Sequence record: OZ346205.1
Length of the DNA stretch: 64,000 bases
Strand: one strand, 5' to 3'
DNA from: a phage
This document shows, in pieces, positions 1-64,000 of the stretch. Made by a program: the position numbers and the translations under genes. Below the pieces are notes generated by a model, which was not told the DNA's origin, ran no database searches, and worked only from the letters and a program-made list of their open reading frames with translations. Positions within the stretch are counted from its first letter, which is position 1. Every line of letters begins with the position of its first letter.

Positions 1-221
1 CGGGAACTACTGCCGCTGTAGCTCACAAGATGAAAAGACGTTGGATCTCCATCGAGATTGGTGATCATTGCCATACCCATATTATTCCGCGCTTGGAAAA
101 AGTGATCGATGGGGAAGATCAAGGTGGTATTTCTAAGTCTGTAAACTGGCAAGGTGGTGGTGGCTTCCGTTATTACAAACTTGCCCCGACCTTAATTGCG
201 AAAGATAAGTCTGATCAATAA
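1..221 (+). CDS. DNA methyltransferase, C-terminal fragment (5' end outside window)
   Basis: Frame open to window edge; tail KRRWISIEIGD...NWQGGGGFRYYKL resembles the segment after the FxGSGTT AdoMet motif of beta-class N6A/N4C MTases. Confidence 0.45.
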   Translation, partial: GTTAAVAHKMKRRWISIEIGDHCHTHIIPRLEKVIDGEDQGGISKSVNWQGGGGFRYYKLAPTLIAKDKSDQ

Positions 222-234
222 AGAGTACAATCAA

Positions 235-540
235 ATGATGAAACGTTATAAACCATACACTTTTGAAATCGATTTCGAACTTGACGATATGTTCACTGTA
301 GAAGCTCAGGCAGTTGTCCAGTTGCCAGACCCGGAGTGCCGTGATTCTGATGTTGACTATTACGGATTTAGACAGATCACTGATGTGCATGTTTACCACA
401 ACGGTGAAGAGGTGGACTTCCACCAACTGCCAAACGATATTCGCCACTCAATTTACAAACGTGCAGCCCGTGAACTAGAGTCCTATCTGGATGCAGCGAC
501 GACAGCAGCTGCATTTGCCGAAGAAGTGGGAGGTTTCTGA
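235..540 (+). CDS. hypothetical protein
   Basis: ORF 196..540; start moved to ATG 235 (AAGAG 9 nt upstream), clear of upstream gene. Confidence 0.5.
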   Translation: MMKRYKPYTFEIDFELDDMFTVEAQAVVQLPDPECRDSDVDYYGFRQITDVHVYHNGEEVDFHQLPNDIRHSIYKRAARELESYLDAATTAAAFAEEVGGF

Positions 541-938
541 TGATTACAGGTGTGAAGATTCTCCAATACCACTTAACCAAATTGGAAGATGCTGAAAAAG
601 AGCTTGCAGAAGTTCTGAATAGTGGATATACTTTGCTATCATGCGCCTGCTCAGACACCTACGTTGTGTGGACACTTATCCGGAAGGAAGAGCCTGCAGG
701 GATCTTGGTGCCAAACCCTAAGATTATTAGTGAGGTGGATGACTATTCCCAGGACGGCCTGCCAGAAGGCTGGGAAGTATGGGAAGGTGGTGAAAACCCT
801 GCACCAGGTAAGTGGGTAAAATATAAACTACGTAGTGGTGCACAGTACGCTGACTACTCTGATGACCTAGACTGGAGTCATTCTTCACCAGGATCGTCTG
901 CAAGTTCATATGATATCGTTGCTTTTCAGGAAGAATAA
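540..938 (+). CDS. hypothetical protein
   Basis: ATG overlaps upstream stop (TGATG); GGGAGG RBS. Confidence 0.55.
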   Translation: MITGVKILQYHLTKLEDAEKELAEVLNSGYTLLSCACSDTYVVWTLIRKEEPAGILVPNPKIISEVDDYSQDGLPEGWEVWEGGENPAPGKWVKYKLRSGAQYADYSDDLDWSHSSPGSSASSYDIVAFQEE

Positions 939-950
939 GGAGATAGTGTT

Positions 951-1433
951 ATGTCAGCTTTTATGTGGAAAGTAGGTTACGCAGCTCCTGAAATGTGTGA
1001 GGCTTGCTTTGTGAAAATAGGCCGCGAGGATATCGACAAAGTGATCCTTAAGTTTCGTGATGTGGCTGTGATCGGCAACCGAGTGCTTAAGCACTTAAAG
1101 AATTTGAAGCTCACCAAAAAGAAATTCTTCGGGCTTTTCGAAGAGAAAGTTGATGCTTGGACCCATTGCATTCAGGAAGCTAAATCTCACTACAGCGCTA
1201 TCGTTACCCCAGAACGGGTAGCCAAGATGGAAGGATTCATCAACAGCACAGAGTTTGAGTGCCTGAAAGCTGCACTTGATAGTTATCCGAAATGCCTCAA
1301 GCACTTGGACAAGTATGTAGAAAAGGATGGGGAAATGTACCTAACCCTGGACGCATATTATGAGATGCAAGAAATTTTAAATTTAGATTTGACATTGGTA
1401 TCCACCGAGTATACAATAGGTATCCGGGTTTAA
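951..1433 (+). CDS. hypothetical protein
   Basis: AAGGAGA RBS 7 nt before ATG; 160 aa ORF. Confidence 0.6.
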   Translation: MSAFMWKVGYAAPEMCEACFVKIGREDIDKVILKFRDVAVIGNRVLKHLKNLKLTKKKFFGLFEEKVDAWTHCIQEAKSHYSAIVTPERVAKMEGFINSTEFECLKAALDSYPKCLKHLDKYVEKDGEMYLTLDAYYEMQEILNLDLTLVSTEYTIGIRV

Positions 1434-1440
1434 CACTAGG

Positions 1441-1466
1441 CCCTGCCCGAAAGGGTGGGGCTTTTT
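1441..1466 (+). terminator. rho-independent terminator
   Basis: CCCTGCCC-GAAA-GGGTGGGG hairpin followed by CTTTTT; identical hairpin recurs at 11839. Confidence 0.6.
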
Positions 1467-1484
1467 GCATTAGGAGACAGCAAA

Positions 1485-2249
1485 TTGAAATTTATCTACA
1501 AAGAACACTACCACAAAGGTGTTGTGTGGAGCCTGTTTGACGGATCTGGTGGTGCAGTCATTGACTGGGCAAAAGCTGGGTATCTGTGCCTGTGCTTTAA
1601 TGCAGAAGGTGCTGATCACGGCAGTTATGCAGAGGTGATAACCGATCATCCCAACATTCACTATGTGGATTATTGGATTGACCCATGGTTCCCTCAGGAA
1701 ACTTTTTGCATGTACCCAGCTCCAGACTTTATTCTTGCATTTCCTCCGTGCACGCATTTAGCGGTATCAGGTGCTGCACATTTTAAGAAAAAGCTGGCTA
1801 AGGATCCTTTGATCCAAATTAATGCTGTAAAGGATGCTCGGGTTGCGGAAGAGTTGGGAGAGATTTACGATTGCCCGTGGCATGTAGAGAATCCTGTAGG
1901 GGTTATGTCCACACTGTGGCGAAAACCTGATTACCGTTTTCATCCTTCGGATTATGGTGGGTATTTACCGGAGGATGATGTAAACCCCTGGTTTCCTGAA
2001 TTTATAGCTCCACGTGATGCCTATCCAAAAATAACTTGCGGCTGGATAGGCAATGGATTTATAATCCCGGCCACAAAACCTGTCCCGCAAATAGTTGACG
2101 CGGTTAGCGGGTATTCCATGCAACACGCCAAGCTGGGTGGAAAGAGTGCAAGAACGAAGATGATCCGAAGCCTCACGCCACGTGGCTGGGCAAAAGCCGT
2201 ATTCTTAGCAAACGAGCCTGTAGTAAGGAGCAGAATTAATGGGAAGTAA
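1485..2249 (+). CDS. DNA (cytosine-5)-methyltransferase
   Basis: Motif I LFDGSGG, motif IV FPPC (catalytic Cys), motif VI HVENP; start placed at TTG 1485 after GGAGA because track start 1455 lies inside the terminator stem. Confidence 0.65.
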   Translation: MKFIYKEHYHKGVVWSLFDGSGGAVIDWAKAGYLCLCFNAEGADHGSYAEVITDHPNIHYVDYWIDPWFPQETFCMYPAPDFILAFPPCTHLAVSGAAHFKKKLAKDPLIQINAVKDARVAEELGEIYDCPWHVENPVGVMSTLWRKPDYRFHPSDYGGYLPEDDVNPWFPEFIAPRDAYPKITCGWIGNGFIIPATKPVPQIVDAVSGYSMQHAKLGGKSARTKMIRSLTPRGWAKAVFLANEPVVRSRINGK

Positions 2250-4317
2250 ATTTATGGCATCTGCATACAACCGTTTCGGTGAGCCAAACCCGAAAGCAAC
2301 TAAGTATAAAAGTGGGGGAAGTGTGAAACGAGACTATCGTGATGAAAAAGAGGTTGAAACTGTAGAGACTGTTTTAGAAAATACTAAAATCGTCCCTGTC
2401 CCACAACAAAATATCGGTCTGATGGCTGCACAATATTTTGGTGTGCGATCAGCATTATCCCAAGAAGATGGTGTGACAGTCACTGCAACATATTTCCCAT
2501 ATTACGACCGCTACGGAAATCTGTCCGGTTTCAAAAAGCGTGACTGGACGATTCCTAAAGAGCAAAGAGGCCATTTCTCCGTTGTTGGCATAGTAAAGGC
2601 TAACTCTCAGATGTTTGGTCAAAAGCTGTGTGCATCTTCCAACAACCGTAAGCAGATTAACGTTTGTGAGGGAGAAGGTGATGTTATTGCAGCATGGCAG
2701 GCTGCATATCAGATACAAGTAAAAGGGATTCTCACCAACGCTAAAGCCCCGGCAAAGGTGAAACAGTGGGCTAAAGAGGTCCAGGACGGGATCGATGCAG
2801 TTATCAACGGTGGCGATCTGGCAGGAAAACCATGCCTGCCTTTTGTTGGAATTAACTGTGGATGTGCAAACGCAGTAGATACTTTTGCAAACAATGAGAA
2901 GTTTATCCGTAGCTATGGAACAGTTGTGCTGGCAATGGATAACGATGCAGCTAACGAGGTAGAGAAGCAAAAACACGTCATTAAAGGTGTTGAGGCCACG
3001 CACAATATCGCAGCATTTTTGATGGCTGATAACGTTTACCACGTAGAATACCCTGGTGAAGTAAATGACCCTGACGGGGTAAAAGATATCCGTGACATGC
3101 TGAAGGCTAAAAAGCTGGAAGATATTGTCAACATGTTCCGGCACCCTGTTAAATATGTGCCTGATGCTGTGTCGGATTTAGAAGACTTCTCTATCGAGTC
3201 TTTGCGGAAAAAGACTTCCAACGGGGTAGATATCAGCGCAGAGTTCCCAAAACTGCAAAAAATGCTAAAAGGCTTGCACAAAGGGACACTCGTAATGCTT
3301 ACAGGGCCATCAGGGGGCGGTAAAACAACTGTAGCTAAAAAACTGGAACATTGTATTGCAAGATACCTAATGGACCCGACATGCCCGAAGGCTGATGACT
3401 ATGAAGAGGATGATCGTCTATGTATGATCCATCTTGAGGAGGACCCGGAGGAAGCAATTAACTCCTTGTATGCAAACCAGTTAGGGTTTGATGTTAAAGA
3501 GTTTGTTGAAGATCCTAGCCAGTTTTTAACTGATCAAGAACACGCAGAGATTCACCAATCATGGGCAAAAGCTGGAAAAATCAAAGTGTTCAAACATTTC
3601 GGATCTATTCCGGTGGACGAGTTGATTACCAAGCTTAAGCAAATGGTTTGCCTGTACCATTGCCGTTATATTGTGCTGGATCACCTGTCCATGGTAATTT
3701 CAGGGCTTAATGTTAAGGATGAGCGAAAAGAACTGGACATGGCTATGACTCAGCTGGCTGCGTTTTGTAAGCAGTTTAACGTGTTTATCTTAGTGATCGC
3801 TCACCTCAAACGTACAGAGATTGTGCCTCCTAAGGACAAGGATGGTAACCCGTTACCTTTCTGGTATCCTGTGCGAAAAGAGAATTTGCGAGGATCGGCG
3901 GGGCTTGAACAGTTGAGTTGGGTAGTCATAGGTGTCGAGGCCGAAGAAATGGTGGATCGTTCTCGTGGACGTGTCCGTCTGGTAGGTCTTAAAAACCGTC
4001 CAGCAAAAACTTTAGGTATTGCTGACACTTTGGTTATGGACCCGCACACAGGTAAGTTCCATGATGCCAGTAATTGGTACTGGGACAAAGAAATGCAAAT
4101 GTTTACAGACGGAGAAGGTGGGGAGGTTGTTTGGAGACCTCAGGCTATGTTTGAGGATCAGGAGCATGCAGTTGTAGAAACACCTATGGGCAAGGTTGTG
4201 GCTGATAAGGTTGTAACTCCTACTGTTAAGCCTGTTGACACGCAGGAAGACCTCCAGTACGATGATCCATCCTCTGACCCGGTCCCTGGTTTTGAGGATG
4301 ATGAAACGCCTTTTTAA
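2239..4317 (+). CDS. DNA primase-helicase (TOPRIM + DnaB/gp4-like helicase)
   Basis: TOPRIM-like CEGEGD and MDNDA; Walker A GPSGGGKTT; Walker B IVLDHLS; acidic tail ...EDDETPF. Confidence 0.75.
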   Translation: MGSKFMASAYNRFGEPNPKATKYKSGGSVKRDYRDEKEVETVETVLENTKIVPVPQQNIGLMAAQYFGVRSALSQEDGVTVTATYFPYYDRYGNLSGFKKRDWTIPKEQRGHFSVVGIVKANSQMFGQKLCASSNNRKQINVCEGEGDVIAAWQAAYQIQVKGILTNAKAPAKVKQWAKEVQDGIDAVINGGDLAGKPCLPFVGINCGCANAVDTFANNEKFIRSYGTVVLAMDNDAANEVEKQKHVIKGVEATHNIAAFLMADNVYHVEYPGEVNDPDGVKDIRDMLKAKKLEDIVNMFRHPVKYVPDAVSDLEDFSIESLRKKTSNGVDISAEFPKLQKMLKGLHKGTLVMLTGPSGGGKTTVAKKLEHCIARYLMDPTCPKADDYEEDDRLCMIHLEEDPEEAINSLYANQLGFDVKEFVEDPSQFLTDQEHAEIHQSWAKAGKIKVFKHFGSIPVDELITKLKQMVCLYHCRYIVLDHLSMVISGLNVKDERKELDMAMTQLAAFCKQFNVFILVIAHLKRTEIVPPKDKDGNPLPFWYPVRKENLRGSAGLEQLSWVVIGVEAEEMVDRSRGRVRLVGLKNRPAKTLGIADTLVMDPHTGKFHDASNWYWDKEMQMFTDGEGGEVVWRPQAMFEDQEHAVVETPMGKVVADKVVTPTVKPVDTQEDLQYDDPSSDPVPGFEDDETPF

Positions 4318-4375
4318 TGTTTAACAAAGAGTGGGAGGGGTAGTACAACCGCCTCCCCTTTAAGGAGAACTGTAT

Positions 4376-6799
4376 ATGAGTATGTGGTCTTTCGATTTTG
4401 AGTCATCCGGTTTGCTGGAAGACCCAGATCTTTATTATCACTGCGGTCTGTTTAAAGAGCTGAATAAGAACCGTTTTATGCTGTTCCTTCCTCTAAATGA
4501 CCGCACACACTACTCCGAGGAGGATATAGAAAAGGCTAAGAACTTCATTCTGTCAAAGAAAACTCTTTATAAAGATTTTGAAGTTCGCATAGCAGATTTT
4601 TCGGAGTTGGAAGGTTGGCTTACAGGCAATTCTGACTGGTCACCAACAGCTTTGAACTGCCATAACTGCTACAGTTATGACTTTATGCTAATGGAAAGAT
4701 TATCCGGTATTCATTTTGATATGTTCCGTGATCCTAAATGCATGGGGACTATCAACGACCACCAGGTTAACCTGTTTGATACGTTGGCTATGAGCCGAAT
4801 CTTGTGGCCTGATCGCCCTTTACCAAAAGGTTGTCCGGACGCTGTATTCAACCCGGTTACTAAGAAAATGCAACCTGTTGGTCCTCACGGCCTTATGGCA
4901 TGGGGCTACGCCCTTGGTAACCAGAAAGTTCAAATTGATGACTGGCGCGATCTTCCGTTGTGGAAGTATGTGGATCGTGTATTCGAGGACGTTATCATCC
5001 AGGAGCTGCTCTGGAAAGAGCTGGTAGCGGAATCAAAAGGTGTATTCTACGGCAAATCTGACATGCAGAACTTTATGTACGATCCAGCCAAAGAGAAGCC
5101 GAAAGGGTTCAAGAAGATCACCTGGAAGAACGCATTACGTCGAGGCATGCTGCAGCACTTCCTGATGGAGCTGCAGGCCCGTCAGGGTGTATACTTCGAC
5201 ATAGATGGAGCTATTGCTTTACGTGACCGTTGCGATGCGTGGATGAAAGAAATCGCTGATCGTGTTGAACCACAACTACCTTTAAAAGAGCTGTCAATGT
5301 CTCAGCGGCCCAAGTTCCCTGAAAAGCCGTTTAACCAAGACGGGACAATCTCTAATAATGGTTGGAAATGGTTAAAAGATAAGCTTGGCTATCCTGTAGA
5401 CATGAGTGCTTTAGAGTTCAAAGCCCCGCCTAAGCGAGCATTTACCTCTACAGGAGATGTCAGCAAGATGGGGATAAAATGGTGTGAAGAGATGGGCTGC
5501 AAAGACCCCGATAAGATGGCTGATTTCTTGAGAGGCTATATTAAGGGCACCTCCACACCACAACCCTTACCTAAAGAGCTGATGGATCAGGCAATAAGTG
5601 ATCTGCAGCAGAAGCGAATGCCTGACTGCAAGATACCTATGAAAATCAGCAATCAGGACGACATCAAGCGATACCTAATCAGTGCTGGTTGGCTCCCAAC
5701 AATGTGGAGAACTAAAGATGTAACTAAAGACAGCAAGAAGAAAGCTTTACCTGATGCAGATGTTGATGCACGAGTATATGCATATATGGACGAGCTTTTG
5801 GAGTCAGAGTATTGTGACCTAATTATCAACTTCTGGAACAAAACTGATGCTAAGTTCCAGACAACCGTGCACAAGTTCCGAAGCTTTCCTAACTCCGAAA
5901 GGATTAAAAAGGAAGTATTCGGGAAAATACGTAGAAAAGCCAGGGCACTTATTACTTCTCCGCAACTGAAAGATACGTTTGGACACCTATGCCCAAATCT
6001 TGAAAAATTGAACGGAGAGATGGCTAAAGATATCGTCTTGTGGTTATCATTGCGAAACCGCAGATCGGTCCTTGATCCAATCAAGGAGGATAAGGTTGAT
6101 ACTGGTCTTCTTAATCACCCACGTTTGAAGATTGACCATAAGCTTCCTGCTAAAAGCTCTGGATTAACAAACACTTCCAGACAGAAACACAGTATTTGTG
6201 CAAACATGCCTAAACCATCTCCTAAAGTGGTTATGGGTAAAGAGATGCGTAGTCTGTGGGGTGTTCCTCCGGGATACTTTGAGATCGGTATTGACGGGTC
6301 CAACTTAGAGCAGCTTATCGGGGCTTGGGGTGCCTTTGAGTTCGACAACGGCCTGTATTATGATGTTGTAAGTAACGGAGACGCACACCAAAACAATGCT
6401 GAGGCATATACAAAAGTGGCAGGCAGAGAGGTGTCCCGTAACGACGGTAAACCTATCACGTATGGGGTTATGTACGGGGCACAAAAAGATAAAGTTGCAG
6501 ATATGTTGGACATCTCCCCAGAGTTGGGACAAAGGGTAATCGATGCACTCTGGGATGCCAACCCAGGTCTTAAGGGGCGCAAAGAGGATCTGGAGAAATT
6601 CTGGGAAGCAACAGGTAAGAAGTTTATCTACTCTTTTGATGGTCATGCTATCTGGACCCGATCTAAACACTCTTTACTTAATGCATACCAACAAAATGGC
6701 GGTGCATCGTTGTGTGACTTAGTTGGAATACTCATGCACCACCAGATGGTGAAGCGTGGGTGGTACGATGAAGGTGTTCGTCGTATTATTTATTACCAT
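4376..6799 (+). CDS. DNA polymerase, family A (Pol I-like), exon 1
   Basis: 3'-5' exo motif FDFESSG; motif A IDGSNLEQ; motif B R..GKPITYGVMYG; frame ends ...RRIIYYH just before motif C. Confidence 0.8.
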
Positions 6800-7075
6800 A
6801 AATAACATTGTGGCTTCATAGAGTAATCTATGTCGAATAACCTCTTTAACTGCGGGAAGCCTAAACCTTATGGCAAGGTAATCCGCAACGAAGCGCTCAA
6901 AAGAGCGAACGCTCAGAGGCCATTCCGAAAGGAAGTAGACCAGCAAGTGCGGTCGAAATGGGAGGATTCCTGTGGTTGCTTATCATAGGAATATGAGATG
7001 GTCCGATCCTACGTGAAAACGTATGGCTATGCACGTAATGGTGCGGGGTAGCTTAACGACCTACCTGAACTATTG
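6800..7075 (+). mobile_element. group I intron (no ORF) splitting DNA polymerase motif C
   Basis: P-like ACTGCGGGAAGCC (6848), Q-like AATCCGCAACG (6880), S-like GAGATGGTCCG (6995); follows exonic U, ends in G; exon junction YYH|DE restores motif C. Confidence 0.65.
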
Positions 7076-7429
7076 GATGAGTACCAACTTCAAGTGCCTG
7101 ACACACCGAAGTATAAGACTGTGTACACCTTCGACACAATTGAAGAACTGGAAGCATTTAAGGCAGAGCAGGAAGCCAAACTTCATGTGTTCGACGGTCA
7201 TAAGTACAAAAAGGCACGCAAGGATGAGGACGGAAACGAAGTGGTTGACAGAGACGGAAACACGGTGTACGATCCTATCCTGAACGATGACGGAAAGCTT
7301 GAACTTATCTGGAGCCCTGTGGGTGAAATGGTGGTACATTGCTTCTGGCAAGCTTCTAAAATGATGGGAGTCCCGTTCCAGATCACAGGTGAATACTTGT
7401 GTGGTCGTAATTGGGGTGATTGTCACTAA
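7076..7429 (+). CDS. DNA polymerase, family A, exon 2 (C-terminus)
   Basis: Begins DEYQ (motif C completion); ends ...GRNWGDCH like Pol I ...GENWDQAH. Confidence 0.7.
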   Translation, partial: DEYQLQVPDTPKYKTVYTFDTIEELEAFKAEQEAKLHVFDGHKYKKARKDEDGNEVVDRDGNTVYDPILNDDGKLELIWSPVGEMVVHCFWQASKMMGVPFQITGEYLCGRNWGDCH

Positions 7430-7478
7430 TGTAAACTATCAACACATGGAAGTGTTGTTGAGCAAAGAGGAGACTTTT

Positions 7479-7763
7479 ATGGTAGTAGAACCAACAAAAA
7501 CATTTACATCCATGACTATCCCTGTTATTATGCAGGTGGAGTGTGTTCAGGTATCTCAAGTGTGGCCTGGCACCAAAATCCCAACAGGGCCTGATTTCTT
7601 TCAGGTTGGGAAAGTGTACAATGTCTGGAAGGCACCAGATTGTTACCCTTTCATTAAAGATGACCGTGGGATGCTGTGGTATCTTGGAAATGACTTGACA
7701 CTGCACCTTGGGAATGCTATTATTGCAGTATTCAGACTTAACAAGAAGGAGACCGATCAATGA
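7479..7763 (+). CDS. hypothetical protein
   Basis: ORF 7389..7763; start moved to ATG 7479 with AAAGAGGAGA RBS, clear of polymerase end. Confidence 0.5.
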   Translation: MVVEPTKTFTSMTIPVIMQVECVQVSQVWPGTKIPTGPDFFQVGKVYNVWKAPDCYPFIKDDRGMLWYLGNDLTLHLGNAIIAVFRLNKKETDQ

Positions 7764-7987
7764 CGACTTTGGTTAAAGCCACCTTTGTAGAAGAAAAGAT
7801 GACAGACATGTCATTCTTTAAAGAAGGAAAGACCTACGAGGTTTATTACGATAAAGCTCGTGCAAACAAAATGATTAAAGACGAGGAAGGGGTTGACTGG
7901 TATATCTCTCACCTGGCAAACGGTGAGTATCATATCTACGGAACCACTTTGCTTGCCAAGTTTGTAGTTGTTGAAGAGGACCTATGA
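7760..7987 (+). CDS. hypothetical protein
   Basis: ATG overlaps upstream stop; AAGAAGGAGA RBS. Confidence 0.55.
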   Translation: MTTLVKATFVEEKMTDMSFFKEGKTYEVYYDKARANKMIKDEEGVDWYISHLANGEYHIYGTTLLAKFVVVEEDL

Positions 7988-8178
7988 AAGTAAAGTATCT
8001 TGCTGAAGGTATGAATAGGTATTTTACCCTTGGTGAAGAATATTGGCCCTTTACAAACAACGGCGATGTCTACGTGAAAGATAATTTCGGCACGCCGTGG
8101 TTTCTGCACTCTAATGGGCTGGGATACTCCATTTACTGCGGTGCAGTGAACAACACAACTCTTGCAGAGTTCGTTTAG
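7984..8178 (+). CDS. hypothetical protein
   Basis: Coupled start; GAAGAGGA RBS. Confidence 0.5.
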   Translation: MKVKYLAEGMNRYFTLGEEYWPFTNNGDVYVKDNFGTPWFLHSNGLGYSIYCGAVNNTTLAEFV

Positions 8179-8188
8179 AGGAGGTAGG

Positions 8189-8560
8189 ATGTTAGTAAAA
8201 GGTACCCACACAGTCAAACAACGTATTGAAGTTGAGATTGATGATTGTGAGCTGAAGCATATTTTACGGTCATGCTCCAACGTTTTGCTCCTTAGTATTC
8301 TTCAGGAGCGAGCGGAGAACGAGTTCTTAAATGCATTGGCAGGCCGTCCCGGTGACTTCTGTGTGCGTAAGCGTGGTGACAACAAGTCGTGGTTGTGGGA
8401 GATCGATGCCGACTGGGATTACCACAAAAATGAGGGTATAGATGAGCCTATTCGTGAACTGACGGACAAAGAGATTCAGATGTACAATGAAGTTTGTCAT
8501 TGGGCAACACGCCAACAAATTTACCTAGACCCTGTGTGGCTGATTGAAAATAGTCGTTGA
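8189..8560 (+). CDS. hypothetical protein
   Basis: ATG 8189 preceded by AGAGGAGG; track start 8162 is TTG. Confidence 0.55.
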   Translation: MLVKGTHTVKQRIEVEIDDCELKHILRSCSNVLLLSILQERAENEFLNALAGRPGDFCVRKRGDNKSWLWEIDADWDYHKNEGIDEPIRELTDKEIQMYNEVCHWATRQQIYLDPVWLIENSR

Positions 8561-8585
8561 CAAGAAGTAAGGTTAGATGTAAGAT
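8557..8585 (+). promoter_or_regulatory. sigma70-like promoter
   Basis: TTGACA - 17 nt - TAAGAT. Confidence 0.45.
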
Positions 8586-8636
8586 ACTCCTCACAAACAG
8601 AGTATTGATTGTTAAATAATTAAGGAGACCTCTAAG

Positions 8637-8891
8637 ATGAAAATCATGTTGAAACCAGAATGCGTTGCAAACGACCGAGCTTTTAAAGATTGCACACTTG
8701 GCGCTACTTATGAAGCAGAGTTTTGTGAGAACCCTTTGGTAAAAGCCCTTTTGGAAGAAGGGGCCCCTCTATCACAAGAAGAGCTTGATGAGCTGGAAAA
8801 CTCAGCACAGTGCCTTACCTTTAAAGATGATGAAGGAGACTCTGTCTGGTGCACTGTTAACGAAGTAGTTTTTGTAAAAACTGAACATTAA
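8637..8891 (+). CDS. hypothetical protein (paralogue of 8955..9215)
   Basis: AAGGAGA RBS; shares AF(K/R)DCT ... GD.V.CT pattern with next gene. Confidence 0.55.
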   Translation: MKIMLKPECVANDRAFKDCTLGATYEAEFCENPLVKALLEEGAPLSQEELDELENSAQCLTFKDDEGDSVWCTVNEVVFVKTEH

Positions 8892-8894
8892 TAC

Positions 8895-8923
8895 TTGACA
8901 ACAGCGATAGGACCTAATACAAT
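8895..8923 (+). promoter_or_regulatory. sigma70-like promoter
   Basis: TTGACA - 17 nt - TACAAT. Confidence 0.5.
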
Positions 8924-8954
8924 GGTCCTATCAAAACGAAAGGGGACCACAGCA

Positions 8955-9215
8955 ATGACCAAACAATATCAACGAATTAAAGCCAAGGTTAAGCCAGACT
9001 ATCTAGAGAAGGACTCTGCTTTTCGGGACTGCACAGCTGACAAAGTTTACACAGGGGCCGTCCTGTTGAACGATAAACTTGAAGTAGATGTGCTGGGTAA
9101 AGAGGCCGTTATCGAGGATGACAACGGTGACTGTGTTTTCTGCACCACACGAGAGCTAGAAGTCTTAGAATATTTCGGTGAAATCTTCAACTCCTTAGAC
9201 GACGAGGAAGCGTGA
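8955..9215 (+). CDS. hypothetical protein (paralogue of 8637..8891)
   Basis: ORF 8895..9215; start moved to ATG 8955 downstream of the promoter -10, AAAGGGGA RBS. Confidence 0.5.
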   Translation: MTKQYQRIKAKVKPDYLEKDSAFRDCTADKVYTGAVLLNDKLEVDVLGKEAVIEDDNGDCVFCTTRELEVLEYFGEIFNSLDDEEA

Positions 9216-9604
9216 TGAAAAATATTTGGGATATCGATATCTTTGAAGCCTCTAAGCTTGACGGTGCTGATGGAGTGATTATGGTGTCTGATGGCAAGGC
9301 AACACTAACTTCCGGAGATATCATCTATGCCTTGGACGAGCTGGCGCTTCTGAAATCTACCGGTAACACTTTGGAGGAGCGTCTTCAAGGATTCGCTTTC
9401 AAAGAAGGTACAAATACAGCCATGATGTGCACCACACGGACAGTCCAGGTTGGTAACGGTGTCTATATGATTATTGCTGTGTGTCCTAAATTCAGCAACG
9501 TCAACAAAGATGATGCTGACGCGGTCAACGATGTGGTTGTTCTCTTCGTGGGTGACGCTATGGCAGATCTGATGAATGCAGGAGAAGCAGCAAATGAAGA
9601 CTGA
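9215..9604 (+). CDS. hypothetical protein
   Basis: GAGGAAG RBS; ATG 9215. Confidence 0.5.
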   Translation: MKNIWDIDIFEASKLDGADGVIMVSDGKATLTSGDIIYALDELALLKSTGNTLEERLQGFAFKEGTNTAMMCTTRTVQVGNGVYMIIAVCPKFSNVNKDDADAVNDVVVLFVGDAMADLMNAGEAANED

Positions 9605-9896
9605 AAACATCACCCCAGCAGGGTTCTTAAAAGTATACCGTGAACTGCTATATACTACAGAGGACAGTGTTCTAGAGTATCCAGAATATCTTTTGCTGTA
9701 TAAGTATCTGCAGGAGGCTGGTGAAAATCTGCCAGTTAGTGCAGAAGGTGGTCCAAACTGGATATACAGCGCATGGAGAAAGGTTGACATTCTCCCAAAC
9801 CCAGGTAAAGATATGGTAGTTTGGCAGCTTATCAACAACATCGGGATTCCAATCTTTGATGAAGCTGTTAAAATCTATTTTGAACTTGACGATTAA
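9594..9896 (+). CDS. hypothetical protein
   Basis: ORF 9576..9896; ATG 9594 with GGAGAAG RBS. Confidence 0.5.
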   Translation: MKTENITPAGFLKVYRELLYTTEDSVLEYPEYLLLYKYLQEAGENLPVSAEGGPNWIYSAWRKVDILPNPGKDMVVWQLINNIGIPIFDEAVKIYFELDD

Positions 9897-9913
9897 TATC
9901 AGGAGACCTTAAG

Positions 9914-10159
9914 ATGACTGAAGCAGTTGCTCGCGCAGGACAGAAAGTACGTTGTGTTGAAGTAGGTTTTGGTGGCAAAGGGTGTCAAAACTTGACTCAA
10001 GGCAAGGAATATGCTGTTATCTCTGGTGGTGGCGACGAAAGTATTGTGTTCGAGGGTCACATCCTGGATGCTGAAAACTTTGAAATCTTTGACGACGATG
10101 GGGATCCGATCACCTGCCTGCTGGACGGGAATTGGGGAACTTTCGAAGTGATTGGCTAA
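9914..10159 (+). CDS. hypothetical protein
   Basis: AGGAGA RBS. Confidence 0.55.
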   Translation: MTEAVARAGQKVRCVEVGFGGKGCQNLTQGKEYAVISGGGDESIVFEGHILDAENFEIFDDDGDPITCLLDGNWGTFEVIG

Positions 10160-10242
10160 CAAATACCTATTGTAATTTACAGAAGGGGATGCTAAAATAG
10201 TGTCTCCTTCTATGTTGTTCAAATAAAATCGGAGATTCCATA

Positions 10243-10611
10243 ATGGAACAAATGAACGATCAAGAGTCGGTTGCGATGAACGAGCAAGAACAACCTCAAG
10301 AATTTTTCTTAGGGTTAAGTAAAGATCAAGTGTCTCTTTTGCTAGTGCTTTCTTCTTTCATGGGAAGACTTCAGGAGCTCACACAACAACCGGAGGCTGA
10401 ACAATTATTTCAGGCTCTGCGTGAAGAAGAAAAATATCGTCGTTTGGACTATGCCTTAGGTTGGGTAGCTCAACAACGAGATATGCTGATGGCCCTCTCT
10501 GGGACCACAAGTTTTGCAATGGGCCTGTTGGCTCAAGTTCAGGACAAATTAATTCAAGCAGGGTTTGCACACACGGCAAACACTAACGAAGAACAAGGAG
10601 ACAAAGAATGA
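10243..10611 (+). CDS. hypothetical protein
   Basis: GGAGAT RBS; preceded by terminator-like hairpin at 10168-10215. Confidence 0.5.
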   Translation: MEQMNDQESVAMNEQEQPQEFFLGLSKDQVSLLLVLSSFMGRLQELTQQPEAEQLFQALREEEKYRRLDYALGWVAQQRDMLMALSGTTSFAMGLLAQVQDKLIQAGFAHTANTNEEQGDKE

Positions 10612-11822
10612 GCGTTATTCAACAATTCGCTAACCCGATGAATCCGCGTGAAACTGTTTTACTGGCTCACGGCATGATTAAACGCGTCAGCATCAAGCCT
10701 ATCAAAGGTGCTGATCCTACAACAGGTATTAAAACCACTGTGTGGCAAGGTAAGAAAATTGAATCCAGCCACACCATCTCTTTACTGATTTCTGAACTGG
10801 ATTCCTCTGATAACCTACTTCAAGGTGGTGAAGAAGTTTGGATCAGTATGGGCGATAAGCTGCTTAAACCGGGTCATCAAGACTCTGTCTCTGTTAAAAT
10901 TGATGACAAGTGGGAAACCGTAACGCCAGGATGGATCGTAAATATTCCTTTGAAGGCAAACGAGCATAACGGTAAGACCTATTACAAAGGCTCACTGGCT
11001 AAGATGGTTAAGCTGGGTGTAGGAGAGGCTCCAGCAGCGACTCAGCAGCAAAAACAGCAACAAGGTGTACAATCACAAGGCCAGAAGCAGAATGCCAATC
11101 AGGACGTTTTACGCATCTATGGCGATGTGACTCAGATTGTTGGCAACGTGGTTACTGTCAATGACCACAAGATTGGCGAAGGTGCTATGGTTGTCACCGA
11201 TGAGCAGCTTAAAGATCTGGTGGTAGGTGGTCGTGTTGCAGCCATTGTTGACAAAGACACCGGAAACATTATCAGTGGTTTCAAAGCCTACCCCCCTAAG
11301 GCAGAGAACGGCACTCAAGGCTCCGGTGGCAAGCGTAAATCCTCTTACGACCCTATCGGTGTGGAAACGGGGCATAGCATCAATGCGTTGCAGATCATCC
11401 TGGATCGCGGGTTTAAGGTAGACGACCCACTGGGCGTGGCTAAAACACTGCACGTAGTCACCATTGAGCTTAAGAAAGAGTATGCTCAGGCCACCAACCG
11501 AACTGAAGATGAAGTAGGTGCCAGTGTCGGTAATGCGGTGTTGAACGCTTGTCGCCGTATTGACAAGAAAACGAAAGTTGATGATTTTGCAGCGGCAATT
11601 ACTGCAGAAGCAAAAGATGTCTTGACTAATCTGGCTGAGCCGTTGTACGATTGGATCAAGAACGGTGCTGGGTCAACTGACCATCAAGAACCTCAGGCTA
11701 CCAAACAGGAAGCAGCTCCACAGCAAAACACTGTAGACGCTCCTCCTGTAAATGATGAGGAAGATGACCCAATGGATCAGAATCCAGCACAGTACTCCTT
11801 TGATGATGACATCCCTTTTTAA
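10608..11822 (+). CDS. SSB-like protein with canonical SSB C-terminal tail
   Basis: C-terminus ...FDDDIPF matches the E. coli SSB tail; Q-rich linker; AAGGAGA RBS; OB-fold not verifiable by eye. Confidence 0.5.
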   Translation: MSVIQQFANPMNPRETVLLAHGMIKRVSIKPIKGADPTTGIKTTVWQGKKIESSHTISLLISELDSSDNLLQGGEEVWISMGDKLLKPGHQDSVSVKIDDKWETVTPGWIVNIPLKANEHNGKTYYKGSLAKMVKLGVGEAPAATQQQKQQQGVQSQGQKQNANQDVLRIYGDVTQIVGNVVTVNDHKIGEGAMVVTDEQLKDLVVGGRVAAIVDKDTGNIISGFKAYPPKAENGTQGSGGKRKSSYDPIGVETGHSINALQIILDRGFKVDDPLGVAKTLHVVTIELKKEYAQATNRTEDEVGASVGNAVLNACRRIDKKTKVDDFAAAITAEAKDVLTNLAEPLYDWIKNGAGSTDHQEPQATKQEAAPQQNTVDAPPVNDEEDDPMDQNPAQYSFDDDIPF

Positions 11823-11838
11823 CAATTAGTTAACATAG

Positions 11839-11866
11839 CCCTGCCCGAAAGGGTGGGGCATTTTTA
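11839..11866 (+). terminator. rho-independent terminator
   Basis: CCCTGCCC-GAAA-GGGTGGGG then CATTTTT; same hairpin as at 1441. Confidence 0.6.
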
Positions 11867-11884
11867 TATAAGGAGATCTGAAAA

Positions 11885-12301
11885 ATGACATTAGAAGATA
11901 TCATTGTTAAACCTGAGAACTATGACCAATACAACCTGTCAACTCAATCTGTAGACCTTGGATGCGCCACGGTCAGTGCGTGGCCGGTTAACGGAAAAGA
12001 GCTAGATAAATGCTTAGAAGCTCACATGTCTATTAACAAGTTTCTGGATGAAAATACTCACTGGCTTGAGGGTGCAGGAGTATATGCTTCATGGTTGGAG
12101 AGTATGGGATTCGACTACCAATCTGAAGAAGGGTGGTGGAGCTATTTAGCTATCTGTCCAGAGACGCTACAATGCTTCATGAAATACTCTGAAGATTTAG
12201 AGTACCGGGCGGTGGTTGATAGTGCTATTGCCCGTTATAGCCGTAAACCTTTTTCCCACGACATTAAAACTGTGGAAGAGTTTGTTGAAGTTTTCTGTTG
12301 A
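11885..12301 (+). CDS. hypothetical protein
   Basis: AAGGAGA RBS. Confidence 0.55.
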   Translation: MTLEDIIVKPENYDQYNLSTQSVDLGCATVSAWPVNGKELDKCLEAHMSINKFLDENTHWLEGAGVYASWLESMGFDYQSEEGWWSYLAICPETLQCFMKYSEDLEYRAVVDSAIARYSRKPFSHDIKTVEEFVEVFC

Positions 12302-12397
12302 CACAGGTTGAAAGGTGTGCAATTATAACTTCATATGACTGGAGGACGTGATGAACGAAGAAAACTGGGATGTATAACTAACAGGAGGCCACTGCCC

Positions 12398-12595
12398 ATG
12401 ATTTATCGAATCCGTGTAAGAGAAGATGCACCAGGCTGTTACTTTGACTGGCGTGGGTGGTGGTTTCTCCACCCAATGGATGGACTCACAGATAGAATGC
12501 TGGATGCTGCCCTTTATACAGATACCGACATAGAGTATAATCTCTATCTGAAGGACGGTATAGATAACGGCCTGTTTGAAGCAATTCCTGTGTAA
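12398..12595 (+). CDS. hypothetical protein
   Basis: ORF 12335..12595; start moved to ATG 12398 after AGGAGG. Confidence 0.45.
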   Translation: MIYRIRVREDAPGCYFDWRGWWFLHPMDGLTDRMLDAALYTDTDIEYNLYLKDGIDNGLFEAIPV

Positions 12596-12663
12596 GAGAC
12601 TGTGATAGCTATGTTTTATGATCTTCCTGTAGCGCCACCACCTGTTGAACCCGGAGAACTAAG

Positions 12664-13089
12664 ATGATCTATGAAATGCCAAAACTGATTCGTGACGATG
12701 CCCAAAACGCTCACACCATTATTATGGGCAAACGCATGGATATTATTTGTCATAAAGATTTCTGGGAAGGAAGTTACTTCACAGAGTATTTTGGTAAACT
12801 GGATAATGGTCTGCTGATCCAGTTCTACACCGATGCGGAAAACAACATTCCCTGGGAGTTCGAAACTGAAGATATTCATAAACTTTTCACCTTCCTCGAT
12901 ATTAAGGTTAAGGCCAAGTTTGAAGAGGGTGAGTGCGACGATTGTGGATTTTATGAGGTAACAGATTTCTATCTTCCAAGTGGTAAGAACCTTTACTATG
13001 AAAGCCACTTCGGTAACTCAAATATGCCACAGTGCTGGACTGAGTTTTTTGAAATTGTGGAAGAGGAGCTGGCATATCGTGATTATTGA
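12664..13089 (+). CDS. hypothetical protein
   Basis: GGAGA RBS. Confidence 0.5.
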   Translation: MIYEMPKLIRDDAQNAHTIIMGKRMDIICHKDFWEGSYFTEYFGKLDNGLLIQFYTDAENNIPWEFETEDIHKLFTFLDIKVKAKFEEGECDDCGFYEVTDFYLPSGKNLYYESHFGNSNMPQCWTEFFEIVEEELAYRDY

Positions 13090-13537
13090 TACTGTAGAGG
13101 GAGATTTAATCTCCCTTTTTAAGAGCGGTGCTGGTCACCTGATCCACGGTTGTAACTGCTTCCACACAATGGGTAAGGGTGTAGCAAAACAGATTGCCCG
13201 TGAGTTCCCTCAAGCATTGGAAGCTGATAAAATGACTATGCACGGTTGCCTAAGTAAACTGGGCGCGTTCTCCCGCTGGGAGCACTTATCTCCGAGAGGT
13301 ATTGTCTACGGAATAAATCTGTATACTCAGTTCTACCCAGGGCCTAATGCTGAATATTTCTCAATACTGAAAGGCTTTGAGCGAGTCAATGAAGTATTTG
13401 AGGGGTCGATTTTACCATTCTACATCCCTAAGATCGGGTGCGGCATAGGTGGTTTGAAGTGGGAACATGTAGAGGACATTATTAACCTTGCCACTTTTGA
13501 TATAGATATTATCGTGGTGGAGTACAAAGAGTGTTGA
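13079..13537 (+). CDS. macro-domain protein (ADP-ribose / Appr-1''-p processing family)
   Basis: IIDTVEGDLISL...HLIHGCNCFHTMGKGVAKQI resembles macro-domain N-terminus (GDIT...NAAN..GGGV..AI); GTG start after GAGGAG. Confidence 0.5.
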   Translation: MIIDTVEGDLISLFKSGAGHLIHGCNCFHTMGKGVAKQIAREFPQALEADKMTMHGCLSKLGAFSRWEHLSPRGIVYGINLYTQFYPGPNAEYFSILKGFERVNEVFEGSILPFYIPKIGCGIGGLKWEHVEDIINLATFDIDIIVVEYKEC

Positions 13538-13591
13538 CAGCTATATTTTAAGATGGTATAGTCGCCACAACGATTAAGACAGAGGAGCACT

Positions 13592-13786
13592 ATGGAGACT
13601 AAAATCTTAATTCTAGCTGTGATAGATACAACAGAAGGAGCCATGTTTGAATCTGCAGGAGGGTATTTCTACCTGCCCTATGGAAAAAGAACTTCCGAGC
13701 CGAGTAAAGATTCAATCCTTAAAGTGTTCCCGTGTGCTTTCTGGCTGGAGATCTTGGTAGAAGATTGCAGAGGACTAGGGAGATAA
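13592..13786 (+). CDS. hypothetical protein
   Basis: GAGGAG RBS; promoter TTGACA-N17-TATAGT at 13537-13565. Confidence 0.5.
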   Translation: METKILILAVIDTTEGAMFESAGGYFYLPYGKRTSEPSKDSILKVFPCAFWLEILVEDCRGLGR

Positions 13787-13788
13787 TT

Positions 13789-13983
13789 ATGAGAAACAAG
13801 AAAGAGCTTTACTCTGGTGAGTGGATAAACGATCAACAGGTAGGAGAGGTAACCTGCTTCCGGTGCTTTACTAGGTACAATCTTAAAACTGCACCAAAAA
13901 GTGTTCCAAAGACTGACGGTTATTACATAAAAGAACCTCATTGCCCAAAATGCAAATGCCGATTATACTGGAGTAACCTGTAA
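13789..13983 (+). CDS. zinc-ribbon protein
   Basis: ATG 13789 after GGGAGA; CFRC ... CPKCKC cysteine pairs. Confidence 0.5.
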   Translation: MRNKKELYSGEWINDQQVGEVTCFRCFTRYNLKTAPKSVPKTDGYYIKEPHCPKCKCRLYWSNL

Positions 13984-13987
13984 AAGA

Positions 13988-14015
13988 TTGACATCTGAAA
14001 ACTGCGGTGTATAAT
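13988..14015 (+). promoter_or_regulatory. sigma70-like promoter
   Basis: TTGACA - 16 nt - TATAAT. Confidence 0.55.
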
Positions 14016-14046
14016 ATAAACATAAACTAGCAGAGAGTGATATATT

Positions 14047-14238
14047 ATGGTAATTTTTAATCGAGACGGTATCATAGTTAGACAGCACCCATTCCTTGAA
14101 TACTATCAAATTGAGCAATGGTGCTACGGGGATTGCAGTCACTCCTATGGGCAAAGTTGGGGATATCGCACAGTTTTTGAATCAACAGATCTTGATAAGG
14201 TAAGACAGAAAGTTTTAGAACTTATTAACAACAAGTGA
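14047..14238 (+). CDS. hypothetical protein
   Basis: ORF with GAGAGTGA upstream. Confidence 0.45.
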   Translation: MVIFNRDGIIVRQHPFLEYYQIEQWCYGDCSHSYGQSWGYRTVFESTDLDKVRQKVLELINNK

Positions 14239-14245
14239 GTATGAT

Positions 14246-14581
14246 ATGGTAACATTAGAAAGACGTAAAGCTATCGCCGCCACACTGGCAGACATCTTTT
14301 GGGAGTGCAATTTAAAAGATACCCGATATTGTGGCGCATCTGTAGATGCATTATTCCCACGGCCCACTATTGTTGCAATGGGAAACCTGTCAAACGTGGT
14401 GTATGGAGCATGGGACAAAGAAGGTGGATTTTATATCTGGCAACCTGACTACGGGACCTGGAAAGAGGTAAGGGGTGCGGATGACTTTGGGCCTGCAGTT
14501 GCCAAAACGATGGATGGCTGGAAAATCTATGTCGGTAACGACATGAAGCTGAAAGGCGAGATTGTTTACTGGTTACCTTAA
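14246..14581 (+). CDS. hypothetical protein
   Basis: ORF track; weak RBS. Confidence 0.45.
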   Translation: MVTLERRKAIAATLADIFWECNLKDTRYCGASVDALFPRPTIVAMGNLSNVVYGAWDKEGGFYIWQPDYGTWKEVRGADDFGPAVAKTMDGWKIYVGNDMKLKGEIVYWLP

Positions 14582-14602
14582 TAAAACGCAGGAGATAAAG
14601 TT

Positions 14603-14848
14603 ATGAACAAAGGGTGGACATTTGTAGACGGCGTTAAAAACATGCCTCTAGGAAAGTATATTGTAGCCATGGCAGATGAGAATGGCAAGGTGGATTTCGG
14701 AGTTTGCGAGGTTGTTCTTGCAGGATCTGGTGACTATGCTCACAAAACTGGGATAATTAACGGTCATTTCTACTTTGATTACAACCCTGTTGTGGCGTAT
14801 ATGGCTATGCCAGAGTTCGAGCTCCCAAAGGAGGGTGCGGATGTTTAA
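14603..14848 (+). CDS. hypothetical protein
   Basis: AGGAGA RBS. Confidence 0.5.
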   Translation: MNKGWTFVDGVKNMPLGKYIVAMADENGKVDFGVCEVVLAGSGDYAHKTGIINGHFYFDYNPVVAYMAMPEFELPKEGADV

Positions 14849-15038
14849 GCTTAAATCTGCATGGAACATCGCTGTGGGGGACGAGATCCGCATCCCAGGT
14901 GGAAAGACCATTATGAAGATATCTCGTATCGAGTACGAAGGTGATCGTGTATTTCATATCTTTGCAGAAGATGGTCGAGAAATTTATATACAGGCAGGCT
15001 CTCACATCTATATTCGTAAGAAAGGGGACGACAAATGA
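14841..15038 (+). CDS. hypothetical protein
   Basis: ORF 14775..15038; ATG 14841 after AAGGAGGG. Confidence 0.5.
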   Translation: MFKLKSAWNIAVGDEIRIPGGKTIMKISRIEYEGDRVFHIFAEDGREIYIQAGSHIYIRKKGDDK

Positions 15039-15364
15039 CAGAGATCATCATTTCAACTGCAGGGTATGTGTTCCTGACAATCATTGCACTGACCATTCTG
15101 GTGGTGGTATATGGAATTGTTATTCTCCCTATTCTTGAGACAATTAGTTTGTGTCGGTGTTGGAGAAAGGCTTACGGTCCACAGCCGTGGAAGGACTGGC
15201 CCCACCTGGTGCACATAGCGTTCTCTTATGCTTATGATCACGCCAGCAGTGCATGCATAACCGGGTATCACGCCCACAACTGGAGCTGGGAAGGGTTGAG
15301 GAAATGGAATGTTACAAAGACCATACCTCTGCGCATGTACAAACCTAAAAACAAAGACAGCTGA
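15035..15364 (+). CDS. membrane protein
   Basis: AAAGGGGA RBS; N-terminal hydrophobic helix. Confidence 0.55.
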   Translation: MTEIIISTAGYVFLTIIALTILVVVYGIVILPILETISLCRCWRKAYGPQPWKDWPHLVHIAFSYAYDHASSACITGYHAHNWSWEGLRKWNVTKTIPLRMYKPKNKDS

Positions 15365-15395
15365 TACTTGAAAATCCCTGGCATATCAAGTGTAA

Positions 15396-15433
15396 GGAGG
15401 ATTTCTAAAATGGATTTCCTCCTTTTGATATTT
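15396..15433 (+). terminator. rho-independent terminator
   Basis: GGAGGA ... TCCTCC stem followed by TTTTGATATTT. Confidence 0.5.
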
Positions 15434-15677
15434 CACCGGGCCAGATATTTTAAAATTCTTAGAAAATCAGAAAATGGATCGAAAACTAAAATGGATTTTT
15501 CAAGACAGGCACGATAAGATGTGCTGCTCATTCTATCGTTCGCACCGTACTTTAAGTCACTATTCCAGATTTTTCCGCACATACTCTCACCCTTCTACCA
15601 GAACTTTCCCAGCTTACCTCTGACCTTTTATAACAATAAGTCCATTATTATCAGAAAGTTTCGGCACATCTCTTTCG

Positions 15678-15872
15678 GTACTCGATCTGTTTTTCATTTC
15701 AAAGACCTGATTTTCTGAAAATTTTTCTCGATAAATTTCTTAGTACTCGATCTGTTTTTCATTTCAAAGACCTGATTTTCTGAAAATTTTTCTCGATAAA
15801 TTTCTTAGTACTCGATCTGTTTTTCGTTTTCTGAATCGGATTTTCTGGAAATCGTTCCAGCTCTCGACCTGA
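15678..15872. repeat. tandem direct repeat, 65-bp unit x3 (third copy divergent)
   Basis: GTACTCGATCTGTTTTTCATTTCAAAGACCTGATTTTCTGAAAATTTTTCTCGATAAATTTCTTA repeated at 15678, 15743, 15808. Confidence 0.8.
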
Positions 15873-16030
15873 AATTTTTGGGGACGAAATCGATTTTTCG
15901 TTTTCAGAAATGGATTTTTAAAATTTCTATATGGGAATATTTTATGGGATACTGTTTTATAGGAAATTGTTACGGAGGGTAATTAGCATGCTAATTAAAT
16001 TTATTAAATGCGAGGAGTTCTCATTTAGAA

Positions 16031-16260
16031 TTTTGAATGATAATCATTCTCGTTTGCAGAATAACGGGCAGGCCCGGTGATTGTCTCCCGGCCCCTACTG
16101 CCCCGGCTTGTTATTATAGTATCACACAGGACAAAGAAAGCAAGGATTTTTTGCATAAATTTTTAAATGATAATGATAACCGTTCTCATTTTATGCAGCG
16201 CCCATCCCCGGTGGTTGTCTCCCCCGTCACCGGTGCCTGCCGTCCTTTCGATAGGTATAT
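16031..16260. repeat. twin GC-rich hairpin elements with conserved loop
   Basis: Two copies (about 16031-16110 and 16160-16260) share AATGATAAT ... GCAG ... CCGGTG(A/G)TTGTCTCCC ... CTGCC, each a long GC stem. Confidence 0.5.
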
Positions 16261-16446
16261 CGTGCCACCTGGCGGGGCCGCTGTCAACACTTTTCAAAAA
16301 ATTTTTCTAACCTGATGCGCTAACCGCTGCAACCTGGCGGGGTCAGCCTGGCAGGACCTAACTGACCGGGTAGGAGAGAATGAAGGCTTGTAAACCTGGT
16401 GGGCCTATGCTACAGGATAGGTAACAATTGAAGAGGAGGTACAAAA

Positions 16447-16614
16447 ATGAAAGGTAATATGATCCCCCTAGAAAATGTAGCTATTAATGACGCTGAGGCT
16501 ATCGCCCTGGTTGAAAAGGCTATGGCGGGAGCGTTGGAACATAAAGAAGAGTACGAAAAATGGTGGTTAACCTGGCGGGGGCGGCAGGTGGATTCTATCA
16601 TAAAAATAATTTAA
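16447..16614 (+). CDS. small protein (55 aa)
   Basis: Below the 60-aa track cut-off; GAGGAGG 7 nt before ATG. Confidence 0.45.
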   Translation: MKGNMIPLENVAINDAEAIALVEKAMAGALEHKEEYEKWWLTWRGRQVDSIIKII

Positions 16615-16700
16615 AATAGTCGTTGACAACAAGGTTAATCATGGTATTATTACCCTACAAGGTGAACAACACCGCACTAACCAGTAAAGAGGATAAATTT

Positions 16701-16898
16701 ATGAACGCATACGGGATCAAAGTACGTCGCAACACTCGCCAGGTGGTCACCAATCAAGTGATTTGCCGGGTGGATGTAACCATCAACAACGGGCAAGGCC
16801 TTTATAAATTTCGTCGCGGTCATAGCTATACCCTGCAACAGCTTAATCGTTGCGCCCTGACAAAAGGTCAGATCAACCATTGGTTTAATAAAAAATAA
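16701..16898 (+). CDS. hypothetical protein
   Basis: ORF 16623..16898; ATG 16701 after AAAGAGGA; upstream promoter TTGACA/TATTAT. Confidence 0.5.
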   Translation: MNAYGIKVRRNTRQVVTNQVICRVDVTINNGQGLYKFRRGHSYTLQQLNRCALTKGQINHWFNKK

Positions 16899-16962
16899 GT
16901 ATTGACATACAGTCCGACACCAAATACACTAAAAGCACAAAAGACACTAAGAGGATAAAATC

Positions 16963-17361
16963 ATGAAAACCACTACCTTTAATTTTGATAATGCAGACTT
17001 TTCTTTTTCTGATGTCAAGAACTGCCGCCGTGATCGTGGATTTTACAAGGCTTATAATCTGGTGGGCCTGGACGATGACAATAATTTGCACGAAGTAGCT
17101 GAGATCCGGTATTATGCCGCCGCCAGCGGTAACACTAACTACTGCGTTTTTTGGATACACGACAACAAGAACAATAAGTACGGTTATACTGGTGGCAAGG
17201 CGAGCGGTCACGGTTACGATAAAGCTAATGCAGCACTTGAGAGCGCATTAAATGCTATGGGGATCACTGCCAACGGCTGGATCTATGAAGAAGAGTTTTT
17301 GTCGGCACTTGCTGACCACCTGGGCTATAAAAAGCACATTGTAACATGCGCCCACGAATAA
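16963..17361 (+). CDS. hypothetical protein
   Basis: AAGAGGA RBS; promoter TTGACA-N17-TACACT upstream. Confidence 0.55.
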   Translation: MKTTTFNFDNADFSFSDVKNCRRDRGFYKAYNLVGLDDDNNLHEVAEIRYYAAASGNTNYCVFWIHDNKNNKYGYTGGKASGHGYDKANAALESALNAMGITANGWIYEEEFLSALADHLGYKKHIVTCAHE

Positions 17362-17367
17362 AAATTG

Positions 17368-17395
17368 TTGACACGCTGCAAAATTCAAGTAAACT
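17368..17395 (+). promoter_or_regulatory. sigma70-like promoter
   Basis: TTGACA - 16 nt - TAAACT. Confidence 0.5.
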
Positions 17396-17405
17396 AGTCA
17401 CAAAA

Positions 17406-17424
17406 GGCGGGAATGTTTCCCGCC
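17406..17424 (+). promoter_or_regulatory. 5' leader hairpin (conserved leader architecture)
   Basis: GGCGGGAA-TGT-TTCCCGCC just after predicted TSS, then AACACAAAGGAAAAAGATC-ATG. Confidence 0.45.
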
Positions 17425-17443
17425 AACACAAAGGAAAAAGATC

Positions 17444-17848
17444 ATGAATAAGAACGTACGCCGCATCATGAACGAACTGGCAAACGATGAAAAAATTATT
17501 GACATGCATTTGATCAACATTTGCCGCCGTTGTGTAACATACAACAACCGCGCCGCAAAAGCGCGTGAGATGAACGCAAAAGGCACCTTAAAGCCATTCC
17601 AGGTGGTGGTAAAGGCCATTAAAGATGTAACTAATACGGCAAACCAGGTACAGGGGAACACCAACGAGAGTACCAATATTGATCCGGCTTACATCATGAA
17701 ACGGATCCGGACCTGCAAGAACAAAGAGCAAGTGTATAATGTCATAGACTGGTTGGATTCTATGGGCGATGTGGTGTACAATAGATTCTCGGCAGCTATT
17801 GAGATCCAGCTTGACAGGTTAGACGGTAAAGTACTTAAAACTTACTAA
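17444..17848 (+). CDS. hypothetical protein
   Basis: AAAGGA RBS. Confidence 0.55.
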   Translation: MNKNVRRIMNELANDEKIIDMHLINICRRCVTYNNRAAKAREMNAKGTLKPFQVVVKAIKDVTNTANQVQGNTNESTNIDPAYIMKRIRTCKNKEQVYNVIDWLDSMGDVVYNRFSAAIEIQLDRLDGKVLKTY

Positions 17849-17859
17849 ATTTATTTTTA

Positions 17860-17883
17860 GATGGCCTTGACTCCAGGGCCATC
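17860..17883. repeat. palindromic element GATGGCC-N10-GGCCATC (copy 1)
   Basis: Directly after stop codon; loop holds TTGACT; followed by AATAAAGTAAAT. Confidence 0.6.
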
Positions 17884-17928
17884 AATAAAGTAAATTAATC
17901 TCAGCTAAGCGAAAAAGGGGGCTTTAAG

Positions 17929-18048
17929 ATGAGCACTACACGCCAATACACAAAGGTAACTATTATCGCCTGCGTTGTCGGTTACATCCTGGCGCAAATG
18001 TTAATGAGTAGCGCTAACAGTTTTGCAAAATTTTTCTTAAATTTTTAA
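17929..18048 (+). CDS. small hydrophobic protein (39 aa)
   Basis: AAAAGGGGG RBS 7 nt before ATG; predicted single TM segment. Confidence 0.4.
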   Translation: MSTTRQYTKVTIIACVVGYILAQMLMSSANSFAKFFLNF

Positions 18049-18076
18049 TTGACAAGCTAACTTAGATTGATATACT
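18049..18076 (+). promoter_or_regulatory. sigma70-like promoter
   Basis: TTGACA - 16 nt - TATACT. Confidence 0.55.
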
Positions 18077-18127
18077 TAAACACGTAAACGGGAAAACTTC
18101 CCAGAACACACAAAAGGAGAAAACACC

Positions 18128-18469
18128 ATGACTACTATGGCCGCCGCAGAAAAAGCTATTCAGATCGCCGCACTGAAAAAACAGATCGCAGACCTTGAGA
18201 ACAAGATCGATAACTTTGAAATCGACGAGGACAAGTACGACGAAAACTATGATGAATGGTTAGACGAGATCTACGGCGAAATTATGATCGGAAACATTTC
18301 TTTTCTTCCGTCGCGTATCCTCAAGGAGCTAGATCCTATCGCTTACCGCTGCGGATTTAGCGACTACATCGACAGCCTGGATATTGAGGACGATGAAGAA
18401 TACCAGGAATTACAGACAGAGTTAGAAGAAGCAAAAGAAGAGCTTGCAGAACTGGAAGAAAACGAGTAA
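18128..18469 (+). CDS. hypothetical acidic protein
   Basis: AAAGGAGA RBS; leader hairpin GGGAA-AAC-TTCCC at 18090. Confidence 0.55.
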   Translation: MTTMAAAEKAIQIAALKKQIADLENKIDNFEIDEDKYDENYDEWLDEIYGEIMIGNISFLPSRILKELDPIAYRCGFSDYIDSLDIEDDEEYQELQTELEEAKEELAELEENE

Positions 18470-18480
18470 GATTATTTTTA

Positions 18481-18504
18481 GATGGCCTTGACTCCAGGGC
18501 CATC
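18481..18504. repeat. palindromic element GATGGCC-N10-GGCCATC (copy 2)
   Basis: Same sequence as copy 1, directly after stop of 18128..18469. Confidence 0.6.
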
Positions 18505-18558
18505 AATAAAGTAAACTTTATACTGTTAACACTGAACTAATGCATAGGAGTTAAAACC

Positions 18559-18804
18559 ATGGCAGCACTAATCACCAAATATTATGCCCCTACCAACACC
18601 AAAAGCGCCCGTATCATGGTAAAAGGCTTCGGACGTAAAAAGGTGTACACCTGGGATTATGCCTTAGACACGGAAGACAACTACACCAACGCGATGACCG
18701 ATTTTATTAATGATCTGAACACGCGGATCTTGACAAATTATAAAATTACCGATATTGCCTATATAGGGGAAGGCGGGATCTGTTTTGTCGGTATCGTCAA
18801 ATAA
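18559..18804 (+). CDS. hypothetical protein
   Basis: TAGGAG RBS. Confidence 0.5.
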   Translation: MAALITKYYAPTNTKSARIMVKGFGRKKVYTWDYALDTEDNYTNAMTDFINDLNTRILTNYKITDIAYIGEGGICFVGIVK

Positions 18805-18879
18805 GCTGTTTTTTCGGTGGTCCTGGTAGCAGGGCCATCTATAAAGATAGTTTATCAATACAATGAAAGGAGAAAGTAC

Positions 18880-19233
18880 ATGATCAGCGGGGCAAGTTTT
18901 ATTATTGGCGCTATTGCTACGGCTTTAATTGTAAACAAGATCCAATCTAAAAACGAAAAAGATAGCAACGCCCTTACAGAATACCCGTTTTGGGTATTCA
19001 ACGACAATGAAGACTATATTATCAAGTACAAGAATGAGAAGGGCGACCAGGTAACACCGCGACCGATCCCGGCTTACAAGATGCAAGAAACACTATACCG
19101 CCTAAAGGCTGGAGGCGCAAAAATCGTAGACTTTTGGGGATACGATCACACAGATCAGGAAGTTATAAAGCGCCGTATCCGGGCTATTCAGGCCAATATT
19201 GAAGTTAGCAAGGGGGGAATATATGAAGATTAA
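18880..19233 (+). CDS. membrane-anchored protein
   Basis: ORF 18817..19233; ATG 18880 after AAAGGAGAAAG; N-terminal TM helix. Confidence 0.5.
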   Translation: MISGASFIIGAIATALIVNKIQSKNEKDSNALTEYPFWVFNDNEDYIIKYKNEKGDQVTPRPIPAYKMQETLYRLKAGGAKIVDFWGYDHTDQEVIKRRIRAIQANIEVSKGGIYED

Positions 19234-19420
19234 TTTTGAGAAGATTGTAAAGCGATCTCATGCTTCCGAAGAGCTGCCGGAACGCCGCCAGCGCAACAAT
19301 AAACTGAATAAGCCAAAAAGATTTGGGAAGATCTGGCGGAATCATTATGATCGCAAATTACCGGGCCTGCTTTTGGAACGTGAACGACAGGCGGAACGAT
19401 ACCGCCACAAAGGCAAATAA
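19223..19420 (+). CDS. hypothetical basic protein
   Basis: ORF 19199..19420; ATG 19223 after AAGGGGGG. Confidence 0.45.
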   Translation: MKINFEKIVKRSHASEELPERRQRNNKLNKPKRFGKIWRNHYDRKLPGLLLERERQAERYRHKGK

Positions 19421-19428
19421 CAACCAAC

Positions 19429-19456
19429 GCCCCGCCATTGTGCGGGGCTTTTTATT
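19429..19456 (+). terminator. rho-independent terminator
   Basis: GCCCCGC-CATTGT-GCGGGGC followed by TTTTTATTT. Confidence 0.65.
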
Positions 19457-19601
19457 TCTATCCTACGAATAGCGCCCCTGGTTGGCCCTGTAAGCGCCAA
19501 AAAGGCCCCACCTATGCAATCGCCCACCTTTAACCTGAAAACATCGCTTAGGGCCGTTTTATGGCGTTAAAAATATCATTGACAGTGATTTTATTTAAAG
19601 C

Positions 19602-19629
19602 TTGACATCTTAAACAGGTTAGCTATACT
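19602..19629 (+). promoter_or_regulatory. sigma70-like promoter
   Basis: TTGACA - 16 nt - TATACT. Confidence 0.5.
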
Positions 19630-19663
19630 AACCACATCAAAGAGAGAGAAAGGAGTAAACGCC

Positions 19664-19924
19664 ATGCGTAAATTAAAAAATTTTGATAAAGTTGATGTTG
19701 TCCTGAATAATTTTTACTACTGCAACAACAAGGCCATTTGGTGGCGTGATAGTTCCACCGATAAAGTCAAGGCGCGCTTTCTCCAGGGGCACTGGCAAGG
19801 CCGCCCAGTGATTAAAATCATGGGGCAATTGGTAGCGTTTAAAAATTGCCGCCGTGTTGATGACGTTGAAGAGATCTTGAATATTTTACGCCACAATAAT
19901 TTAAAAAATAGTGTTGACAAGTAA
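19664..19924 (+). CDS. hypothetical protein
   Basis: AAAGGAG RBS. Confidence 0.55.
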   Translation: MRKLKNFDKVDVVLNNFYYCNNKAIWWRDSSTDKVKARFLQGHWQGRPVIKIMGQLVAFKNCRRVDDVEEILNILRHNNLKNSVDK

Positions 19925-19941
19925 ATCTCAATAAGTATACT
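19914..19941 (+). promoter_or_regulatory. sigma70-like promoter
   Basis: TTGACA - 16 nt - TATACT, overlapping 3' end of upstream gene. Confidence 0.5.
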
Positions 19942-19951
19942 TAAGCACACA

Positions 19952-19970
19952 GGCGGGAAGTTTTCCCGCC
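19952..19970 (+). promoter_or_regulatory. 5' leader hairpin
   Basis: GGCGGGAA-GTT-TTCCCGCC (same arms as 17406) then ACTAACAAAGAAAATAGGAG. Confidence 0.45.
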
Positions 19971-19998
19971 ACTAACAAAGAAAATAGGAGAAAATATC

Positions 19999-20622
19999 AT
20001 GACCACCGTTAACATTACCACAGGTTGCAATTTATCTTTCGACGTGCTGACCGACGAACAAAAAGAAAAAGCTGTTGAAATGGTCCGCGAAAGAGAAGAA
20101 CACAGCGGGGATAACTTTTTTGCAGAAAGTGTAATTGAATACTATAAAGAATATGTTTTTCCAGAGTACGGGCTTGAAGATACCAAGGTACAGTGGTCCG
20201 GCTTTTGGTGTCAAGGCGACGGCGCATCAATTAGCGCTGAAAATGTAAACTTAGAAAAATTCTTGCGTAAGGTTAAAGCGCTTACAAAATTTCGCTCAAT
20301 TAGACACTTGTTCGGCACAATGCACGATGGCGAACTATCAGCCAGCGTTGAACGTATCCCGTTTAGCCATTATCATCACGAAAACACAATAGGCGGGTGC
20401 ATCGATACCAACTGGCTAGACCTGACCACCAAGCAAGAGGATAAAATTGAAGAGCTGGAAGAGCTGATCACCGAGACGGTACGGGAGCTATCCCGCAAGG
20501 TTTACGTAGACCTGGAGCAGGCCTATCTTGAACAATTCACTACCGAAAACCTGATCGGCCTTATCGAGGCCAATGATTGGCGGTTTGATGTGGATGAGTA
20601 TGGCGAGATGACTTTTTCATAA
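19999..20622 (+). CDS. hypothetical acidic protein
   Basis: TAGGAGA RBS; 207 aa. Confidence 0.55.
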   Translation: MTTVNITTGCNLSFDVLTDEQKEKAVEMVREREEHSGDNFFAESVIEYYKEYVFPEYGLEDTKVQWSGFWCQGDGASISAENVNLEKFLRKVKALTKFRSIRHLFGTMHDGELSASVERIPFSHYHHENTIGGCIDTNWLDLTTKQEDKIEELEELITETVRELSRKVYVDLEQAYLEQFTTENLIGLIEANDWRFDVDEYGEMTFS

Positions 20623-20630
20623 ATAAAGTG

Positions 20631-20658
20631 TTGCAATAACCTAAAAACCTGCTATATT
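20631..20658 (+). promoter_or_regulatory. sigma70-like promoter
   Basis: TTGCAA - 16 nt - TATATT; leader hairpin GGGGCAA...TTGCCCC at 20668. Confidence 0.45.
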
Positions 20659-20711
20659 AAAACTCAAGGGGCAAGACGTTTGCCCCCACACAAAACAAAG
20701 AGGAAAACATC

Positions 20712-21092
20712 ATGAAAAACACTACTAAAGCTATTGACACCGTTATGTTTAACCTGGTTACCTTTCGCGAGGATATGAAAGATCTTCCACGTGAAACAGT
20801 GTGCGATCACATTGAAAACTATCGCAAACTAATCAAAGAGTTGCCTTTAAAACGTGACCAGTATGCGGCTAACGCCATGCTTAATGCCATGATCAAAAAG
20901 ATGATTCAGTGTGATTTAACTCTGGCCTATGACTATGCGGGTGGTCGTTTTGCAGTATACAATCAGCCCGTGCCCGGTATGGGCACCACCGAAGAATTGC
21001 ACGCGCTCAATCTAAAACAAGACGTATGGGATAACATGCCCCGCGTGGTGGTGTGGGCAGAAAGCGGAAAGATTTACGGCGATAATTTTTAA
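20712..21092 (+). CDS. hypothetical protein
   Basis: AAAGAGGA RBS. Confidence 0.55.
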   Translation: MKNTTKAIDTVMFNLVTFREDMKDLPRETVCDHIENYRKLIKELPLKRDQYAANAMLNAMIKKMIQCDLTLAYDYAGGRFAVYNQPVPGMGTTEELHALNLKQDVWDNMPRVVVWAESGKIYGDNF

Positions 21093-21156
21093 TCAGGTAA
21101 CAGGCGGCATATTTGCCGCCTTATTGTTAAACAGAGTTGCAAAAGAGGTACATAGA

Positions 21157-21528
21157 ATGGAATTTATTATTTTGGCTGTAGTAGTTGCCTTGTTCAACGC
21201 CTGGATCGCTGGCAAGATGGGTAGATCCGCCTTTTTATGGTTTATTATATCTATTTTCCTGGGGGTGGTTGCAACTATTGTACTTGTTATCCTTGCAATT
21301 GTTGACAAGGGGAATAATAGAAAGGGTAAAGTATTTTCAGACCTGTACGACGCTCAAACGTTTGTCAACGCCTATTATAGTGATCTTCCAGTCTCCCTAC
21401 GCTGCAGCCTGGCACAACAAGTTTTCGATGAGGCTAAAACCAGAGATCAAGCCCATGAGATATGTTTAACTGAGGCGGATCGCCTATTTGAGAGGAATAG
21501 AAAATATGTGGGCCAACCGTTTAAATAA
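21157..21528 (+). CDS. membrane protein (2 predicted TM helices)
   Basis: ORF 21124..21528; ATG 21157 after AAAGAGG. Confidence 0.5.
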   Translation: MEFIILAVVVALFNAWIAGKMGRSAFLWFIISIFLGVVATIVLVILAIVDKGNNRKGKVFSDLYDAQTFVNAYYSDLPVSLRCSLAQQVFDEAKTRDQAHEICLTEADRLFERNRKYVGQPFK

Positions 21529-21751
21529 TGCCACGTTAATTAATCCCTTTAGTGAAGATTTGAAGCCAGCCGCCTGGCGTGATGGATTCAATAACGAACG
21601 CTTTATTTTCAAGCCTGATCTTGAGGAATTTTATAACAATGGATCGAACAACAGCGGAGATAATTTTTCTTGGGATGTGCGTGGTGATGGTACTCCTGGG
21701 GGCCATTGTAAACCACGTCACTACTACCAGGAGGAAAGAGGGAGACGATGA
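21506..21751 (+). CDS. hypothetical protein
   Basis: ORF 21488..21751; ATG 21506 after GAGAGGAA. Confidence 0.45.
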   Translation: MWANRLNNATLINPFSEDLKPAAWRDGFNNERFIFKPDLEEFYNNGSNNSGDNFSWDVRGDGTPGGHCKPRHYYQEERGRR

Positions 21752-21867
21752 CAACCAAGGATAAGCCCCGTACCGATAAGGCGCGCCGGGTTATGGTATG
21801 GCTTGAGATCATCGCCCTTGAAATATTGCTAGGCGTAGGGATGTACTTTATCGCTGTAAGTAACTAA
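21748..21867 (+). CDS. small membrane protein (39 aa)
   Basis: AGGAGGAAAGAGGGAG RBS; ATGA overlap with upstream stop; hydrophobic C-terminal half. Confidence 0.45.
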   Translation: MTTKDKPRTDKARRVMVWLEIIALEILLGVGMYFIAVSN

Positions 21868-21871
21868 GAGC

Positions 21872-21902
21872 GGCCCCCGATCATGGGGGCCTATCTTTTA
21901 AA
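21872..21902 (+). terminator. rho-independent terminator
   Basis: GGCCCCC-GATCAT-GGGGGCC then TATCTTTTAAAAAATTTTT. Confidence 0.6.
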
Positions 21903-22005
21903 AAATTTTTCTTCCGGGGTGTTGCAATCCGGTCCGGAATGTGGATAATAACAATCAACGGGGAGCTAATCCCCACCACCACAAAAACCAGAAAGGAGAA
22001 ACAAA

Positions 22006-22206
22006 ATGAGCAACAATATCCGCGTTATTAACTTCAAAAAAGAAGAAAAAATTGCCGTGCTGATTGACGGTCAAGAAATCTTCAAGGGCGACTATGAAGA
22101 TCATCAAACGGCGATTAGTATCACTCGCGTGATTGGTTATCATAATTTCTACCCCCAAGGCGCTGAGGCAGCAGTTAAACGAATCAAAGAGATTGTAGGC
22201 CTGTAA
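22006..22206 (+). CDS. hypothetical protein
   Basis: AAAGGAGA RBS; leader hairpin GGGGA-GCTAA-TCCCC at 21960. Confidence 0.55.
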   Translation: MSNNIRVINFKKEEKIAVLIDGQEIFKGDYEDHQTAISITRVIGYHNFYPQGAEAAVKRIKEIVGL

Positions 22207-22218
22207 AATTTATTTTTA

Positions 22219-22242
22219 GATGGCCTTGACTTCAGGGCCATC
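22219..22242. repeat. palindromic element GATGGCC-N10-GGCCATC (copy 3)
   Basis: After stop of 22006..22206; loop TTGACTTCAG. Confidence 0.6.
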
Positions 22243-22299
22243 GATAAAGTAAATTTAAACCCTGTTAAAATACCACGCAGTTAACAAGGAGTGATAGAC

Positions 22300-22599
22300 A
22301 TGTTTATCCAGGCTAATAATCTTTATTTCTTTGATGGTCAGATCGTAGATGGTGTGGAAGTGGAGATCACCGGGTGCCCTGGCGGTCAGGCTATGACTTT
22401 TCGGAATAATGCCTTTGATGATTCTCATATCGTTATGAGAATGGAAGTTACGAAGCTGGACGACAAGAAAACACTTATTGACTATTCTGTGAAAGATCAT
22501 CCAGACTACCGCATGATCCATGGTGATTTGTGCATTGTTGACCGTGACAAGGTGGGCGGCATTGTGATCGCTATTGTGAACGATGTTTTCTCAAACTAA
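22300..22599 (+). CDS. hypothetical protein
   Basis: ATG 22300 after AAGGAG. Confidence 0.5.
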   Translation: MFIQANNLYFFDGQIVDGVEVEITGCPGGQAMTFRNNAFDDSHIVMRMEVTKLDDKKTLIDYSVKDHPDYRMIHGDLCIVDRDKVGGIVIAIVNDVFSN

Positions 22600-22616
22600 T
22601 TTCAGCAGGCGATTTT

Positions 22617-22967
22617 ATGAAAGTCAAACTATATTACCTTAATGAGCTTAACCCCCTTGCCCAGGTCCGCGCCCTAGCTAATACCTTGATTTGTGAGAAA
22701 TCTGTATATTGTGTTGAGCTTAACGCCATGCGTGAACGTCTCAAAGGTGGTTACTTTGACATCCATGCTGCAATCAACGGCCTGAATATGGAATTTATAC
22801 GCTTACGTAACAGCCGCCGGAATCTGGCAAGAATGGAACAAGATCCGGCCCACCTTCGTAAGCTGGTTATTGAAAATCATCTGATGTTTAATGCCGAGGG
22901 TGATTATTACCATTTTCACCGCAAACGCTGGTACCGTGGCGGCAATACAGGCAAGAATGCAAAATAA
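22617..22967 (+). CDS. hypothetical protein
   Basis: ORF track; coupled to upstream gene. Confidence 0.5.
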   Translation: MKVKLYYLNELNPLAQVRALANTLICEKSVYCVELNAMRERLKGGYFDIHAAINGLNMEFIRLRNSRRNLARMEQDPAHLRKLVIENHLMFNAEGDYYHFHRKRWYRGGNTGKNAK

Positions 22968-23005
22968 GGCCCCTAGCAGGGCCTGCAGCAATATAATCAC
23001 ATAAA

Positions 23006-23036
23006 GGCCATGCGGTTGCATGGCCTTTATTATTTT
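23006..23036 (+). terminator. rho-independent terminator
   Basis: GGCCATGC-GGTT-GCATGGCC followed by TTTATTATTTT. Confidence 0.65.
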
Positions 23037-23169
23037 GGCGTTACAACGGCATACGGGGCGCTTAAAAAATTTTTAAAGAAGTACTTGCATCATTCCCGAC
23101 AATATGGATAATAAGAGTTGTCGAGGGGGAGGCCCCCAATCGTTGACCAGATAGATAGGAGTTAAAATC

Positions 23170-23454
23170 ATGGCTATTGTTACCGCTGGCGATGTAGTAG
23201 AAATGGAAGCAAAATACTTAAAAGCGGGTATGCACATCCTACGGAATGATCAAGAGCTATTATTAACGATGGTTGACTATAATCACGGCCAGGATTATCC
23301 AAGCATCGACTACTTTTTTGAGTATGTTGATGAAGAGTTGAAAGAGGATGAGGCCTATTGCGGTGAGTTCTGCAACTTCTTTTGTCCTGATGAGGTTGTA
23401 AAGGTTATTTATCAACCTGGCGTAGCTTTCCCGCTGCACGCTATCAATAAATAA
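23170..23454 (+). CDS. hypothetical protein
   Basis: TAGGAG RBS; upstream TTGCAT/TAATAA promoter-like pair. Confidence 0.5.
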   Translation: MAIVTAGDVVEMEAKYLKAGMHILRNDQELLLTMVDYNHGQDYPSIDYFFEYVDEELKEDEAYCGEFCNFFCPDEVVKVIYQPGVAFPLHAINK

Positions 23455-23509
23455 ACCTGGCGGGGCCGAAAAGGCCCCCAATTATGAAAATAAAGAGAGG
23501 CAAATCATC

Positions 23510-23743
23510 ATGATGGAACAAATTAAACGCGCCGAGGCTATTAATGGCAACGTGATCTATTTTGTCAGCAAAAACGAAAAAGGCGTACCATATGCGGCAG
23601 TAATAGTACAACCTGACGGCGATTATTGGTTTACTGTGTACGGCGCTTATTCTTTTGGGCGTCCAGTGCATGATAAAATTTTGAAAGTAGCGAACCCTAC
23701 CGGGAAGAATATCACAGCAGAAAAATTTTTTGAAAATAGTTGA
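23510..23743 (+). CDS. hypothetical protein
   Basis: AAGAGAGG RBS. Confidence 0.5.
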   Translation: MMEQIKRAEAINGNVIYFVSKNEKGVPYAAVIVQPDGDYWFTVYGAYSFGRPVHDKILKVANPTGKNITAEKFFENS

Positions 23744-23767
23744 CATGACCATATAAGACTGTAATAT
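23740..23767 (+). promoter_or_regulatory. sigma70-like promoter
   Basis: TTGACA - 16 nt - TAATAT; leader hairpin at 23778-23793. Confidence 0.5.
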
Positions 23768-23818
23768 ATAAATCAAAGGGGGCAACGAACCCCACCAACT
23801 ACAAAGAGGATAAAAATC

Positions 23819-23998
23819 ATGGCTATTATTGCAAAGACTGAGATCATAGGCTTAGATTCTATTCTCCTCGCATATGAGGAAGCTATAGAAATGTATGTGG
23901 TTTCCTATGGTGAGTATATCCGTGAATATAAATCTATTGATCTGGCTTTTGAATGTTATATCCGCCAGGTTAATAAAGCGTACGATGATTATCGTTAA
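23819..23998 (+). CDS. small protein (59 aa)
   Basis: Below track cut-off; AAAGAGGA RBS; own promoter and leader hairpin. Confidence 0.5.
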   Translation: MAIIAKTEIIGLDSILLAYEEAIEMYVVSYGEYIREYKSIDLAFECYIRQVNKAYDDYR

Positions 23999-24004
23999 AA
24001 TAGT

Positions 24005-24033
24005 TTGACAACAGCCATCTTACAAAGCATAAT
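24005..24033 (+). promoter_or_regulatory. sigma70-like promoter
   Basis: TTGACA - 17 nt - CATAAT; leader hairpin GGCGG...CCGCC at 24040-24058. Confidence 0.45.
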
Positions 24034-24085
24034 ACATAAGGCGGTGGAATGGTCCGCCACCTGGAACAAAGAAGAGGTAAACACC

Positions 24086-24331
24086 ATGAAAAGCAATAAA
24101 GGTTATAACGGTTACAAAAACAAAACTCATTGGAATGTAAGCCTTTGGATTAATAACGATGAGTCATTGTACCGGTTGGCCCAAGGCTTTATTAACGCCA
24201 ATGCTAATCGTAATGATGCGGCGCGGGATATGATGCTTTTTCTGGAGCTAACCGGACAAGATAAGACCCTGGACGGCTTCAAGTACAGCACTACGGCGAT
24301 CCGTGCCGCGATGGTTGGAATGAAACACTAA
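24086..24331 (+). CDS. hypothetical protein
   Basis: ORF 24005..24331; ATG 24086 after AAGAAGAGG. Confidence 0.5.
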   Translation: MKSNKGYNGYKNKTHWNVSLWINNDESLYRLAQGFINANANRNDAARDMMLFLELTGQDKTLDGFKYSTTAIRAAMVGMKH

Positions 24332-24386
24332 AAGCACATAGCTGCCTTACCCTGGGGCTGTGGTAGCGGCCCCATGAATAAGGTTA

Positions 24387-24869
24387 CTAACAGAAGAGAA
24401 TAAACACCATGAAACAGAAATTAATCGATGCAGTGATCTTGGTTATTGCCCTGGGTATTGGCCTGATTGCAACCATGTCTAATATGATCTTGTCTTCCAA
24501 CGGTATCGGGTGAGGTTGGCAAATGATCACTAACAAAACAGGCAAAACGGAATTTTTACGCAACTTACAGATCGGCAAGCCTGAGATCTGGTACTGCACT
24601 AAAACACCGCGTGACGAAATGGCTTCAAAAGGGGTCATGAACGAATAAACGGCATCATCATCTGCTTCAGGGAATGCTCCCAAAGACTTCATGTCTGAGC
24701 CCTTGACAAATACAAGGTTTTGATCAAAAGCTTCTTGGGGATCAATCCGATACATATTTCGTAGAATATCGCTTACCTCCTCATCAAGAGGTGAGTATGC
24801 TGTGCACGTTTTTCCGATCAAGCTTTGAGAATCAGGGTATCCACCTGAAGTTTTAAAATAAACAATCAT
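24387..24869 (-). CDS. hypothetical protein (extent uncertain)
   Basis: 160-aa ORF with GAGGTGA RBS; N-terminal 70 aa look protein-like, C-terminal part overlaps candidate + strand small ORFs. Confidence 0.35.
   Translation of the reverse strand: MIVYFKTSGGYPDSQSLIGKTCTAYSPLDEEVSDILRNMYRIDPQEAFDQNLVFVKGSDMKSLGAFPEADDDAVYSFMTPFEAISSRGVLVQYQISGLPICKLRKNSVLPVLLVIICQPHPIPLEDKIILDMVAIRPIPRAITKITASINFCFMVFILFC
24409..24513 (+). CDS. small hydrophobic peptide (34 aa), candidate
   Basis: Leader-type hairpin at 24354-24373 and AACACC-ATG context; conflicts with antisense ORF 24387..24869. Confidence 0.3.
   Translation: MKQKLIDAVILVIALGIGLIATMSNMILSSNGIG
24523..24648 (+). CDS. small protein (41 aa), candidate
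   Basis: GGGTGAGG 7 nt before ATG; conflicts with antisense ORF 24387..24869. Confidence 0.25.
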   Translation: MITNKTGKTEFLRNLQIGKPEIWYCTKTPRDEMASKGVMNE

Positions 24870-24904
24870 ATAGTATCACCTCTGGTAAGAGATGGGATTC
24901 CTTT

Positions 24905-24940
24905 CCCACAAATAATTACAAACCTTCCTTATCGAGGAAG
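24905..24940 (-). terminator. rho-independent terminator ending the minus-strand block
   Basis: On - strand: CTTCCT-CGATA-AGGAAGG followed by TTTGTAATTATTTG. Confidence 0.5.
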
Positions 24941-24959
24941 TATGCTAATCCAAGCAGGA

Positions 24960-25229
24960 TTATTCCTCTACAATCTCATACACATCAGGAGTTACAATCA
25001 ACTCTTCTCCGTTACCCGGTGCAATAAACACCACCAAACCTTCAGGTGTGTGCTTTTTAGCCATCTCGATAACATCTTCCCGCAGGGCTGGCTCCATCAG
25101 ATCAAAACCTTCACCCAGGGCATCACGAACCACCTTCATATAGTCCACTGGTTGTGCTTCAACAATCATGCCTTCAACCAGACCACAATTTTTGTCTGCC
25201 AGCTCAGTTTTGAATAATTTAATTTTCAT
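24960..25229 (-). CDS. hypothetical protein (MKxK..L paralogue family, divergent member)
   Basis: GAGGAGA RBS; N-term MKIKLFK, C-term IVEE as in paralogues at 26486, 26730, 30387. Confidence 0.5.
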   Translation of the reverse strand: MKIKLFKTELADKNCGLVEGMIVEAQPVDYMKVVRDALGEGFDLMEPALREDVIEMAKKHTPEGLVVFIAPGNGEELIVTPDVYEIVEE

Positions 25230-25255
25230 TTAGAGGTCTCCTCAATTATTTGATA

Positions 25256-25357
25256 TTAATAGCCGTAACCTAACACATTAACTACAACTGCGATTGCAAA
25301 CATAATTTCAAAGCATGCAATCTCTACATTTGGGACTAATTTCTTGATCACACCCAT
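25256..25357 (-). CDS. small hydrophobic peptide (33 aa), candidate
   Basis: GAGGTG RBS; fills gap between HPF and next gene. Confidence 0.3.
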   Translation of the reverse strand: MGVIKKLVPNVEIACFEIMFAIAVVVNVLGYGY

Positions 25358-25366
25358 TGTAGCACC

Positions 25367-25684
25367 TCATTCTCTAAAGTCAATCTTTACTTTGCCTTTC
25401 CCCTTACCTTTCTTTCCACCGCATTTAGCCAGTTGACGTGCTGCAACATCTACCATACGGTCAGTTGCCTCGTAAGCATCACTGCCTTTAGCTTTGGCAA
25501 TAACTTCTTTTCCAGAATTGTCAAAAATGAACGCCATAACTTCCTGGTGATCATTTTCAACTTTTACACTCACACGTGCATAGTTGGCAGAGGGATGCAA
25601 ACGCTCCAGCTTAGACATTTTGTGGGAAATGAAAGACACCATACCTTCAGGGATTTCTACGTTGCCAGTGATTTCAATTTGCAT
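25367..25684 (-). CDS. hpf: ribosome hibernation promoting factor / RaiA (YfiA) family protein
   Basis: MQIEITGNVEIPEG...KLERL...VSVKVEND...AKAKGSDAYEATD...ARQLAK aligns along its length with bacterial HPF/YfiA. Confidence 0.75.
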   Translation of the reverse strand: MQIEITGNVEIPEGMVSFISHKMSKLERLHPSANYARVSVKVENDHQEVMAFIFDNSGKEVIAKAKGSDAYEATDRMVDVAARQLAKCGGKKGKGKGKVKIDFRE

Positions 25685-25703
25685 AACGTGTTCCTTTTAA
25701 AGA

Positions 25704-25722
25704 AGAGGGAACCAAACCCTCT
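25704..25722 (-). promoter_or_regulatory. leader hairpin / bidirectional terminator-like stem
   Basis: AGAGGG-AACCAAA-CCCTCT between promoter and HPF RBS. Confidence 0.4.
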
Positions 25723-25731
25723 TTGAAAACA

Positions 25732-25760
25732 ATGATACTAAATCTGAAGCGTTGTGTCAA
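25732..25760 (-). promoter_or_regulatory. sigma70-like promoter for hpf
   Basis: - strand TTGACA - 17 nt - TATCAT. Confidence 0.55.
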
Positions 25761-25766
25761 CAGTTT

Positions 25767-26057
25767 TTACAGATTGTTGTCGATAGTTTTTAAAATATCC
25801 ACAGCAAGATCTGCCATTTTTCGAACATACTCTGCAAACTCAACAGGATCCTTGATCAAAGAATTCACAGGGTCGTACCCTAGAGCGTTCAAAATGGCTG
25901 CAGCATCTACAACCTTCTCATCATTTGCGAAGATCTCTCCATCAAACTTGTAGGTCCATTTTGAGTCAATCTTGGCAGGGAATGATTGGTCAACGCTTGT
26001 TACACCATCCTTTTTAAACGCTCCGGTGTTATCAGTGTCTAGAACTAAATCCATCAT
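25767..26057 (-). CDS. hypothetical protein
   Basis: ORF track; RBS GGTGAGG. Confidence 0.5.
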   Translation of the reverse strand: MMDLVLDTDNTGAFKKDGVTSVDQSFPAKIDSKWTYKFDGEIFANDEKVVDAAAILNALGYDPVNSLIKDPVEFAEYVRKMADLAVDILKTIDNNL

Positions 26058-26074
26058 GTTAGTACCTCACCGTT

Positions 26075-26473
26075 TCAGTTTAGCTTTTCTTCAACAACCC
26101 CATAGCTCGGGACAGAGTCAAGAGCTTTCTGGTTTAAAAGTGGTGTAGCAGAATCTGCAAACGGTGTCCAAGTTTTTGTTCTGGCGTTCCAGTAATGCTT
26201 CACTCTGGAATCTGGATGCACTATAACAAAAACTTTTTCACTTGTCAACACATTAATTTCTTCCACACCCCTGCTGATAATTTCTCCGTCATATCCCCCG
26301 GTCTGGTATCCTTCGTACCAGGTTCTTGCATAGGCATAGCCAGCCTGCCAGCATGCAGCCTCCTCCGAGGTGGAGACTACGTAGAAGTCTTTCTCAAATT
26401 CTGGGATACGCCCTTGCTTTACGCTCCAAGCTCCGCGAATTTTCATTGTAACTTTGAATAGTTTATTTTTCAC
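26075..26473 (-). CDS. hypothetical protein
   Basis: ORF track, 132 aa. Confidence 0.5.
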   Translation of the reverse strand: MKNKLFKVTMKIRGAWSVKQGRIPEFEKDFYVVSTSEEAACWQAGYAYARTWYEGYQTGGYDGEIISRGVEEINVLTSEKVFVIVHPDSRVKHYWNARTKTWTPFADSATPLLNQKALDSVPSYGVVEEKLN

Positions 26474-26485
26474 AACGGTTACCCA

Positions 26486-26740
26486 TCACAGTTCTACAAT
26501 ATCTGCATCTGACCCTGCCCCAAAGGCATAATAGGACTCTTCCCCGAAATAATATTCCGGTGCACCAGCAGCGATCAGGTCTGATCCCAAAATGAATACC
26601 ACGTTGTGGCCTACATAGCTGTGATTTTGCCGCACAGGATCATCCCACGGCAACCCTTCGAAGTATACCGCAGGGACGACCTTTCCTTTCAGGAAGGATT
26701 GCCCCAAGTAGACGTTAGAATCAAGAATTTTAACCTTCAT
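26486..26740 (-). CDS. hypothetical protein (MKVK..L paralogue)
   Basis: MKVKILDS...DLIAAGA...IVEL. Confidence 0.5.
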   Translation of the reverse strand: MKVKILDSNVYLGQSFLKGKVVPAVYFEGLPWDDPVRQNHSYVGHNVVFILGSDLIAAGAPEYYFGEESYYAFGAGSDADIVEL

Positions 26741-26957
26741 GATCGTCCTCCACTATCTCTACATCCTCACCTAGGGCAAAGTTGTAGGTCCACTGACTGT
26801 CAAAGCATTCCTGAGATGCACCAGCGGCAATAAGATCTGCCCCTTTTATTTTTAAAAGGTCAGGGTAATCTTCGTTAGGGACAGCAGTAAACACTTTCCC
26901 TACTAAAGGCTCCTGACCAATATAGAAGCTTGAATCTAAAACTTTAACTTTCATCAA
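26730..26957 (-). CDS. hypothetical protein (MKVK..L paralogue)
   Basis: MMKVKVLDS...DLIAAGA...IVEDD. Confidence 0.5.
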   Translation of the reverse strand: MMKVKVLDSSFYIGQEPLVGKVFTAVPNEDYPDLLKIKGADLIAAGASQECFDSQWTYNFALGEDVEIVEDDHEG

Positions 26958-27241
26958 CGGTCTCCATCAGGTGGTTGTGGGACGTAAACACTGTTACGAA
27001 TATCGTCCGCAGTATAGTAATAAGTGTCTCCAACCCTATCTCTGGCTGCAATGTACTCTGCTATACCAATAAGTGCCATTGATTTGGTGGCGTATCTTCC
27101 CCACTCGTTAGCTCCCCAGTAGAATTTAGACCAGTAGGGAATAATACCGAACAAATATACCTTTTGACGAACTTCCCAGTAAGTGCCTTTTCCGACAAGT
27201 TTAAACTCTACTTCACTACTGTTAATCTTTTTCATTATCAA
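26954..27241 (-). CDS. hypothetical protein
   Basis: ORF track; coupled stop/start. Confidence 0.5.
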   Translation of the reverse strand: MIMKKINSSEVEFKLVGKGTYWEVRQKVYLFGIIPYWSKFYWGANEWGRYATKSMALIGIAEYIAARDRVGDTYYYTADDIRNSVYVPQPPDGDR

Positions 27242-27534
27242 TCTCCCTCTACCGTGGTCGGATTGTCAGTAAGAAATTGAGCATTGGCTGGAGGCACGCC
27301 TGACATTTTCCACACAACCATAAGTTTGTAACCAGGAACTCTATTAAGTGCAGATCGAGTAGAGTTTGTGCACGTATACTTTCGCTTTCCAAACCCGTTC
27401 TCCATCATAATCCAGTACCCAGTATCTTTGTCACCAGGTATCGGTAGACCACCTTCATCAACCCACTGAATGGACCACGGCACGATGGCTACAGCTTTAT
27501 ATTTAAACTTTTTAAACCACTCAAAAAGTTTCAT
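27238..27534 (-). CDS. hypothetical protein
   Basis: ORF track; GAGGCTGA RBS. Confidence 0.5.
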   Translation of the reverse strand: MKLFEWFKKFKYKAVAIVPWSIQWVDEGGLPIPGDKDTGYWIMMENGFGKRKYTCTNSTRSALNRVPGYKLMVVWKMSGVPPANAQFLTDNPTTVEGD

Positions 27535-27537
27535 AAT

Positions 27538-27627
27538 TCAGCCTCGCATAGACATAATCACTATAAACAGGCAAACAATGAATCCGAATGCCACGCCACC
27601 CATAAACGTTAATATTGATGCAATCAT
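27538..27627 (-). CDS. small hydrophobic peptide (29 aa), candidate
   Basis: GAGGCTGA RBS identical to the neighbour's; fills inter-ORF gap. Confidence 0.3.
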   Translation of the reverse strand: MIASILTFMGGVAFGFIVCLFIVIMSMRG

Positions 27628-27629
27628 AG

Positions 27630-27827
27630 TCAATCAGCCTCGCTTGGCAACTCTTCTACCTTAACATGCCGAAAAGTGTTACCGTAATGGTTGATCCATG
27701 ACATCAGCTCGCTTTCTTGCTCTTCCTCTGGGATGAACTCTCGAATGCTGACAAGTTTTAAGAAAACCCAATCACAATCTGCACCCATTCTACCAGACAG
27801 GCAATAGTGCTTCATAAAACCCCCCAC
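27630..27827 (-). CDS. hypothetical protein
   Basis: ORF track. Confidence 0.45.
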   Translation of the reverse strand: MGGFMKHYCLSGRMGADCDWVFLKLVSIREFIPEEEQESELMSWINHYGNTFRHVKVEELPSEAD

Positions 27828-27832
27828 CTGGT

Positions 27833-28027
27833 TTAGAATATTGCTTCTTCCATTGCACCTGAGAGCAACAAAGAGGTGATCTGGCTAACATTCATCTCAG
27901 ACTCTACTTCCTCCCCTTTGAAAGGTTCGCGGCAGAATAGGACTGTTTCAGGACTTTTACTTCGAACAATATAATACAAATCATTCAATGTGTTGTAGTA
28001 ATAAGTGTTAAAACGTAAGTTTTTCAT
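27833..28027 (-). CDS. hypothetical protein
   Basis: ORF track. Confidence 0.45.
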   Translation of the reverse strand: MKNLRFNTYYYNTLNDLYYIVRSKSPETVLFCREPFKGEEVESEMNVSQITSLLLSGAMEEAIF

Positions 28028-28311
28028 TTTCTAGTCCCCTTCTTAGATTTTTGTGTAGAAACGCTTTCTGCAATACGAGACAAACGTTCTTCTGAAGCCT
28101 TGCCTATTCCAGGTTTTTTGAGTGGGTTATCTTTATGACCACAATCCAATTGGATATTGGATACCTCTCCAACCTTGTAAGTCAATTCTAGCAAAAGGTT
28201 GTCGTCCTTGTCAAATGTTCTTACGATAAATTTTTTATCGTTCTCCTGAACTTCGTATCGGGTACCCGCAGTATACAGCATGGTGCCATCCGCATAGGAT
28301 ATCCAGATCAT
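28024..28311 (-). CDS. hypothetical protein
   Basis: ORF track; coupled to upstream gene. Confidence 0.5.
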   Translation of the reverse strand: MIWISYADGTMLYTAGTRYEVQENDKKFIVRTFDKDDNLLLELTYKVGEVSNIQLDCGHKDNPLKKPGIGKASEERLSRIAESVSTQKSKKGTRK

Positions 28312-28655
28312 TGAACCTCCTTCTGCTGCAACAGCATTAACTCTTTGTTGGAGATTTTTACTGCTGTTTTTATTGTTCCATCTTCACGAAACCACGACCA
28401 GAACTCTACAGTGTCACCACTATCAAGTAAAGCATGCCCATGGTAAAAATCTTTGTCCTTAGACAGTTTCTCATCTATATCTGCATCAACACATTCGTGA
28501 TCCATAGCATTTTGCCTGAACGCATCGGTTATGCCAATGCACGCCTTGCTCTCAAGACTGGTATATCCGATATCTTTTAATTCAGTTTCCCAAGTCCAGT
28601 ACCCTATAAAAGCTAAAACAGCTACCCACAGTAATAACGTTTTAATCTTTGGCAT
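28308..28655 (-). CDS. secreted or membrane-anchored protein
   Basis: N-terminal hydrophobic segment LLLWVAVLAFIGYWTW. Confidence 0.5.
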   Translation of the reverse strand: MPKIKTLLLWVAVLAFIGYWTWETELKDIGYTSLESKACIGITDAFRQNAMDHECVDADIDEKLSKDKDFYHGHALLDSGDTVEFWSWFREDGTIKTAVKISNKELMLLQQKEVQ

Positions 28656-28717
28656 TCTCTCTACCTCTTTCTTAGTTTATTTCACTATGGCACATCCTTT
28701 GTGCCATATCTCAACTA

Positions 28718-29188
28718 CTACTTAAATAGTAGTTCAAAATAGTGCAAAATTAACAGAAGTTGAACTACACCTAGTGCAACGGCGAGTATGTTAATCTTAG
28801 AATCGAAAAACTTCTTAACTTTTACTCTAAAAGGTTCCTTAATGTCCTTTACGATCCTATCTATAGATGACCTCATATCTCTGATTACCATCCTGAACAT
28901 TAAAGACGGATGCTCCCCCATCTCTGTAACGGAATCAAAAACATACTCTCTTCGGTCATAAGGGCCGCCAGCTCTGCGTATTAACCTCTCCACAGAGACT
29001 TCGAACGTCACACCTGTAACGTAATCATCTATAACAAGTCGTGACGGGTCTTTACCTTTACTATCAAGAGGTATCAAAGTTATCTTTCCAGATTTTGTTA
29101 AAATTTCCCCTTTTTCAAGCAAGGTGTACCAATGCTCTCTGCCAAGACTGTTGAGGCACGTTTTTACATATTTAACAAACATCGTCAC
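28718..29188 (-). CDS. hypothetical protein with C-terminal TM segment
   Basis: ORF track; hydrophobic C-terminus; two perfect palindromes in the downstream gap 28660-28715. Confidence 0.5.
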   Translation of the reverse strand: MTMFVKYVKTCLNSLGREHWYTLLEKGEILTKSGKITLIPLDSKGKDPSRLVIDDYVTGVTFEVSVERLIRRAGGPYDRREYVFDSVTEMGEHPSLMFRMVIRDMRSSIDRIVKDIKEPFRVKVKKFFDSKINILAVALGVVQLLLILHYFELLFK

Positions 29189-29370
29189 CCCTCATCGCAC
29201 GTCTGATATAACCACTCTATAAAATCTTGATACCATTCGCCCTCTGAGCGCTCCGTAGGCCAATAATCTTCACCCTCTCGTGCATTAAAATCTGAGTATT
29301 CAACTTTCCACTCCTTTACCAGCTCGTGGAGAAGGTTTTCAGCCTGCTCTAAAGATTTATTTTTTACCAT
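29185..29370 (-). CDS. hypothetical protein
   Basis: ORF 29185..29388; start moved to second ATG after AAAAAGGAGA. Confidence 0.45.
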   Translation of the reverse strand: MVKNKSLEQAENLLHELVKEWKVEYSDFNAREGEDYWPTERSEGEWYQDFIEWLYQTCDEG

Positions 29371-29589
29371 TGCTGTCTCCTTTTTCAAGATAGTTATACA
29401 TCAGAACTGCACCACCTAAGATGGCTACCAGTAACAATACCCCAGATAGCATCTCAATAAACATGGCTTGAAACACTGGAAGGCCTCCCTAAATTAACGC
29501 ACCATTTTAAATACATGCTCTTTTCCCATAAAGGTGCCTGGCTAAGATCTGCGTAGAACGCAATCTCTTTAAGAACAGTATAAACAGTT

Positions 29590-29826
29590 TTAGGTGCGGT
29601 CTCCATCCCTACCCTCCTTTTTCTCCTTCCTGATATTCTTGTAGTAATCAACTAGGCACATTATTACGATGAAGATAACAACAGGCCAAAAAGGTGCAGC
29701 AGTGATGATGGTGATAAAATCATCAAACTTCACCCTTCGTCTGGACACGATGCATACACCTGTCAAGAATACCGCTGTTATAACGGACATTACCAGGTAA
29801 CCTATTAGCACAACATTTATACTCAT
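29590..29826 (-). CDS. small membrane protein (2 TM, charged C-terminus; holin-like topology)
   Basis: Two hydrophobic helices then KNIRKEKKEGRDGDRT. Confidence 0.45.
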   Translation of the reverse strand: MSINVVLIGYLVMSVITAVFLTGVCIVSRRRVKFDDFITIITAAPFWPVVIFIVIMCLVDYYKNIRKEKKEGRDGDRT

Positions 29827-29856
29827 TGGTCCTCCCTTTGTAGGTTAAATTGTATA

Positions 29857-30390
29857 CTACAAATGGTCGCTGAGGGTGTCAAGAAAATTATCCCGTTCTT
29901 TCTCAGAGTTTTCATGTGTGTAGCTGAAAAACATATCGAGAATAACCTTATTGATATATTCCAGCTCCTCTGTGTTCAGATGCTTAGCAGGATCTACAAT
30001 GACATCCCAAATATCATACAGACCACACTCATGATACCCATAACGCCACTCAATTGTCAAGCTGAGCGGCAAATCTTTACCTTCACAAACAACCTTCCAT
30101 CTACATATGTTGGTATCTGGTCGTACCTGTGCACGGTACACCTGCACAAAATCCAATTTGAATTTGAGGTACTCGTCATACAATTTAAGCACAAAGCTCT
30201 CGATTTGTGGAGACACTTTTGCAGCAAACTGTGCGTATTTGTACTTGCACTGGATGATCTTTCTGCGTTTTGCAGTTAAATTTTTTGCCGCCAGTTGTTC
30301 TTCAGTGTATCTCCACCTACGATCAACAAACGCAACAGGGTCTTTGTCCCCATAGAGGTCTTCCCAGTTAATCAGAAGCATACCTGTCAC
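29857..30390 (-). CDS. hypothetical protein
   Basis: ORF track, 177 aa. Confidence 0.5.
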   Translation of the reverse strand: MTGMLLINWEDLYGDKDPVAFVDRRWRYTEEQLAAKNLTAKRRKIIQCKYKYAQFAAKVSPQIESFVLKLYDEYLKFKLDFVQVYRAQVRPDTNICRWKVVCEGKDLPLSLTIEWRYGYHECGLYDIWDVIVDPAKHLNTEELEYINKVILDMFFSYTHENSEKERDNFLDTLSDHL

Positions 30391-30620
30391 TCCTCCACAA
30401 CTTCAAGGCCTTTACCGCCTCGCTCTGGCAGATTACTTAAAGATAGGTAATACATATAATCAGGAGAGATCCTGCCAGACTCTGCACCTGCAGCTAGTAA
30501 ATCCTTCCCTTTAACCAGGACAACATTCTCGTTTGCAGATAGCCGTTTTGCTTCCACAATTTTACCAACACAGTCAACCAAGGAAGGGTACCCTAAATCT
30601 GTAAGAAATTTAACTTTCAT
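30387..30620 (-). CDS. hypothetical protein (MKVK..L paralogue)
   Basis: MKVKFLTD...DLLAAGA...VVEE. Confidence 0.5.
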   Translation of the reverse strand: MKVKFLTDLGYPSLVDCVGKIVEAKRLSANENVVLVKGKDLLAAGAESGRISPDYMYYLSLSNLPERGGKGLEVVEE

Positions 30621-30657
30621 GCTACCTCCTACCTACCGTCCCTGGTAAGATAAATTA

Positions 30658-31056
30658 TTACTGAACAGAGCGCGGTGCTGGGAAGGATAACTCTTCTAAA
30701 GAGAAGATTTCATTTCCTACCACCCAAGTTGCTGGGTCATCTGGATCAACAGGTTGGATAATCATTACCTCATCCGCCTCGCACACACGTTTCCCACCCA
30801 TAGTAGCGTCAGCCACTAACATACGCGGCTCTTCAGAAATGCACAGGTAGCCACCTCGGCCCACTGTTCCTTCCACGGGATCCTGCCCTTTGACCACAAT
30901 GAATACCTTCTCTCCTGTGGAGATATTACTTTTCACACTAACAGTTTGACCAACTTTAGATGTACCGATCTTGGTGGCTTCAAACATTAAATCCCGAATT
31001 ACTGTTGCATAGTTGCCGGACACTTTCTTACCTTCTTTAGTAATCTCAATCTTCAT
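30658..31056 (-). CDS. hypothetical protein
   Basis: ORF track. Confidence 0.5.
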   Translation of the reverse strand: MKIEITKEGKKVSGNYATVIRDLMFEATKIGTSKVGQTVSVKSNISTGEKVFIVVKGQDPVEGTVGRGGYLCISEEPRMLVADATMGGKRVCEADEVMIIQPVDPDDPATWVVGNEIFSLEELSFPAPRSVQ

Positions 31057-31328
31057 AATCTAGGCTCCTTAAATGAATCTATGTAATCAATTAAATCCCA
31101 AGCATCGCGATGGGCTGTCAGAGGGTATACTTCTCCGAGAGGGATCATAGCAATAAGTCTATCAAAAACCCAGTCTGGACGCAACATTTTATGGTGATAT
31201 TCCCACTCACCTTCCACAGATTTTTTCTGAGTGATCAGGATCTCTGTGTAGTGTTTCGCCTGTCTTGAGTAGATTGAAAATGACTTGTACATAAATGACC
31301 CCCTCTTGTTGAAAACAACAATACACAA
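31053..31328 (-). CDS. hypothetical protein
   Basis: ORF track. Confidence 0.5.
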   Translation of the reverse strand: MCIVVFNKRGSFMYKSFSIYSRQAKHYTEILITQKKSVEGEWEYHHKMLRPDWVFDRLIAMIPLGEVYPLTAHRDAWDLIDYIDSFKEPRL

Positions 31329-31613
31329 CTACCAGGTTACTGTCAAGTAGGCAACCGTATTATTTTTCTCTGGGGAGATGCCAACAACATCTACCTGCAG
31401 ACCTCCTGCCCTTAAATCTCCAACAATGTGCGGGAAGTAATCTGAGAGATGCGAGGGTAGATTTATCGAAAATCCGCACCCCAGAAAGCCTGCTAACGCT
31501 TTATTTTGTATCTCCCCTACAATCGCATCATAAATGGAGTTAAGCTCGTCAGGGAGTGTTACAGGGCGTTTTAGCGCTAGCTGGTGTAATTTGTCCTTAG
31601 CACTCATTTTCAT
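31329..31613 (-). CDS. hypothetical protein
   Basis: ORF 31329..31643; start moved to ATG 31613 (ATGA overlap with upstream stop, GAGGT RBS). Confidence 0.45.
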   Translation of the reverse strand: MKMSAKDKLHQLALKRPVTLPDELNSIYDAIVGEIQNKALAGFLGCGFSINLPSHLSDYFPHIVGDLRAGGLQVDVVGISPEKNNTVAYLTVTW

Positions 31614-32143
31614 TTCAGGTCTACCTCTGGGGGTGCCAACCACATAAACGGCGGCAAGTCTAAACGGTTTTTCTTATCCCACACAAAATATGCATATGCT
31701 TGCCCGTCAGTTCTGCCGTTTGATTGAAATGATGGACGCTTAGATATTGTGATCACAGTAGTAGGTGCATTATCAAGCCACCATTCAAATCTGGCTTTGC
31801 TTTCCAGAAAATTAAGACGCAAAAGCATAATAACTACGTCAGCATCTTTCAACGCCTTGTCTACAAACTCACGAGCCAGGCTGTATGGTGGGTTGGTGAT
31901 AATACAGTCAACATGGTTGTATTCTGTATTCAGATAGTCAACACCTTCTTGTATTTCTCCCCATGCAGATCCTAACGGCATACGGGAGTAGAACACACCT
32001 GAGGCACTATTCCTGCAAGGCTCTAAGTAGGTCCAGTCTTCTGGGAACGGAATAAGGTCATACAGCCCTTCTGCACACCACTCCGGTGTCACATACTCAT
32101 CGTAGGCGTTACGTTGTTCATCAGGTTTTCTAGCACAAGTCAT
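31610..32143 (-). CDS. DNA methyltransferase, small phage Dam-like (NPPY)
   Basis: DCIITNPPY catalytic motif in a 177-aa protein. Confidence 0.5.
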   Translation of the reverse strand: MTCARKPDEQRNAYDEYVTPEWCAEGLYDLIPFPEDWTYLEPCRNSASGVFYSRMPLGSAWGEIQEGVDYLNTEYNHVDCIITNPPYSLAREFVDKALKDADVVIMLLRLNFLESKARFEWWLDNAPTTVITISKRPSFQSNGRTDGQAYAYFVWDKKNRLDLPPFMWLAPPEVDLK

Positions 32144-32194
32144 GCAAATCTCCAGATCATAAAAGCCCTCCGAAGAGGGCTTTAGAATTAATGT

Positions 32195-33244
32195 TTAAGC
32201 TTCTTCGACAATTCCTGCACCCAGGATTTTTTCATTGAGCTCTTTTGCTGTTTTAATAATATTGTCCACCAGACGCTTGCGAGTCTTATCTTTCACCTTA
32301 ACCTCTTCACCGCCGTTCAGAGTAGTCTTCAATTGAGACAGAATATCCTGAAGTTCAACGACAGAGAATCTCTGCAGATCTTCTGAAGTAATCTCACTCA
32401 GGGCAATTCTGACGGTCTCGCCACTTTCCATCTGCAGATTCAGGAACACAGTGTGAACATCACCTTTCGAACCACCCGCTTTTGCAGATTCAACAGCATG
32501 AACTAACTCATCTAAAGATGTGCACTGGTGAATCTCCGGAAGACCTGCTTCACCTAACACGCCTTCTTCATCACCTTTTGCCAGAAGCTTTTTCGGTTTT
32601 TGTCCGTTCTGGATGCGTTGTATGTTGCCTTCATCCAGAATAATAGCTCCAGTGCGTGCTGCCAGCTCTTCTCCGTCCAACCACACTTCGCCACCAGCTG
32701 TGATGGATGCGATCTCATCTTCTGTCAGCACCCCACCGTAGTATTTTTCGATCAGGCGTTCAAAACGTTTTTTCCAGTAGCTGACCTGAGTATTCATGTT
32801 CACACCGTTACCATAAGTGCCACCTTGATAGTAGTGGAACATAAACTCTGTGTCCGGAGCCACAGTACGTTCTTTACAACCAAGCCATAAGATTGTTCCA
32901 GCAGAGCAGCACATCCCTTCAGCATGTGCAACAACGCTTGCCTGAGACTCTCGGAATGCCTGCAGATAAGCCATTGCAATGTGCACGCAACCCCCAGGGC
33001 TATTGATGATCACCCGAATGCTTTCTTCCGGCTGAGCCATACGGATCGTCTGCAGACGAGACATATGATCTTGTAAGTCTTCCAAATCGTCGATATAAAG
33101 AACGTGGTCAACAACAGGTGTTGGGTAGCTGTATGTTTCCATGATACCGCCCGGCATACCAAACATTTTATTACTCATAGGTTCGAAACCGTTCTGTTTT
33201 TCTTTCATGCCGTGCACCATGGTTCTGCGAGGTGTTAAATTCAT
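32195..33244 (-). CDS. ClpP-like serine peptidase (S14 family) with C-terminal extension
   Basis: INSPGG and GMCCSAG (Ser) motifs, FHYYQGG His region. Confidence 0.6.
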   Translation of the reverse strand: MNLTPRRTMVHGMKEKQNGFEPMSNKMFGMPGGIMETYSYPTPVVDHVLYIDDLEDLQDHMSRLQTIRMAQPEESIRVIINSPGGCVHIAMAYLQAFRESQASVVAHAEGMCCSAGTILWLGCKERTVAPDTEFMFHYYQGGTYGNGVNMNTQVSYWKKRFERLIEKYYGGVLTEDEIASITAGGEVWLDGEELAARTGAIILDEGNIQRIQNGQKPKKLLAKGDEEGVLGEAGLPEIHQCTSLDELVHAVESAKAGGSKGDVHTVFLNLQMESGETVRIALSEITSEDLQRFSVVELQDILSQLKTTLNGGEEVKVKDKTRKRLVDNIIKTAKELNEKILGAGIVEEA

Positions 33245-33304
33245 GAGAAATCCTTAATATTGGAAGTTGAAAGCTATTTATTTAAACCTGATTCACATTT
33301 ACCT

Positions 33305-33616
33305 TTATTTAGCAATCACTATGGAATACTTACGATTGTCAGAAGCATCACAACTCAATGATTGCCAGTCTACCACATACCACGTATCATTGTCAACAAT
33401 TACTTTATCGCCTGTTCTGTAGCAAGTGCTGCTTTCAATAATTCGAGACTCGATAAAGAATCTGTGTCGGCGCTCACGTAGCAACGCTAAGTTAATTATA
33501 TTACCACCGCTGTCCTTGGTCCACACATTCTTGGATCCCTTATTTGCCAAAATTGTCTCGCCGTTATAGACAAACAGGCAGTATATTTTATTCAGTTTCT
33601 CTTGTATTGTAGCCAT
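33305..33616 (-). CDS. hypothetical protein
   Basis: ORF track. Confidence 0.5.
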   Translation of the reverse strand: MATIQEKLNKIYCLFVYNGETILANKGSKNVWTKDSGGNIINLALLRERRHRFFIESRIIESSTCYRTGDKVIVDNDTWYVVDWQSLSCDASDNRKYSIVIAK

Positions 33617-33717
33617 ACTGTCCTTCTCTCTGTTTTGTCCGATAATAATATCTAAAGCTTACCTATTTGTCAACAACTGTTTTAGATATTTAAGGGTGGA
33701 ATAACCACCCTTCTGTA

Positions 33718-34506
33718 TTACTCGGAAACAGGGGTCCAAATATGATTTGCACGATCCTCAATAAGATTGAGTGCGATCTGACGACCCAACCCAGAACGAA
33801 CGACATCGTCTGGACTATCAAAGCTGATCATTCCAACCTCAGGATCTGGATGACGAGTAAAGAAATCCGTCACCCATGCAAGGCCAGATTTACCAGGGAT
33901 GTCACGTTGGCTATTATCACCCATAATTACAAGGGTGGCTTGATCAGAGATCCTTGTGATAATTGACAACATTTCTTCAGGGTTAGTTTGCTGTGCCTCG
34001 TCAATCAGGACAAAGCATCGCTCATCGAAACTACGACCACGAATGCTTTCAACTTCACAAATCTCGATACGGCTGTTCTGACCGTCTCCCAGCATTGCGG
34101 CAAAAGCACCTTTGCCAACACGACGACAAATCGTGTCCATCATGCTTCGAAGATAGGGCCACAGTTTCTGCATTGCATTTCCAGGTTTAAATCCTGAAGT
34201 CTTTCCTGTCTGAACGTAAGGACGTGCAACAATAATCTTATCAATCTCGTTCTTACGCAGAAGATCACCTGCATATGCAGATGCCATGAATGTCTTACCG
34301 GATCCAAACACACCGTTTACAATAATAATCTTACGTGACCCTAGATAATCAAGATACTTTTGCTGCTTCTTATTCATTGGTCGGAGAGCTGGAGCGGTGT
34401 GCTCTCTTTCGTCAGCAAATTTCTCAGCAGCCTTACGCAGGCGATCAGATTTGCGAGCCTCTCTAGCTTCATCACGCATGCGTTTTGTTTCTTTAGCTCG
34501 ACCCAT
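33718..34506 (-). CDS. phoH: PhoH-like ATPase
   Basis: Walker A GVFGSGKT; Walker B FVLIDEAQ; PhoH-type architecture. Confidence 0.75.
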   Translation of the reverse strand: MGRAKETKRMRDEAREARKSDRLRKAAEKFADEREHTAPALRPMNKKQQKYLDYLGSRKIIIVNGVFGSGKTFMASAYAGDLLRKNEIDKIIVARPYVQTGKTSGFKPGNAMQKLWPYLRSMMDTICRRVGKGAFAAMLGDGQNSRIEICEVESIRGRSFDERCFVLIDEAQQTNPEEMLSIITRISDQATLVIMGDNSQRDIPGKSGLAWVTDFFTRHPDPEVGMISFDSPDDVVRSGLGRQIALNLIEDRANHIWTPVSE

Positions 34507-34544
34507 GTTGGGACTCCTTTCAGATTGAGATGTGCCAAGTACTT

Positions 34545-34895
34545 TTACTGCAACAGTTTTTCAATAGCCGCTTCCATGCTGCTTGCAACAGCCTGAACTC
34601 GGATATTCATCTCTTCTTGGTGGATCAGCTCCTTAAGCTCTTTAATGGTAAATTCTTTAGAGAAACCTTCCACCATAATCTTGTGCAAGGCTTCTTGCGT
34701 GTCTACTTGCAAGAACTTTTCCAGTTTGTTGGCAGAGGCTTCTAAATCAGCCCGAATACGAGGGTCATCTGTGCGATTCAGCATTAGGCGTAAGCCATCA
34801 AGATTAGTAGAAATAGCATCTGCATGTTGAGTAACTAACCGTGGCAAAATGAGATCTACAAACTTATTAGCCAAATCGATACGTTCTTGTGTCAC
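34545..34895 (-). CDS. hypothetical protein
   Basis: GTG start overlapping upstream small ORF stop. Confidence 0.5.
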   Translation of the reverse strand: MTQERIDLANKFVDLILPRLVTQHADAISTNLDGLRLMLNRTDDPRIRADLEASANKLEKFLQVDTQEALHKIMVEGFSKEFTIKELKELIHQEEMNIRVQAVASSMEAAIEKLLQ

Positions 34896-35005
34896 TGTTG
34901 CACCCCCTCTTCATCTTCATGATGTTTCTTTTCACGCTTGTGTTTTTTCTTAAGCTCAAGCGCAATCTCTTTCTTGTACGCCTTCTTCAAGGCTTTTTTA
35001 GCCAT
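34892..35005 (-). CDS. small lysine-rich protein (37 aa), candidate
   Basis: GAGGAGGTG RBS; own promoter; GTGA overlap with next gene. Confidence 0.4.
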   Translation of the reverse strand: MAKKALKKAYKKEIALELKKKHKREKKHHEDEEGVQQ

Positions 35006-35034
35006 TTGGCACCTCCTCTGCTTTCATTACGGCA

Positions 35035-35064
35035 ATTATAACCAACTCAACAAAGCTTTGTCAA
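35035..35064 (-). promoter_or_regulatory. sigma70-like promoter
   Basis: - strand TTGACA - 18 nt - TATAAT. Confidence 0.5.
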
Positions 35065-35067
35065 CAA

Positions 35068-35541
35068 CTAGTCTACCTGAACCCAACCGCCTGATACTTT
35101 TTTAAACATTCTTTGGTTATCACTGCCTCGGAACGGTTTCTTGGTTGGTAAATCTTTTACATACTTACCGTCAATGATGATATCAGCCAGTTTAAGAACA
35201 TCACTAGAGATATGGTCAAATGTGAACCCAGTATATACAAGAATAGTTTTCTTGTCACCAAATTTTTCCTTAATTTTCTCCATCAGGCTAATAATATCTG
35301 GCTCATTATAGTATGCTAAGGGTTCTCCACCCAGTAGAGAGATACCGCACACAGACGGGTTATCTAAATCTGACAAGATTTTTTGCAAGTCTTCTTCAGT
35401 GAACTTCCTCCCCTTATCTTTTGACCAAAATGCCTGATTAAAGCAACCAGGGCAATCGTGTGGGCACCCAGATACCCACAAGGCAGTTCTAATACCTGGT
35501 CCTTCGGTGTAAGATATTTCTGTGTATCCAGCAATGTTCAT
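35068..35541 (-). CDS. nrdG: anaerobic ribonucleotide reductase activating protein (radical SAM)
   Basis: CPHDCPGC radical-SAM cluster motif; adjacent to nrdD. Confidence 0.8.
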   Translation of the reverse strand: MNIAGYTEISYTEGPGIRTALWVSGCPHDCPGCFNQAFWSKDKGRKFTEEDLQKILSDLDNPSVCGISLLGGEPLAYYNEPDIISLMEKIKEKFGDKKTILVYTGFTFDHISSDVLKLADIIIDGKYVKDLPTKKPFRGSDNQRMFKKVSGGWVQVD

Positions 35542-35654
35542 AGATACTCCGCATCACATTTAGGGCAATGCCAAATAAAATCGTCTAGTGCCTTGCACCA
35601 ACGAAGATTACAACTACAGCCGCACTTGCAAATTTTATAAATACCTGATGACAT
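35538..35654 (-). CDS. small cysteine-rich protein (38 aa, 8 Cys), candidate
   Basis: AGGAGGTG RBS; ATGA overlap with nrdG start; CKCGCSC ... CPKC. Confidence 0.45.
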   Translation of the reverse strand: MSSGIYKICKCGCSCNLRWCKALDDFIWHCPKCDAEYL

Positions 35655-35717
35655 ACTGCACCTCCTAGCTCACTGTGTGTCAATAATATGCCACATCCTT
35701 GTGGCTTTTGTCAAGAA

Positions 35718-37841
35718 TCAGCAACCACAACTTCCGTAGTGCTTAACTCGCTCGATAACTTCCGCTTGCTTACCTTTATTGTAAGGACGGGAGTTAGGAC
35801 TGGAAAGGTATCCAGACACACGTCGAATTACACTGATCGTTCCCTCTTCATGGTTTCCACACTCTGGGCATACAAAGCCTTTAGCTGTTGCACTGAACTC
35901 ACCAGAGAAACCACACTTGAGACATTTATCCACAGGTTGGTTAATACCAAAATACATAATGTGTTTATACCCGAAGTCAACAAGAGCCTCTAAAGCATCC
36001 AGGTTGTTTTTCAGGTTAGGTGTTTCTACGTATCCGATGTTGCCACCAGAGGAGATCATAGCAAAACCTTCCTCATACTCCCACTTATCAAAAGGAGAGC
36101 TATTTATCCATACTGGCTGATGGAAACTGTTGGTGAGATATTCATGCTCGTGCTTCAACACTTCCGGATATTCACGATCCAGACAGGTTGCAGCTTTATA
36201 GCATAGACTCTCAGAAGGAGTGCCGTACAAGCTAAATGCTAGTCTACTTTCCTTCTTGTATCGCTCACAAGCATCTCTCATGTGCTGAAGGATTCCAAGA
36301 GCTAAAGCCTTGTCACCCTCTCTGCCCAAAATCTGACAGGTTTCATACACACCGATATACCCAATACTGATGGAAGCGTACCCGTCATAGAAGAGTTTAT
36401 CAATACTCTCTTCAGGATCCAGGCGAGCAAGAGCGCCTTCACACCACATGATGGGGTTCTGCCCTGCCTTTGTTCCTTTTAGACGATTAACCCTTACAAG
36501 GTGAGCCTCGTATGCAAGATCCAAGTATTCGTCAAGAACTGCAAAGAAATCAACACCTTCCGTCTTAGCTTTTGCCGCAATCATTGGCAGGTTAAGGCTA
36601 ACAACGCCTAAGTTAAATCTGCCAAGGTATTTCTCCTCGCCTGTTTCCAAGTCATTGTATTTGCTAAGAAAACTCCTGCAACCCATGCTAGTTACTTTGC
36701 CATCTGTCGAGCCTGTCACTTTTCTATTTAGTGGTACAGATACGAAGTCAGGATAGATACGTTCTGCACAGCATTCCAGAGCTAATCGTTTCAAATCATA
36801 GTTAGGATCCCCAGGGTTCATGTTGACACCCTCTTCCAGGAAGAACAGCACTTTAGGGAACACAGGTGTGATACGTTCTTCACCAAGACCCATTTTGTGG
36901 ACTTTCAGGTAGTTTTTGGTAATCATTCTACCAAAGACCGAGGTATCCAGTCCTAAACTCAATGTGATGAATGGAGTTTGCCCGTTGACAGAAGTTAACG
37001 TGTTGATTTGATAGAGCAAAGTCTGCATGCTGTCAAATACGTCTTTATCTGTCATTTGCATTGCAACAGTTTCAGCATCCGGCAACCAATGTTCCTGGCA
37101 AAATTTAAGGTTCTTCTCATAGGTTGCTTCAGCATACTGTGCCAGATAATGATCAATATGGCTCATAGTCTGACCACCATATTGAGCACTAGCTACCGCA
37201 CTAGAGATTTGGCTAAGGATTGTTGTTGCAACCCCTATTGACTTCGGCTTACTGACATGGGCGTTACCAATGTTGAATCCGTTTTCCAACATATCTGGAT
37301 AATTTACCAAACAACAGTTTGTTAACGGACTGATCAAGTAGTCAAGATCATGCACATGGATGAATCCTTTATTGTGCTCTTCGGAGACACGGTCTGGCAG
37401 GATCTGTGTTGATGCAAGGTGTTTGCTAAGAATACCTGCAAGCAGGTCGCGATGAGTGTGTACATGATTAGTAGGCTTATTTGCGTTTTCTTTTGTAAAT
37501 TCATCACAAGTTCGATCCAAGAAGCCACTAATATCTGCAAGCAGTTTTCCACCTGCCTCTCTGTTATTATCTCTTGTCTGTCTATACTGGATGTATTCTC
37601 TGGCTGCACATTTTAAACCCATATCCATAAGAGCATCTTCAACAAGGATATGGATATTTTTTACAGAGATCGTGCACTGGTCGGTTGGTAGATTGTTAGC
37701 AACAACTTCATTAACCGCGCAGGCGATCCGGTAAGCTTCTTCTTCAGTATGTCCAGACTCAAGTAAGGCGGACTCTGCCGCCTTGATCACCTTAATTCCG
37801 TTATAGAACTCTTCTCTACCGTCCCGTTTTACAACTTTCAC
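35718..37841 (-). CDS. nrdD: anaerobic ribonucleoside-triphosphate reductase (class III)
   Basis: C-terminal Zn site CLKCGF...CPECG and glycyl-radical motif RRVSGY; 707 aa. Confidence 0.9.
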   Translation of the reverse strand: MKVVKRDGREEFYNGIKVIKAAESALLESGHTEEEAYRIACAVNEVVANNLPTDQCTISVKNIHILVEDALMDMGLKCAAREYIQYRQTRDNNREAGGKLLADISGFLDRTCDEFTKENANKPTNHVHTHRDLLAGILSKHLASTQILPDRVSEEHNKGFIHVHDLDYLISPLTNCCLVNYPDMLENGFNIGNAHVSKPKSIGVATTILSQISSAVASAQYGGQTMSHIDHYLAQYAEATYEKNLKFCQEHWLPDAETVAMQMTDKDVFDSMQTLLYQINTLTSVNGQTPFITLSLGLDTSVFGRMITKNYLKVHKMGLGEERITPVFPKVLFFLEEGVNMNPGDPNYDLKRLALECCAERIYPDFVSVPLNRKVTGSTDGKVTSMGCRSFLSKYNDLETGEEKYLGRFNLGVVSLNLPMIAAKAKTEGVDFFAVLDEYLDLAYEAHLVRVNRLKGTKAGQNPIMWCEGALARLDPEESIDKLFYDGYASISIGYIGVYETCQILGREGDKALALGILQHMRDACERYKKESRLAFSLYGTPSESLCYKAATCLDREYPEVLKHEHEYLTNSFHQPVWINSSPFDKWEYEEGFAMISSGGNIGYVETPNLKNNLDALEALVDFGYKHIMYFGINQPVDKCLKCGFSGEFSATAKGFVCPECGNHEEGTISVIRRVSGYLSSPNSRPYNKGKQAEVIERVKHYGSCGC

Positions 37842-38116
37842 TTTTTCTCTCCAAAACCATTCTTAACAAAAGAGATGAAATCGTCGGCACCGCCTATATG
37901 GACACTGTCAAGATCGCTTTCTAAGAAGATCTGTGGCAACGTTCTGGGGACAATTGGACTGCACTTCTCAATAAGCTCTTCTTTTGTGTAGCCCTCGCCA
38001 AGTGTCTTATATACAAAAGGCAGACCTTTGCTGATTGCAAATTCTTTTGCTCTGACACAATGTGGGCAGTTATCCTTACCGTAAATGATGATGAAAAAAG
38101 ATTTTTCGCAGCTCAT
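37838..38116 (-). CDS. glutaredoxin / NrdH-like redoxin
   Basis: CPHC active site in a 92-aa thioredoxin-fold-sized protein between nrdD and nrdB. Confidence 0.7.
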   Translation of the reverse strand: MSCEKSFFIIIYGKDNCPHCVRAKEFAISKGLPFVYKTLGEGYTKEELIEKCSPIVPRTLPQIFLESDLDSVHIGGADDFISFVKNGFGEKK

Positions 38117-38119
38117 ATA

Positions 38120-39208
38120 TTAAAACTCCCAAATTTCTTCTTCAGCGTCGTTAACAGTTGTGTTGACGCGGTAGTCAGTGTTCGACATTTCTTGGTTCGC
38201 CGTCTGTTGTAATGAAGGTTTCATCCACACCTGCATAAACGGTAGCGGGTCCTTTGTTGGCGGCACAAAGTCTTTGTCGATGTCGTAGTAATCATAAATC
38301 GGTGAGCAGTTATAGTCAACCCACTCTTTAAGCAACGGTGAGTTAAGACCTATAATCGCTCTTCCTTCGCTGAAAATATAGTCACTCCAACCGTACTCTT
38401 TGGTTCGTACTTCATCAAGAATCTCTTTTAACTCCCCCTTTATCTCAAGGAAGCTTTTCTCCCATGCGGGATCATTAAGCAAGATATCAATGATGGCAAA
38501 ATCACCTTTCGAATGTAGCATTTCGTCAAGCATGATTTTTTGAACAAGCTGCGCCACCTGAACAAAGATACCCTGTTCAGCTACTGCGAAAGTGCATGCA
38601 AAACTTGCAATAAACTCAATACTTTCCAGAGCTAAAAGCGCAAAAAGCGCTCTAAGAATGCATTTCCGCACAATATCTTCTTCAACACTAGAAGGATCCA
38701 GGCGGTATTTTGCACCAATAACCTCAAGCTCTTGCATGTATTTGACAATAACGCCGGATCTGCTCAGAACGTTTTGGTTTTCCTGAATCTCTTCTATAAT
38801 CTCACGGGCATTGGGGAGGCATTGTCTAACAATCTCTGAGTAAGTTAGTGCGTGAAGAACTTCAATCTCTGACTGTTTCATCAATAGAGTGAAAAGCTCA
38901 CTATTAGTGATGAATGGTGAAAAGAGGCAGATGATCGATCTTGCCGCAACGCTATCAGCCTCCCATTGCCACATCAAGGTCTGCACCATCACGTCATAAG
39001 TTGACTTTGAGCATGTTACAAAATCTGAAATAGATTGCGACAAATCCACTTCATCCTCTGCCCAATCTTGCTCTTTTTGTTTTTTGTATAGTTCAAACAG
39101 TTGTGGATATTTTTTGTTGATAGAGTCGTACATACCCATTTGCTGTCCCAGAAACAGCGGATAGTCACCAGTTTTATGAGCGGTGTTCTCAGCATTAAAT
39201 ACAGCCAT
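38120..39208 (-). CDS. nrdB: ribonucleotide reductase class Ia small subunit
   Basis: Di-iron/tyrosyl radical protein length and C-terminal ...EEEIWEF tail; start moved to ATG 39208 after AGAGGTAG. Confidence 0.85.
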   Translation of the reverse strand: MAVFNAENTAHKTGDYPLFLGQQMGMYDSINKKYPQLFELYKKQKEQDWAEDEVDLSQSISDFVTCSKSTYDVMVQTLMWQWEADSVAARSIICLFSPFITNSELFTLLMKQSEIEVLHALTYSEIVRQCLPNAREIIEEIQENQNVLSRSGVIVKYMQELEVIGAKYRLDPSSVEEDIVRKCILRALFALLALESIEFIASFACTFAVAEQGIFVQVAQLVQKIMLDEMLHSKGDFAIIDILLNDPAWEKSFLEIKGELKEILDEVRTKEYGWSDYIFSEGRAIIGLNSPLLKEWVDYNCSPIYDYYDIDKDFVPPTKDPLPFMQVWMKPSLQQTANQEMSNTDYRVNTTVNDAEEEIWEF

Positions 39209-39246
39209 TATTCTACCTCTAAAATGGGGCCGAAGCCCCTTTAAAA

Positions 39247-41562
39247 TTATAGTGCACAGCTTTCGCAATACGGATCTTCAACTGAACTATCTGCAATCAA
39301 AGGATAGTTCTTTCTGGTTTCATCTTCAGCCTGTTTCTTGGCATGAAGTTCCTCTGCCAAGGAGTCACCAGCACCAACCCTAGAGTTTAAATAATACCAT
39401 GTCTTCATCCCGAATTTAGTGGCACGGATAAGGTACCCTAACTGCTCCTTCATTGAAATTTTACCATCTTTCAACTTGGTGTAGTCTATGTATAAATCCG
39501 CGCTGATTGCCTGACCTGTGAATTTTTGAATCACGGCATACATATCGATCATGTCGTTAGTATCAACGTCCCAAGCCGAGGTGTAATACTCTTTCAACTC
39601 ATCATAGTCAGGAACGATAAACAGCACCTGCCCTTGTGGCGACTTTTTAAAGATAATGTGCTCACGGACAGGATAAACCCCGTTAGTGGTGTTTGTTGCC
39701 AGCGAAGAGCTTTCATTAGGCATATATGCTTCAAGAACGCTATTACGTAGCCCACCATTCTCAATGATTTCTTTACGTAACCCTTCCCAATCCTGTTTAA
39801 GAGAAGGATCTTTCACCACGCTATCGACCTCTTTGTTATAGGTGTCGATTGGTAACCAACCTTCTGGATATTTTGTTTTATGCATCCACTCGCAGACACC
39901 ACGCTCTTTTGCCAACCGTAAACTTGCCTTATGCAAGCTGTAGCTGTGAAGTTCTGCAAGATCGTGAACGAGCTGTTTACTTTCAGGAGACCCGTAAGTA
40001 ACCTTGTGGCTGGCAATAAAATGTGCAACATTGGTAAGGCCAACCCCGATGGATCTGCGTTTTTTAACTGTGCTTTCCATATTTTCATACGGATATGTCA
40101 TGATTTCCATAACATTGTCAATCATAAGCACCGTATAGTATGCAACATCCTCATACTCCTCTGGAGTAACCCTCCCAGCTACAAGAGATGACAGGAAGCA
40201 CAATGCAACCTCTCCATCATCAGCATCGTACTTGAAGATATTACGCATATCTGAATAGCCTTTTGTCGGGAGGGCTATTTCTGCACACAGGTTGCTTGAA
40301 TAGATCACATCTTTAAAAGGTGTATGTCTATTCATCTCATCTGTCCAGTATACGTACAGCCTTCCCACCTCAGTGCGCTGCGTGATCAGTTCAACAGCAA
40401 GATCTCTAGCTCGGATCCATGTTTTAGGAATACTGTCATCTTTAGCAATACGATCAACCTCTGCATCAAACTCCTCCATAGACATGGTGAAGATACCCTC
40501 ATGCAGTTGAGGCGCGTGCTTATAAGAAACAAGCATCCAATCTAAATTCTTAGCCACACGGTTGATAAACGACCTATTAATACCGATGGAGTAGTCCATG
40601 GTGTTGATTCTTTTTGAAGCAACAGTCATAGGGTTTCTCAAACGGATTAGCTCATCAATCTGCGGGTCCAGTGCAAGGAATGATACTGTTGCAGAACCAC
40701 CACGTGATTGTTGTCTGTTCTCCTTAACCCCAGCATCAATACCTCGATAATATGGAATCTTACCCATATGTTTAATAGTGTTACCACGAACACCATCGCC
40801 TGCAGATCTTGAGGATAAGTAGTAGCCGATACCTGCTTGGTTAACCGTCATTGTGTACGCAACTTCACGTGCCACACCAATAGATTTTGCTGTATCGTCA
40901 GCTTTTATTACACAACAAGATGCATACCCTGTCTTACCTGTGCGCAGCCCGTTTAAGTACGGTGTTGGGGCATTGATCTTTAAGTCGGACAGATAAGTGT
41001 ATAATTTTACAACATCGTTGATACGACGTTCTTTCGGCATATTCTTCATGACAGCCATTGCTATCCCCATAAACATCATCTGGGGAGATTCAAACAAGGT
41101 GTCTTTAAGAGTATCCTTGATCCCGTATTTGTCGCGAAACTGTTTAAGGACTGCATAGCCATAACCGAGATCTTTACTGTGGTCAATAACAGCGTCTAAA
41201 GTGTTTAGCTCGGTAAAGCTATAACCCATATCCTCCCAATAACCTTTCTCAACCATGTCATTGTAAAATGATGGTAAGGAAGGGATCTTTGTAAACCCTC
41301 CAAAAGCCTCTTTATAGATCTGACCAATAAGAACACGACCAGCCATACGGGAATGTGCTTCGTCTTTACGGCTAACACAAGAGTCTATAATAGCTTGGTT
41401 AACTTCTTTGGTTGTACATCCATCATACAACCGCTTGTAGGCATCCAGTGCAATATGTGACCAATTGCCGTTACCATCGTCACCGAAAATAGCTGCCTTA
41501 TTTAAACGTTCTGGATCGAATGCCACTTCACATCCGTTGCTTTTAATTACCTTGGTGATCAA
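39247..41562 (-). CDS. nrdA: ribonucleotide reductase class Ia large subunit
   Basis: N-terminal ATP-cone (VIKSNGCEVAFDPERL); 771 aa. Confidence 0.9.
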   Translation of the reverse strand: MITKVIKSNGCEVAFDPERLNKAAIFGDDGNGNWSHIALDAYKRLYDGCTTKEVNQAIIDSCVSRKDEAHSRMAGRVLIGQIYKEAFGGFTKIPSLPSFYNDMVEKGYWEDMGYSFTELNTLDAVIDHSKDLGYGYAVLKQFRDKYGIKDTLKDTLFESPQMMFMGIAMAVMKNMPKERRINDVVKLYTYLSDLKINAPTPYLNGLRTGKTGYASCCVIKADDTAKSIGVAREVAYTMTVNQAGIGYYLSSRSAGDGVRGNTIKHMGKIPYYRGIDAGVKENRQQSRGGSATVSFLALDPQIDELIRLRNPMTVASKRINTMDYSIGINRSFINRVAKNLDWMLVSYKHAPQLHEGIFTMSMEEFDAEVDRIAKDDSIPKTWIRARDLAVELITQRTEVGRLYVYWTDEMNRHTPFKDVIYSSNLCAEIALPTKGYSDMRNIFKYDADDGEVALCFLSSLVAGRVTPEEYEDVAYYTVLMIDNVMEIMTYPYENMESTVKKRRSIGVGLTNVAHFIASHKVTYGSPESKQLVHDLAELHSYSLHKASLRLAKERGVCEWMHKTKYPEGWLPIDTYNKEVDSVVKDPSLKQDWEGLRKEIIENGGLRNSVLEAYMPNESSSLATNTTNGVYPVREHIIFKKSPQGQVLFIVPDYDELKEYYTSAWDVDTNDMIDMYAVIQKFTGQAISADLYIDYTKLKDGKISMKEQLGYLIRATKFGMKTWYYLNSRVGAGDSLAEELHAKKQAEDETRKNYPLIADSSVEDPYCESCAL

Positions 41563-41789
41563 TTTGCTTCCTCCACTTCACTAACGTATTTATCAAGGCA
41601 GGTATCAGTATCTTGCTGGATAAAAGTATCCTCTTCTACAGAGATATTTATAATTTTACCTGTATACTCGTCATAATAGACATCATCATACATTTTAATA
41701 TCGTTTGTCAGGCCATTGAACCAAAGCCAACCAACATACTCTGCCCGACTTGCAAAACCAAGATCCTTCCACTTGGAGTTATGACTCAT
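41559..41789 (-). CDS. hypothetical protein
   Basis: ORF 41559..41867; start moved to ATG 41789 after AAGGTGGTG. Confidence 0.45.
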   Translation of the reverse strand: MSHNSKWKDLGFASRAEYVGWLWFNGLTNDIKMYDDVYYDEYTGKIINISVEEDTFIQQDTDTCLDKYVSEVEEAN

Positions 41790-41799
41790 CTTCACCACC

Positions 41800-42300
41800 T
41801 TAGCTTTCAATACCGAATAATTTTTCCAGGCGATGCAGATCTTCAAAATTGAAAGGTTCATCAACAATATGAATATCTTCAGCCTTTTCAGATTGTTTTG
41901 TATACTTTCTTACATTAACACGATCCTCTACGGGGATATCATACGGGAGATCTTGAACAAGCATTGCCTCACCAGGTGCTTTATCTACATCTAAAATATC
42001 TACACCGTTATACATTTGTGGGTATCTAAAGTCTGCACGCATGACACCAGCAAATACATCTGCCTTTCGATAATGTGTTGGCTTATTTTTGCATCGAACG
42101 TTTTTTCCACGAAGAACATCAATACTTTTTAAATCAAACCCTACGGCAAAGAGTGCAGCTCGGAGACCGTTTCGTGTGCGAACGTTAAACCCGGGGACGG
42201 TAGATAGAAAATCTAAAGTAACTGAAATAAATGTCTTTTTAGGAATCATAACATTACTCATATCTGTCTCCATTTCTGGCTCACCAACAAAGTGAGCCAT
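41800..42300 (-). CDS. hypothetical protein
   Basis: ORF track, 166 aa. Confidence 0.5.
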   Translation of the reverse strand: MAHFVGEPEMETDMSNVMIPKKTFISVTLDFLSTVPGFNVRTRNGLRAALFAVGFDLKSIDVLRGKNVRCKNKPTHYRKADVFAGVMRADFRYPQMYNGVDILDVDKAPGEAMLVQDLPYDIPVEDRVNVRKYTKQSEKAEDIHIVDEPFNFEDLHRLEKLFGIES

Positions 42301-42359
42301 TATTATAGATTATCTAATACTATTAGTCAACACAAAAGTTACCTATCGCTGTGATAGGA

Positions 42360-43343
42360 TTAACCTTTCACGAAGTGGTTATTAAGCAGTTGTCTGTGCT
42401 GAACCCACCCACAAAAGTTGGCAGACCAGAATTTACCATCACGGTCTTGATGGGTTACACCTTCCTGCCAAGTACTGATGTCTTGTGTGATTTCACATGA
42501 AGACAGGTAGTAGTTTAAACGTTCCATTGCGTTATCGTGATCCATAGGTGTTGCCTGGTGCTCGTAAGGGCTTGCATGAATACGATCCCCACCAATCAAT
42601 TTTTTAGCCACACTATCTGCCTTTTCAAACGTGCTGTCAATATTTCGATAAGATACTTGTGCACAGCAACTAGCACTGATAGACAGAGCTTCTTTAGTAT
42701 CGAGAATGCAGAGCTTTCCTTCTGTGTCACGTACAGCGTAGTTAAACTCTCCGTCCAAATAAACGTGCTCTACATATGGGGTGTGCCATTGACCCGGTTT
42801 AAGGATTTCAGGAGTGCTATTCTCAAGAGCCTCCCACATACAATTAGCTAACATCTGAATCGTAGGATCCGCATCGTGCCAGCAACGGAGGTGGAAAAAA
42901 TTATTCCACTCGGTGCTTGTTACAACTGTTTTCATGCGCTGGAACGGCTCCACTAAGCGGTTACATACTTGCTTATGGTAACCAGCAAGGGCGAACTTCT
43001 CTGCATGCCAAGCGGCGTTTTTTGCAGCTTCTTTCCAAAACTCTTCAGGAGTTAGCTCCATGTCAGTGTACTCTACACGGATCTTTTGATCGTGTTCCCC
43101 ACCATCTTCCATTCCTCGCTTATTTACACCGAAGCGAACTGGCATTGCCGGATTCTCCACAATCTGTTGCAGCATCTTGCCGACAGGTACTGCACGGGAA
43201 GACATGGCGTTTCGGCTGAACACTCGGTGCGTCATAAGCTCTGAGTGAATAATTCGAGGATACTCTAGTTCAAAAGTGGTGATACGCTTACCTTTCTCGG
43301 AAATGCTGTCAGCAATAATCTTTGCAGTGCACAGTTTTAGCAT
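42360..43343 (-). CDS. thyX: flavin-dependent thymidylate synthase
   Basis: ThyX motif ELMTHRVFSRNAMSSRAV. Confidence 0.8.
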   Translation of the reverse strand: MLKLCTAKIIADSISEKGKRITTFELEYPRIIHSELMTHRVFSRNAMSSRAVPVGKMLQQIVENPAMPVRFGVNKRGMEDGGEHDQKIRVEYTDMELTPEEFWKEAAKNAAWHAEKFALAGYHKQVCNRLVEPFQRMKTVVTSTEWNNFFHLRCWHDADPTIQMLANCMWEALENSTPEILKPGQWHTPYVEHVYLDGEFNYAVRDTEGKLCILDTKEALSISASCCAQVSYRNIDSTFEKADSVAKKLIGGDRIHASPYEHQATPMDHDNAMERLNYYLSSCEITQDISTWQEGVTHQDRDGKFWSANFCGWVQHRQLLNNHFVKG

Positions 43344-43543
43344 TATTTAGCTCTCCTTGTTTTAATTTTGGAAATTTCGTCTGGGTTTATGTTGGCCTTA
43401 AATGCAAGGTATCTGTTGAACATGTCAGAGCACATATCTTGGGTGATCCTAGAGGCATACACTAGCTTACCTCCTAGATCATACACCTCTAGCCAGTCAC
43501 CGTATCTGACTACAGGATCGCCACCTTTAGAACATCTGCCCAT
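43343..43543 (-). CDS. hypothetical protein
   Basis: ORF track. Confidence 0.45.
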   Translation of the reverse strand: MGRCSKGGDPVVRYGDWLEVYDLGGKLVYASRITQDMCSDMFNRYLAFKANINPDEISKIKTRRAK

Positions 43544-43544
43544 T

Positions 43545-44138
43545 TCAAATACCTTCTAAAAATTTTCCTATTTTATACCAGCTATTAGCGGTATAGTCAA
43601 CACTGACCTTTAACTCCTCGAATTGCTCATAAGGCGTATCTTTTAGGATTTTAATAACTTCAGGTCGTGAAGCGAATTGGTTCAGGTATTCATGCCTGTC
43701 GTCAATTATAACATCTACAGCCACATTCCCTTTGAAATGTGTGGCGTAGAAGCCGTGGCCCTGGGTGTGATCGTCCAGATCCATAAAATCACTGGTCCAA
43801 CGCTTTAAGAACCTTGATTTAGATGCAAGGTGACCTTTCTTGCATACCGAGATAAATGCAAGCTTGTGACCACGAGCCACCAAATCTTTCATAACCTCAA
43901 TAGCCCCCTCTTCAGGCTTAAGGAAGTCGTAGAGGAACGGATCACTCCAGAAATCAAAAGGTCCTATGATGTTTTCTTTGGGACGATCAGGCCAATACTT
44001 TGACAGATCGTAATACATTAGCCCATTAGAAGGTTTAGCTACTGTCTTACTGGCTGGACCATACAAACGCTCCAACCACTCCCACCATGCTGTTCCTGAA
44101 TCTACCAGTGTCAAATCTACATCAATTCCGATTAACAT
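43545..44138 (-). CDS. HAD-family phosphatase (possible 5'-deoxyribonucleotidase)
   Basis: N-terminal IGIDVDLTL (DxDxT) motif. Confidence 0.5.
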   Translation of the reverse strand: MLIGIDVDLTLVDSGTAWWEWLERLYGPASKTVAKPSNGLMYYDLSKYWPDRPKENIIGPFDFWSDPFLYDFLKPEEGAIEVMKDLVARGHKLAFISVCKKGHLASKSRFLKRWTSDFMDLDDHTQGHGFYATHFKGNVAVDVIIDDRHEYLNQFASRPEVIKILKDTPYEQFEELKVSVDYTANSWYKIGKFLEGI

Positions 44139-44749
44139 TCTTCTTGGGCCTCTTTAGCATCAATATACTTGAACACAATCTCCGATGCACACTCCCAAGG
44201 TGCACCTTCAGGGTTTACAACATCAAACTCAACCCCTTTTATTCCGTTCTTTTCCAGACTTAGATAGGTTCTGGAATCATTTCCCCAGTCATATCCTACA
44301 CGGTGAATACGGAACAACAACAGATCTCCACCTGTGCTGTATGCGTACTCGCTAAGGCATGCCAGCTCCTCTTTGAATCCACCATCGGAGTAAACAACAG
44401 CCCCTTTACCTTCAGGGAAATCTTTCTTCAAAGATGCGACTGCGGCTTTACCGAAAGCATCTTCACCAAAGATAGGTTTAATCAGATTTTCACTACAATG
44501 GATCATCCATTCTCGCGGAGAAACATGCTTGCCGTCTATCATTAAGAAAGGGCAAGGCTCTTCTTTGTAGTGGCGGTCATAAAGTGCATTCCAGAGTTGA
44601 GGAGTTACACCAGCTGCCTTAATTGCCACACTGAAGAGCATCTCCTTAACCTCACGGTGGTGTGAGTTAGGAATAGCTTCCAACAAGAGATCTGCAATGT
44701 GATCCTTACCACTGCTAGGTGGGGCGTTAAGAACAATAATATCCATCAA
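44132..44749 (-). CDS. P-loop nucleotide kinase (possible dNMP kinase)
   Basis: N-terminal LNAPPSSGKD P-loop like T4 gp1 ...SGKD. Confidence 0.45.
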   Translation of the reverse strand: MMDIIVLNAPPSSGKDHIADLLLEAIPNSHHREVKEMLFSVAIKAAGVTPQLWNALYDRHYKEEPCPFLMIDGKHVSPREWMIHCSENLIKPIFGEDAFGKAAVASLKKDFPEGKGAVVYSDGGFKEELACLSEYAYSTGGDLLLFRIHRVGYDWGNDSRTYLSLEKNGIKGVEFDVVNPEGAPWECASEIVFKYIDAKEAQEEC

Positions 44750-44949
44750 AAACCTCCGTGGTATTCTTCAACTGCATCAATAATACTTTTACACTTATCT
44801 ACCAGCTCGTTAGCCACTACAGCATCGTCTTCCCAAACAGCTTCCTCAATCTGATCAAGCAATGATCGCATCTTACCCATCATTTCTGGGATAAAGTTTT
44901 CTGAAAAGCTGTCTGGAATTGTTAACTTTAGTGTCATTGTGGTCTCCAA
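44746..44949 (-). CDS. hypothetical protein
   Basis: ORF track. Confidence 0.45.
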   Translation of the reverse strand: METTMTLKLTIPDSFSENFIPEMMGKMRSLLDQIEEAVWEDDAVVANELVDKCKSIIDAVEEYHGGF

Positions 44950-44964
44950 TCATACTATGCGTTA

Positions 44965-45423
44965 TTAGAAGTTTGTTTTTACACGTCCCTTCTCATCAAC
45001 CTCGTTGTTAGCTAAAAGCGTTACAAAGTCTGTGAAACGAACATGAAGAACCCTTTTCTTATCAAGGTATCCTAAAGCCACCCCTGAGAAATTTAGCATC
45101 AAAGGGGCTAAAGAAGCTCTGGCACTGAAATGCTGTTGTTCTACCCTTCCAACACCCTTAGTGTAGGATGGGTTAAGATTGTAAGTTCTGAATCCCAGTT
45201 TTGTTGGAGCTTTAGAATTAAAAACGACTTTATAGCGTTTCTTACTCAACTTATGCTCCAGGATAAGCATTCCCTTATCACCTTTGATAAGTTGAAAATC
45301 TGTAAAGTGCTCTTTTAAGACGAAAGGTAGTGCCAGTCCCATCGCCTGTCCTCTTTGTACCGCTGTCTCACCAAAAGCTTTTGCATCAGTAAGTTCTTTG
45401 GTCAAGTCTATGCTTTTGATCAT
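44965..45423 (-). CDS. hypothetical protein
   Basis: ORF track. Confidence 0.5.
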   Translation of the reverse strand: MIKSIDLTKELTDAKAFGETAVQRGQAMGLALPFVLKEHFTDFQLIKGDKGMLILEHKLSKKRYKVVFNSKAPTKLGFRTYNLNPSYTKGVGRVEQQHFSARASLAPLMLNFSGVALGYLDKKRVLHVRFTDFVTLLANNEVDEKGRVKTNF

Positions 45424-46234
45424 ACCTGGTCTCCAAAATGTATTGTAGTTCTTTCTTACCTATACTCTTCATTCCAGCAGTCTTACCTGCTTCTTCTTGA
45501 AAAGAAGAATAGCATTCAGCAAACACTCTGTCAACACCGTTAACTAAAGATTTTATGAAATATGTTGATTCTTCAGATTTTGGGTCATCATCCCCCAATA
45601 CTTTTCCAGCATTATACCCAACACGTCTTACACAGAAGTCGTAGTCATCTGGTGTGCTAAAAGAAAATAACTTATTCTCTCCAATCTCTACAGGATCCCT
45701 ATTGCACGCCTTTTTCTCCCAAATTTGGAAAACACATGGCACGTCATAAGGTTTGCCATTAAGTAAAAACGAATTCTTAGGGCACCTTTCGCTGTAGACA
45801 AGGTGCATCGACATGTCCAGTTTGTTTGCAAAAAATATTTTTTCAAATGTCCGTGGCAAGATGAAGGCTATAGCCCCTCCAAGCTCTAGCAATGATGCAC
45901 AATGGTTAAAGAATTTGCAAGCTAAGGATGAATTCTTGCCAAATGGTGGGTTACCTATGAAGACATCTGCCTTGGGATGCACCTCCAAGAAGTTTGCCTG
46001 AATGCACGGTGTTGGTCCTTCAAATTCAGGATCTGGTACTAAATCGTACGACAGTATCTCTGAAAATAGTTTTGAAAAAGAACCCCTTCCAGCAGAAGGC
46101 TCAACGTATGCACAATTCCCATACTTATCTTTTACTTTACCAACAAGATATTCTGCATACTCAGGGTTTGTGTAGTATTTGTCGTTGGACTCTTTCTTGC
46201 TCAAAGTGCCTCCAAAAGGAAAAGGGAGGCGCAA
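45386..46234 (-). CDS. DNA N6-adenine methyltransferase
   Basis: Motif I VEPSAGRGSF, motif IV FIGNPPFG. Confidence 0.6.
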   Translation of the reverse strand: MRLPFPFGGTLSKKESNDKYYTNPEYAEYLVGKVKDKYGNCAYVEPSAGRGSFSKLFSEILSYDLVPDPEFEGPTPCIQANFLEVHPKADVFIGNPPFGKNSSLACKFFNHCASLLELGGAIAFILPRTFEKIFFANKLDMSMHLVYSERCPKNSFLLNGKPYDVPCVFQIWEKKACNRDPVEIGENKLFSFSTPDDYDFCVRRVGYNAGKVLGDDDPKSEESTYFIKSLVNGVDRVFAECYSSFQEEAGKTAGMKSIGKKELQYILETRYDQKHRLDQRTY

Positions 46235-46249
46235 GCCTCCCTATAATTG

Positions 46250-47233
46250 TTAGATTATCTGAATCAGGGTATTTTTCATTTCTTCTCTGGTGCGGATGTT
46301 GTTACGGTCACGAACAACAGATCCACAACCTTCGCAGCGGTATGTTTTAAATGCACTCAGTTGAGTATACGCCAAAGCTTCTTCCTCGTGAAGGTGTTCT
46401 CCACCACAGCGTGGGCAACGAACTTTTGGCTCCTCATCCTGGTAGTACAATGACATGTTGGGGTGCTGCTTAGCAAACGGGCGAGCCAGCAAATACAGGC
46501 CTTCCAGAGATAGGATATCGCCAACATTGTACTCCCGCATCTGTTTAAACGCCTCAAGATCACCGTGAACACACTTGATCCACATTTCAAATGTGTGGTC
46601 AATCAGTTTCTGTCGGGCAAGTTGGAAGTATTTGCATGCATACTCCAAAGTGTTTGCATTCAAACGGAATGCCTTCTTGATCATTTTAAGGGTGTCAACC
46701 TCTTTGTAGGGGCTTGTTGGAGGCAATCCGTGAAATGCAAATCGTTGGTTGGCCCACCCACAGTCAAAACCTGAATTGTGGGCTACTGCGACATCACATT
46801 TATCCAGATAATACCACAAATCCTGAATCAATTCGAGATCATTGTGAATATCCTCATCCCACATTTTGTAATCAGGAAGAGCGCAGTCAACCACACTAGG
46901 ACTGTCTAACCACTTACCTGCGAAAGTTAGCATGTAGGGCATAATTTCAATACCGCAGGTTTGAATGTTGGTCTTATAGTGCCCAAAGAACCAGCCGTTT
47001 GTTGGAGATGTCTCTGTATCATACACCCAAACTTTAGCACCTTTGTGCTCTTCAAGGAAGCGCTCCGTTGCTTCTCCTACAATCTCTGACATATTCTCTT
47101 GTGCACGTTTAAGCTGTAGTCGGATCCAGCTCTCACGTGACTCACGGCCTAAAAATTCACGAGCAATTTGTCTATTAGTGTATCCCTGTTGCTTTAGTGT
47201 TAAAATTTGCTCAAGAGTTAACTTTGTCATCAT
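46250..47233 (-). CDS. DEDD-family 3'-5' exonuclease with N-terminal HTH and C-terminal Zn ribbon
   Basis: Exo I VYDTETSP, Exo II AHNSGFD, Exo III H....D; CPRCGG...CEGCG. Confidence 0.6.
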   Translation of the reverse strand: MMTKLTLEQILTLKQQGYTNRQIAREFLGRESRESWIRLQLKRAQENMSEIVGEATERFLEEHKGAKVWVYDTETSPTNGWFFGHYKTNIQTCGIEIMPYMLTFAGKWLDSPSVVDCALPDYKMWDEDIHNDLELIQDLWYYLDKCDVAVAHNSGFDCGWANQRFAFHGLPPTSPYKEVDTLKMIKKAFRLNANTLEYACKYFQLARQKLIDHTFEMWIKCVHGDLEAFKQMREYNVGDILSLEGLYLLARPFAKQHPNMSLYYQDEEPKVRCPRCGGEHLHEEEALAYTQLSAFKTYRCEGCGSVVRDRNNIRTREEMKNTLIQII

Positions 47234-47245
47234 CGTTAAGATTCC

Positions 47246-47467
47246 TTAGTAAAACTGAAGAATGTCTTTTAAAGCGAAGTCACGATATTCGCCCTTGTCT
47301 ACATCGAAGGCACGCATCAACCACTGCTCTTCTTTATGATACTCTGTAGAGCCAAACCATAAATTAGGCTCAGTAACGCAGCGATCTGCAACAACACCTT
47401 TCCAGTTACGGTATTTCATCCTGATCAGAACTGAATCGCAAGGATTGAATACCTTTTTCATCCCCAT
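47246..47467 (-). CDS. hypothetical protein
   Basis: ORF track. Confidence 0.45.
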   Translation of the reverse strand: MGMKKVFNPCDSVLIRMKYRNWKGVVADRCVTEPNLWFGSTEYHKEEQWLMRAFDVDKGEYRDFALKDILQFY

Positions 47468-48011
47468 AGAAATCTCTCTCCTCAGTTTTCTTTATAAACT
47501 CCTGCATGTAGAACTCAATAGCCTCATGCTTGGTGCACTCCGGATTAATGACAAGATTGAGATCTGATTCTGCTCGTGCAATGATCGTAGCTTTAGAGCA
47601 TCTCCTCAAGAACTTTGTCATATCATCTCTGTAGTTTTTGTGGAGCGGGAAGTCGCTGTAGTCTTTCTCCAAATAGTCAGCCATCCGGCGCAACGCCTCT
47701 GATAAACTGCAATCTGTATACTCGTTACAGTATTTCATCCAGTATTTAAGCACATACCCCTCAAAGGTATTAGTGCATTGGGACAAAACACCCCTGCAAC
47801 GACCAGTCAGATGGTCATGATCCAAACAAGGCTTACGAAGTGGCTCGCACAAGATAGGATCAAGACCATCCTGCTCCTCTGACAATTCTTTTCGAAAGTT
47901 GGCTATGTCCTTAGAATCTTTTAACCACCCGTTATGAACGGGGGCTTTGACAGCTTTCTTTCTTATTTTACGCTTTGCGATAATCCCTCCAGATGCGCCC
48001 TGCCTATCCAA
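47406..48011 (-). CDS. endonuclease VII-family (HNH-like) nuclease
   Basis: C..C...DHDHLTGRCRGVL..C motif as in T4 endo VII; true start may lie downstream of 48011. Confidence 0.55.
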   Translation of the reverse strand: MDRQGASGGIIAKRKIRKKAVKAPVHNGWLKDSKDIANFRKELSEEQDGLDPILCEPLRKPCLDHDHLTGRCRGVLSQCTNTFEGYVLKYWMKYCNEYTDCSLSEALRRMADYLEKDYSDFPLHKNYRDDMTKFLRRCSKATIIARAESDLNLVINPECTKHEAIEFYMQEFIKKTEERDFYGDEKGIQSLRFSSDQDEIP

Positions 48012-48592
48012 TAAGCATCTGCGAGATCGGCCTTACCTTGTACCAAATTGATCCCATCTAGGAACCCAGGTTCAGATACTTCGCAGGCCTTAACCATCAA
48101 CTTTTTATCCATCGTAACAGGTTTCTTCACAGTATGCTCTTTACCTGTCTTTTTGTCAAGCTTTTTCTTCTCCTCGAAAGCAAGTTCCTCAGGAAGATGA
48201 CCACGAGCAAACTTTTTGGCAGTTGTTGGTGTCACTGTGTGGACCTTAAACAGGCCGTCATTTTCACAATCCGCTAAGGCATCCCAAAGCATAACTTCAA
48301 GACCGTAAAACAACCCAGCCAGTTCACGTGTGGCATCCCCGCGTGATCCAAAGGAAAGCCCTTCCATAACTACAGTGTCAACGCCGTGCGTGTGGATATA
48401 ATATCTGACCTGTTTGCAGATCCAGTCAATACGCTCAGCAGCTGTTGCAAAAGAAACCGTCCCTGGTTTCTTCTCTTTTGCAGATGAGCTTTGAGTTCGT
48501 AACACAACCTTATGAACAGGCTTTCCATCGTCCCATACAACGCAAGCTGTGTGTGTCAACGACTGGTCTATGGATAATAGACGCTCTCTCAT
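47963..48592 (-). CDS. RuvC-like Holliday junction resolvase
   Basis: N-terminal LLSIDQSLTHTACVV, MEGLSFG, ADAYWIG resemble RuvC catalytic segments. Confidence 0.5.
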   Translation of the reverse strand: MRERLLSIDQSLTHTACVVWDDGKPVHKVVLRTQSSSAKEKKPGTVSFATAAERIDWICKQVRYYIHTHGVDTVVMEGLSFGSRGDATRELAGLFYGLEVMLWDALADCENDGLFKVHTVTPTTAKKFARGHLPEELAFEEKKKLDKKTGKEHTVKKPVTMDKKLMVKACEVSEPGFLDGINLVQGKADLADAYWIGRAHLEGLSQSVK

Positions 48593-48924
48593 GCTTCCTC
48601 ATCCTCCTCTCCTTCATCAGGAGCATAAGCCTTATCTTTGAACAATACGAGAGAGCAAAGCTTAACATCTGTTTCCACACTGGTGAACATGCATAACCGC
48701 TCGCCCTCAATCAGCTCACAATCCTCTTTTAAAACAGCAGACCATACACGGTCATCTGCGTAATCATCCGTGTACAGGATGTATGAAATGGTGTCATCTT
48801 CATACAACCGCCACATACCTGTGGCAACAACGAATGTATTTTTTGTTTTAAGTGTCCCTGTTGTGTGATCATCCTCAAAAACAGCTTCCATAATTGCGTT
48901 ATCTACAGAATTTTTAGTCATCAA
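48589..48924 (-). CDS. hypothetical protein
   Basis: ORF track; acidic C-terminus. Confidence 0.45.
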   Translation of the reverse strand: MMTKNSVDNAIMEAVFEDDHTTGTLKTKNTFVVATGMWRLYEDDTISYILYTDDYADDRVWSAVLKEDCELIEGERLCMFTSVETDVKLCSLVLFKDKAYAPDEGEEDEEA

Positions 48925-50060
48925 ATTGCTCCAACATTTCTAAGAACGTTAACAAGTTTTGTTTGATCATTGAATGTTCGCTTCATATACAAACAGTCAA
49001 AAATTATACTCATCCATTGACCTACGGAGATTCTACGATCAATACCATTGAAGTCAGTATACTTAACAACACCTTTCGGGAACCACTTCTTGTACTGATC
49101 AATAATAGCCACCCACATCTCCTTTGGAGTGCTGCACTGAGACAGTAGGTAGAATGCTGAGGCATCTCCGAACTTACCCTTACCGATAAGTCCTTGATAC
49201 GGCTTGATGTTGTCAGCAGAGTCACCACACAGCATTTGGTATCCGAAGAACAGCATTCCGTAACCACCAACCTCTCCATTAGGCTTCATGAAGATGTTCC
49301 CCATACCGTTATCGATCAGCATAGGGGTTTCCCTTACAAAATCTCCCTTATCGTTTCGCATGGGATCGAACACAAGCCCCGGTAGTGTTCTTTGGTCCTT
49401 ATCAATAGAGATAATAAACTTGTTGAACTTACCTGTTTTTTGGTAGTGGTTCCAACCTTCAAATTGCTGGATAGCTAACCAGTCATCAGCCTCGATACCG
49501 TTGATCACTTGAGCATTATACTGCTTTTGGAGATACTGTCTTGCATCTCCAAGCAGCAGTGGTCGAAGAGTATTGTTACGGTTGGCTTTGTATCTTTCCG
49601 GCATTGGAAGATCTAGTCTGAAGTTACCTGTGCCTCCCAACACCCCGACACATCGCTCTTCCGGAATACCAAGATAGTTAAGAACTGCATTTGCCTTACA
49701 TTTTATTGTGTGCAAGCAGTTCTCTACAGGGTCAGGTGTTTGGATATCCAAGACATCAAAATCTTCACGTGTCCACGGAATAAACTCCTTACCAGACTTT
49801 TTACATGCGGCTTCACGGTTGGTATTCTCAGCTTTTAGCCAACCACCAACGGTGTTCTTCTGCCGCCCCCAGAACTCTGTTCGTGTTTTAAACATCTTCT
49901 TACGTCCGGAGGCTTTGTGTGTTACCTCAATTGTCCTTTTTTCACAACTTGCTGCAGCTTGATATGCAACCTGATCGAAGTCATAATAAACTATAGCGTC
50001 AGGTTCAAGAAGATCAGCCAGACAATCTATGGACTCAATAAGTGGATATTCTCTACTCAA
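48921..50060 (-). CDS. 5'-3' exonuclease / flap endonuclease (FEN, RNase H-like)
   Basis: GIEADDWLA and ISIDKDQ motifs typical of T5 D15 / T4 RNase H family. Confidence 0.55.
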   Translation of the reverse strand: MSREYPLIESIDCLADLLEPDAIVYYDFDQVAYQAAASCEKRTIEVTHKASGRKKMFKTRTEFWGRQKNTVGGWLKAENTNREAACKKSGKEFIPWTREDFDVLDIQTPDPVENCLHTIKCKANAVLNYLGIPEERCVGVLGGTGNFRLDLPMPERYKANRNNTLRPLLLGDARQYLQKQYNAQVINGIEADDWLAIQQFEGWNHYQKTGKFNKFIISIDKDQRTLPGLVFDPMRNDKGDFVRETPMLIDNGMGNIFMKPNGEVGGYGMLFFGYQMLCGDSADNIKPYQGLIGKGKFGDASAFYLLSQCSTPKEMWVAIIDQYKKWFPKGVVKYTDFNGIDRRISVGQWMSIIFDCLYMKRTFNDQTKLVNVLRNVGAI

Positions 50061-50361
50061 AGACCCTCCTGTTAGTTATTCTGCAAGATGGTTGGATGCT
50101 GTAATGGAATGCATCATCACTCTCTGCAATAAGTGACTCAACATCCCAATACTTTTCAAAAAGGAACGGATTAGACCCCCAGTGGTGGGTTATTTTCATC
50201 AAGGAGTCTGGTATCATATAACCACAGATCTTAATTACATCGCCAGGTTGAATTGTGTTTTCATGAAGGTTGCTTGCCTTCTTCAGAATCATACCTTTAT
50301 GATTCTCGTTTGCATACAACTGGACAATATCTTTATCTTCAACAATAAAAATTTTAAGCAT
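50053..50361 (-). CDS. hypothetical protein
   Basis: AGGAG RBS; own promoter. Confidence 0.5.
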   Translation of the reverse strand: MLKIFIVEDKDIVQLYANENHKGMILKKASNLHENTIQPGDVIKICGYMIPDSLMKITHHWGSNPFLFEKYWDVESLIAESDDAFHYSIQPSCRITNRRVFE

Positions 50362-50394
50362 ACCTAGTTCTCCTAGTTTATAGATATCTGACCG

Positions 50395-50424
50395 ATAATA
50401 TCAGATTAATAACACTTTTGTCAA
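50395..50424 (-). promoter_or_regulatory. sigma70-like promoter
   Basis: - strand TTGACA - 18 nt - TATTAT. Confidence 0.5.
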
Positions 50425-50714
50425 GACTTTTTAGTCTTTCTTGGAGAGCTTTTTGTTGATCTTTTCCTTTTGTGGTAGATTCCAAGTGCAGCGTTTTCTT
50501 GGGCGCACGTTTTAACAGTTCTCAGACAAGAGCTTTCAGCTTTAGGCAGGTTTAACTCCCACCAACCAAGCCAGTAAAGTTCTGATTCAGACAACTGCTC
50601 AGATTCAGCCTTCCGATACAAGGCTTGCATACCCCTGATGATATCGTCCAGAGGTGTATCGAATACAAAAGCTGTCTTATCGAATTTCTCTTTTACAGAT
50701 CTCTTAGCCATCAA
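50421..50714 (-). CDS. hypothetical basic protein
   Basis: ORF track. Confidence 0.45.
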   Translation of the reverse strand: MMAKRSVKEKFDKTAFVFDTPLDDIIRGMQALYRKAESEQLSESELYWLGWWELNLPKAESSCLRTVKTCAQENAALGIYHKRKRSTKSSPRKTKKS

Positions 50715-51168
50715 GGTAACCCTCTATCCACGAAAAGTCAGTCTTCCATTCTGGAACTTTACTAAGCTCGCGCCACTCTGCAAAGCAGTCTCGGTAATAC
50801 GCCTCTGCCATACCTCTGGTGATCTTATTCACCTTAGCCAACTGATTAACTGCCTGAGCATACTTTCCACGGATATTTGCTAATCCAGGATGTACCGATG
50901 TGTGACAATCTGGGCACAACGCTATCAGTCCGACAAGCCGGATCACTCCCTCTTCGAAAGTGTAAAGTTCATGACACTCCACTGGATGTTTGCTGCCTTT
51001 ACCGCCGCACACCTCGCAAGTGTAGTTTGCCTCTCTGTAGCACTTCTTACGGATCTTATCCCACTCACTCTTCTTCACAGCGTTTCGGAGGTTATTATAC
51101 CAAGCTGTTTCTGGGATCAGTTGCACAATAAGCCTGCGTTCAGACCTCATTAAACGTCCGTCTTCCAC
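50704..51168 (-). CDS. HNH-type endonuclease (putative free-standing homing endonuclease)
   Basis: CEVCGG...HPVECHE...CPDCH Zn-knuckle/His pattern. Confidence 0.4.
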   Translation of the reverse strand: MEDGRLMRSERRLIVQLIPETAWYNNLRNAVKKSEWDKIRKKCYREANYTCEVCGGKGSKHPVECHELYTFEEGVIRLVGLIALCPDCHTSVHPGLANIRGKYAQAVNQLAKVNKITRGMAEAYYRDCFAEWRELSKVPEWKTDFSWIEGYLDG

Positions 51169-51177
51169 GTATCCCCC

Positions 51178-51384
51178 TTATTCAAAGAAATGGGTGCGAG
51201 GGCAGGAACCTGCCTCGCCTTGTTTCACAAGCTCGTAGAGCTCACCTTGGCTTGTCTCATAAAGGCAAATACGTTTACCATTGTCCCGATACACATCGAC
51301 AAGATACGCTGTTTCACCTGCAAACACGACACCACAGGCCAGACATGCTGCCATGAACAAAATTGCCAACAGAAAATCTTTCAT
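51178..51384 (-). CDS. small lipoprotein-like secreted protein
   Basis: ORF 51178..51399; start at MKDF; signal peptide with Cys near cleavage region (AACLAC). Confidence 0.45.
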   Translation of the reverse strand: MKDFLLAILFMAACLACGVVFAGETAYLVDVYRDNGKRICLYETSQGELYELVKQGEAGSCPRTHFFE

Positions 51385-51447
51385 GGTTAAACACTCCATA
51401 ACATTTTATGAGGTAACAATACCACGTCCGTGTGGTTATGTCAATGA

Positions 51448-51918
51448 TCAATCCAGGACAATGCCGCCTGCCTTTTTAAACACCTCGATCAACTTCTCGA
51501 TCTTCTGTTCATGCTGACCATATCCAGCGCCGGGTAACGAAGCCCAGCGGGAACGGCATTTGCGGATAGCTTCGTGGATACGCCCTTCGTCAATGTCGGC
51601 GAGAGCCTTGCACTCACGGATCAGTTGCAACGCAATCTTGTCCTGACTGGCAGGGCCAAAATCTGGTAATCCTAGCTGTTTCATGTAGTGTTTAGCAAAC
51701 TTCTCCAAAACCTGGTAACGACCAGCAGCGGAGGAGGTAAGTTTAGCATTTAGCTTAACGTAAACACCTGGATGCTTGCTGTAATCGCTGAACAGCTTGC
51801 CGCCGACTATGACATCGTACCCCCGATCCTTGGTAGGTTGTCTACCATTATCTGTTCCTTCCGAATATGCGATCATATCCAAGAAAGCTTTTCGTTGAAC
51901 ATTTTTATCAAGTTTCAT
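51448..51918 (-). CDS. endolysin, lambda R-type lysozyme (lytic transglycosylase)
   Basis: QRKAFLDM..SEGTDNGRQ...GYDVIVGG...AGRYQ...WASLPGAGYGQ matches phage lambda R along its length; start moved to ATG 51918 (GGAGAG RBS). Confidence 0.85.
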   Translation of the reverse strand: MKLDKNVQRKAFLDMIAYSEGTDNGRQPTKDRGYDVIVGGKLFSDYSKHPGVYVKLNAKLTSSAAGRYQVLEKFAKHYMKQLGLPDFGPASQDKIALQLIRECKALADIDEGRIHEAIRKCRSRWASLPGAGYGQHEQKIEKLIEVFKKAGGIVLD

Positions 51919-52041
51919 TTTCATACTCTCCAGTTTGCTCATAACTAACCCGATCAACAACACTGCATAGTGTGGTTATGTAGGTGCCAATTGAAAAACC
52001 ATCATTCAATTGGCTACCGTTACCTACTAAACCATCCTACA

Positions 52042-53325
52042 TCATTCCAGAACCTCCCAAGTATCTGGGTTAACATTTCGGACGCAGATACCGACAGGGA
52101 ATTGGTAGTTGTTGTCTTCTGTCCTTGCTTGATATTTGAAGGTGACAAACTTGCCGATCATTTCCTGCATCCTGTCATAGCTACGCTCCTCGTGCGTGCC
52201 TTTCATCTTCATTTTAACAACAACACCTTCCTTGTCAACACAGATAAGAACACCTTCATCATTCTTATCTTTCTCAACGTCAATAACTTTCACCTCTGCG
52301 TCGTTGAACTTTTTCCATTTCAATGCTTCAGATGTTCGCTGACCATACTCATATTTACCACAGAAGTTACGCATAATGGTACCTTCATATCCTTCAGACA
52401 TAAATATACCAACAGACTCTTCGCACCGATCAACCGTATATGCAAGCTCTGCATCAACAACCTTAATATGATCAAGCATCAAAGAAGTAATAGCACCGTT
52501 TGCCTCCATAAGATCCTTACAGCGACCAGACTCTGTTTCAGGATCCCACCACACCTTATCGCTAGGAATATCGAAAATATGATACTCTAAGTCGTAGCTG
52601 CAGTACCCTTCGTAACGCAAATCATCACGAACAGGCTCAACATCAACAGGAATGTCCACCTTGTTGAAGTTTTTGTATGTTGCTAAACCTGCTTTAATCG
52701 CAGCCTGACGGCGTTTTTTATCTGCCTTGTAGTCTTTATCGATCTCGGCCTGAATTTCTTCCTGTGTGCGCCACCGTTTAGCAAGAGACACTATTTTCTG
52801 CAGAGGTAGACCATGAATATAGAGCTCTCCGTCGAGCTGTTTAATCCCGGTGGTTAGGTGGAAAGAGCGAAGTTGCTCCAGAAGCTTTCCTTGAATAGGG
52901 TAGGACTTATTACCACGGGAAATAAATTTAGGCTCACCATTCTGGAAAACAACAAGTAGACGAAGGCCATCTAACTTACGCAAGATCCAGCAAGGTAATT
53001 TAAGTGCCTTGCCACGCTTCAGGTAGTCATGCACCAACATGGGTAAAAGATCAACACCTTGCTCACAATCTTCCATACTCTCCACGTACCCGAGTCGGAC
53101 CTGTTTTTCCCACTTACTGATCGCTTCCAGCTCGGCCTGTTGCTCAGCTGTAGTTTCATTGGCGCGACCCACGTTCTTAGGTGTGCAGATCGTCTCTTTG
53201 TATTGCAGTTTACCATCAAGCTTGCCAAACTCTACGATAACCTTATCACCATCCGTGAATACTTTCCACTGTTGGTAGCTGCCATCTTTGTTCAGTGCGT
53301 ACAGTGTTGTTTTGATTTGATGCAT
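52042..53325 (-). CDS. ATP-dependent DNA ligase
   Basis: Motif I KLDGLR, motif IV SEGYEGTIMR, motif V ALKWKK. Confidence 0.7.
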   Translation of the reverse strand: MHQIKTTLYALNKDGSYQQWKVFTDGDKVIVEFGKLDGKLQYKETICTPKNVGRANETTAEQQAELEAISKWEKQVRLGYVESMEDCEQGVDLLPMLVHDYLKRGKALKLPCWILRKLDGLRLLVVFQNGEPKFISRGNKSYPIQGKLLEQLRSFHLTTGIKQLDGELYIHGLPLQKIVSLAKRWRTQEEIQAEIDKDYKADKKRRQAAIKAGLATYKNFNKVDIPVDVEPVRDDLRYEGYCSYDLEYHIFDIPSDKVWWDPETESGRCKDLMEANGAITSLMLDHIKVVDAELAYTVDRCEESVGIFMSEGYEGTIMRNFCGKYEYGQRTSEALKWKKFNDAEVKVIDVEKDKNDEGVLICVDKEGVVVKMKMKGTHEERSYDRMQEMIGKFVTFKYQARTEDNNYQFPVGICVRNVNPDTWEVLE

Positions 53326-53594
53326 TACTCGGCCTCTTCCTTAAAAATTTTAAACATCTCTTCTTTACTCATTACCAACCAGTCCCCCATAAAATCAACA
53401 AGCCAATCACCCTGGTACAAGACTAGGTTACCAAACGGCTCTACAAGCTCACACATGCGACGAAGATCTCTGGTCCGAACAGGTGACGATGTAAACACAC
53501 CTGTATCAATCCACCGTTGCAGATCAGATACTGATGAAGAGCTTCCGTCAAACTGGTGTGCTTCTACAGGTTTAGCAAGATTAAATAACGGCAT
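53325..53594 (-). CDS. hypothetical protein
   Basis: AAGGAGG RBS. Confidence 0.5.
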   Translation of the reverse strand: MPLFNLAKPVEAHQFDGSSSSVSDLQRWIDTGVFTSSPVRTRDLRRMCELVEPFGNLVLYQGDWLVDFMGDWLVMSKEEMFKIFKEEAE

Positions 53595-53889
53595 TGCAGT
53601 CCTCCTTATCTAATAGATCTTTTATTGGGTAAACAAGCAGGTGTGGATCGTAATAATTTATAGTTTTATTCTGCCACACTATGAACTTAATTACAACTAA
53701 ATTTACCACATCTTTATCTCCATGTAGTCCAACACACAGATTTGTCCATATTTTGTGGTTGAATACTTTGCTGTCGATGTAGATCTTAGTGTCAAACTTA
53801 TCCTCTATCCTGCCTATAAGTTTAACCAACTCTTTCATCTGATCCCCAAACACAGCATCGTTTTCAAGATCTCTAGAGTGCTTGTACAT
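53581..53889 (-). CDS. hypothetical protein
   Basis: ORF 53581..53919 (GTG); ATG 53889 after GTGAGG preferred. Confidence 0.45.
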   Translation of the reverse strand: MYKHSRDLENDAVFGDQMKELVKLIGRIEDKFDTKIYIDSKVFNHKIWTNLCVGLHGDKDVVNLVVIKFIVWQNKTINYYDPHLLVYPIKDLLDKEDCNAVI

Positions 53890-53952
53890 AACTATCTGCC
53901 TCACTTGCATACTTTCCACAACAAGTAAAGCCGGGTAATCCCGGCCATGTTG

Positions 53953-54666
53953 TTAAATATACTCTGCTACATCCTTGAAGCTCGAAGGCTTCATGATCTT
54001 ACCTTTACTGTCAAGGAATATGATAACTTTATTACCGTTGTAGAATTCTTCCTTAGCAACAAAACCTTCATATCGACCATCAAAGCGTCGCTCAAGATCT
54101 TTAATCTCCAACTCTATGAGTTGTTCAGCAGGCATATCTGCACTGGCACCGTGTGAATACCGTAGATGGTTGACCCGTGCAAACTTGCTGTCATTCGATT
54201 TGAGAACCTTACGCATCATCCCGCACACATCGCCGCGAAGCTGGAACAGCAAAGCTGTTGACAACTCCGCTAAACGGTAAGCTGACGCTCTTTGCTTGGA
54301 TGTGTTTTTCGCAGCGATCAGTGTGTCATAGAACTCACCGATCTTGAACTTAAGACCTCGTGGATTATCAAACAGGTTTGACCACTTTTCGTGATTGTCA
54401 TTAACAAGATAAGCTGCATAACTTGTGACAACGTGAAGATCGCAGGCCTCCTTTAGCAGGTGATCTCCACCATCACCTTTCTCCAGCTCTTCCAAAACTT
54501 CATTGAACTCTTCCTCAATGAAGCTAAGCTGTAATTCGAATGGTGTGTATGATTTTTTCACTTTAGCTGCCACACGGTTCCAGTTTTCCACCCAGTTGGC
54601 AGACCAAAGGTAGTTTTCAGGTTGGGATAGTTTTTCCAGGTTGTCAATTAATTTAGTATTCAGCAT
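53953..54666 (-). CDS. MazG-like NTP pyrophosphohydrolase domain protein
   Basis: EEEFNEVLEELEKGDGGDHLLKEACDL resembles the MazG E..E..E...E.GD...E metal-binding helix. Confidence 0.4.
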   Translation of the reverse strand: MLNTKLIDNLEKLSQPENYLWSANWVENWNRVAAKVKKSYTPFELQLSFIEEEFNEVLEELEKGDGGDHLLKEACDLHVVTSYAAYLVNDNHEKWSNLFDNPRGLKFKIGEFYDTLIAAKNTSKQRASAYRLAELSTALLFQLRGDVCGMMRKVLKSNDSKFARVNHLRYSHGASADMPAEQLIELEIKDLERRFDGRYEGFVAKEEFYNGNKVIIFLDSKGKIMKPSSFKDVAEYI

Positions 54667-54679
54667 TAAAGGTCTCCTT

Positions 54680-55441
54680 TTAAAGTTCCATAAAGTTTTC
54701 TACAGTCTCAATGAATGTTTTATCAGAGAAGGCATCAACCGCACCGTTAAACCAAACTGGGATGCCACGATCCTCATACTGGTAAATATCACTACGTGAA
54801 ATGCCATTCTCCTCTAGATGCTGTGAGTCGTATTTATTAACGATCAGTAGTTTGGTTCCCTTATTGCAGGCAGGGAATAGCTCCCAGTTAAAATTGATAA
54901 CTGTGTTGGAGCACCCTACAAGGATAACCATATCATTGCTCGTAAGAGAAGTCAACAGGTCATACATGTCTGTATACTTCGGAGCTACTTCTCCGAAGAA
55001 CACCACATTAGGCTTAACCCAGGTATACTTTCCTGCGTCTACCTCAGAGTATCCAATGTCCTTAATGACGTCACTTCCTTCATCGTCCTCATAGACTATT
55101 TCTGGCAAATACCCGTGGACATGTAAAATATCTTCATGTTTTACACCAGCACGCTCCAGCAAATCATCTACATTGGTGGTAAGGTTGATCACACGACCAG
55201 ACCAGCGGGAATACCACTCAGCGATCCGAAGATGTGCAAGGTTAGGCTCAACACTGCCTAAAGCTACACGACGTGCATTGTAAAAGTCATGCACCTTATA
55301 GTAGTTCTTGGCAAAGGTGTGGATGTTGCACACCTCATCGATGCTGAAATTCTCCCACATTGCAGTGCTACCAGATCGGAAAGTGGGAATACCAGATTCA
55401 GCGCTCAAACCAGCACCGGAGATAATAATCAGTCGTCGCAT
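54680..55441 (-). CDS. Sir2-family NAD-dependent protein (sirtuin-like)
   Basis: GAGLSAESGIPTFR, TTNVDDL, catalytic HG (LHVHGY), FFGE; no Zn-ribbon cysteines. Confidence 0.7.
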   Translation of the reverse strand: MRRLIIISGAGLSAESGIPTFRSGSTAMWENFSIDEVCNIHTFAKNYYKVHDFYNARRVALGSVEPNLAHLRIAEWYSRWSGRVINLTTNVDDLLERAGVKHEDILHVHGYLPEIVYEDDEGSDVIKDIGYSEVDAGKYTWVKPNVVFFGEVAPKYTDMYDLLTSLTSNDMVILVGCSNTVINFNWELFPACNKGTKLLIVNKYDSQHLEENGISRSDIYQYEDRGIPVWFNGAVDAFSDKTFIETVENFMEL

Positions 55442-55449
55442 AAGTGTCC

Positions 55450-55800
55450 TCAGTAGATGTTTTGTTTAATCTCTATTCCAAACTTTTTAAACGAGTCAGC
55501 TGCAAGCATGAATTTACGAGCCGCTGATGGGTTAGAAGTATGCACGAAAATCTTCACGTTGTCAACTACAGGAGGCTTACCAAATACAAATTTTTCCTCC
55601 AACATAGATAGGCAATCGTACCCTTCGAATACCTCTCCAAGGTCGTTGTCCATATGCCACTCAGAAACGCGTCTGTAGAGCTTTCTATTATCGTTAATAA
55701 AATCTATAAACTCGGAGGAATTCTTTAGCCAAACAGCGTCTTGGAGCCCGTACTTTGACGGATCTCTCAAGTCATCTAGCCACACAATCAACTTCTTCAT
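55450..55800 (-). CDS. hypothetical protein
   Basis: ORF track, 116 aa; coupled to flanking genes, no recognisable motif. Confidence 0.5.
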   Translation of the reverse strand: MKKLIVWLDDLRDPSKYGLQDAVWLKNSSEFIDFINDNRKLYRRVSEWHMDNDLGEVFEGYDCLSMLEEKFVFGKPPVVDNVKIFVHTSNPSAARKFMLAADSFKKFGIEIKQNIY

Positions 55801-56732
55801 TGCATATAGTTCTCGTTGTGGAAATAGTAATCGAGTATCTCACGGCGTTCCTGCTCCAGGAGGCAGTTCCATACATCCTCTGTGTAGTTGTTACGAATGA
55901 AGTTTACCATGCCGTAAAACTCTTCGTCAACACGTTTAAAGATATCATCATCCCAAATCTTCCAAGCTTTACCCCTCATTACGGCCTTCCGTGCCAGATA
56001 GTATGGAGACTTAATCTTCAGCTGCAGATCATAAGGGTAGTAAGGCTTACGAATCATATACCCTTCACCTCTTGTTTCTGCAGCTAATTCTTTTGCATAA
56101 CTGAACGGAATTTCACGCACAGTGTGAGGACGTTTTGCACCAAGGTATTTGGCAATCCCATCTAAAGCTGCTTCTGGTAGCATTATTCCAGAATCATTAT
56201 ATCTGCAACCTATCAAATATGCGCCACGATCTTCCTGAACAATATGCGGATCTGAGGGGTGACAAATTTCAAACATGAATGTCATATTTTCATTGCCCAT
56301 AACCTTCTTGATAAGATCTAAATTACCACATTGCTCCTGGATGGTTTCCTTTGCAAGGTTACAATATGGAGAATCAAGAGACCCGGTTGTTGAGAACAAT
56401 AGTTCACCTTTATGAGATGACACCACACCAAGGAATCCGTTCTTTTTCTCTACCGCCGTCACAAGCTTATTGTCAGGCAGGTTGGTGGAGTTTTCTCCCA
56501 AGTTAAACACTTTTGTAAAGGGCCATGCCACAACATTTCCTTCATTACCGACAACAATGCCTCGGCACTCCAGTAATCGAGGAGACAAATGCCATAAGTT
56601 GTTGTAGAATACTTTTCTGGCATATTTATAGATCTTTAACCCAAGGTCTGGGTGATATCTGCTGGTTACAAGACCTTTGTCAACTAGGTCGTCTGCATTA
56701 AAATACTTCATCATACGTTCCTCATTTGTCAT
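55797..56732 (-). CDS. RNA ligase (nucleotidyltransferase; Rnl-like)
   Basis: Motif I EKKNG, motif IV GEGYMIRK, motif V LQLKIK; a separate DNA ligase exists; flanked by kinase/phosphatase genes. Confidence 0.55.
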   Translation of the reverse strand: MTNEERMMKYFNADDLVDKGLVTSRYHPDLGLKIYKYARKVFYNNLWHLSPRLLECRGIVVGNEGNVVAWPFTKVFNLGENSTNLPDNKLVTAVEKKNGFLGVVSSHKGELLFSTTGSLDSPYCNLAKETIQEQCGNLDLIKKVMGNENMTFMFEICHPSDPHIVQEDRGAYLIGCRYNDSGIMLPEAALDGIAKYLGAKRPHTVREIPFSYAKELAAETRGEGYMIRKPYYPYDLQLKIKSPYYLARKAVMRGKAWKIWDDDIFKRVDEEFYGMVNFIRNNYTEDVWNCLLEQERREILDYYFHNENYMQ

Positions 56733-56775
56733 TTTGTCAGTCTATCCTGCCACACAAATAACCTAGTGTCAACAC

Positions 56776-56804
56776 TTGAAATTAACAAAACAGTTAGGTA
56801 TACT
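56776..56804 (+). promoter_or_regulatory. sigma70-like promoter in divergent region
   Basis: TTGAAA - 17 nt - TATACT. Confidence 0.5.
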
Positions 56805-56832
56805 ATCGTTGAAATTAAAACGGAGGATTACT

Positions 56833-57243
56833 ATGTCTAAAATGCTATATATCGTGCGTGGTCTACCAGGGTCTGGCAAATCAACACTGGCAAGTGCGCT
56901 ATCTTTAGAAGGTCTGTATCCACATTTTGAGAACGACATGTTCTGGTACGACGATGATGGAAATTACAACTGGGATGCAAGTAAAGTAACACTTGCAGCA
57001 AAATGGTGCAAAGATAACGTAGAAGATATGATGCGTATGGGATACGACCGTATCGTGGTAAGTAATACATTTACAAAAGAAAAATATGTGCAAGAATATA
57101 TTGACATGGCGATCAGTCATGGGTATAGTTATACCGTAATCGTGGTTGAAAACCGCCATGGTAGTAAAAGCATTCATGATGTTCCAGACAGGGTTGTGGA
57201 TCGTATGGAACGCCAGCTTAAAAACTGCATTAAACTTAAATGA
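56833..57243 (+). CDS. polynucleotide 5'-kinase (P-loop, Pnk-like)
   Basis: ORF 56776..57243; ATG 56833 after ACGGAGG; P-loop GLPGSGKST. Confidence 0.6.
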   Translation: MSKMLYIVRGLPGSGKSTLASALSLEGLYPHFENDMFWYDDDGNYNWDASKVTLAAKWCKDNVEDMMRMGYDRIVVSNTFTKEKYVQEYIDMAISHGYSYTVIVVENRHGSKSIHDVPDRVVDRMERQLKNCIKLK

Positions 57244-57250
57244 GGAATGT

Positions 57251-57805
57251 ATGAAATACTTTGTAACAAGCGACACACACTTTCTCCACCAGCGGGTCAT
57301 GGAGTTTGACTCATGTCAAAAACACAGATCTCAGTATGATCACAATCTTGACAGTATGAATGCGGGGATCATCACCAAGTGGAACTCTGTTGTGTCACCT
57401 GCAGACACTGTGTTTCACTTAGGAGATATTGCGTGCACTAATGATAAGAATATTAACAAATTGCTCCCAGATGTTCTAAATATGTTGAACGGACATATTA
57501 TTCTTGTTCGTGGTAACCATGACACAAGGACGACTGTCAGAATTATGAAAGAGTTCGGTCATGAGGTTGTAGATTATTACGAGCTTCGCCACAACAAGAA
57601 TTTGATCTGTATGAGCCATTACCAGTTTGCAAAGTGGAACAGAAAGCCTCACGGATCGGTCCAACTGTTCGGTCATGCTCACGGAACCACACAGCAGTTG
57701 TTTGGCAGGCAGTTTGATGTCGGTTGGGATGTGTGGGGGAGACTCTTACCATTAGAAGAGGCATACCGTATTGCAATGAGTCTTGCTATTGACAGCGTGG
57801 AGTAA
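57251..57805 (+). CDS. calcineurin-like metallophosphoesterase
   Basis: ORF 57146..57805; ATG 57251 after GAGGAA; motifs DTHF, GDIA, GNHD, GHAH. Confidence 0.65.
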   Translation: MKYFVTSDTHFLHQRVMEFDSCQKHRSQYDHNLDSMNAGIITKWNSVVSPADTVFHLGDIACTNDKNINKLLPDVLNMLNGHIILVRGNHDTRTTVRIMKEFGHEVVDYYELRHNKNLICMSHYQFAKWNRKPHGSVQLFGHAHGTTQQLFGRQFDVGWDVWGRLLPLEEAYRIAMSLAIDSVE

Positions 57806-57852
57806 TCCCTGCTATTTTAAAGAAAATTGCCACACAAGGAGAATCAGGAGAT

Positions 57853-58203
57853 ATGAAAGATGGGGATAAGCTGCTATATCTTAAAGTCCCCCTTGAAATA
57901 CTGTCTATGTCAAAAGTTTTGAATGACACAACTGGTGAGGTTGTTGTTCTTGACTTATATGACAAGATCGTATACTGCTACCTGCACAACTGGTATAAGC
58001 TTGGAGGAAATTCACGCTTCACGCCCAGCACAAGGAAAATTGCAGCAGATATTGGGATAAAGAAAACAAAAGCAGCAGCGTGCGTTAAAACTTTAGAATG
58101 TGCAGGAGTGGTTGAAATATCCACGCAAGGGAGAGGTAAAAGATGCACATTTTCCAAAGTTTTGCCACCAGAAGAAGTTATTCGAATGTCAACAACTGGT
58201 TAG
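57853..58203 (+). CDS. putative winged-helix DNA-binding protein
   Basis: HTH-like STRKIAADIGIKKTKAAACVKTLE; immediately upstream of a palindromic iteron array. Confidence 0.4.
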   Translation: MKDGDKLLYLKVPLEILSMSKVLNDTTGEVVVLDLYDKIVYCYLHNWYKLGGNSRFTPSTRKIAADIGIKKTKAAACVKTLECAGVVEISTQGRGKRCTFSKVLPPEEVIRMSTTG

Positions 58204-58277
58204 ACCAGTAAAAACTTAAATATCTGTACTATAAGGATTCGTATGTTTTATGTTCACTCTGGAACAGAGGTTAGTAA

Positions 58278-58360
58278 CTGTCCGTGATACGGACACTACT
58301 GTCCGTCACGCGGACACATCTGTCCGTAATACGGACACTAACTGTCCGTGATACGGACAC
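58278..58360. repeat. iteron array: 4 tandem palindromes TGTCCGT-N5-ACGGACA
   Basis: Copies start at 58278, 58299, 58320, 58342 (21-22 bp period); followed by an A/T-rich stretch and further inverted repeats to about 58470. Confidence 0.8.
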
Positions 58361-58499
58361 ATAAAGAATATAACTAAAATAACTAAATAATAAAAAAAAT
58401 AAAAGATCTAGTACTTATGGTACTAAGTACATATACTTAACTTATGTAGAATATACTAGATCCTAAGTACCATGTTTTAAATTTATTACTTACTATAGG

Positions 58500-58790
58500 T
58501 AGTGTCGGCCCTTCATTGGCACTCGCCTACGAGGGGGCGAGATGCCGGGCCTCCTTGGTGCACACAATAACAGAAGTGCATACATGAAGGTCTGTTAACA
58601 TGTGTGGGAGCGAAGCGATAGCGCAGGCCAAAGGCCGAGCACTGATGTGGACCACCGACGAAAGCTTGCCAGCGCCGTAAGGAGTCGGTTGAGAGTCTCC
58701 CGCGCGAGCTTGGATGAAGTTTATGTGTGGAAACGGACAAGAAGGCCCCTAAATCGCTCCACAGCTATATAAACTATACCAGGTAAGGCA
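58500..58790 (+). other. GC-rich structured non-coding island (candidate ncRNA or leader)
   Basis: No credible ORF; nested inverted repeats, e.g. CCTTCAT/ATGAAGG, GGCACTCGCC/GGCGAGATGCC, GGGAGCGA/TCGCTCC. Confidence 0.3.
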
Positions 58791-58866
58791 ATCGCACCAG
58801 TTTGATAGAAAAGCTCGTTACAAAGCGATACAGTGAGTTTTTCTATAACTTGAAGAGGAGGCAGCT

Positions 58867-59445
58867 ATGAGTCCACGCAAAGATGACCGTGAAAAGATTG
58901 CAAAACGTTATCAGAATGAAGAACAGATGGAGAAAACTTTCAAGTGGAAGCCAGGTTTCCAGCGTAATCATTCTAACGCTCGTGATCGTAAGCATCCGGA
59001 TAAGTGGTTAACACCGCCAAATGATGGCATGCAGGTTGGGGATGAGAAGGAGCTGTCACCTGGAAAAGATGGCAACTACATTCGCACTAAGGAAGCAGGT
59101 CCAAAGGATGACAGCTATCTTGTAGATAAGGTTCTTGACGGTGTTGATGTAGGTGTTGACACTGTACGAAACCTTTTTCTTGGTTGGTATCGCACAGGGT
59201 TTTTCGACATCAAGGCTATTCGTCGTGTTTGTGATATTAAAAAGTCTGCCTACGATGATGATTCCCTACATCGCACTCTGAGACAATACTCAGAGAGGTA
59301 CGGTCATCCAGTTATCACTCTTGACGATATTAACGAAGTTATGTATCATGTAGAGGTTGTTGCAGGTAGGTTCGGTGATGCATATCTCGGTATTCTTTCT
59401 GCAAAGGATGAGGTAATGTTAAATAAGATTTACTATGAACGCTGA
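58867..59445 (+). CDS. hypothetical protein
   Basis: GAGGAGG RBS; 192 aa. Confidence 0.55.
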   Translation: MSPRKDDREKIAKRYQNEEQMEKTFKWKPGFQRNHSNARDRKHPDKWLTPPNDGMQVGDEKELSPGKDGNYIRTKEAGPKDDSYLVDKVLDGVDVGVDTVRNLFLGWYRTGFFDIKAIRRVCDIKKSAYDDDSLHRTLRQYSERYGHPVITLDDINEVMYHVEVVAGRFGDAYLGILSAKDEVMLNKIYYER

Positions 59446-59455
59446 GGGGCGATTA

Positions 59456-59644
59456 ATGAACAATCCGGTAGCAAAGAACTGTAATAAATTCAACAAGTCT
59501 GCGATTCACACTGACAGGAAAAAGAGTTGGTTTCCTGACATTGACGAGGAGCTTGAGAGTTACTTTGAAGATTTAGTCACCAATGCAGATGAGGTTGCGA
59601 TTAAAGAATACGCAGACAGGAGGGATAAGGCCGGAATCTGTTGA
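59456..59644 (+). CDS. hypothetical protein
   Basis: ORF 59435..59644; ATG 59456 after GAGGGG. Confidence 0.45.
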   Translation: MNNPVAKNCNKFNKSAIHTDRKKSWFPDIDEELESYFEDLVTNADEVAIKEYADRRDKAGIC

Positions 59645-59720
59645 CAAAAATAATGTTACCTGATAAGATCTGCAATATGATGTGATACAATTTTAACTTA
59701 CGAGGTCTACAGGTAATGCT

Positions 59721-59963
59721 ATGTTTAAGGTTAAGCTCGTTTTTCGTTCCATGAATGAGGATTATTTAGAAGATGAAGGTGAATTTCGTGCACTGGATGA
59801 TGCAATAGATTTTGCCAACGACTTAGCTTGTATGAATACGGGTTATGGGCTATGCTGTTGGGATGGTGGTGTTCAGATCGGTGATAGCAAGATCTTCTAC
59901 TTCTACCCTGAGCCTGATAACAAACAAATTAAGTATGTTTTATTTATTTGTGCTTTACAATGA
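59721..59963 (+). CDS. hypothetical protein
   Basis: ORF track; promoter-like TTGACA/TGATAA pair upstream. Confidence 0.5.
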   Translation: MFKVKLVFRSMNEDYLEDEGEFRALDDAIDFANDLACMNTGYGLCCWDGGVQIGDSKIFYFYPEPDNKQIKYVLFICALQ

Positions 59964-59989
59964 GGTTGTTTTCGTGTATCATGATGAAT

Positions 59990-60250
59990 ATCCAATTTAA
60001 AGATGAATTTGATGGCTTTATCTCCGGATGCTTTGAAACAGGGTTCGGAGAAGGCTGAGTTCCCCTTAGAGGGCTTGATAGTGCACCACACTTAAAATGG
60101 TAGGGGCAGCCAGCACATGACGATGTGACCCCAGCCAACCTGTAATAAGGTCGAGCCAAAGTGCGGTAATGGGCTCTGGTAACCCACTTGTTGGGTCTTG
60201 CTGGTCCAGGACGCTGGACAAGTCGCAGGGAATACCACCCTGCGGCGAAC
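59990..60250 (+). other. GC-rich non-coding island (candidate ncRNA or leader)
   Basis: About 340 nt without credible ORF between two genes; GC-rich relative to surroundings. Confidence 0.25.
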
Positions 60251-60279
60251 TTGACAATCAGTATTTGCTATGATAAAAT
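60251..60279 (+). promoter_or_regulatory. sigma70-like promoter
   Basis: TTGACA - 17 nt - TAAAAT. Confidence 0.55.
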
Positions 60280-60307
60280 CCACCTATCACGTGATAATGG
60301 AGGAAAC

Positions 60308-60646
60308 ATGGCGGATACAACTAAAAAGCGTCGCCGTAGAGGCAGACCTCTGAAAGAGGAGTCCAACGCCATTCAGCTAGAGAAGAACATCCTTGATATG
60401 AAGGAATCTTTTATAGCGATGGTTCCAGAAGCTCACAAAGTTTTAAGAGAGCTGATGTTGGACCCGAAAACCAAACAAAATATTCGTCAAAGCATTGCAG
60501 AGTATGTTCTTGATAAGGCAGACCGAATGCAGGAAGAATATGATGAGATGTTTGGTGAAGAGGAAGAGGTGGTAGTGGAAGAGGCTGAAAAACCAGCACC
60601 TTTTATGCCATTTACTACAGAAATACAGCCTGTTAGCAATAGCTAA
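60308..60646 (+). CDS. hypothetical protein with basic N-terminus (possible DNA-binding; terminase small subunit candidate)
   Basis: ORF 60188..60646; ATG 60308 after GGAGGAA; KKRRRRGRP N-terminus; position upstream of terminase large subunit. Confidence 0.45.
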   Translation: MADTTKKRRRRGRPLKEESNAIQLEKNILDMKESFIAMVPEAHKVLRELMLDPKTKQNIRQSIAEYVLDKADRMQEEYDEMFGEEEEVVVEEAEKPAPFMPFTTEIQPVSNS

Positions 60647-60655
60647 AATATTTTC

Positions 60656-60684
60656 TTGACAAACTTTGCTTAACAGTGTAATAT
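60656..60684 (+). promoter_or_regulatory. sigma70-like promoter for tRNA cluster
   Basis: TTGACA - 17 nt - TAATAT. Confidence 0.55.
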
Positions 60685-60742
60685 TGTAAACATGGTCTCC
60701 CACCTTTTCTGGCGGCTAAGGTGTAAAAGAAAGCCACCCAGT

Positions 60743-60817
60743 GCCCTGTTAGCTTAGTGGATAAAGCAGCGGCCTTCTAAGCCGTTGACACTGGTTCGAG
60801 TCCAGTACGGGGTGCCA
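60743..60817 (+). tRNA. tRNA-Arg (anticodon UCU)
   Basis: Cloverleaf by eye: acceptor GCCCTGT/ACGGGGT, anticodon loop CTTCTAA, T-loop TTCGAGT, encoded CCA. Confidence 0.8.
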
Positions 60818-60821
60818 AATT

Positions 60822-60908
60822 GGGGAGTTATCCCGTAGAGGTAGCGGTGTAGACTGTAAATCTATTGTCATTGCGACTCGGGTGGTTCGACTCCACCACT
60901 CCCCACCA
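60822..60908 (+). tRNA. tRNA-Tyr (anticodon GUA)
   Basis: Acceptor GGGGAGT/ACTCCCC, anticodon loop CTGTAAA, long variable arm, T-loop TTCGACT, CCA. Confidence 0.75.
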
Positions 60909-61022
60909 AATTTATATTTTTAGATGCATAAATAATACAGATAATGGCATTGATATTTATCGTCGTTTATACTAGTCACTAACTGCTCGAAAATCAGTGT
61001 CATTATCAGTATAATTTATAAA

Positions 61023-61113
61023 GGAGGGTAGGGAGCAATGGTGCTCAAGCGGTATTGAAAACCGTCCCGTTGAGGATGACTCGATGATGGTTCGATTCCA
61101 TTACTCTCCGCCA
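61023..61113 (+). tRNA. tRNA-Ser (anticodon UGA)
   Basis: Acceptor GGAGGGT/ACTCTCC, anticodon loop ATTGAAA, long variable arm, T-loop TTCGATT, CCA. Confidence 0.65.
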
Positions 61114-61211
61114 CATTGTTGACCTTGTAATTAAGCGAAAGCCGGAAGCAGAACCGGATTATCAAATGTTACAGTCGTCATCGCCGACTAGCAACATGGT
61201 CAACATACTGA

Positions 61212-61310
61212 GCTAGGTAAGCCCTTTGGCAAGGGCGAGGATTTTTAATCCTGAAAATAGACGAGGTAGTCGTTGAATACATAGGTGGTTCGATTCCATC
61301 ACCTAGCACC
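61212..61310 (+). tRNA. atypical tRNA-like gene (99 nt; anticodon loop TTTTTAA, UUU?)
   Basis: Acceptor GCTAGGT/ACCTAGC, D-arm GCCC...GGGC, T-arm GGTGG-TTCGATT-CCATC, but 30-nt extra region and imperfect anticodon stem. Confidence 0.4.
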
Positions 61311-61315
61311 TTTTT

Positions 61316-61391
61316 GCTGATGTAGCACAATCGGTAGTGCAATTGATTTGTAATCAATAGGTTGTAGGTTCAAGTCCTGCCATCAGCACCA
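61316..61391 (+). tRNA. tRNA-Thr (anticodon UGU)
   Basis: Acceptor GCTGATG/CATCAGC, anticodon arm ATTGA-TTTGTAA-TCAAT, CCA. Confidence 0.8.
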
Positions 61392-61392
61392 A

Positions 61393-61467
61393 GGCCCTGT
61401 AGCTGGAAGGTTCAAGCAAGCGACTCATAATCGCCAGACGGTGGTTCAATTCCACCCAGGGCCACCA
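61393..61467 (+). tRNA. tRNA-Met (anticodon CAU; could be Ile-lysidine type)
   Basis: Acceptor GGCCCTG/CAGGGCC, anticodon loop CTCATAA, T-loop TTCAATT, CCA. Confidence 0.75.
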
Positions 61468-61478
61468 AATAGTAAATA

Positions 61479-61555
61479 CTCCGCGTAGCTCAGCTTGGTA
61501 GAGCGCCTGATTTGGGATCAGGAGGTCGAGTGTTCGAATCACTCCGTGGAGACCA
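61479..61555 (+). tRNA. tRNA-Pro (anticodon UGG)
   Basis: Acceptor CTCCGCG/CGTGGAG, D-arm GCTC...GAGC, anticodon arm CCTGA-TTTGGGA-TCAGG, T-loop TTCGAAT, CCA. Confidence 0.8.
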
Positions 61556-61601
61556 CTTTCAGTTATACTTTAAACATATATAAACAAAAGGAACCTTTAA
61601 A

Positions 61602-61871
61602 ATGTATACACTTAAAATTGTAGAGCGTGTAAATCCAACTCATACCGTAGATTTTCGTGACGATTTCAATCCTCTGGCTGTAAATCTTCGAGAGTCATAT
61701 CATGAACTCAGCTGCGATGCAGTGGTGGTCTTTTTTGAAGACAACTCTGAAGGGGCGGTAGCTTGTGTTGTTGATAGTGAGCAGAAGTTTTATATTTACA
61801 GAGATGTAGATGCATACTTGATGAATGAAAATGCAGTTACTGTTAGAATCATCCACCGAGTGCCTCGATAA
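61602..61871 (+). CDS. hypothetical protein
   Basis: AAAGGAAC RBS; 89 aa. Confidence 0.5.
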   Translation: MYTLKIVERVNPTHTVDFRDDFNPLAVNLRESYHELSCDAVVVFFEDNSEGAVACVVDSEQKFYIYRDVDAYLMNENAVTVRIIHRVPR

Positions 61872-61923
61872 GTATTAGTCTCCTTTTAGTTAGTTTCGAT
61901 CTATTTAGGTTACTCAATTTTAA

Positions 61924-61958
61924 CCCGCCCCGTTAGCTGTATAGCTGCGGGGTTTTTT
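61924..61958 (+). terminator. rho-independent terminator
   Basis: CCCGCCCCG ... CGGGG stem followed by TTTTTTCG. Confidence 0.65.
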
Positions 61959-61976
61959 CGTTTCTGGAGCCTTAAA

Positions 61977-62375
61977 ATGATTTCAGTTTTAACATGGCTG
62001 AGCAGGTATAAAGGGATCATAAAAGGTTTAGTTTTTGCAGCTGCGATAGGTACAGCTTATCTTGGGGCCGTGTATTGGTTTAACTCTAAGCTTAATGATG
62101 CCTACCAAGAAGGTGTGTCAGCAACAGAGTTAAAGTGGGAACGGATCCTTGATCAGCAACAAAAGCAGGCCGACAAAATTAAAATGGGCCACGCAGAGGA
62201 GGTTAAAAACCTTGAAAAATCCCTTTCTGATCTGCAGGATAAATTAAATATAGCTGAGAAGGCAGGTAAAGAAAAGCAGATTATCTACCTCCAGTCACCT
62301 GAAGGCAAGAAGTCAACACTTCCTGATCAGCTTATAGATATTTATAATGAGAGTATCAATCAGGAGGATCAATGA
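61977..62375 (+). CDS. i-spanin-like protein (Rz-like)
   Basis: N-terminal TM helix then coiled-coil-rich periplasmic region; directly followed by lipoprotein gene. Confidence 0.5.
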   Translation: MISVLTWLSRYKGIIKGLVFAAAIGTAYLGAVYWFNSKLNDAYQEGVSATELKWERILDQQQKQADKIKMGHAEEVKNLEKSLSDLQDKLNIAEKAGKEKQIIYLQSPEGKKSTLPDQLIDIYNESINQEDQ

Positions 62376-62659
62376 GAGTTGCTACACTGTTTATTGTGTG
62401 CTTGTTATTATGTGGGTGTGCAACCAGCGTTGAGAGAGAATACAAGATTGACCCTCCTGATGTAGGAAGGTTGATTGTTAAACCCCCGGAAGGTGCCATG
62501 AAACCACCTGCTAAAGCTATGCCTTTGAAGAAAGGTGCGCCAGATGCAGTGAATTCTGGCATTATGAGGGATAATAATCTGTCTTGTAGCAATGATAGAG
62601 CTAAATTGATCATTTTGCAAGACTATATTAGAACACTTTTTCCAAAGGAGAGAGGTTAA
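62372..62659 (+). CDS. o-spanin-like outer-membrane lipoprotein (Rz1-like)
   Basis: Signal peptide with lipobox LLCGC, Pro-rich mature part; AGGAGG RBS. Confidence 0.55.
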   Translation: MRVATLFIVCLLLCGCATSVEREYKIDPPDVGRLIVKPPEGAMKPPAKAMPLKKGAPDAVNSGIMRDNNLSCSNDRAKLIILQDYIRTLFPKERG

Positions 62660-63084
62660 TGTCTAAGATTTACGGACCGTGTTCTGAAAAGCAGAAGATG
62701 ATCCTAGAAAACGATGCAGATATTTTGGTAATCGGCGGTGCCGCAGGGTCTGGCAAGTCGTTCCTCTTGCAATTGATGCCACTTAAAATTATTGATGACC
62801 CCCACAGCTCTGTGGTTATGTTCCGAAGAACAACCCCACAGTTGGAAGGTGAGGGTGGATTATGGCCTAAAGCAGTAGCTATTTATAGTGATCTGCCTGA
62901 AAACATTAAGCCAAAGTTTAGAGAGAAGGATCATAAGTTCATTTTTCCACGGTTTGATCCGAACACTGGCAAGTGGGATAGAAGCAAAAAGGGAGCTGTT
63001 GTAAAATACTGCCACATGGAGTATGTACAAGATAAGCTTAACCATCAGGGGCTTGAGTACACCATGGTTTGCTTCGATGAGGGT
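62659..63084 (+). CDS. terminase large subunit, exon 1 (ATPase N-terminus)
   Basis: Walker A VIGGAAGSGKSF; Walker B-like MVCFDEG at the exon end; frame interrupted by intron. Confidence 0.5.
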
Positions 63085-64000
63085 TAATTTGTAGCTCTCG
63101 TAAAACCTCCCTAATTGCGGGGAAATCTTTATTATTGACACCACCAACCTGTCATGGTAACATGACAGAGGCTTCGAAGAGAGATCGAAGGTATGGTAAC
63201 AGTGTGTTAATTTAGATAATCCGCAGCGAAGCATCCGAGAGGATGAACGTTCAACGACTAGTCGAAAGACGTAGAATCAAGCGATTCGAAACGGGAGGGT
63301 GAATGTGTAATACTAAGAAATGTATGGATTGCCAAAGAGTTCTACCTATTGATGATTTCTTTTTATCATCTAAGAGCAAGGATGGATACTCAGGTACATG
63401 CAAGGAATGCTATATGTACTACAGGAAGGGTGGATCTCGTAAAAACAAAAATATGGTTAAGAGAGATGATGCAGCATTGTTTATTCAAGACTTGCTGAAG
63501 AAAGGTGAACTTTTTGAATGCAAATCTTGTCATGAAAGTATGCTCGCTGATAGTTTTTACACAAAACGTGACTATGGTAAAGTATATCTGGTTACGAACA
63601 GGTGTAAGATGTGTGAAAAGTTTTATCAGATTGAGAAGAAATTTCACATAACAAAAGATGAATACTATCGTCTACTCTCAGATCAAGATCATAAGTGTGC
63701 CATTTGTAGAATATCCCTTGATGAGTATAGGACGCAAGGGTATAGAGATTTCTTTTGTGTTGATCATGACCATAAAACTGGTGCTGTAAGAGGGTTGCTT
63801 TGTGATAAATGCAACAGAGCTTTAGGTTTCTTCCAAGAGGATGAGGAAACTATTCTTAGAGCGGCAGAGTATTTACACATTCATAAGATATAGTCTGGTC
63901 TGCATGGAGACATGCAGCTGCCTGAAAATGGCGGGGCAAGACTAGCGACCTTGCCCGAACATAAACGACACAATTCGAATGGGAGCAGATAGACTACCTG
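63085..64000 (+). mobile_element. group I intron with homing-endonuclease ORF in terminase gene (3' end beyond window)
   Basis: P AATTGCGGGGAAATC (63113), Q AATCCGCAGCG (63228), R GTTCAACGACTAGTCG (63249), S AAGATATAGTCTGG (63884); ORF 63303..63893 lies between R and S. Confidence 0.65.
63303..63893 (+). CDS. intron-encoded endonuclease VII / HNH-family homing endonuclease
   Basis: CAIC...DHDHKTGAVRGLLCDKCN motif; N-terminal CxxC zinc-ribbon repeats; GGGAGGG RBS. Confidence 0.6.
   Translation: MCNTKKCMDCQRVLPIDDFFLSSKSKDGYSGTCKECYMYYRKGGSRKNKNMVKRDDAALFIQDLLKKGELFECKSCHESMLADSFYTKRDYGKVYLVTNRCKMCEKFYQIEKKFHITKDEYYRLLSDQDHKCAICRISLDEYRTQGYRDFFCVDHDHKTGAVRGLLCDKCNRALGFFQEDEETILRAAEYLHIHKI

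Follow-up and report, generated by a model that had tools for sequence, protein, structure and literature searches.

A conserved non-coding island with duplicated, Fur-box-like cassettes in a Vequintavirus genome

What does a strictly lytic phage keep in about 1 kb of DNA that encodes no protein and is rich in repeats? The stretch in question, positions 15434–16446, lies in the genome of a Vequintavirus (rV5-like); all positions refer to the window, the whole 64,000-nt stretch analysed (sequence record OZ346205.1). It holds all repeats named in a preliminary description, each of them found again within 1 nt, for which an origin, a packaging site, a protein-binding array or small RNA genes had been proposed. 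As set out below, the island is a conserved non-coding functional element and not junk, and an origin is disfavoured. What the island does is a more tentative matter: the reading preferred here, a transcription-control region with a Fur-box cassette through which host Fur may gate early non-coding transcription, is given a probability of roughly 0.36.

Borders, coding status and left-hand repeats

Both edges named in the preliminary description, a terminator at 15396 and an RBS at 16433, are present; the upstream ORF ends at 15364. The borders and the left-hand part of the island are composed as follows (strand given where assigned).

15385–15429, + strand: intrinsic terminator; hairpin AAGGAGGA...TCCTCCTT, then TTTGATATTT; closes the upstream gene block
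15425–15500: near-invariant A/T-rich block; GATATTT boxes at 15427 and 15444, GAAAATC, AAAATGGAT motifs
15501–15672: variable spacer, non-coding, of low constraint; about 20–25% substitutions and a 1-nt indel in close relatives
15678–15918: array of repeats of about 65 nt, each unit headed by GTACTCGATCT
15900–16035: AT-rich spacer (65–78% A+T) between repeats and operator boxes
16433–16614, + strand: RBS (GAGGAGG) and 55-aa ORF (phrog_21957; ATG at 16447); closes the island

The terminator hairpin is stable (dG −17.6 kcal/mol, z −3.8; 0/200 shuffles equally stable), and its loop contains the first AAAATGGAT.

That the interval is non-coding, as had been claimed, was borne out. Coding potential was ruled out because frames are broken by indels among relatives and annotation differs between records: the short ORFs annotated inside the island vary from one GenBank record to another; the ORF at 15474–15623 carries a frameshift in 9/9 relatives; and the 92-aa ORF at 16037–16315 has no RBS and is not intact in EdH4 (1-nt indel) or in AlexBoehm (134-nt deletion). 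A host origin of the sequence was also rejected, with no blastn match among 5,426 E. coli genomes and only two chance matches when 185,579 species genomes were scanned for the exact pattern; no paper, Rfam family or host locus matching the island was found. Literature searches yielded no study of the island, none on Fur boxes in lytic phages and no transcriptome of the phage group. The 'non-coding' region of the rV5 paper is another one (rV5 104013–106618), and its counterpart in the window is full of ORFs.

Substitutions are almost nil at 15402–15500 in the nine relatives used for close comparison, whereas the following 170 nt vary. GATATTTG boxes occupy the equivalent left-edge position in UP17, CR3, SSE121, KpS8, CB7, W70 and 4MG. 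The exact copies of AAAATGGAT (15407, 15471 and 15488) fall inside this nearly invariant block and account, to within 1 nt, for the motifs previously listed at 15408, 15470 and 15489; the one listed at 15908 reads only AAATGGAT. Three exact copies have no significance alone (1.16 expected; 13 of 100 shuffles reach three).

Three tandem 65-bp repeats had been described at 15678–15872. The array is present, but only two copies are exact (15678–15742 and 15743–15807, each with TCGATAAATT), the third (15808–15872) being 68% identical; a fourth, more degenerate copy extends to 15918. Since copy 15678–15742 is missing in 9/9 relatives, it is a recent slippage duplication. At the same position, Mydovirus, Seunavirus and Certrevirus have three CTCGATCG-headed repeats of 58–78 nt, and W70 has CTTGAGAG-headed repeats; the 65-nt repeats are conserved iteron-like arrays. 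Together with the GATATTT/AAAATGGAT block they would be putative site arrays for a second DNA-binding partner, and the proposal of a protein-binding array is upheld in so far as the arrays resemble protein-binding sites.

An origin is disfavoured because an initiator/iteron module lies elsewhere and host cofactor sites are absent. The module, at 57853–58480, groups an initiator gene (phrog_12838, HTH_36) with four palindromic iterons of 21 bp each and an AT-rich stretch; its conservation extends over 119 Vequintavirus records. Neither DnaA boxes nor IHF sites nor 13-mers were found in 15380–16460, and no initiator gene lies beside the island. It is improbable that the island is a secondary or transcription-activated origin, with 65-nt iterons, AT-rich unwinding and a leftward primer/R-loop RNA, as in T7 or T4 oriF/oriG. 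Repeats, a 65–78% AT segment and gene-less tandem promoters do adjoin here, the rV5 authors failed to place an origin by skew (PMC3606486), and GC skew falls from about 0.13–0.18 to about 0.04 across the island. This skew step, however, has the wrong direction, and to it are added the full module at 57.85–58.5 kb and the missing host sites and initiator gene.

Pac sites are often phased-repeat arrays, and P1 pac contains GATC, which is also found in the 65-nt repeat heads. Genomes of the phage group are circularly permuted with terminal redundancy, and phiTE is a transducing phage (PMC3606486, PMC3475682). Even so, a headful packaging (pac) site for the small terminase is extremely improbable, and the earlier packaging proposal found no support: GATC/Dam sites are not enriched in the island, the W70 repeats are without GATC, the island lies within the early small-gene region and does not adjoin late genes, and nothing connects it to a terminase gene.

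The duplicated cassette and its conservation

In the right-hand part of the island a cassette is present twice (16007–16144 and 16166–16310), its parts being a leftward predicted promoter, a GC-rich hairpin leader with the conserved string GGGAGACAAYCACCGG, and one or two 19-bp 9-1-9 palindromes.

16007–16054: unit 1 operator boxes (putative); weak box 16007–16025, strong 9-1-9 palindrome AATGATAATCATTCTCGTT 16036–16054
16059–16104: core GAATAACGGGCAGGCCCGGTGATTGTCTC and GC hairpin 1; left 30 nt kept in every lineage, right arm variable
16110–16144, − strand: leftward sigma70 promoter P1 (predicted); −35 TTGCTT (16144–16139), 16-nt spacer, TG-extended −10 TACTAT (16122–16117)
16166–16190: unit 2 operator boxes (putative); overlapping 19-mers 16166–16184 and 16172–16190, 6-nt offset
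16195–16240: GC hairpin 2, paralogue of hairpin 1; shared CCCGGTGGTTGTCTCCC
16259–16310, − strand: leftward promoter P2′ (predicted); A/T-rich upstream tract, −35 TTGACA (16287–16282), 17-nt spacer GCGGCCCCGCCAGGTGG, TGG-CACGAT
16320–16375: diverged relic of the 'RNA2' block of other genera; carries ACCTGGCGGGG copy 2 (16332–16342)
16388–16416, + strand: weak rightward promoter-like site before the first gene past the island; TTGTAA-N17-TACAGG, spacer ACCTGGTGGG

The preliminary description has neither the box-like palindromes that adjoin each hairpin on its left nor the predicted leftward promoters that adjoin it on its right.

The palindromes are 19-bp inverted repeats (9-1-9) fitting AATGATAATnATTATCATT / GATAATGATAATCATTATC, which we take to be the Fur consensus, and presumably resemble the aerobactin operator. 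The strong box of unit 1 has two mismatches to AATGATAATnATTATCATT and is spaced 29 bp from the weak one; the boxes at 16166 and 16172 have three mismatches each, and GATAATGATAACCGTTCTC (at 16169) agrees with the classical Fur 19-mer at 16/19 positions. At three mismatches or fewer, three sites occur in 64 kb, all of them in the island (0.05 expected). Each of nine lineages has one to five boxes, nearly all of them inside the islands; one box in 4MG is perfect, AATGATAATCATTATCATT, and UP17, KpS8 and CB7 carry copies with one mismatch. The spacings of 29 and 6 nt recur among relatives: 6-nt offsets are found in the window (16166/16172), UP17 (2477/2483 and 2535/2541) and F1M1E (2484/2490), to which a degenerate palindrome pattern adds the window at 16030/16036, CR3 and CB7 (both 2469/2475) and KpS8 (2531/2537). 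The minimal unit of E. coli Fur sites is likewise 19 bp (9-1-9), with overlapping sites exactly 6 (or 3) bp apart (PMC2189734), and the island sites overlap at exact 6-bp offsets.

The two related GC-rich hairpins described at 16060–16105 and 16195–16245 are present and both fold, with modest stability scores (z −1.0 to −2.4; hairpin stability as a whole is unremarkable, z −0.6 to −2.4); their strings CCCGGTGATTGTCTCCC (16073–16089) and CCCGGTGGTTGTCTCCC (16207–16223) are 94% identical. In AlexBoehm/Bas56, 16081–16214 is missing through recombination between the two shared strings, and as this natural deletion fuses both units, a single hybrid unit is viable. Conservation of the hairpin by covariation was rejected: RNAalifold recovered no consensus structure across lineages, and in most lineages shuffled sequences folded at least as well as the real one. 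By eye, the outer stem shows some A-U to G-C exchange.

ACCTGGCGGGG had been described as occurring three times in the island and recurring at 16571 and 23455. Exact copies lie at 16267, 16332, 16570 and 23455, all on the + strand (0.39 expected; 0/100 shuffles reach four), so that both recurrences are exact and the three island copies are two exact ones and the variant ACCTGGTGGG at 16394. They are mostly by-products of duplicated promoter/hairpin modules and not independent signals. Copy 1 (16267–16277) is the GC-rich P2′ spacer, on the opposite strand; copy 2 is left over from a duplicated module; copy 4 (16570–16580) lies inside the 55-aa ORF and is read as codons. In the relic, CAACCTGGCGGGGTCAGCCTGGCA of the window aligns with CAACCTGGCGGCGATGCCTGGTA of W70, and close relatives have indels of 21–45 nt in this region; an intact 'RNA2' block is absent from the window, because there is no CCGGCGAT.

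On sequence comparison, the position and architecture of the island are kept in at least seven phage genera; it is a conserved functional element and not variable junk. The island is kept in Vequintavirus, Mydovirus, Certrevirus, Seunavirus, W70-like and phi92-like phages. UP17, KpS8, CR3, SSE121, CB7, 4MG, W70 and F1M1E each have a gap without genes, about 0.7–1.3 kb long and with identical module order; in these distant phages only 16033–16091 (box and core) holds 80–88% nucleotide identity. The cassette is also present in a 347-kb contig which, within the 4 kb compared, has no proteins in common with the window, and in Mydovirus-like contigs and 4MG the cassette recurs, in opposite orientation, at a distance of about 7.3 kb. 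No function could be assigned to any of the proteins flanking the island, and the genes at the second locus likewise gave no hint. The first IMG/VR pattern used was too short and returned mostly chance matches.

Promoters, transcripts and candidate regulators

The leftward promoters are of sigma70 early type by sequence, point against the flanking genes and agree with the published early-promoter consensus of Certrevirus (CB7; PMC7344957). Every lineage has equivalents of P1 and P2, in which the hexamers are conserved and the spacers have diverged. For P1, with a start placed at about 16110, a positional equivalent is found in 11 lineages, the spacer diverged and A at −11 and T at −7 always present. 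The P2′ −10 is CACAAT in the nine relatives (CACGAT in the window), its predicted start is at about 16252, and the P2′ spacer shares homology with ACGGCCCCGCCAGGGGGC, the spacer of P2 in W70. In a promoter scan of the window, P1 (8/12) and P2′ (−10 hexamer 3/6) were both under threshold; the same scan gave TTGACA-17-CACAAT with TG (10/12) as the sole promoter-like site of the Gotham island, two TTGCAA-17-TATATT in KpS8, and TTGACA-17-TATACT (11/12) in UP17. A CpxR-type GTAAA-N5-GTAAA site lies at the P1 −35 in most genera. The weak rightward site at 16388–16416 equals in geometry the site TTGACC-N17-CACAAT ahead of the first CR3 gene, and is partly deleted in Gotham, EduardKellenberger and slur16. 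No promoter of the class TCAT-N5-GAATRRC occurs elsewhere in the window.

As these predicted promoters have no ORF downstream, the island is probably transcribed into non-coding RNA. As to the proposed small RNA genes, promoters without an ORF are predicted, no terminator bounds a small RNA (none follows either hairpin in the window) and no consensus fold extends across lineages. Rfam 15 (ToxI, C4, riboswitches, ribozymes) gave no island match at gathering scores and only noise at E up to 10, and nothing on the islands of seven relatives.

That the leftward transcript itself acts as an RNA decoy or anti-defence RNA, its 65-nt units evolving by slippage as in the phiTE pseudo-ToxI, is quite improbable. 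Units of type III antitoxins measure about 34–45 nt, and the 65-nt unit is well above this length; its head, moreover, varies between genera like a DNA-binding site. The idea draws on the rV5-like phage phiTE, which escapes ToxIN abortive infection through pseudo-ToxI repeats by expanding a tandem non-coding repeat (PMC3475682), on the one extra, perfectly identical 65-nt copy which the window phage alone has, and on the location of the repeats downstream of two predicted early promoters. The pseudo-ToxI locus of CB7 and phiTE, however, lies about 65 kb from their island (ToxI blastn matches CB7 at 141138, the CB7 island being at 75473, so that the two loci are not the same), and ToxI or any other Rfam family failed to match even at E up to 10.

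Starting from the non-coding status, conservation, cassette anatomy and box statistics given above, we infer promoter activity, Fur binding and the direction and consequence of regulation as follows. Host RNA polymerase (sigma70) would start an early leftward transcript opposed to the flanking genes, and host Fur-Fe2+ on the boxes would gate this non-coding transcript by blocking elongation; alternatively, Fur-Fe2+ may repress the overlapping weak rightward promoter TTGAAT-N18-CAGAAT. Transcription over the AT-rich stretch and the 65-nt array would thus be set by host iron status or by free Fur.

The boxes lie about 57–87 nt downstream of the predicted leftward starts and overlap only the weak rightward promoter-like site, whose −11 A is not conserved. 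Several observations speak against the preferred reading: the position downstream of the leftward promoters is one in which E. coli Fur clusters, lying between promoter and start codon, repress weakly (PMC2189734); the rightward box-overlapping site is without the −11 A in several lineages (CTGAAT, CGGAAT, TGGAAT) and not evident in unit 2; and to these are added the leftward promoters under the scan threshold, the unremarkable hairpins and the missing terminator of a small RNA. Box sequence is constant across genera while the neighbouring iterons change (CTCGATCG, CTTGAGAG, others), which fits a conserved host factor. A phage-encoded Fur was ruled out, tblastn of the window giving no match to a Fur homologue.

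The boxes may instead be operators of a regulator that the phage itself encodes, for instance a repressor that shuts off the leftward promoters once the early phase is over, with a coincidental likeness to Fur sites; this is possible, if unlikely. Two to four palindromes at exact 29-bp spacing are typical of phage operator/iteron arrays, single boxes keep an asymmetric identity across genera (e.g. ATTCGCATT, the third box in CR3, CB7, F1M1E and UP17), and a small HTH-like or DUF7170 gene lies on the minus strand inside the island of some relatives. No regulator gene, however, is consistently linked to the island across relatives, none lies in that of the window, and the cassette occurs in the contig without common proteins in the stretch compared. 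Coevolving operators should also drift between genera as the neighbouring iterons do, yet the boxes keep to the consensus of host Fur, down to the 9-1-9 geometry and the 6-bp overlaps.

Distinctly unlikely, too, is a regulated transcript running rightward from a Fur-repressed promoter (TTGAAT, 18-nt spacer, CAGAAT; start at about 16069), that is, an iron-starvation RNA starting with the hairpin and serving as an sRNA or as a long, structured 5′ leader of the early genes from 16447 onwards. Such a promoter matches at 8/12 only and was unreported by the scan; in unit 2 no rightward promoter can be recognised; the key A at −11 is missing from the −10 of the second-locus copies and of Mydovirus, L131, L133 and the Pectobacterium phages; and the window has no + strand terminator past the hairpins. 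In its favour, KpS8 and UP17 have a terminator-like hairpin on the + strand (CGCCGTGGGGTGGCG, T-rich tail) about 190 nt downstream; the proximal box, unlike the distal one, always follows TTG, giving TTGAATGA, and nnGAAT stands at a fixed distance past it, in 6-nt register; the 55-aa gene has no strong promoter of its own; and a box over a promoter is the usual Fur geometry, 83% of E. coli Fur clusters overlapping sigma70 promoters (PMC2189734).

Implications and comparison with known systems

The sequence suggests that a strictly lytic phage may read or manipulate host iron status. A wider claim, doubtful at present, is that Vequintavirinae and phi92-like phages tie host regulators (Fur, the CpxR-type site) into an early non-coding RNA locus for iron/envelope sensing or Fur titration. 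In the first case the phage would sense the iron and envelope state of the newly entered cell; in the second, hundreds of amplified box arrays would titrate Fur, and host iron uptake and the Fur-controlled ribonucleotide reductase would be derepressed. Lytic phages are commonly taken to follow a fixed programme, and host sensing has been studied chiefly in temperate phages; the island would offer, across at least seven genera, a concrete and easily tested example of host metal homeostasis being read or rewired by a virulent phage, and would concern phages in therapeutic use (rV5, PVP-SE1-like, CR3-like and phi92-like types). The analysis also marks 'hypothetical protein' calls as spurious in over 100 GenBank records, points phage engineering to a non-coding region that can be dispensed with or duplicated, and separates the island from the origin candidate at 58 kb.

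Among known systems, the lambda origin combines four dyad-symmetric repeats of 19 bp with an AT-rich region and a palindrome, and the island has up to four 19-bp palindromes, an adjoining AT-rich segment and a GC-rich imperfect palindrome; it differs in having no initiator gene beside it, in module order, and in boxes which fit a host repressor consensus.

Face-to-face or antisense promoter switches are known in phages from coliphage 186 pR/pL and lambda oop. The island resembles them in that strong promoters opposing the neighbouring genes would yield an untranslated RNA, and in that the same hairpin may also overlap a weak convergent promoter; it differs in that there is no lysis-lysogeny decision, the operator is of host-metalloregulator type, and there is no gene within about 700 nt for an antisense RNA to target.

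The phiTE pseudo-ToxI locus is, like the island, a non-coding tandem repeat growing by slippage, the window having a recent one-unit expansion, and is expressed during infection (PMC3475682). It is another locus, however (about 65 kb off in CB7), with a unit of 36 and not 65 nt and with no sequence or covariance-model similarity to the island repeats.

From the Fur-repressed enterobacterial promoters (aerobactin iucA, ryhB, fhuF) the island boxes are set apart by their place in a gene-free stretch of a strictly lytic phage genome, by lying downstream of the best-supported promoters and not over them, by their arrangement at 29-bp intervals, and by their constant coupling to the 30-nt core GAATrrCrGGCAssnnnGGTGwTTGTCTC, which is without host counterpart; Fur binding to them is putative. 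With these promoters they have in common the 19-bp inverted-repeat geometry, the consensus (perfect in 4MG, with 2–3 mismatches in the window copies), the 6-bp overlaps, and the clustering of sites beside sigma70 promoters.

The island and its borders

The island, at 15434-16446, is real and conserved: its region matches 122 phage records, with Escherichia phage EdH4 as the top match (92.7% identity over 1.4 kb), and the close matches are all Vequintavirus, rV5-like myoviruses of ~137 kb. Flanking genes lie on the plus strand and encode small proteins of unassigned function. No paper among those found in the literature searched gives a description of the island; identity with the 'non-coding' region of the rV5 paper was rejected, that region being a separate locus (PMC3606486).

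Borders of the island, and conservation when the window is aligned to nine relatives
15385-15429, intrinsic terminator at the left border (dG -17.6, z -3.8)
15402-15500, almost invariant
15501-15672, freely variable
15743-16300, highly conserved
16300-16446, several indels
16447, start of a 55-aa ORF behind a strong RBS, right border

All features listed in the preliminary description were found. Conservation is a mosaic across the island. The region is non-coding, as had been claimed: short-ORF calls differ among GenBank records and the ORFs are broken in relatives, that at 15474-15623 by a frameshift in 9 of 9, the 92-aa ORF at 16037-16315 in EdH4 by an indel of one nucleotide and in AlexBoehm by the loss of 134 nt. 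Four copies of the 65-nt repeat are present, two of them exact, one with 68% identity and one degenerate; the extra, perfectly identical copy at 15678-15742 occurs in this phage only and evidently stems from recent slippage. The twin GC hairpins have a 17-nt string in common (94% identity); 16081-16214 is missing in AlexBoehm/Bas56, through recombination between the strings common to both hairpins, so that a single hybrid unit suffices for a viable phage. Iterations of AAAATGGAT are present, but their count alone is not significant.

TCGATAAATT, which we take to be the high-affinity H-NS nucleation motif, occurs exactly at 15728-15737 and 15793-15802, once in each exact 65-nt copy; the rest of the 64 kb has no exact match. 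A two-unit query of ToxI (type III antitoxin) matched non-coding DNA in 80 records of the phage collection, spanning phages of many genera, including Klebsiella, Salmonella, Escherichia, Pectobacterium and Vibrio, which suggests that pseudo-ToxI-like loci are widespread among phages. Between 14000 and 21000, GC skew drops at the island, from ~0.13-0.18 on its left to ~0.04 on its right, and AT skew climbs from ~0.03 to ~0.17, with no change in gene orientation; the island thus divides two compositionally different gene blocks. The left-hand block holds a group I intron (6790-7025; Rfam RF00028, 64.7 bits); seven tRNA genes cluster at 60743-61555, one of them an odd 99-nt call at 61212-61310 (four-base anticodon according to ARAGORN; only 35.5 bits in Rfam).

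Module order, hairpins and promoters

In distant phages, sensitive blastn detects only 16033-16091, at 80-88% identity (phi92-like phages, Klebsiella and Proteus Mydovirus, Cronobacter and Pectobacterium Certrevirus, Seunavirus, W70); similarity to the left half is detectable within Vequintavirus only. Each distant locus has, at the equivalent place, a gap of 0.7-1.3 kb that is free of genes, and the comparison across related phages, proposed earlier as a check, finds island position and module order kept in distant genera.

The six modules common to the gaps, in order
Module 1, GATATTTG boxes
Module 2, DNA rich in gatttc/gaaatc
Module 3, some three repeats, each 58-78 nt long, with CTCGATCG at the head in four genera and CTTGAGAG in W70
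Module 4, one to five palindromic boxes
Module 5, conserved core and GC hairpin
Module 6, additional GC-rich elements

Boxes, core with hairpin and a leftward promoter together form a cassette, of which the window has two units. Mydovirus-like contigs and 4MG have a second box/core/promoter cassette ~7.3 kb from the main island (L042 4300-4420; L137 4960-5080; L157 6950-7100; L156 1230-1350), in the direction of the genes and upstream of a Phage_30_8 (PF06019) gene.

Each of the two hairpins folds, with modest z-scores and a small advantage for the minus strand; RNAalifold across lineages found no common structure for them. The conserved part of the element consists of a 30-nt primary sequence, and one contig carries this core without any hairpin partner. 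In every lineage a sigma70-type promoter lies on the minus strand immediately right of hairpin 1 (-35 TTGCTT, TTGCAA, TTGATC, TTGACC and others; -10 TAnnnT, A at -11, T at -7), its hexamers conserved in kind and its spacer diverged.

Predicted leftward promoters of the window
P1, 16144-16117, minus strand, TTGCTT-N16-TG-n-TACTAT, right of hairpin 1
P2', 16287-16259, minus strand, TTGACA-N17-TGG-CACGAT (-10 CACAAT in relatives), right of hairpin 2

Both fall under the promoter-scan threshold in the window; the scan reports leftward promoters in KpS8, UP17 and Gotham. Predicted transcription would run leftward, against the genes, through the hairpin leader to the boxes, beyond which there is no ORF. 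A rightward promoter overlapping the proximal box (TTGAAT-N18-CAGAAT) is possible, but its -10 is not kept in every lineage. Beside the leftward P1 equivalents, a GTAAA-N5-GTAAA direct repeat, presumably the CpxR consensus, abuts the -35 (4-5 nt upstream) in most other genera (nine relatives: L003-L008, L010, L134, L136; e.g. L004 2638-2652, minus strand); the window does not have it.

The recurrence of ACCTGGCGGGG stands, with four exact matches, plus strand only, against 0.39 expected; no evidence of an independent function was seen. Copy 1 is the P2' spacer on the opposite strand, and the W70 P2 promoter has a homologous spacer. Copy 2 can be aligned with one arm of a hairpin in the 'RNA2' block, which stands behind P2 in other genera and has otherwise disappeared from the window. 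A weak rightward promoter-like site has variant copy 3 as its spacer, copy 4 lies within the 55-aa ORF as codons, and copy 5 (23455) forms a hairpin past a stop codon. A block that is highly conserved in other genera (L003-L010), CTACCGGCGATCCACCTTCC...GTTAGCCCCGCCTTTTCGCCGTGGGGTGGCG, stands behind a near-consensus leftward promoter, ~150-250 nt to the right of the proximal box (e.g. L006 2640-2735); only a relic is kept in the window. Lineages compared by eye suggest exchanges of CCCC/GGGG to CCAA/TTGG, which would fit a pseudoknot-like fold; no Rfam family matched the block.

A probable replication origin elsewhere

The suggestion that the island is an origin was rejected: no DnaA, IHF or 13-mer sites and no GATC excess were found in it, and an initiator/iteron/AT-rich module lies elsewhere (57.85-58.5 kb). 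Reached through another tandem array, 57853-58860 is the probable origin; the module is kept in 119 Vequintavirus records.

Components of the probable origin
57853-58203, gene of a 116-aa HTH_36 protein (phrog_12838, 'replication initiation protein')
58277-58360, four 21-nt palindromic iterons, ACTGTCCGTGATACGGACACT
Directly after the iterons, visibly very AT-rich stretch, ~120 nt
After the AT-rich stretch, GC-rich stretch, ~350 nt, few ORFs, no Rfam match

Palindromic boxes and a proposed host ligand

The box palindrome, AATGA(T/G)AAT-n-ATT(C/A)TCATT, agrees with the gamma-proteobacterial Fur consensus, AATGATAATnATTATCATT. Matches with at most 3 mismatches number three in the window (0.05 expected), and none of them lies outside the island; 4MG carries a match without mismatches. 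In nine lineages the boxes are restricted to the islands, with repeated spacings of 29 and 6 nt. Half-site asymmetries are kept box by box, which marks the boxes as DNA sites and not RNA hairpins. The boxes show no drift between genera; neighbouring iterons do drift. The box-plus-core cassette is also present in L131, an IMG/VR contig of 347 kb that, over the 4 kb compared, shows no protein similarity to the window; there (1200-1420) two cassettes stand in inverted orientation between same-strand genes, one DUF932. No Fur homologue was found encoded in the window. Consensus match, spacing, confinement to islands, lack of drift, the L131 cassette and the lack of a phage Fur together favour the conserved host protein Fur as the predicted ligand.

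The best-supported reading, to which we give about one chance in three as a mechanism, is that Fur, as a host factor, would gate early non-coding transcription from a cassette that is present in duplicate in this genus and joined to an array of putative protein-binding repeats. Much higher confidence attaches to the view that the island is non-coding, functional and regulatory and has leftward promoters. Known Fur sites are 19-bp 9-1-9 units, overlapping ones lying exactly 6 bp apart (PMC2189734), and the leftward promoters agree with the early-promoter consensus published for Certrevirus (PMC7344957).

Follow-up and report, generated by a model that had tools for sequence, protein, structure and literature searches.

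Promoter-hairpin-spacer cassettes, a variant of the T4-like PeSL design, in the early region of an rV5-like coliphage

Promoter-early stem-loop (PeSL) cassettes have been described in the T4-like phages RB49/phi1, T4/PST and KVP40/nt-1 (Arbiol et al. 2010, PMC2839356; Comeau et al. 2014, PMC4122927). In Escherichia coli, the ompA and papA 5′ UTRs carry 5′-terminal stem-loops that stabilise mRNA (Emory, Bouvet, Bricker and Belasco, cited in PMC3997798). The window analysed here, a 64,000-nt stretch of record OZ346205.1, belongs to an rV5-like coliphage (Vequintavirus). In its early small-gene region, which includes 17.3-24.1 kb, seven genes follow one order: a sigma-70 promoter, a GC hairpin, an A/C-rich and U-poor spacer, a Shine-Dalgarno sequence and the ATG (Table 1). 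This cassette pattern is real. It also occurs in phi92-like phages and in some jumbo phages, and it represents a variant of the T4-like PeSL cassettes, a resemblance that an initial annotation of the sequence had missed.

Anatomy of the cassettes

The start codons, promoters and hairpins of the seven genes (cassettes 1-5, 7 and 8) had all been placed correctly by the initial annotation; the weaker eighth unit, gene 23170 (cassette 6), was absent from its list. Promoters of the form TTGACA-N16/17-TAxxxT (cassettes 1, 2, 3, 7 and 8) match the consensus at 10-11 of 12 positions, and those of the form TTGCAA-N16-TATATT or GATAAT (cassettes 4 and 5) at 9 of 12. The promoters of cassettes 1, 2 and 7 and of the hpf gene correspond to the rV5 promoters P194, P192, P174 and P144, respectively (Table S4, PMC3606486). 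Cassette 1 precedes a gene for a 134-aa protein of unknown function, and cassette 8 a gene for a DUF7249 protein. The first paired base lies 10-14 nt past the -10 hexamer in six of the seven cassettes and 6-7 nt past it at 24005. The hairpins at 18090, 23778 and 23125 are weak.

Table 1. Coordinates of cassettes and related features in the window; energies (kcal/mol) are minimum free energies of the entire leader, and z is relative to shuffles
Feature	Position	Strand	-35	-10	Hairpin	Energy	z	Spacer or leader	ATG	Remark
Cassette 1	17368..17446	+	TTGACA 17368-17373	TAAACT 17390-17395	17406-17424 GGCGGGAA-TGT-TTCCCGCC	-14.6	-3.6	AACACAAAGGAAAAAGATC	17444	
Cassette 2	18049..18130	+	TTGACA 18049	TATACT 18071-18076	18090-18102 GGGAA-AAC-TTCCC	-5.9	-1.5	AGAACACACAAAAGGAGAAAACACC	18128	short, weak hairpin
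Cassette 3	19914..20001	+	TTGACA 19914	TATACT 19936-19941	19952-19970 GGCGGGAA-GTT-TTCCCGCC	-14.6	-4.1		19999	
Cassette 4	20631..20714	+	TTGCAA 20631	TATATT 20653-20658	20668-20686 GGGGCAA-GACGT-TTGCCCC	-12.1	-2.7	CACACAAAACAAAGAGGAAAACATC	20712	
Cassette 5	21922..22008	+	TTGCAA 21922	GATAAT 21944-21949	21960-21974 GGGGA-GCTAA-TCCCC	-9.5	-2.4		22006	
Cassette 6	23085..23172	+	TTGCAT 23085	GATAAT 23107-23112	23125-23137 GGGGG-AGG-CCCCC		-0.55	not CA-rich	23170	weaker unit
Cassette 7	23740..23821	+	TTGACA 23740	TAATAT 23762-23767	23778-23793 GGGG-GCAACGAA-CCCC	-8.4	-1.7	ACCAACTACAAAGAGGATAAAAATC	23819	weak hairpin
Cassette 8	24005..24088	+	TTGACA 24005	CATAAT 24028-24033	24039-24062 AGGCGGTGGAATGGTCCGCCACCT	-15.7	-2.2	GGAACAAAGAAGAGGTAAACACC	24086	
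hpf unit	25682..25760	-	TTGACA 25760-25755	TATCAT 25737-25732	25723-25703 AAGAGGG-TTTGGTT-CCCTCTT		-0.56	CUUUAAAAGGAACACGUU	25684	fold no better than shuffles
Hairpin-less leader	16902..16965	+	TTGACA	TACACT (after N17)		0		32 nt, A/C-rich	16963	
Hairpin-less leader	19602-19666	+				-0.6				similar to 16902
Canonical terminator	21872-21891									directly 5′ of cassette 5
Canonical terminator	23001-23030									5′ of cassette 6
Class-2 50-nt repeat	17847..17896	+								further copies 18468-18517, 22206-22255; diverged copy 18803-18852

The spacers between hairpin and ATG consist of 59% A, 20% C, 15% G and 5.7% T, relative to 30, 20, 24 and 26%, respectively, on the + strand of positions 1-24400. 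ACA accounts for 9.9% of the spacer trinucleotides (16 of 162 positions) versus 1.9% in this reference, a fivefold enrichment. In the minimum-energy folds, the leader outside the hairpin is unpaired.

Several hairpins are weak individually, and the signal lies in their repetition at a fixed place. The composite pattern TTGACA-N16/17-NANNNT-N5/13-GGSGR occurs four times versus 0.22 expected, always on the + strand of the early region, and none of 100 shuffles reached four matches. With a threshold of -8.4 kcal/mol, picked after the fact, 6 of the 13 promoter-gene units at 16.6-24.1 kb fold at or below this value in the 32 nt past the start region, as do 4.8% of all 32-nt windows in the 64 kb (binomial ~1.6e-5).

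The hairpin is an optional insert of ~20 nt, since the promoters at 16902, 19602 and 16623 keep similar leaders (32-50 nt) without any hairpin. Several strong promoters lack a hairpin. The leader of hpf (Pfam Ribosomal_S30AE, E 9e-12), said to follow the same plan on the other strand, does so in its promoter and hairpin, but its spacer contains U and its fold is unremarkable. A second cassette class is a 50-nt repeat with a T-tract, a hairpin GATGGCC...GGCCATC enclosing the -35 box TTGACT in its loop, and TAAATT/TAAACT 18 nt on.

Conservation, distribution and rearrangement

Compensatory changes keep the stems, which demonstrates selection for pairing. In a MAFFT alignment of 23 cassettes, four of seven pairs show double compensatory changes, and the covariation score is 0.344 versus 0.173 in shuffles, a value reached by 0 of 500 shuffles; slid registers gave 0.10 or less. 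Paired cells make up 93.8% of this alignment versus 83.5% in shuffles, and the sense hairpin is more stable than its antisense counterpart in 42 of 59 cassettes, both figures being biased because the cassettes were selected for sense-strand hairpins. Among orthologues in six Vequintavirus genomes, variable sites amount to 8% in stems (8 of 102), 58% in loops (21 of 36) and 18% in flanks (Fisher 2e-9). The cassette 4 orthologue of rV5_ev147 carries three changes with pairing kept or extended, and the cassette 3 loop is flipped (AAC) in five relatives; the loop flips GTT/AAC and TGT/ACA are exact reverse complements. Position is also kept: the core helix begins 10-13 nt past the -10 box in 44 of 65 distinct cassettes taken from the window and from eight relatives, and its end lies a median of ~22 nt from the ATG.

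Between paralogous cassettes, the -35/-10 spacers are identical only at random level (0.25-0.34) whereas hexamers, arms and Shine-Dalgarno sequences are conserved, so each element is maintained on its own. Three of the four genomes tested show no homogenisation of promoter spacers, and the cassettes of Turkey5 look homogenised (spacer identity 0.61). The inference of the initial annotation that one design under selection is repeated here is supported.

This design is family-wide, a point missed at first, occurring in Vequintavirinae, in Stephanstirmvirinae and in a coliphage of 351 kb. The layout dominates the early regions of phi92-like phages, phAPEC8-like phages and one jumbo coliphage. ESCO9, 92CQ and UAB_1 each have it in ~10 of 18-21 promoter-gene units, and it occurs in 17 of 22 units in DE16, 7 of 13 in Turkey5 and 3 of 13 in Av-05.

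The cassettes are also joints for gene gain, loss and swap among related phages, which the initial annotation overlooked. Compared with relatives, four or five indel or replacement junctions fall in -35 boxes, class-2 repeats or Shine-Dalgarno/ATG blocks. In phage YP-6, the unit 19909-20620 (cassette 3) is missing as a whole, and a different cassette and gene take over right after the -35 box of cassette 7. In rV5_ev147, the ORF of cassette 8 is deleted, which leaves its leader to drive the next gene. The magaca sequence switches past the -35 box of cassette 8, and the deletion in this phage (17895-18468) sits between two class-2 repeat copies. Since unrelated small genes are preceded by recurring short blocks of conserved sequence (the -35 region, the hairpin and Shine-Dalgarno/ATG), the cassettes may double as recombination joints at which single genes are deleted, inserted or swapped, as proposed for T4-like PeSL.

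Possible roles of hairpin and spacer

The most likely reading, at about even odds, is that the cassettes are modular high-expression units of early genes, in which the hairpin would protect the mRNA 5′ end and the ACA-rich spacer would aid translation. Host sigma-70 RNA polymerase would initiate ~7 nt past the -10 box. The GC-rich stem-loop would then form from the initial 20-25 nt of RNA, leaving only ~2-6 5′ nucleotides unpaired if the start lies 6-8 nt past the -10 box. The stem-loop would hinder 5′-end-dependent decay, in which RppH yields a 5′ monophosphate and RNase E is recruited. RNase E cleaves AU-rich single strands, has a 5′-end-dependent route and can bypass internal stem-loops (PMC9943677); the nearness of the hairpin to the 5′ end therefore matters. 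With an earlier start, 5-7 unpaired nucleotides could give RppH and RNase E access. The next 19-31 nt, rich in A/C and ACA, unstructured and nearly devoid of U, would offer few RNase E sites and would keep the strong Shine-Dalgarno open as a translation-enhancing or standby platform. The hairpin ends ~17-28 nt before the ATG, so that a bound ribosome would abut it. ACA motifs 5′ of the Shine-Dalgarno are experimentally shown enhancers in enterobacteria (PMC3879156). Both mRNA 5′-end stabilisation and translational enhancement, which the initial annotation had suggested, are thus consistent with the anatomy, the former with a hairpin just past the predicted start and an unpaired, U-poor leader, the latter with the ACA enrichment. 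In the literature searched, no transcription start site, half-life or reporter data were found for these phages.

The foremost alternative, itself unlikely, is the role proposed in the PeSL papers: an attenuator that stops or damps read-through from the upstream gene, each gene depending mainly on its own promoter. The small early genes indeed lie head to tail in close succession, most neighbours having no canonical terminator between them, and the only experiment on comparable elements found terminator-like activity, the RB49 PeSL211/210 stem-loop cutting lacZ expression about like rrnB T1 (PMC2839356). However, the hairpins here lie 3′ of their own promoter's predicted start, where an efficient terminator would abort its own transcripts. 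No sense U-tract follows them (mean 0.83 T in the next 8 nt), a terminator scan of the + strand called none of the cassette hairpins, and cassettes 5 and 6 already have canonical terminators upstream. Moreover, the same hairpin GGCGGGAAnnnTTCCCGCC, as a terminator elsewhere, carries a T-run, which follows it in 60 of 81 occurrences in IMG/VR; in contigs of rV5/phi92 size, all three occurrences lie behind promoters and before A/C-rich leaders.

Next, and also doubtful, is a common regulator site, likewise raised by the initial annotation, at which a phage or host factor would bind the hairpin, as RNA or as DNA palindrome, and control the early genes jointly through shut-off, antitermination or protection. 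An operator overlapping +1 to +25 would occupy a typical repressor position. Phi92-like, phAPEC8-like and jumbo phages have random promoter spacers but share the GGCGG core of the arms, mostly (A)TRG loops and the initial transcribed sequence TATCACATAG; in Stephanstirmvirinae, where this sequence is conserved, the likeness exceeds what a generic hairpin needs and could reflect a specific binding partner. In the genus of the window, however, such a site is disfavoured: the hairpin sequences differ widely (GGCGGGAA, GGGGCAA, GGGGA, GGCGGTGG), the loops are hypervariable and even flipped while the stems hardly vary, and the compensatory changes keep pairing, for which a dimeric DNA-binding protein would not select. 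An Rfam search gave no match.

It is improbable that the hairpin lacks an RNA function and that an inverted repeat persists mainly within a self-propagating module prone to recombination, with an incidental location in the leader. The junctions within cassettes, the homogenised look of Turkey5 and the exact loop flips, which show DNA-level template switching at palindromes, agree with this. Yet the junctions fall mostly in the -35 region or Shine-Dalgarno/ATG blocks rather than the hairpin, stems are more constrained than flanks, hairpin placement with respect to the -10 box and ATG varies little between subfamilies, and most genomes tested lack homogenised spacers. Least probable is a terminator halting antisense transcription into the early region: the segment between -10 box and hairpin is A-rich (60% A, 13% T), thus T-rich on the other strand, and four of seven hairpins were called terminator-like on the minus strand (17424, 20687, 21978, 23793), but the tails there are interrupted (TGTGTGCT, GTTGATTG), the Stephanstirmvirinae tail CTATGTGATAC is not U-rich beside the stem, so that this role leaves the conserved design unexplained, and so are the fixed distances to the -10 box and ATG.

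Comparison with known systems

The T7 gene 10 leader, used in pET vectors, resembles the units of the window in joining a strong promoter to a 5′-terminal stem-loop of the transcript and an efficient ribosome binding site; it differs in having its own RNA polymerase, a different sequence and a single locus rather than a repeated module. The nut/boxB element of lambda is a small hairpin early in early transcripts, as in the cassettes; its conserved loop is recognised by the N protein, a boxA lies next to it, and each operon has one such site. In the window, by contrast, the loops are the most variable part, a hairpin precedes almost every gene, and no boxA-like block was seen in the cassettes.

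The ompA and papA leaders share with the cassettes a stem-loop a few nucleotides from the 5′ end, an accessible ribosome binding site after it, and the expected block on 5′-end-dependent RNase E. They are unrelated in sequence, the ompA leader is ~130 nt long with two hairpins, and a stabilising function in the phage is suggested by anatomy. The enhancers of yifK and dppA (PMC3879156) likewise have ACA in a single-stranded stretch just 5′ of the Shine-Dalgarno, but these host sites are GcvB sRNA targets, and no such regulation is implied in the window.

The units and the PeSL cassettes have in common a sigma-70 early promoter that is close to consensus and preceded by AT-rich sequence, a stem-loop of G-run, loop and C-run, and a 3′ Shine-Dalgarno and start codon. 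Both stand before small genes of unknown function in variable regions, with indel or replacement junctions inside the cassettes. PeSL cassettes are known from Straboviridae, whereas those described here occur in Vequintavirinae and Stephanstirmvirinae. The RB49 stem-loop is located 5′ of the promoter hexamers, between them or overlapping them, and was read as a terminator (PMC2839356); our scan of RB49 PeSL placed 9 of 11 hairpins upstream of or within the promoter, at scattered positions. In contrast, the hairpin here occupies a fixed site in the transcribed leader, has no U-tract and precedes an ACA-rich spacer. The class-2 repeat of the window, whose hairpin surrounds the -35 box, comes closer to classical PeSL cassettes in layout.

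Early gene region and its leaders

The region 17300–24400 shows 96.8% sequence identity to Escherichia phage rV5_ev168 and 92–96% identity to numerous further Vequintavirus genomes; 283 records match in total. Its small plus-strand genes form a run that in rV5 has been assigned to a single long transcription unit whose genes are mostly unknown (PMC3606486). For the proteins encoded 3′ of the cassettes, the only matches are to PHROG families of unknown function, plus DUF7249 in one case, and the gene content of the early region varies among relatives. Upstream of this run, about 1 kb (~15400–16400) is devoid of long ORFs on both strands; the rV5 map also marks a "non-coding" block (PMC3606486). 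Downstream, 24619–24622 is spanned by no phage record: 152 of 152 matching records start at 24619 or 24622, and the left-hand alignments of all relatives end at 24621. The two sides of 24621 lie about 9.5 kb apart in relatives (~108.0 kb and 98.6 kb in rV5_ev147), and therefore this genome contains either a ~9.5-kb deletion or an assembly join. Lost here are the last part of the early unit as well as the convergent terminator region, and ORFs are truncated on both sides (24523–24648, plus strand; 24387–24869, minus strand).

Seven small genes are preceded by a class-1 cassette, i.e., a sigma-70 promoter, a GC hairpin, an A/C-rich spacer, a Shine-Dalgarno site, and ATG. The initial annotation had described such leaders, and every element was found at the positions it gave. 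The promoters match 9–11 of the 12 consensus bases, and the region 5′ of the −35 box is AT-rich, containing tracts like AAAAATTG and AAAATAGTG. Five of the seven are predicted promoters in rV5 Table S4 (PMC3606486); the hairpins are absent from that table because its sequences extend only to 7 nt past the −10 box. RNA folding predicts a single hairpin per leader with the remainder open. The hairpins, G-rich in the 5′ arm and C-rich in the 3′ arm, range from −5.9 to −15.7 kcal/mol; strong (−14.6 kcal/mol, z about −4) and weak (−5.9 kcal/mol, z −1.5) examples both occur. Counted from the −10 position with an assumed start, the predicted 5′ overhang ahead of the hairpin is about 2–6 nt. The spacer, proposed to be CA/A-rich, indeed contains 59% A, 20% C, and 5.7% T, with ACA over-represented fivefold.

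The repetition at one place exceeds chance: the composite pattern occurs four times against 0.22 expected. A stable fold lies just past the start region in 6 of 13 promoter-gene units (16.6–24.1 kb), compared with 4.8% of all sequence windows. Leaders with a hairpin are 47–57 nt long, whereas those without one (16902, 19602, 13534, 33673, and others) measure 25–36 nt and have the same A/C-rich character; therefore, the hairpin is an optional insert of ~20 nt. An eighth, weaker unit was added to the seven. The gene named hpf does encode a Ribosomal_S30AE protein (E 9e-12), and its leader, said to follow the same plan, shares the promoter-hairpin part only. The promoter at 42330 (minus strand) was excluded from the plan, as its hairpin begins only 3 nt past the −10 box. 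The repeated leader is a real feature and was well described by the initial annotation.

Positions of cassettes, repeats, and other features in the window
Feature	Position	Strand	Details
Class-1 cassettes (start of −35 box)	17368, 18049, 19914, 20631, 21922, 23740, 24005	+	
Eighth, weaker unit	23085–23172	+	
hpf leader	25682–25760	−	
Class-2 repeat, 50 nt	17847–17896, 18468–18517, 18803–18852, 22206–22255		T-tract; hairpin GATGGCC..GGCCATC; −35 box TTGACT in loop; TAAATT/TAAACT 18 nt later
Promoter with hairpin	8895–8955	+	Own −10 box in hairpin loop (GGACC-taaTACAAT-GGTCC), arrangement typical of RB49 promoter-early stem-loops
Group I intron	6790–7025	+	Full-length match to Rfam RF00028 (64.7 bits; threshold 50 bits)
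Six tRNA genes, clustered	60743–61552	+	Behind promoter at 60656

Distribution among phages and selection on pairing

The same layout occurs in the phi92-like phages ESCO9, 92CQ, and UAB_1, in 17 of 22 promoter-gene units of the phAPEC8-like phage DE16, and in the 351-kb coliphage Turkey5, as well as, more rarely, in Av-05. In several of these phages, it is common and more uniform than in the phage studied here: typical hairpins are GGGCGGCA-ATGG-TGCCGCTC or GGCGGGAAA-TGG-TTTCCCGCC, with TATCACATAG on the 5′ side and an A-rich spacer on the 3′ side. The core helix starts 10–13 nt past the −10 box, beyond the predicted +1, in 44 of 65 distinct cassettes, and the median distance from its end to ATG is about 22 nt.

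Pairing was analyzed on a MAFFT alignment of 23 cassettes that was not fitted to the structure. In an alignment that extended from the −10 box across the hairpin (A2), the stems were out of register, and a shorter one (A3) was used instead. Double compensatory changes are present in four of the seven stem pairs, and the covariation score exceeds those of all 500 shuffles and all slid registers, in sequences that had been picked for having hairpins. Counts of G-U versus A-C pairs on A3 are confounded by register shifts. The sense fold is more stable than the antisense fold in 42 of 59 cases (p 2e-4), a weak result because the cases were selected by their sense-strand folding and include paralogues. 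Orthologous cassettes provide a cleaner test since they are aligned by their flanks: across six relatives in the genus Vequintavirus, variation affects 8 of 102 stem sites, compared with 21 of 36 loop sites and 18% of flanking sites (Fisher 2e-9). Changes that extend or re-register the stem are found in rV5_ev147 at 20668 and in Murica and navn at 24039. Among paralogous cassettes, the −35/−10 spacers are random (identity 0.25–0.34), with Turkey5 as an exception, and the hexamers, arms, and Shine-Dalgarno sites are conserved; therefore, each element has been kept on its own rather than through recent duplication.

Possible roles of the hairpin

Several sequence features argue against the class-1 hairpins being sense-strand terminators. 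No U-tract directly follows them (mean of 0.83 T in 8 nt, within A/C-rich sequence), and the terminator scan returned no plus-strand call at any of them. They lack the U-tract on the transcribed strand that defines an intrinsic (Rho-independent) terminator. Of 81 occurrences of the identical sequence GGCGGGAAnnnTTCCCGCC examined in IMG/VR, 60 are classical T-run terminators, and only three, on contigs of 137–153 kb, lie behind promoters and before A/C-rich leaders.

The first two ideas of the initial annotation, 5′-end stabilization and translational enhancement, appear to be the best fit to established knowledge. RNase E prefers AU-rich single strands (PMC9943677) and is recruited by the 5′ monophosphate that RppH produces; it can step over internal stem-loops (PMC9943677; also references in PMC3997798), and a hairpin is therefore useful mainly right at the 5′ terminus. 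Moreover, ACA motifs 5′ of the Shine-Dalgarno site are translation enhancers (PMC3879156). A hairpin at the transcript 5′ end combined with a U-poor, open, ACA-rich spacer would thus yield a stable, well-translated early mRNA, which fits the tight spacing to the −10 box and ATG, the spacer composition, and the selection for pairing. With transcription assumed to start at the predicted site, we give this combined explanation an even chance.

The remaining weight is spread over four rivals. Against the first, attenuation of read-through transcription, the hairpins sit downstream of their own promoters, and canonical terminators are already present just upstream of two cassettes (21872 and 23001). 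Termination of antisense transcription is the second: in the scan, four of the seven hairpins are weakly terminator-like on the minus strand, but this likeness does not hold in phi92-like cassettes. A purely recombinational element is the third. Two loops are exactly reverse-complemented between relatives (GTT/AAC at 19960–19962 and TGT/ACA at 17414–17416; compared with relatives' sequences L001, L002, and L009–L011), which is the signature expected of template switching at palindromes or inverted repeats. The fourth rival is a specific binding factor. In its widest form, which we regard as unlikely, the GGCGG-core hairpin and the conserved first transcribed bases would be a recognition tag marking an "early regulon", which some dedicated factor of the phage or the host reads on nascent RNA or DNA. 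Vequintavirinae, Stephanstirmvirinae, and a jumbo coliphage lineage would have this tag in common, and it would spread with the genes it controls. It would serve for coordinated protection against RNase E boosted by the phage (rV5 encodes an Srd homologue; PMC3606486), for timed shut-off, or for antitermination. Rfam searches of 17–26 kb gave no match at the gathering score and, at E of 1 or below, only a match to Clostridium-PBP at chance level (31.5 bits; threshold 94.4 bits); at the gathering score, nothing relevant to the leaders was found in the whole window. A DNA operator for a dimeric repressor is less likely in this genus, given the covarying half-sites and hypervariable loops. N4-type hairpin promoters or a T7-like promoter, considered as CACATAGGG resembles CACTATAGGG, were dropped because rV5-type phages rely on promoters of the host type (PMC3606486) and each hairpin follows a good sigma-70 promoter.

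In the literature searched, we found neither a published account of these leaders nor transcription start site data for rV5-, Vequintavirus-, phi92-, or phAPEC8-type phages. Phage therapy and biocontrol collections make wide use of rV5-like and phi92-like phages, yet hardly any of their early genes has a known function, and the regulation of these genes is unstudied. A recognizable cassette offers a simple means to annotate early transcription units and helps predict small genes highly expressed right after infection. If the hairpin and ACA-rich leader do stabilize mRNA and boost expression, they would be a compact natural part for E. coli expression design and would make it possible to test how phage mRNAs are shielded by the phage during accelerated host mRNA decay.

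Comparison with promoter-early stem-loops

Promoter-early stem-loop cassettes (PeSLs) of T4-like phages join a G-run/C-run stem-loop to a sigma-70 promoter and end in a Shine-Dalgarno site with a start codon; they precede ORFans in variable regions and have been proposed to terminate upstream transcription and mediate modular shuffling (Arbiol et al., Comeau et al.). The window cassettes resemble them in four respects: a sigma-70-like early promoter with an AT-rich upstream region, a stable G-run/loop/C-run stem-loop within a repeated motif, a 3′ end formed by the Shine-Dalgarno site and the start codon of a small ORFan in a variable region, and indel or replacement junctions between close relatives that fall within the cassettes.

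Five junction events in six genomes were read from the left-hand matches of the relatives and counted without a formal null model. Phage magaca lacks 17895–18468 through an exchange between two class-2 copies, and YP-6 lacks exactly one promoter-hairpin-gene unit (19909–20620; joint AATAGTG|TTG). In rV5_ev147, only ORF 24098–24388 is missing, with the joint at the AACACCATGAAA block, so that the 24005 leader now drives the next gene. Directly past the TTGACA box, YP-6 (after 23745) and magaca (after 24013) switch to phAPEC8-type cassettes and other genes. phAPEC8/phi92-type cassettes (gtatcacataGGGCGGTAATAGTGCCGCTC), accompanied by different small genes, are located at 8216–8300 and 8480–8560 of the YP-6 sequence (L012) and at 8597–8680 of that of magaca (L011), which points to cassette-plus-gene exchange across subfamilies. 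The cassette thereby helps explain accessory-gene swaps, also across subfamilies, as in YP-6 with its phAPEC8-type cassette and gene. On these sequence comparisons, the shuffling part of the PeSL proposal is reproduced in the relatives.

Yet, an important difference lies in the placement of the hairpin. The PeSL stem-loop is upstream of the start (before the −35 box, between or over the hexamers, or just before +1) and would act on upstream transcripts, whereas the class-1 hairpin is nearly always inside the leader, past the predicted +1. In ESCO9, 8 of 9 hairpins have this downstream position, and in DE16, 14 of 15 do, compared with 2 of 11 in RB49, whose other hairpins (9 of 11 in our scan) scatter upstream of or within the promoter. 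The class-2 repeat, with its hairpin around the −35 box, has the upstream placement and is the more classical PeSL form; it bears a U-tract on neither strand. Two of its copies are annotated as terminators in phage Murica, though they lack a U-tract. The window cassettes are best filed as a lineage-specific variant of the PeSL type, not new in kind.

Follow-up and report, generated by a model that had tools for sequence, protein, structure and literature searches.

Four copies of a palindromic motif follow stop codons in the early region

The modules described here, m1 to m4, are found between co-directional genes of an rV5-like (Vequintavirus) coliphage, in its early region of small genes. 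The open reading frames upstream of m1, m2, m3 and m4 are annotated in related phages (rV5 gp189, gp187, gp186 and gp174, respectively). We searched the window, i.e., the whole 64-kb stretch of phage DNA that was analyzed, for GATGGCC-N10-GGCCATC with at most two mismatches. Exactly four matches were found, all on the + strand, compared with a mean of 0.15 expected from 100 dinucleotide shuffles, none of which reached four. This confirmed the original prediction that the motif recurs after stop codons. The core in m3 had been described as a degenerate copy at 18818. The copy exists, but it starts at 18816, its fold is intact and TTGAC is absent from it. All copies have the same orientation relative to transcription, and the upper stem of their hairpin begins 11–12 nt 3′ of the stop codon. 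An Rfam search with the modules returned chance-level matches only (m4 versus rhtB, 23 bits at a cut-off of 55, E 2.9).

The modules fold into two-tier hairpins on the sense strand

The upper stem of the hairpin comprises 10 bp (GAUGGCCUUG/CAGGGCCAUC), one U·G pair included, is G/C-rich and is closed by a tetraloop. Below it, the T-rich 5′ flank pairs with the A-rich 3′ flank in a second, lower A/U stem of 10–13 bp, and the stop codon of the upstream gene forms the base of this lower stem. The stems are separated by an internal loop, whose 5′ strand has 2 nt and whose 3′ strand has 3 nt; this holds for each of the four copies and for every relative. The 7-bp palindrome noticed earlier is hence real, but the stem has 10 bp and the loop 4 nt, and the lower stem had been overlooked. 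In total, each module contains 20–23 pairs on the + strand.

m1, 17845–17900, + strand: 56-nt hairpin after the stop of a 134-aa gene (TAA 17846–17848); motif core 17860–17883, no mismatches; lower stem 17848–17857/17887–17896; upper stem 17860–17869/17874–17883; 5′ internal loop 17858–17859; tetraloop 17870–17873; 3′ internal loop 17884–17886; −22.7 kcal/mol, z −6.1; CM 79.3 bits; matches the structure descriptor described below
m2, 18466–18521, + strand: hairpin after the stop of a 113-aa gene (TAA 18467–18469); motif core 18481–18504, no mismatches; lower stem 18468–18478/18508–18518; upper stem 18481–18490/18495–18504; loop 18491–18494; 3′ internal loop 18505–18507; −21.1 kcal/mol, z −5.2; CM 78.8 bits
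m3, 18801–18856, + strand: hairpin after the stop of an 81-aa gene (TAA 18802–18804); motif core 18816–18839, two mismatches; lower stem 18801–18813/18843–18855; upper stem 18816–18825/18830–18839 with two G·U pairs; loop GUAG 18826–18829; 3′ internal loop UAU 18840–18842; −27.6 kcal/mol, versus −9.2 kcal/mol on the − strand; CM 71 bits
m4, 22204–22259, + strand: hairpin after the stop of a 66-aa gene (TAA 22204–22206); motif core 22219–22242, no mismatches; lower stem 22206–22216/22246–22256; upper stem 22219–22228/22233–22242; loop 22229–22232; 3′ internal loop 22243–22245; −24.7 kcal/mol, z −7.6; CM 77.9 bits

The sense RNAs of the four modules fold at −21.1 to −27.6 kcal/mol (z −5.2 to −7.6) and rank among the most stable hairpins of the early region. 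The antisense folds are 8–18 kcal/mol weaker, with values of −14.5 and −9.2 kcal/mol. Relative to the other copies, m3 shows compensatory pairs.

The RNA structure, not a DNA palindrome, is conserved

We aligned 29 distinct copies from 11 loci and the window. In these, 96.7% of cells were paired, compared with 35–55% in slid controls, and none of 500 shuffles reached the observed pairing or covariation score. Changes on both sides occurred in four lower-stem pairs, i.e., 5-51 (A-U/G-C), 6-50 (U-A/C-G), 8-48 and 9-47; independent compensatory events are few, as genome divergence is low (about 90–97%) and the copies exchange sequence among themselves. Four upper-stem pairs vary, each solely via G·U. 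The internal-loop columns 14, 41 and 42 are invariant among copies, and a more distant relative (L003) has insertions in the loop and the flank and retains the fold. The modules are conserved far above neighboring wobble positions and spacers. The conserved object is the sense-strand RNA structure.

An element acting at the DNA level, i.e., an operator for a dimeric protein, a cruciform or a recombining or mobile repeat without an RNA role, would account for a core that is palindromic as DNA and for copies that recombine, as seen in chimeric m1/m2 modules and shuffled loop variants. We consider it very improbable. G·U pairs are used at seven pair positions in some or all copies, and each corresponds to an A·C mismatch on the opposite strand, where the fold is weaker by the margin given above. 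Moreover, the half-site letters of m3 differ while pairing is kept, and every copy points the same way relative to transcription. The fold on one strand, the tolerance of G·U and compensatory changes, and the lack of TTGAC in m3 therefore speak against a DNA operator, and also against the view that what the copies share is a promoter function. The palindromic operator of the regulated promoter that had been proposed is thus unsupported, given the G·U-only tolerance, the weak antisense fold and an m3 without a −35 box. As a candidate in its own right, a palindromic DNA operator was rejected because symmetric half-sites are not conserved as sequence independently of the strand, as judged from G·U pairing, the m3 half-sites and the strand-asymmetric energies.

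The modules lack the U-tract of intrinsic terminators

Strong G/C hairpins directly 3′ of stop codons could also be non-canonical intrinsic terminators placed after each gene, and the stem-loops of the promoter-early stem-loop cassettes (PeSLs) of T4-like phages reduced downstream reporter expression (PMC2839356). This reading is extremely improbable for the modules. Neither strand has a T-run after the upper stem or after the complete hairpin. The list of terminator-like sites contained the nearby canonical terminators at 19429, 21102, 21872 and 23001 but not one of the four modules. The earlier statement that the modules are not canonical terminators was thus borne out. In addition, we found no promoter in the interval from m3 to the following start codon (18880), which leaves the genes beyond m3 without one of their own. 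Polymerase must therefore pass the m3 hairpin to transcribe the two genes that lie before the canonical terminator at 19429. The intrinsic terminator was rejected as a candidate on its U-tract, the tails reading AAUAAAGUAAA, UAUAAAGAUAG and GAUAAAGUAAA.

The hairpins nearly superimpose on RNase III sites of phage T7

Phage T7 has its early mRNA cut by RNase III into pieces that are stable. We folded the T7 RNase III sites with the same tool and obtained dot-brackets that were nearly superimposable with those of the modules, i.e., a 10-bp upper stem, a 3–5 nt loop, a 2/3 internal loop and a lower stem of 9–12 bp. In these folds, the T7 cleavage position is the third nucleotide past the upper stem, with cleavage coordinates that we take to be correct from their exact fit to the folds. 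A structure descriptor derived from the modules was then run on the 64-kb window and on T7. In the window it matched the four modules only, with no match on the − strand and a single match in 20 Markov shuffles. In T7 it gave eight matches on the + strand and none on the − strand, and it recovered six of ten T7 sites (R0.3, R0.5, R1, R1.1, R4.7 and R18.5).

In both cases, a two-tier hairpin in sense mRNA lies between co-directional genes of a virulent coliphage. The internal-loop letters UA/AAU are those of R1, and UC/UAU in m3 those of R1.1. The modules have a mismatch at position 4 of the proximal box, as do R1 and R1.1, and a stop codon within the lower stem, as do T7 genes 0.4, 4.5 and 18. 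Promoters adjoin or overlap the T7 sites as well, with promoter C at R1 and promoter E at R18.5. About 400 nt downstream of m3, we found a homologue of T7 gene 1.1 (PF08200, E 2e-10). In contrast, there is no sequence homology between the sites, T7 having CUCAAGGUC...GGCCUUUAUGAUU and the modules UUUUAGAUGGCC...GGCCAUCAAUAAAG, and the proximal box reads G-C/A-U/U-A in the modules versus A-U/A-U/G-C in T7. The carrier of the modules also differs, being a large myovirus that depends on host RNA polymerase, and cleavage is here a prediction. Just four copies are present, of which three are near-identical and exchange sequence.

Determinants of RNase III cleavage and the proposed processing

A T7-type signal consists of about two helical turns (20 bp or more) that are mostly double-stranded on the transcribed strand, and the 20–23 pairs on the + strand with a much weaker antisense fold agree with this. 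In RNase III substrates, 11 bp of helix separate the scissile bond from the tetraloop (PMC1540722). The modules reach this count with the 10-bp upper stem and a non-canonical A×A or C×U, as counted in the natural sites R1.1 and R1. The asymmetric 2-nt/3-nt internal loop is of the kind that confines cleavage to one strand. In the distal box, where a U-A pair followed by a U-G pair is optimal (PMC1540722), m1, m2 and m4 have U24-A31/U23·G32, and m3 has U-A/C-G, like T7 R0.5 and R18.5. The optimal proximal box of a minimal substrate is G-C, A-U/U-A, A-U, A-U/U-A, without G-C at positions 2 and 4 (PMC1540722). In the modules, position 2 is A17-U38 and position 4 an A×A or C×U mismatch, and there is therefore no proximal-box antideterminant. 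The box is off the optimum in having U-A instead of G-C at pb1 and G-C instead of A-U at pb3; T7 R1 itself has C-G at pb3.

From this anatomy we favor, with somewhat better than even confidence, the reading that the modules are intercistronic RNase III processing and 3′-stabilizing hairpins in early sense transcripts. They would hence add a new instance to a known class of signal and would not constitute a new kind of promoter switch. An RNA processing site had been among the options raised from the first inspection, and it is this option that the sense-strand structure and the T7 site anatomy support. Host RNA polymerase would pass through the module, because no U-tract follows. RNase III would then bind the helix and cut once, on the 3′ side of the internal loop, leaving the upstream mRNA with the 10-bp hairpin and a 3-nt tail at its 3′ end, which may protect it from 3′ exonucleases. 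The downstream cistron would be freed with a short, unstructured, A/U-rich leader. We placed the predicted cuts in register with T7 R1, R0.5, R4.7 and R18.5, i.e., at the third nucleotide after the upper stem, and by the 11-bp rule (PMC1540722).

17886/17887, + strand: predicted m1 scissile bond, ...GGCCAUC AAU / AAAG...
18507/18508, + strand: predicted m2 scissile bond, in register with the T7 sites and the 11-bp rule
18842/18843, + strand: predicted m3 scissile bond, ...GGCCAUC UAU / AAAG...
22245/22246, + strand: predicted m4 scissile bond, in register with the T7 sites and the 11-bp rule

A literature search found no transcriptome or end-mapping study on any Vequintavirus.

The hairpins might instead work independently of RNase III, as an exonuclease block, a polymerase pause, an interference with ribosome release or a site for a phage RNA-binding protein. 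This we regard as unlikely. It would be in line with a sense-strand RNA structure immediately 3′ of stop codons and with hairpins that are among the most stable of the early region; however, it leaves unexplained the 2/3 internal loop and the covarying lower stem, as well as the ruler of 10 bp plus tetraloop and the UA/UG pairs of the distal box. The REP/BIME intercistronic hairpins of E. coli are stabilizers of mRNA 3′ ends. Like the modules, these are repeated imperfect palindromes just after stop codons, and they act in the RNA as a barrier to 3′ exonucleases, as the modules may. REPs differ in that they are not known to have a two-tier fold with a fixed internal loop, in occurring in both orientations, in clustering and in being chromosomal, and we see no sequence similarity between them and the modules. 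Any stable hairpin could shield a 3′ end without RNase III.

Three of the four modules contain a weak promoter match

The original prediction had also placed a −35-like TTGACT and, 18 nt downstream, a −10-like TAAA(C/T)T in the modules. We found this arrangement in m1, m2 and m4, each with 9 of 12 consensus positions, but not in m3, which has no TTGAC.

17867–17896, + strand: sigma-70-like match in m1, TTGACT, 18 nt, TAAATT; 9/12
18488–18517, + strand: sigma-70-like match in m2, TTGACT, 18 nt, TAAACT; 9/12
22226–22255, + strand: sigma-70-like match in m4, TTGACT, 18 nt, TAAATT; 9/12

These matches are weaker than the clear early promoters of the same phage, which have TTGACA and a 16–17 nt spacer. 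A promoter scan gave 73 such sites in 18 kb, versus 41 expected by chance. Three copies may contain an embedded weak sigma-70 promoter; transcription from it would start about 17 nt past the predicted cut. The conserved U·G pair and the TTGAC letters are equally explicable by promoter constraint.

PeSLs combine a sigma-70 promoter that has an AT-rich upstream region with a stem-loop containing G-T pairs, which may overlap the −35 box; they occupy stop-to-start gaps in ORFan-rich regions, where they mediate recombination (PMC2839356). The modules, too, have a stable stem-loop joined to a promoter match between a stop and the next start codon. They could mainly serve to initiate transcription of the following gene at TTGAC(T/A)-18-TAAA(C/T)T; the T-rich stretch would be an UP-like element, and the hairpin would attenuate transcripts that arrive from upstream. 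This is a possible reading to which we give limited credence, and it is compatible with RNase III processing. Besides the −35 and −10 matches in m1, m2 and m4, it is favored by related phages, in which TTGAC and TA...T are kept and only the sixth −35 base (T/A, A being consensus) and the fifth −10 base vary. The neighborhood of the modules has about one promoter per one or two genes, and five related genomes carry an m1/m2 chimeric module and lack the two intervening genes. On the other hand, m3 has the full structure without a −35 box, and the promoter is therefore not the common denominator of the modules. The match reaches only 9 of 12 positions with a G/C-rich 18-nt spacer, and the modules are absent from the promoter and terminator tables of the rV5 paper and from the reference record. 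In L003 the −35/−10 spacing is 20 nt and the fold is kept. Strong attenuation is not expected, as there is no U-tract, and this reading accounts for neither the lower stem nor the fixed internal loop.

The likeness to PeSLs extends to repeated composite cassettes in a stop-to-start position within ORFan-rich early regions (PMC2839356, PMC4122927), to the AT-rich stretch, the sigma-70-like boxes and a G-T-containing stem-loop able to overlap the −35 box, and to recombination between copies that deletes or inserts the flanked genes. In contrast, PeSL promoters agree with the consensus and have proved very strong, whereas the modules have 9/12 matches with an 18-nt spacer and one copy has none. 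The stem-loops of PeSLs differ in both sequence and placement and have been described as terminators, whereas the modules have one fixed geometry and no U-tract. PeSLs belong to the T4-like lineage and the modules to the rV5-like lineage.

Module copies recombine in related phages

Chimeric m1/m2 modules occur in five related loci (L002, L016, L020, L021 and L022), and the same five loci lack the intervening genes for 39 and 113 aa. Loop variants are shuffled among module positions. Recombination of 50-nt direct repeats requires no special function. As in PeSLs, the copies flank ORFan cassettes and recombine into indels, and judged from these sequence comparisons they act as recombination joints.

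We put forward, tentatively and with rather low confidence, that the modules are portable cassettes of stop codon, RNase III hairpin and promoter, which would both set mRNA ends and provide joints for the gain and loss of early ORFans in rV5-like phages. Such cassettes would merge the logic of T7 R sites with that of T4 PeSLs. Either their design would have converged on what E. coli RNase III recognizes, or it would have been exchanged with T7-like phages alongside the neighboring gene 1.1 homologue.

A two-tier hairpin follows four early genes

The modules lie in an early block of small genes with function unassigned, all on the + strand of the window. The surrounding 6 kb match more than 100 genomes of Vequintavirus (rV5-like) coliphages at 94–97% identity. 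We searched the window for the palindrome GATGGCC-N10-GGCCATC, which the original prediction had placed after stop codons. The repeat was confirmed with four matches at up to two mismatches, all on the + strand, compared with a shuffle expectation of 0.15; no shuffle gave four. A TAA is found at the start of every copy.

17845–17900, + strand: module m1, after the gene for a 134-aa protein; exact palindrome at 17860
18466–18521, + strand: module m2, after the gene for a 113-aa protein; exact palindrome at 18481
18801–18856, + strand: module m3, after the gene for an 81-aa protein; palindrome with two mismatches at 18816
22204–22259, + strand: module m4, after the gene for a 66-aa protein; exact palindrome at 22219

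The four ORFs ending at the modules are the annotated rV5 genes gp189, gp187, gp186 and gp174 and fall in PHROG families of unknown function. For the proteins upstream of m1 and m3, no syntenic homologues were found beyond the genus Vequintavirus.

The + strand RNA of each copy folds into one identical two-tier hairpin. Its upper tier has 10 bp, GAUGGCCUUG/CAGGGCCAUC, including one U·G pair, and is closed by a tetraloop; its lower tier is an A/U stem of 10–13 bp, and an internal loop leaves two nucleotides unpaired on the 5′ side and three on the 3′ side. The palindrome described initially is real, but the lower stem and with it the full RNA fold had been overlooked. Sense folds have energies of −21.1 to −27.6 kcal/mol (z-scores −5.2 to −7.6), whereas antisense folds of the reverse complement are much weaker (−14.5 and −9.2 kcal/mol). 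The most stable of the four is m3, previously regarded as a degenerate copy. It differs at many positions and lacks TTGAC, with every pair kept, by G·U wobbles in the upper stem and two-sided changes in the lower stem.

An unfiltered covariance-model search of the whole window returned the four copies and weaker antisense echoes, nothing further, and an Rfam scan of 15–25 kb at a permissive E-value gave chance matches only. BLAST with the module sequence retrieved 121 records, all Vequintavirus. A hairpin of this type is absent from the coding strands in the first 50 kb of phi92, a phage of a different subfamily (Stephanstirmvirinae) that has homologous genes in common with rV5. The modules are unannotated in rV5-like phages and, at the sequence level by BLAST, confined to Vequintavirus. 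A sliding 60-nt fold of the whole window was swamped by unrelated hairpins, and an explicit two-tier descriptor was used instead. We also considered whether the stem conserves a Dcm site (CCWGG), and dropped the idea because m4 of the window lacks one.

Selection acts on the sense RNA

A protein-anchored IMG/VR search yielded two rV5-like contigs only, and the comparative data were therefore taken from GenBank phage records. Modules were gathered from 14 related loci; a gapless alignment comprised 29 distinct copies from 11 of those loci and the window. Standard pairs occupied 96.7% of cells in the proposed structure, compared with 35–55% when the 3′ partners were slid by 1–3 columns, and 0 of 500 column shuffles attained the observed pairing or covariation score. 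Two-sided changes occurred at four lower-stem pairs, and all four varying upper-stem pairs vary via G·U alone; the number of independent events is small, because divergence is low and copies exchange sequence. Tetraloop variants ACTC, ACTT and ACAC are swapped among module positions across phages. Substitutions among genomes cluster in the tetraloop and at the base of the lower stem. At any given site the upper stem does not vary, while adjacent codon wobble positions and spacers do. In L003, a locus from a more distant relative, the first module keeps the two-tier fold (−22.6 kcal/mol) even with a loop of 5 nt and one additional A, which widen the −35/−10 spacing to 20 nt.

Pairing, covariation, L003 and m3 together place the selected feature in sense RNA. 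The same facts argue against an operator in duplex DNA and speak against promoter activity as what all copies have in common. We therefore rejected the palindromic operator of the original prediction, with which neither the pairing kept by G·U nor the much weaker antisense fold agrees.

The proposed −35-like TTGACT and −10-like TAAA(C/T)T, 18 nt apart, were found in three copies. A weak σ70 promoter embedded in m1, m2 and m4 is an optional addition, compatible with RNase III processing: all relatives retain TTGAC and TA...T, and the sixth −35 base varies and is at times the consensus A. However, the match is 9/12 with an 18-nt G/C-rich spacer, a level common by chance (73 found, 41 expected), whereas the clear early promoters of this phage uniformly have TTGACA and 16–17 nt spacing. 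Annotation in the rV5 paper and in the reference record covers the neighbouring promoters P195A, P192 and P186 but not the modules, and neither the promoter nor the terminator table of that paper lists them. We found no Vequintavirus transcriptome in the literature. Among described elements that combine a promoter with a stem-loop, the PeSLs of T4-like phages come closest (PMC2839356, PMC4122927); the modules share with them position, an AT-rich stretch, G-T pairs and a role in recombination.

Termination was rejected as well. As noted originally, no T-run follows the stem, and the four modules have no entry among the terminator-like sites, a list in which the canonical terminators near the modules (19429, 21102, 21872 and 23001) were recovered. 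Moreover, genes past m3 need read-through: m3 ends at 18855 and the next gene starts at 18880, too close for a promoter to fit between them, so the two genes up to the terminator at 19429 must be transcribed through the m3 hairpin. The site at 23001–23030 consists of a 13-bp perfect palindrome, ATAAAGGCCATGC-GGTT-GCATGGCCTTTAT, with a T-run after it. Both strands fold equally well, and the GGCCAT core also occurs in the modules; the site is a probable bidirectional terminator, with another hairpin immediately upstream (22967–22984).

The modules resemble RNase III sites of phage T7

Because the module architecture brought the RNase III sites of phage T7 to mind, we took its genome for comparison and folded the neighbourhoods of ten positions, which we take to be the RNase III cleavage coordinates. 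For R0.5, R1.1, R4.7 and R18.5 the dot-brackets are nearly superimposable on those of the modules, and the cleavage coordinate is the third unpaired nucleotide past the upper stem, a fit that supports the assumed coordinates. We derived a descriptor from the modules (upper stem of 9–12 pairs with at least 4 G-C, loop of 3–7 nt, internal loop, lower stem of at least 8 pairs). Within the 64-kb window it matched the four modules only, with none on the − strand and one match in twenty Markov shuffles; its specificity is lower in unrelated G/C-rich contigs. T7 gave eight + strand matches and none on the − strand, and six of these eight are R0.3, R0.5, R1, R1.1, R4.7 and R18.5. The other two are one two-tier hairpin in both copies of the terminal repeat (T7 record L019, 94–119 and 39871–39896), for which we know of no listed RNase III site. 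The surroundings are also alike: stop codons of T7 genes 0.4, 4.5 and 18 lie within the lower stems of R0.5, R4.7 and R18.5, parallel to the modules. Promoters also occur at T7 sites: σ70 promoter C overlaps R1, promoter E overlaps R18.5, and several R sites have a phage promoter next to them.

In the minimal R1.1 substrate, an 11-bp helix extends from scissile bond to tetraloop (PMC1540722). Its distal box is a U-A pair followed by a stringently needed U-G pair, and a middle box is also part of the target (PMC1540722). The proximal box reads G-C; A-U or U-A; A-U; A-U or U-A, where a G-C pair prevents binding if it occupies position 2, and catalysis if it occupies position 4 (PMC1540722). From the loop outward, the modules have a closing G-C, U24-A31 and U23·G32, i.e., a canonical distal box placed exactly as in R1.1; m3 has U-A and C-G there, like R0.5 and R18.5. 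Proximal-box position 2 is A-U, and position 4 is an A×A mismatch (C×U in m3), as natural R1 and R1.1 likewise have a mismatch. The 11-bp ruler thus consists of ten pairs and the mismatched position 4. The internal-loop letters UA/AAU equal those of R1, and UC/UAU in m3 those of R1.1. Two positions are off the optimum, U-A at proximal-box position 1 and G-C at position 3, where R1 has C-G.

The register places the predicted cleavage after 17886, 18507, 18842 and 22245. Of the two functions offered originally, the RNA processing site is favoured by the sense-strand fold, by pairing and covariation and by the T7 match. We infer that RNase III is the enzyme and that it cleaves the modules. Our best explanation, to which we give slightly better than even chances, is that all four are T7-style RNase III processing and 3′-stabilizing hairpins in early mRNA.

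Post-transcriptional processing of T7 early mRNA is textbook knowledge. For the large rV5-like myoviruses, frequent isolates that feature in collections for phage therapy and biocontrol, there is to our knowledge practically no description of it. If true, our reading would provide four exact cleavage coordinates and explain discrete, stable messages from densely packed early ORFan genes. It would also provide compact 56-nt insulator parts unrelated in sequence to R0.5 and R1.1, and an RNase III substrate design reached, or shared, by unrelated coliphages.

Modules as joints of gene exchange

In five loci (ECP26, ime, phiWec189, magaca and an IMG/VR contig) the 81-aa gene directly follows the 134-aa (or 131-aa) gene. 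The single intervening module combines the m1 5′ flank with the m2 3′ flank, and the 39-aa and 113-aa genes are missing.

17901–18465, + strand: two-gene m1–m2 cassette of the window, genes at 17929–18048 and 18128–18469
L016 3262–3317, L002 213–268, and L020, L021 and L022 (related loci): chimeric m1/m2 module in place of the cassette

The cassette looks like a presence/absence polymorphism from recombination between repeats, with at least five related genomes lacking it. The chimeras vary in both loop and flanks and occur in phages of different sub-lineages, which suggests more than one event. The modules thus double as joints of modular exchange, which supports a PeSL-like recombination role and marks the repeats as break-points of gene exchange. 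Nothing special is needed for this role; any 50-nt direct repeat could do likewise.

Further features of the window

A 65-aa ORF at 19223–19420 matches PF08200 (bacteriophage T7 protein 1.1) with E 2.3e-10, above the Pfam curated cut-off. This homologue lies about 400 nt downstream of m3; in T7, gene 1.1 is directly downstream of R1.1. We take the homologue only as a hint of gene traffic between the T7 and rV5-like groups.

60743–61555, + strand: seven-tRNA cluster (Arg-TCT, Tyr, Ser, one odd 4-base anticodon call, Thr, Met, Pro)
58275–58360, non-coding: four tandem 21–22-nt units, each with a palindrome TGTCCGT-N3/4-ACGGACA

Either strand of the tandem array forms very stable hairpins (about −35 kcal/mol), and it looks like an iteron array, an operator array or an origin. 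Among the database records, seventeen MG0656xx entries are labelled 'Campylobacter phage', yet are near-identical to E. coli Vequintavirus genomes; one of them, MG065666.1 (L018), carries an UNVERIFIED mark. These labels probably reflect contaminants or mislabelled hosts.
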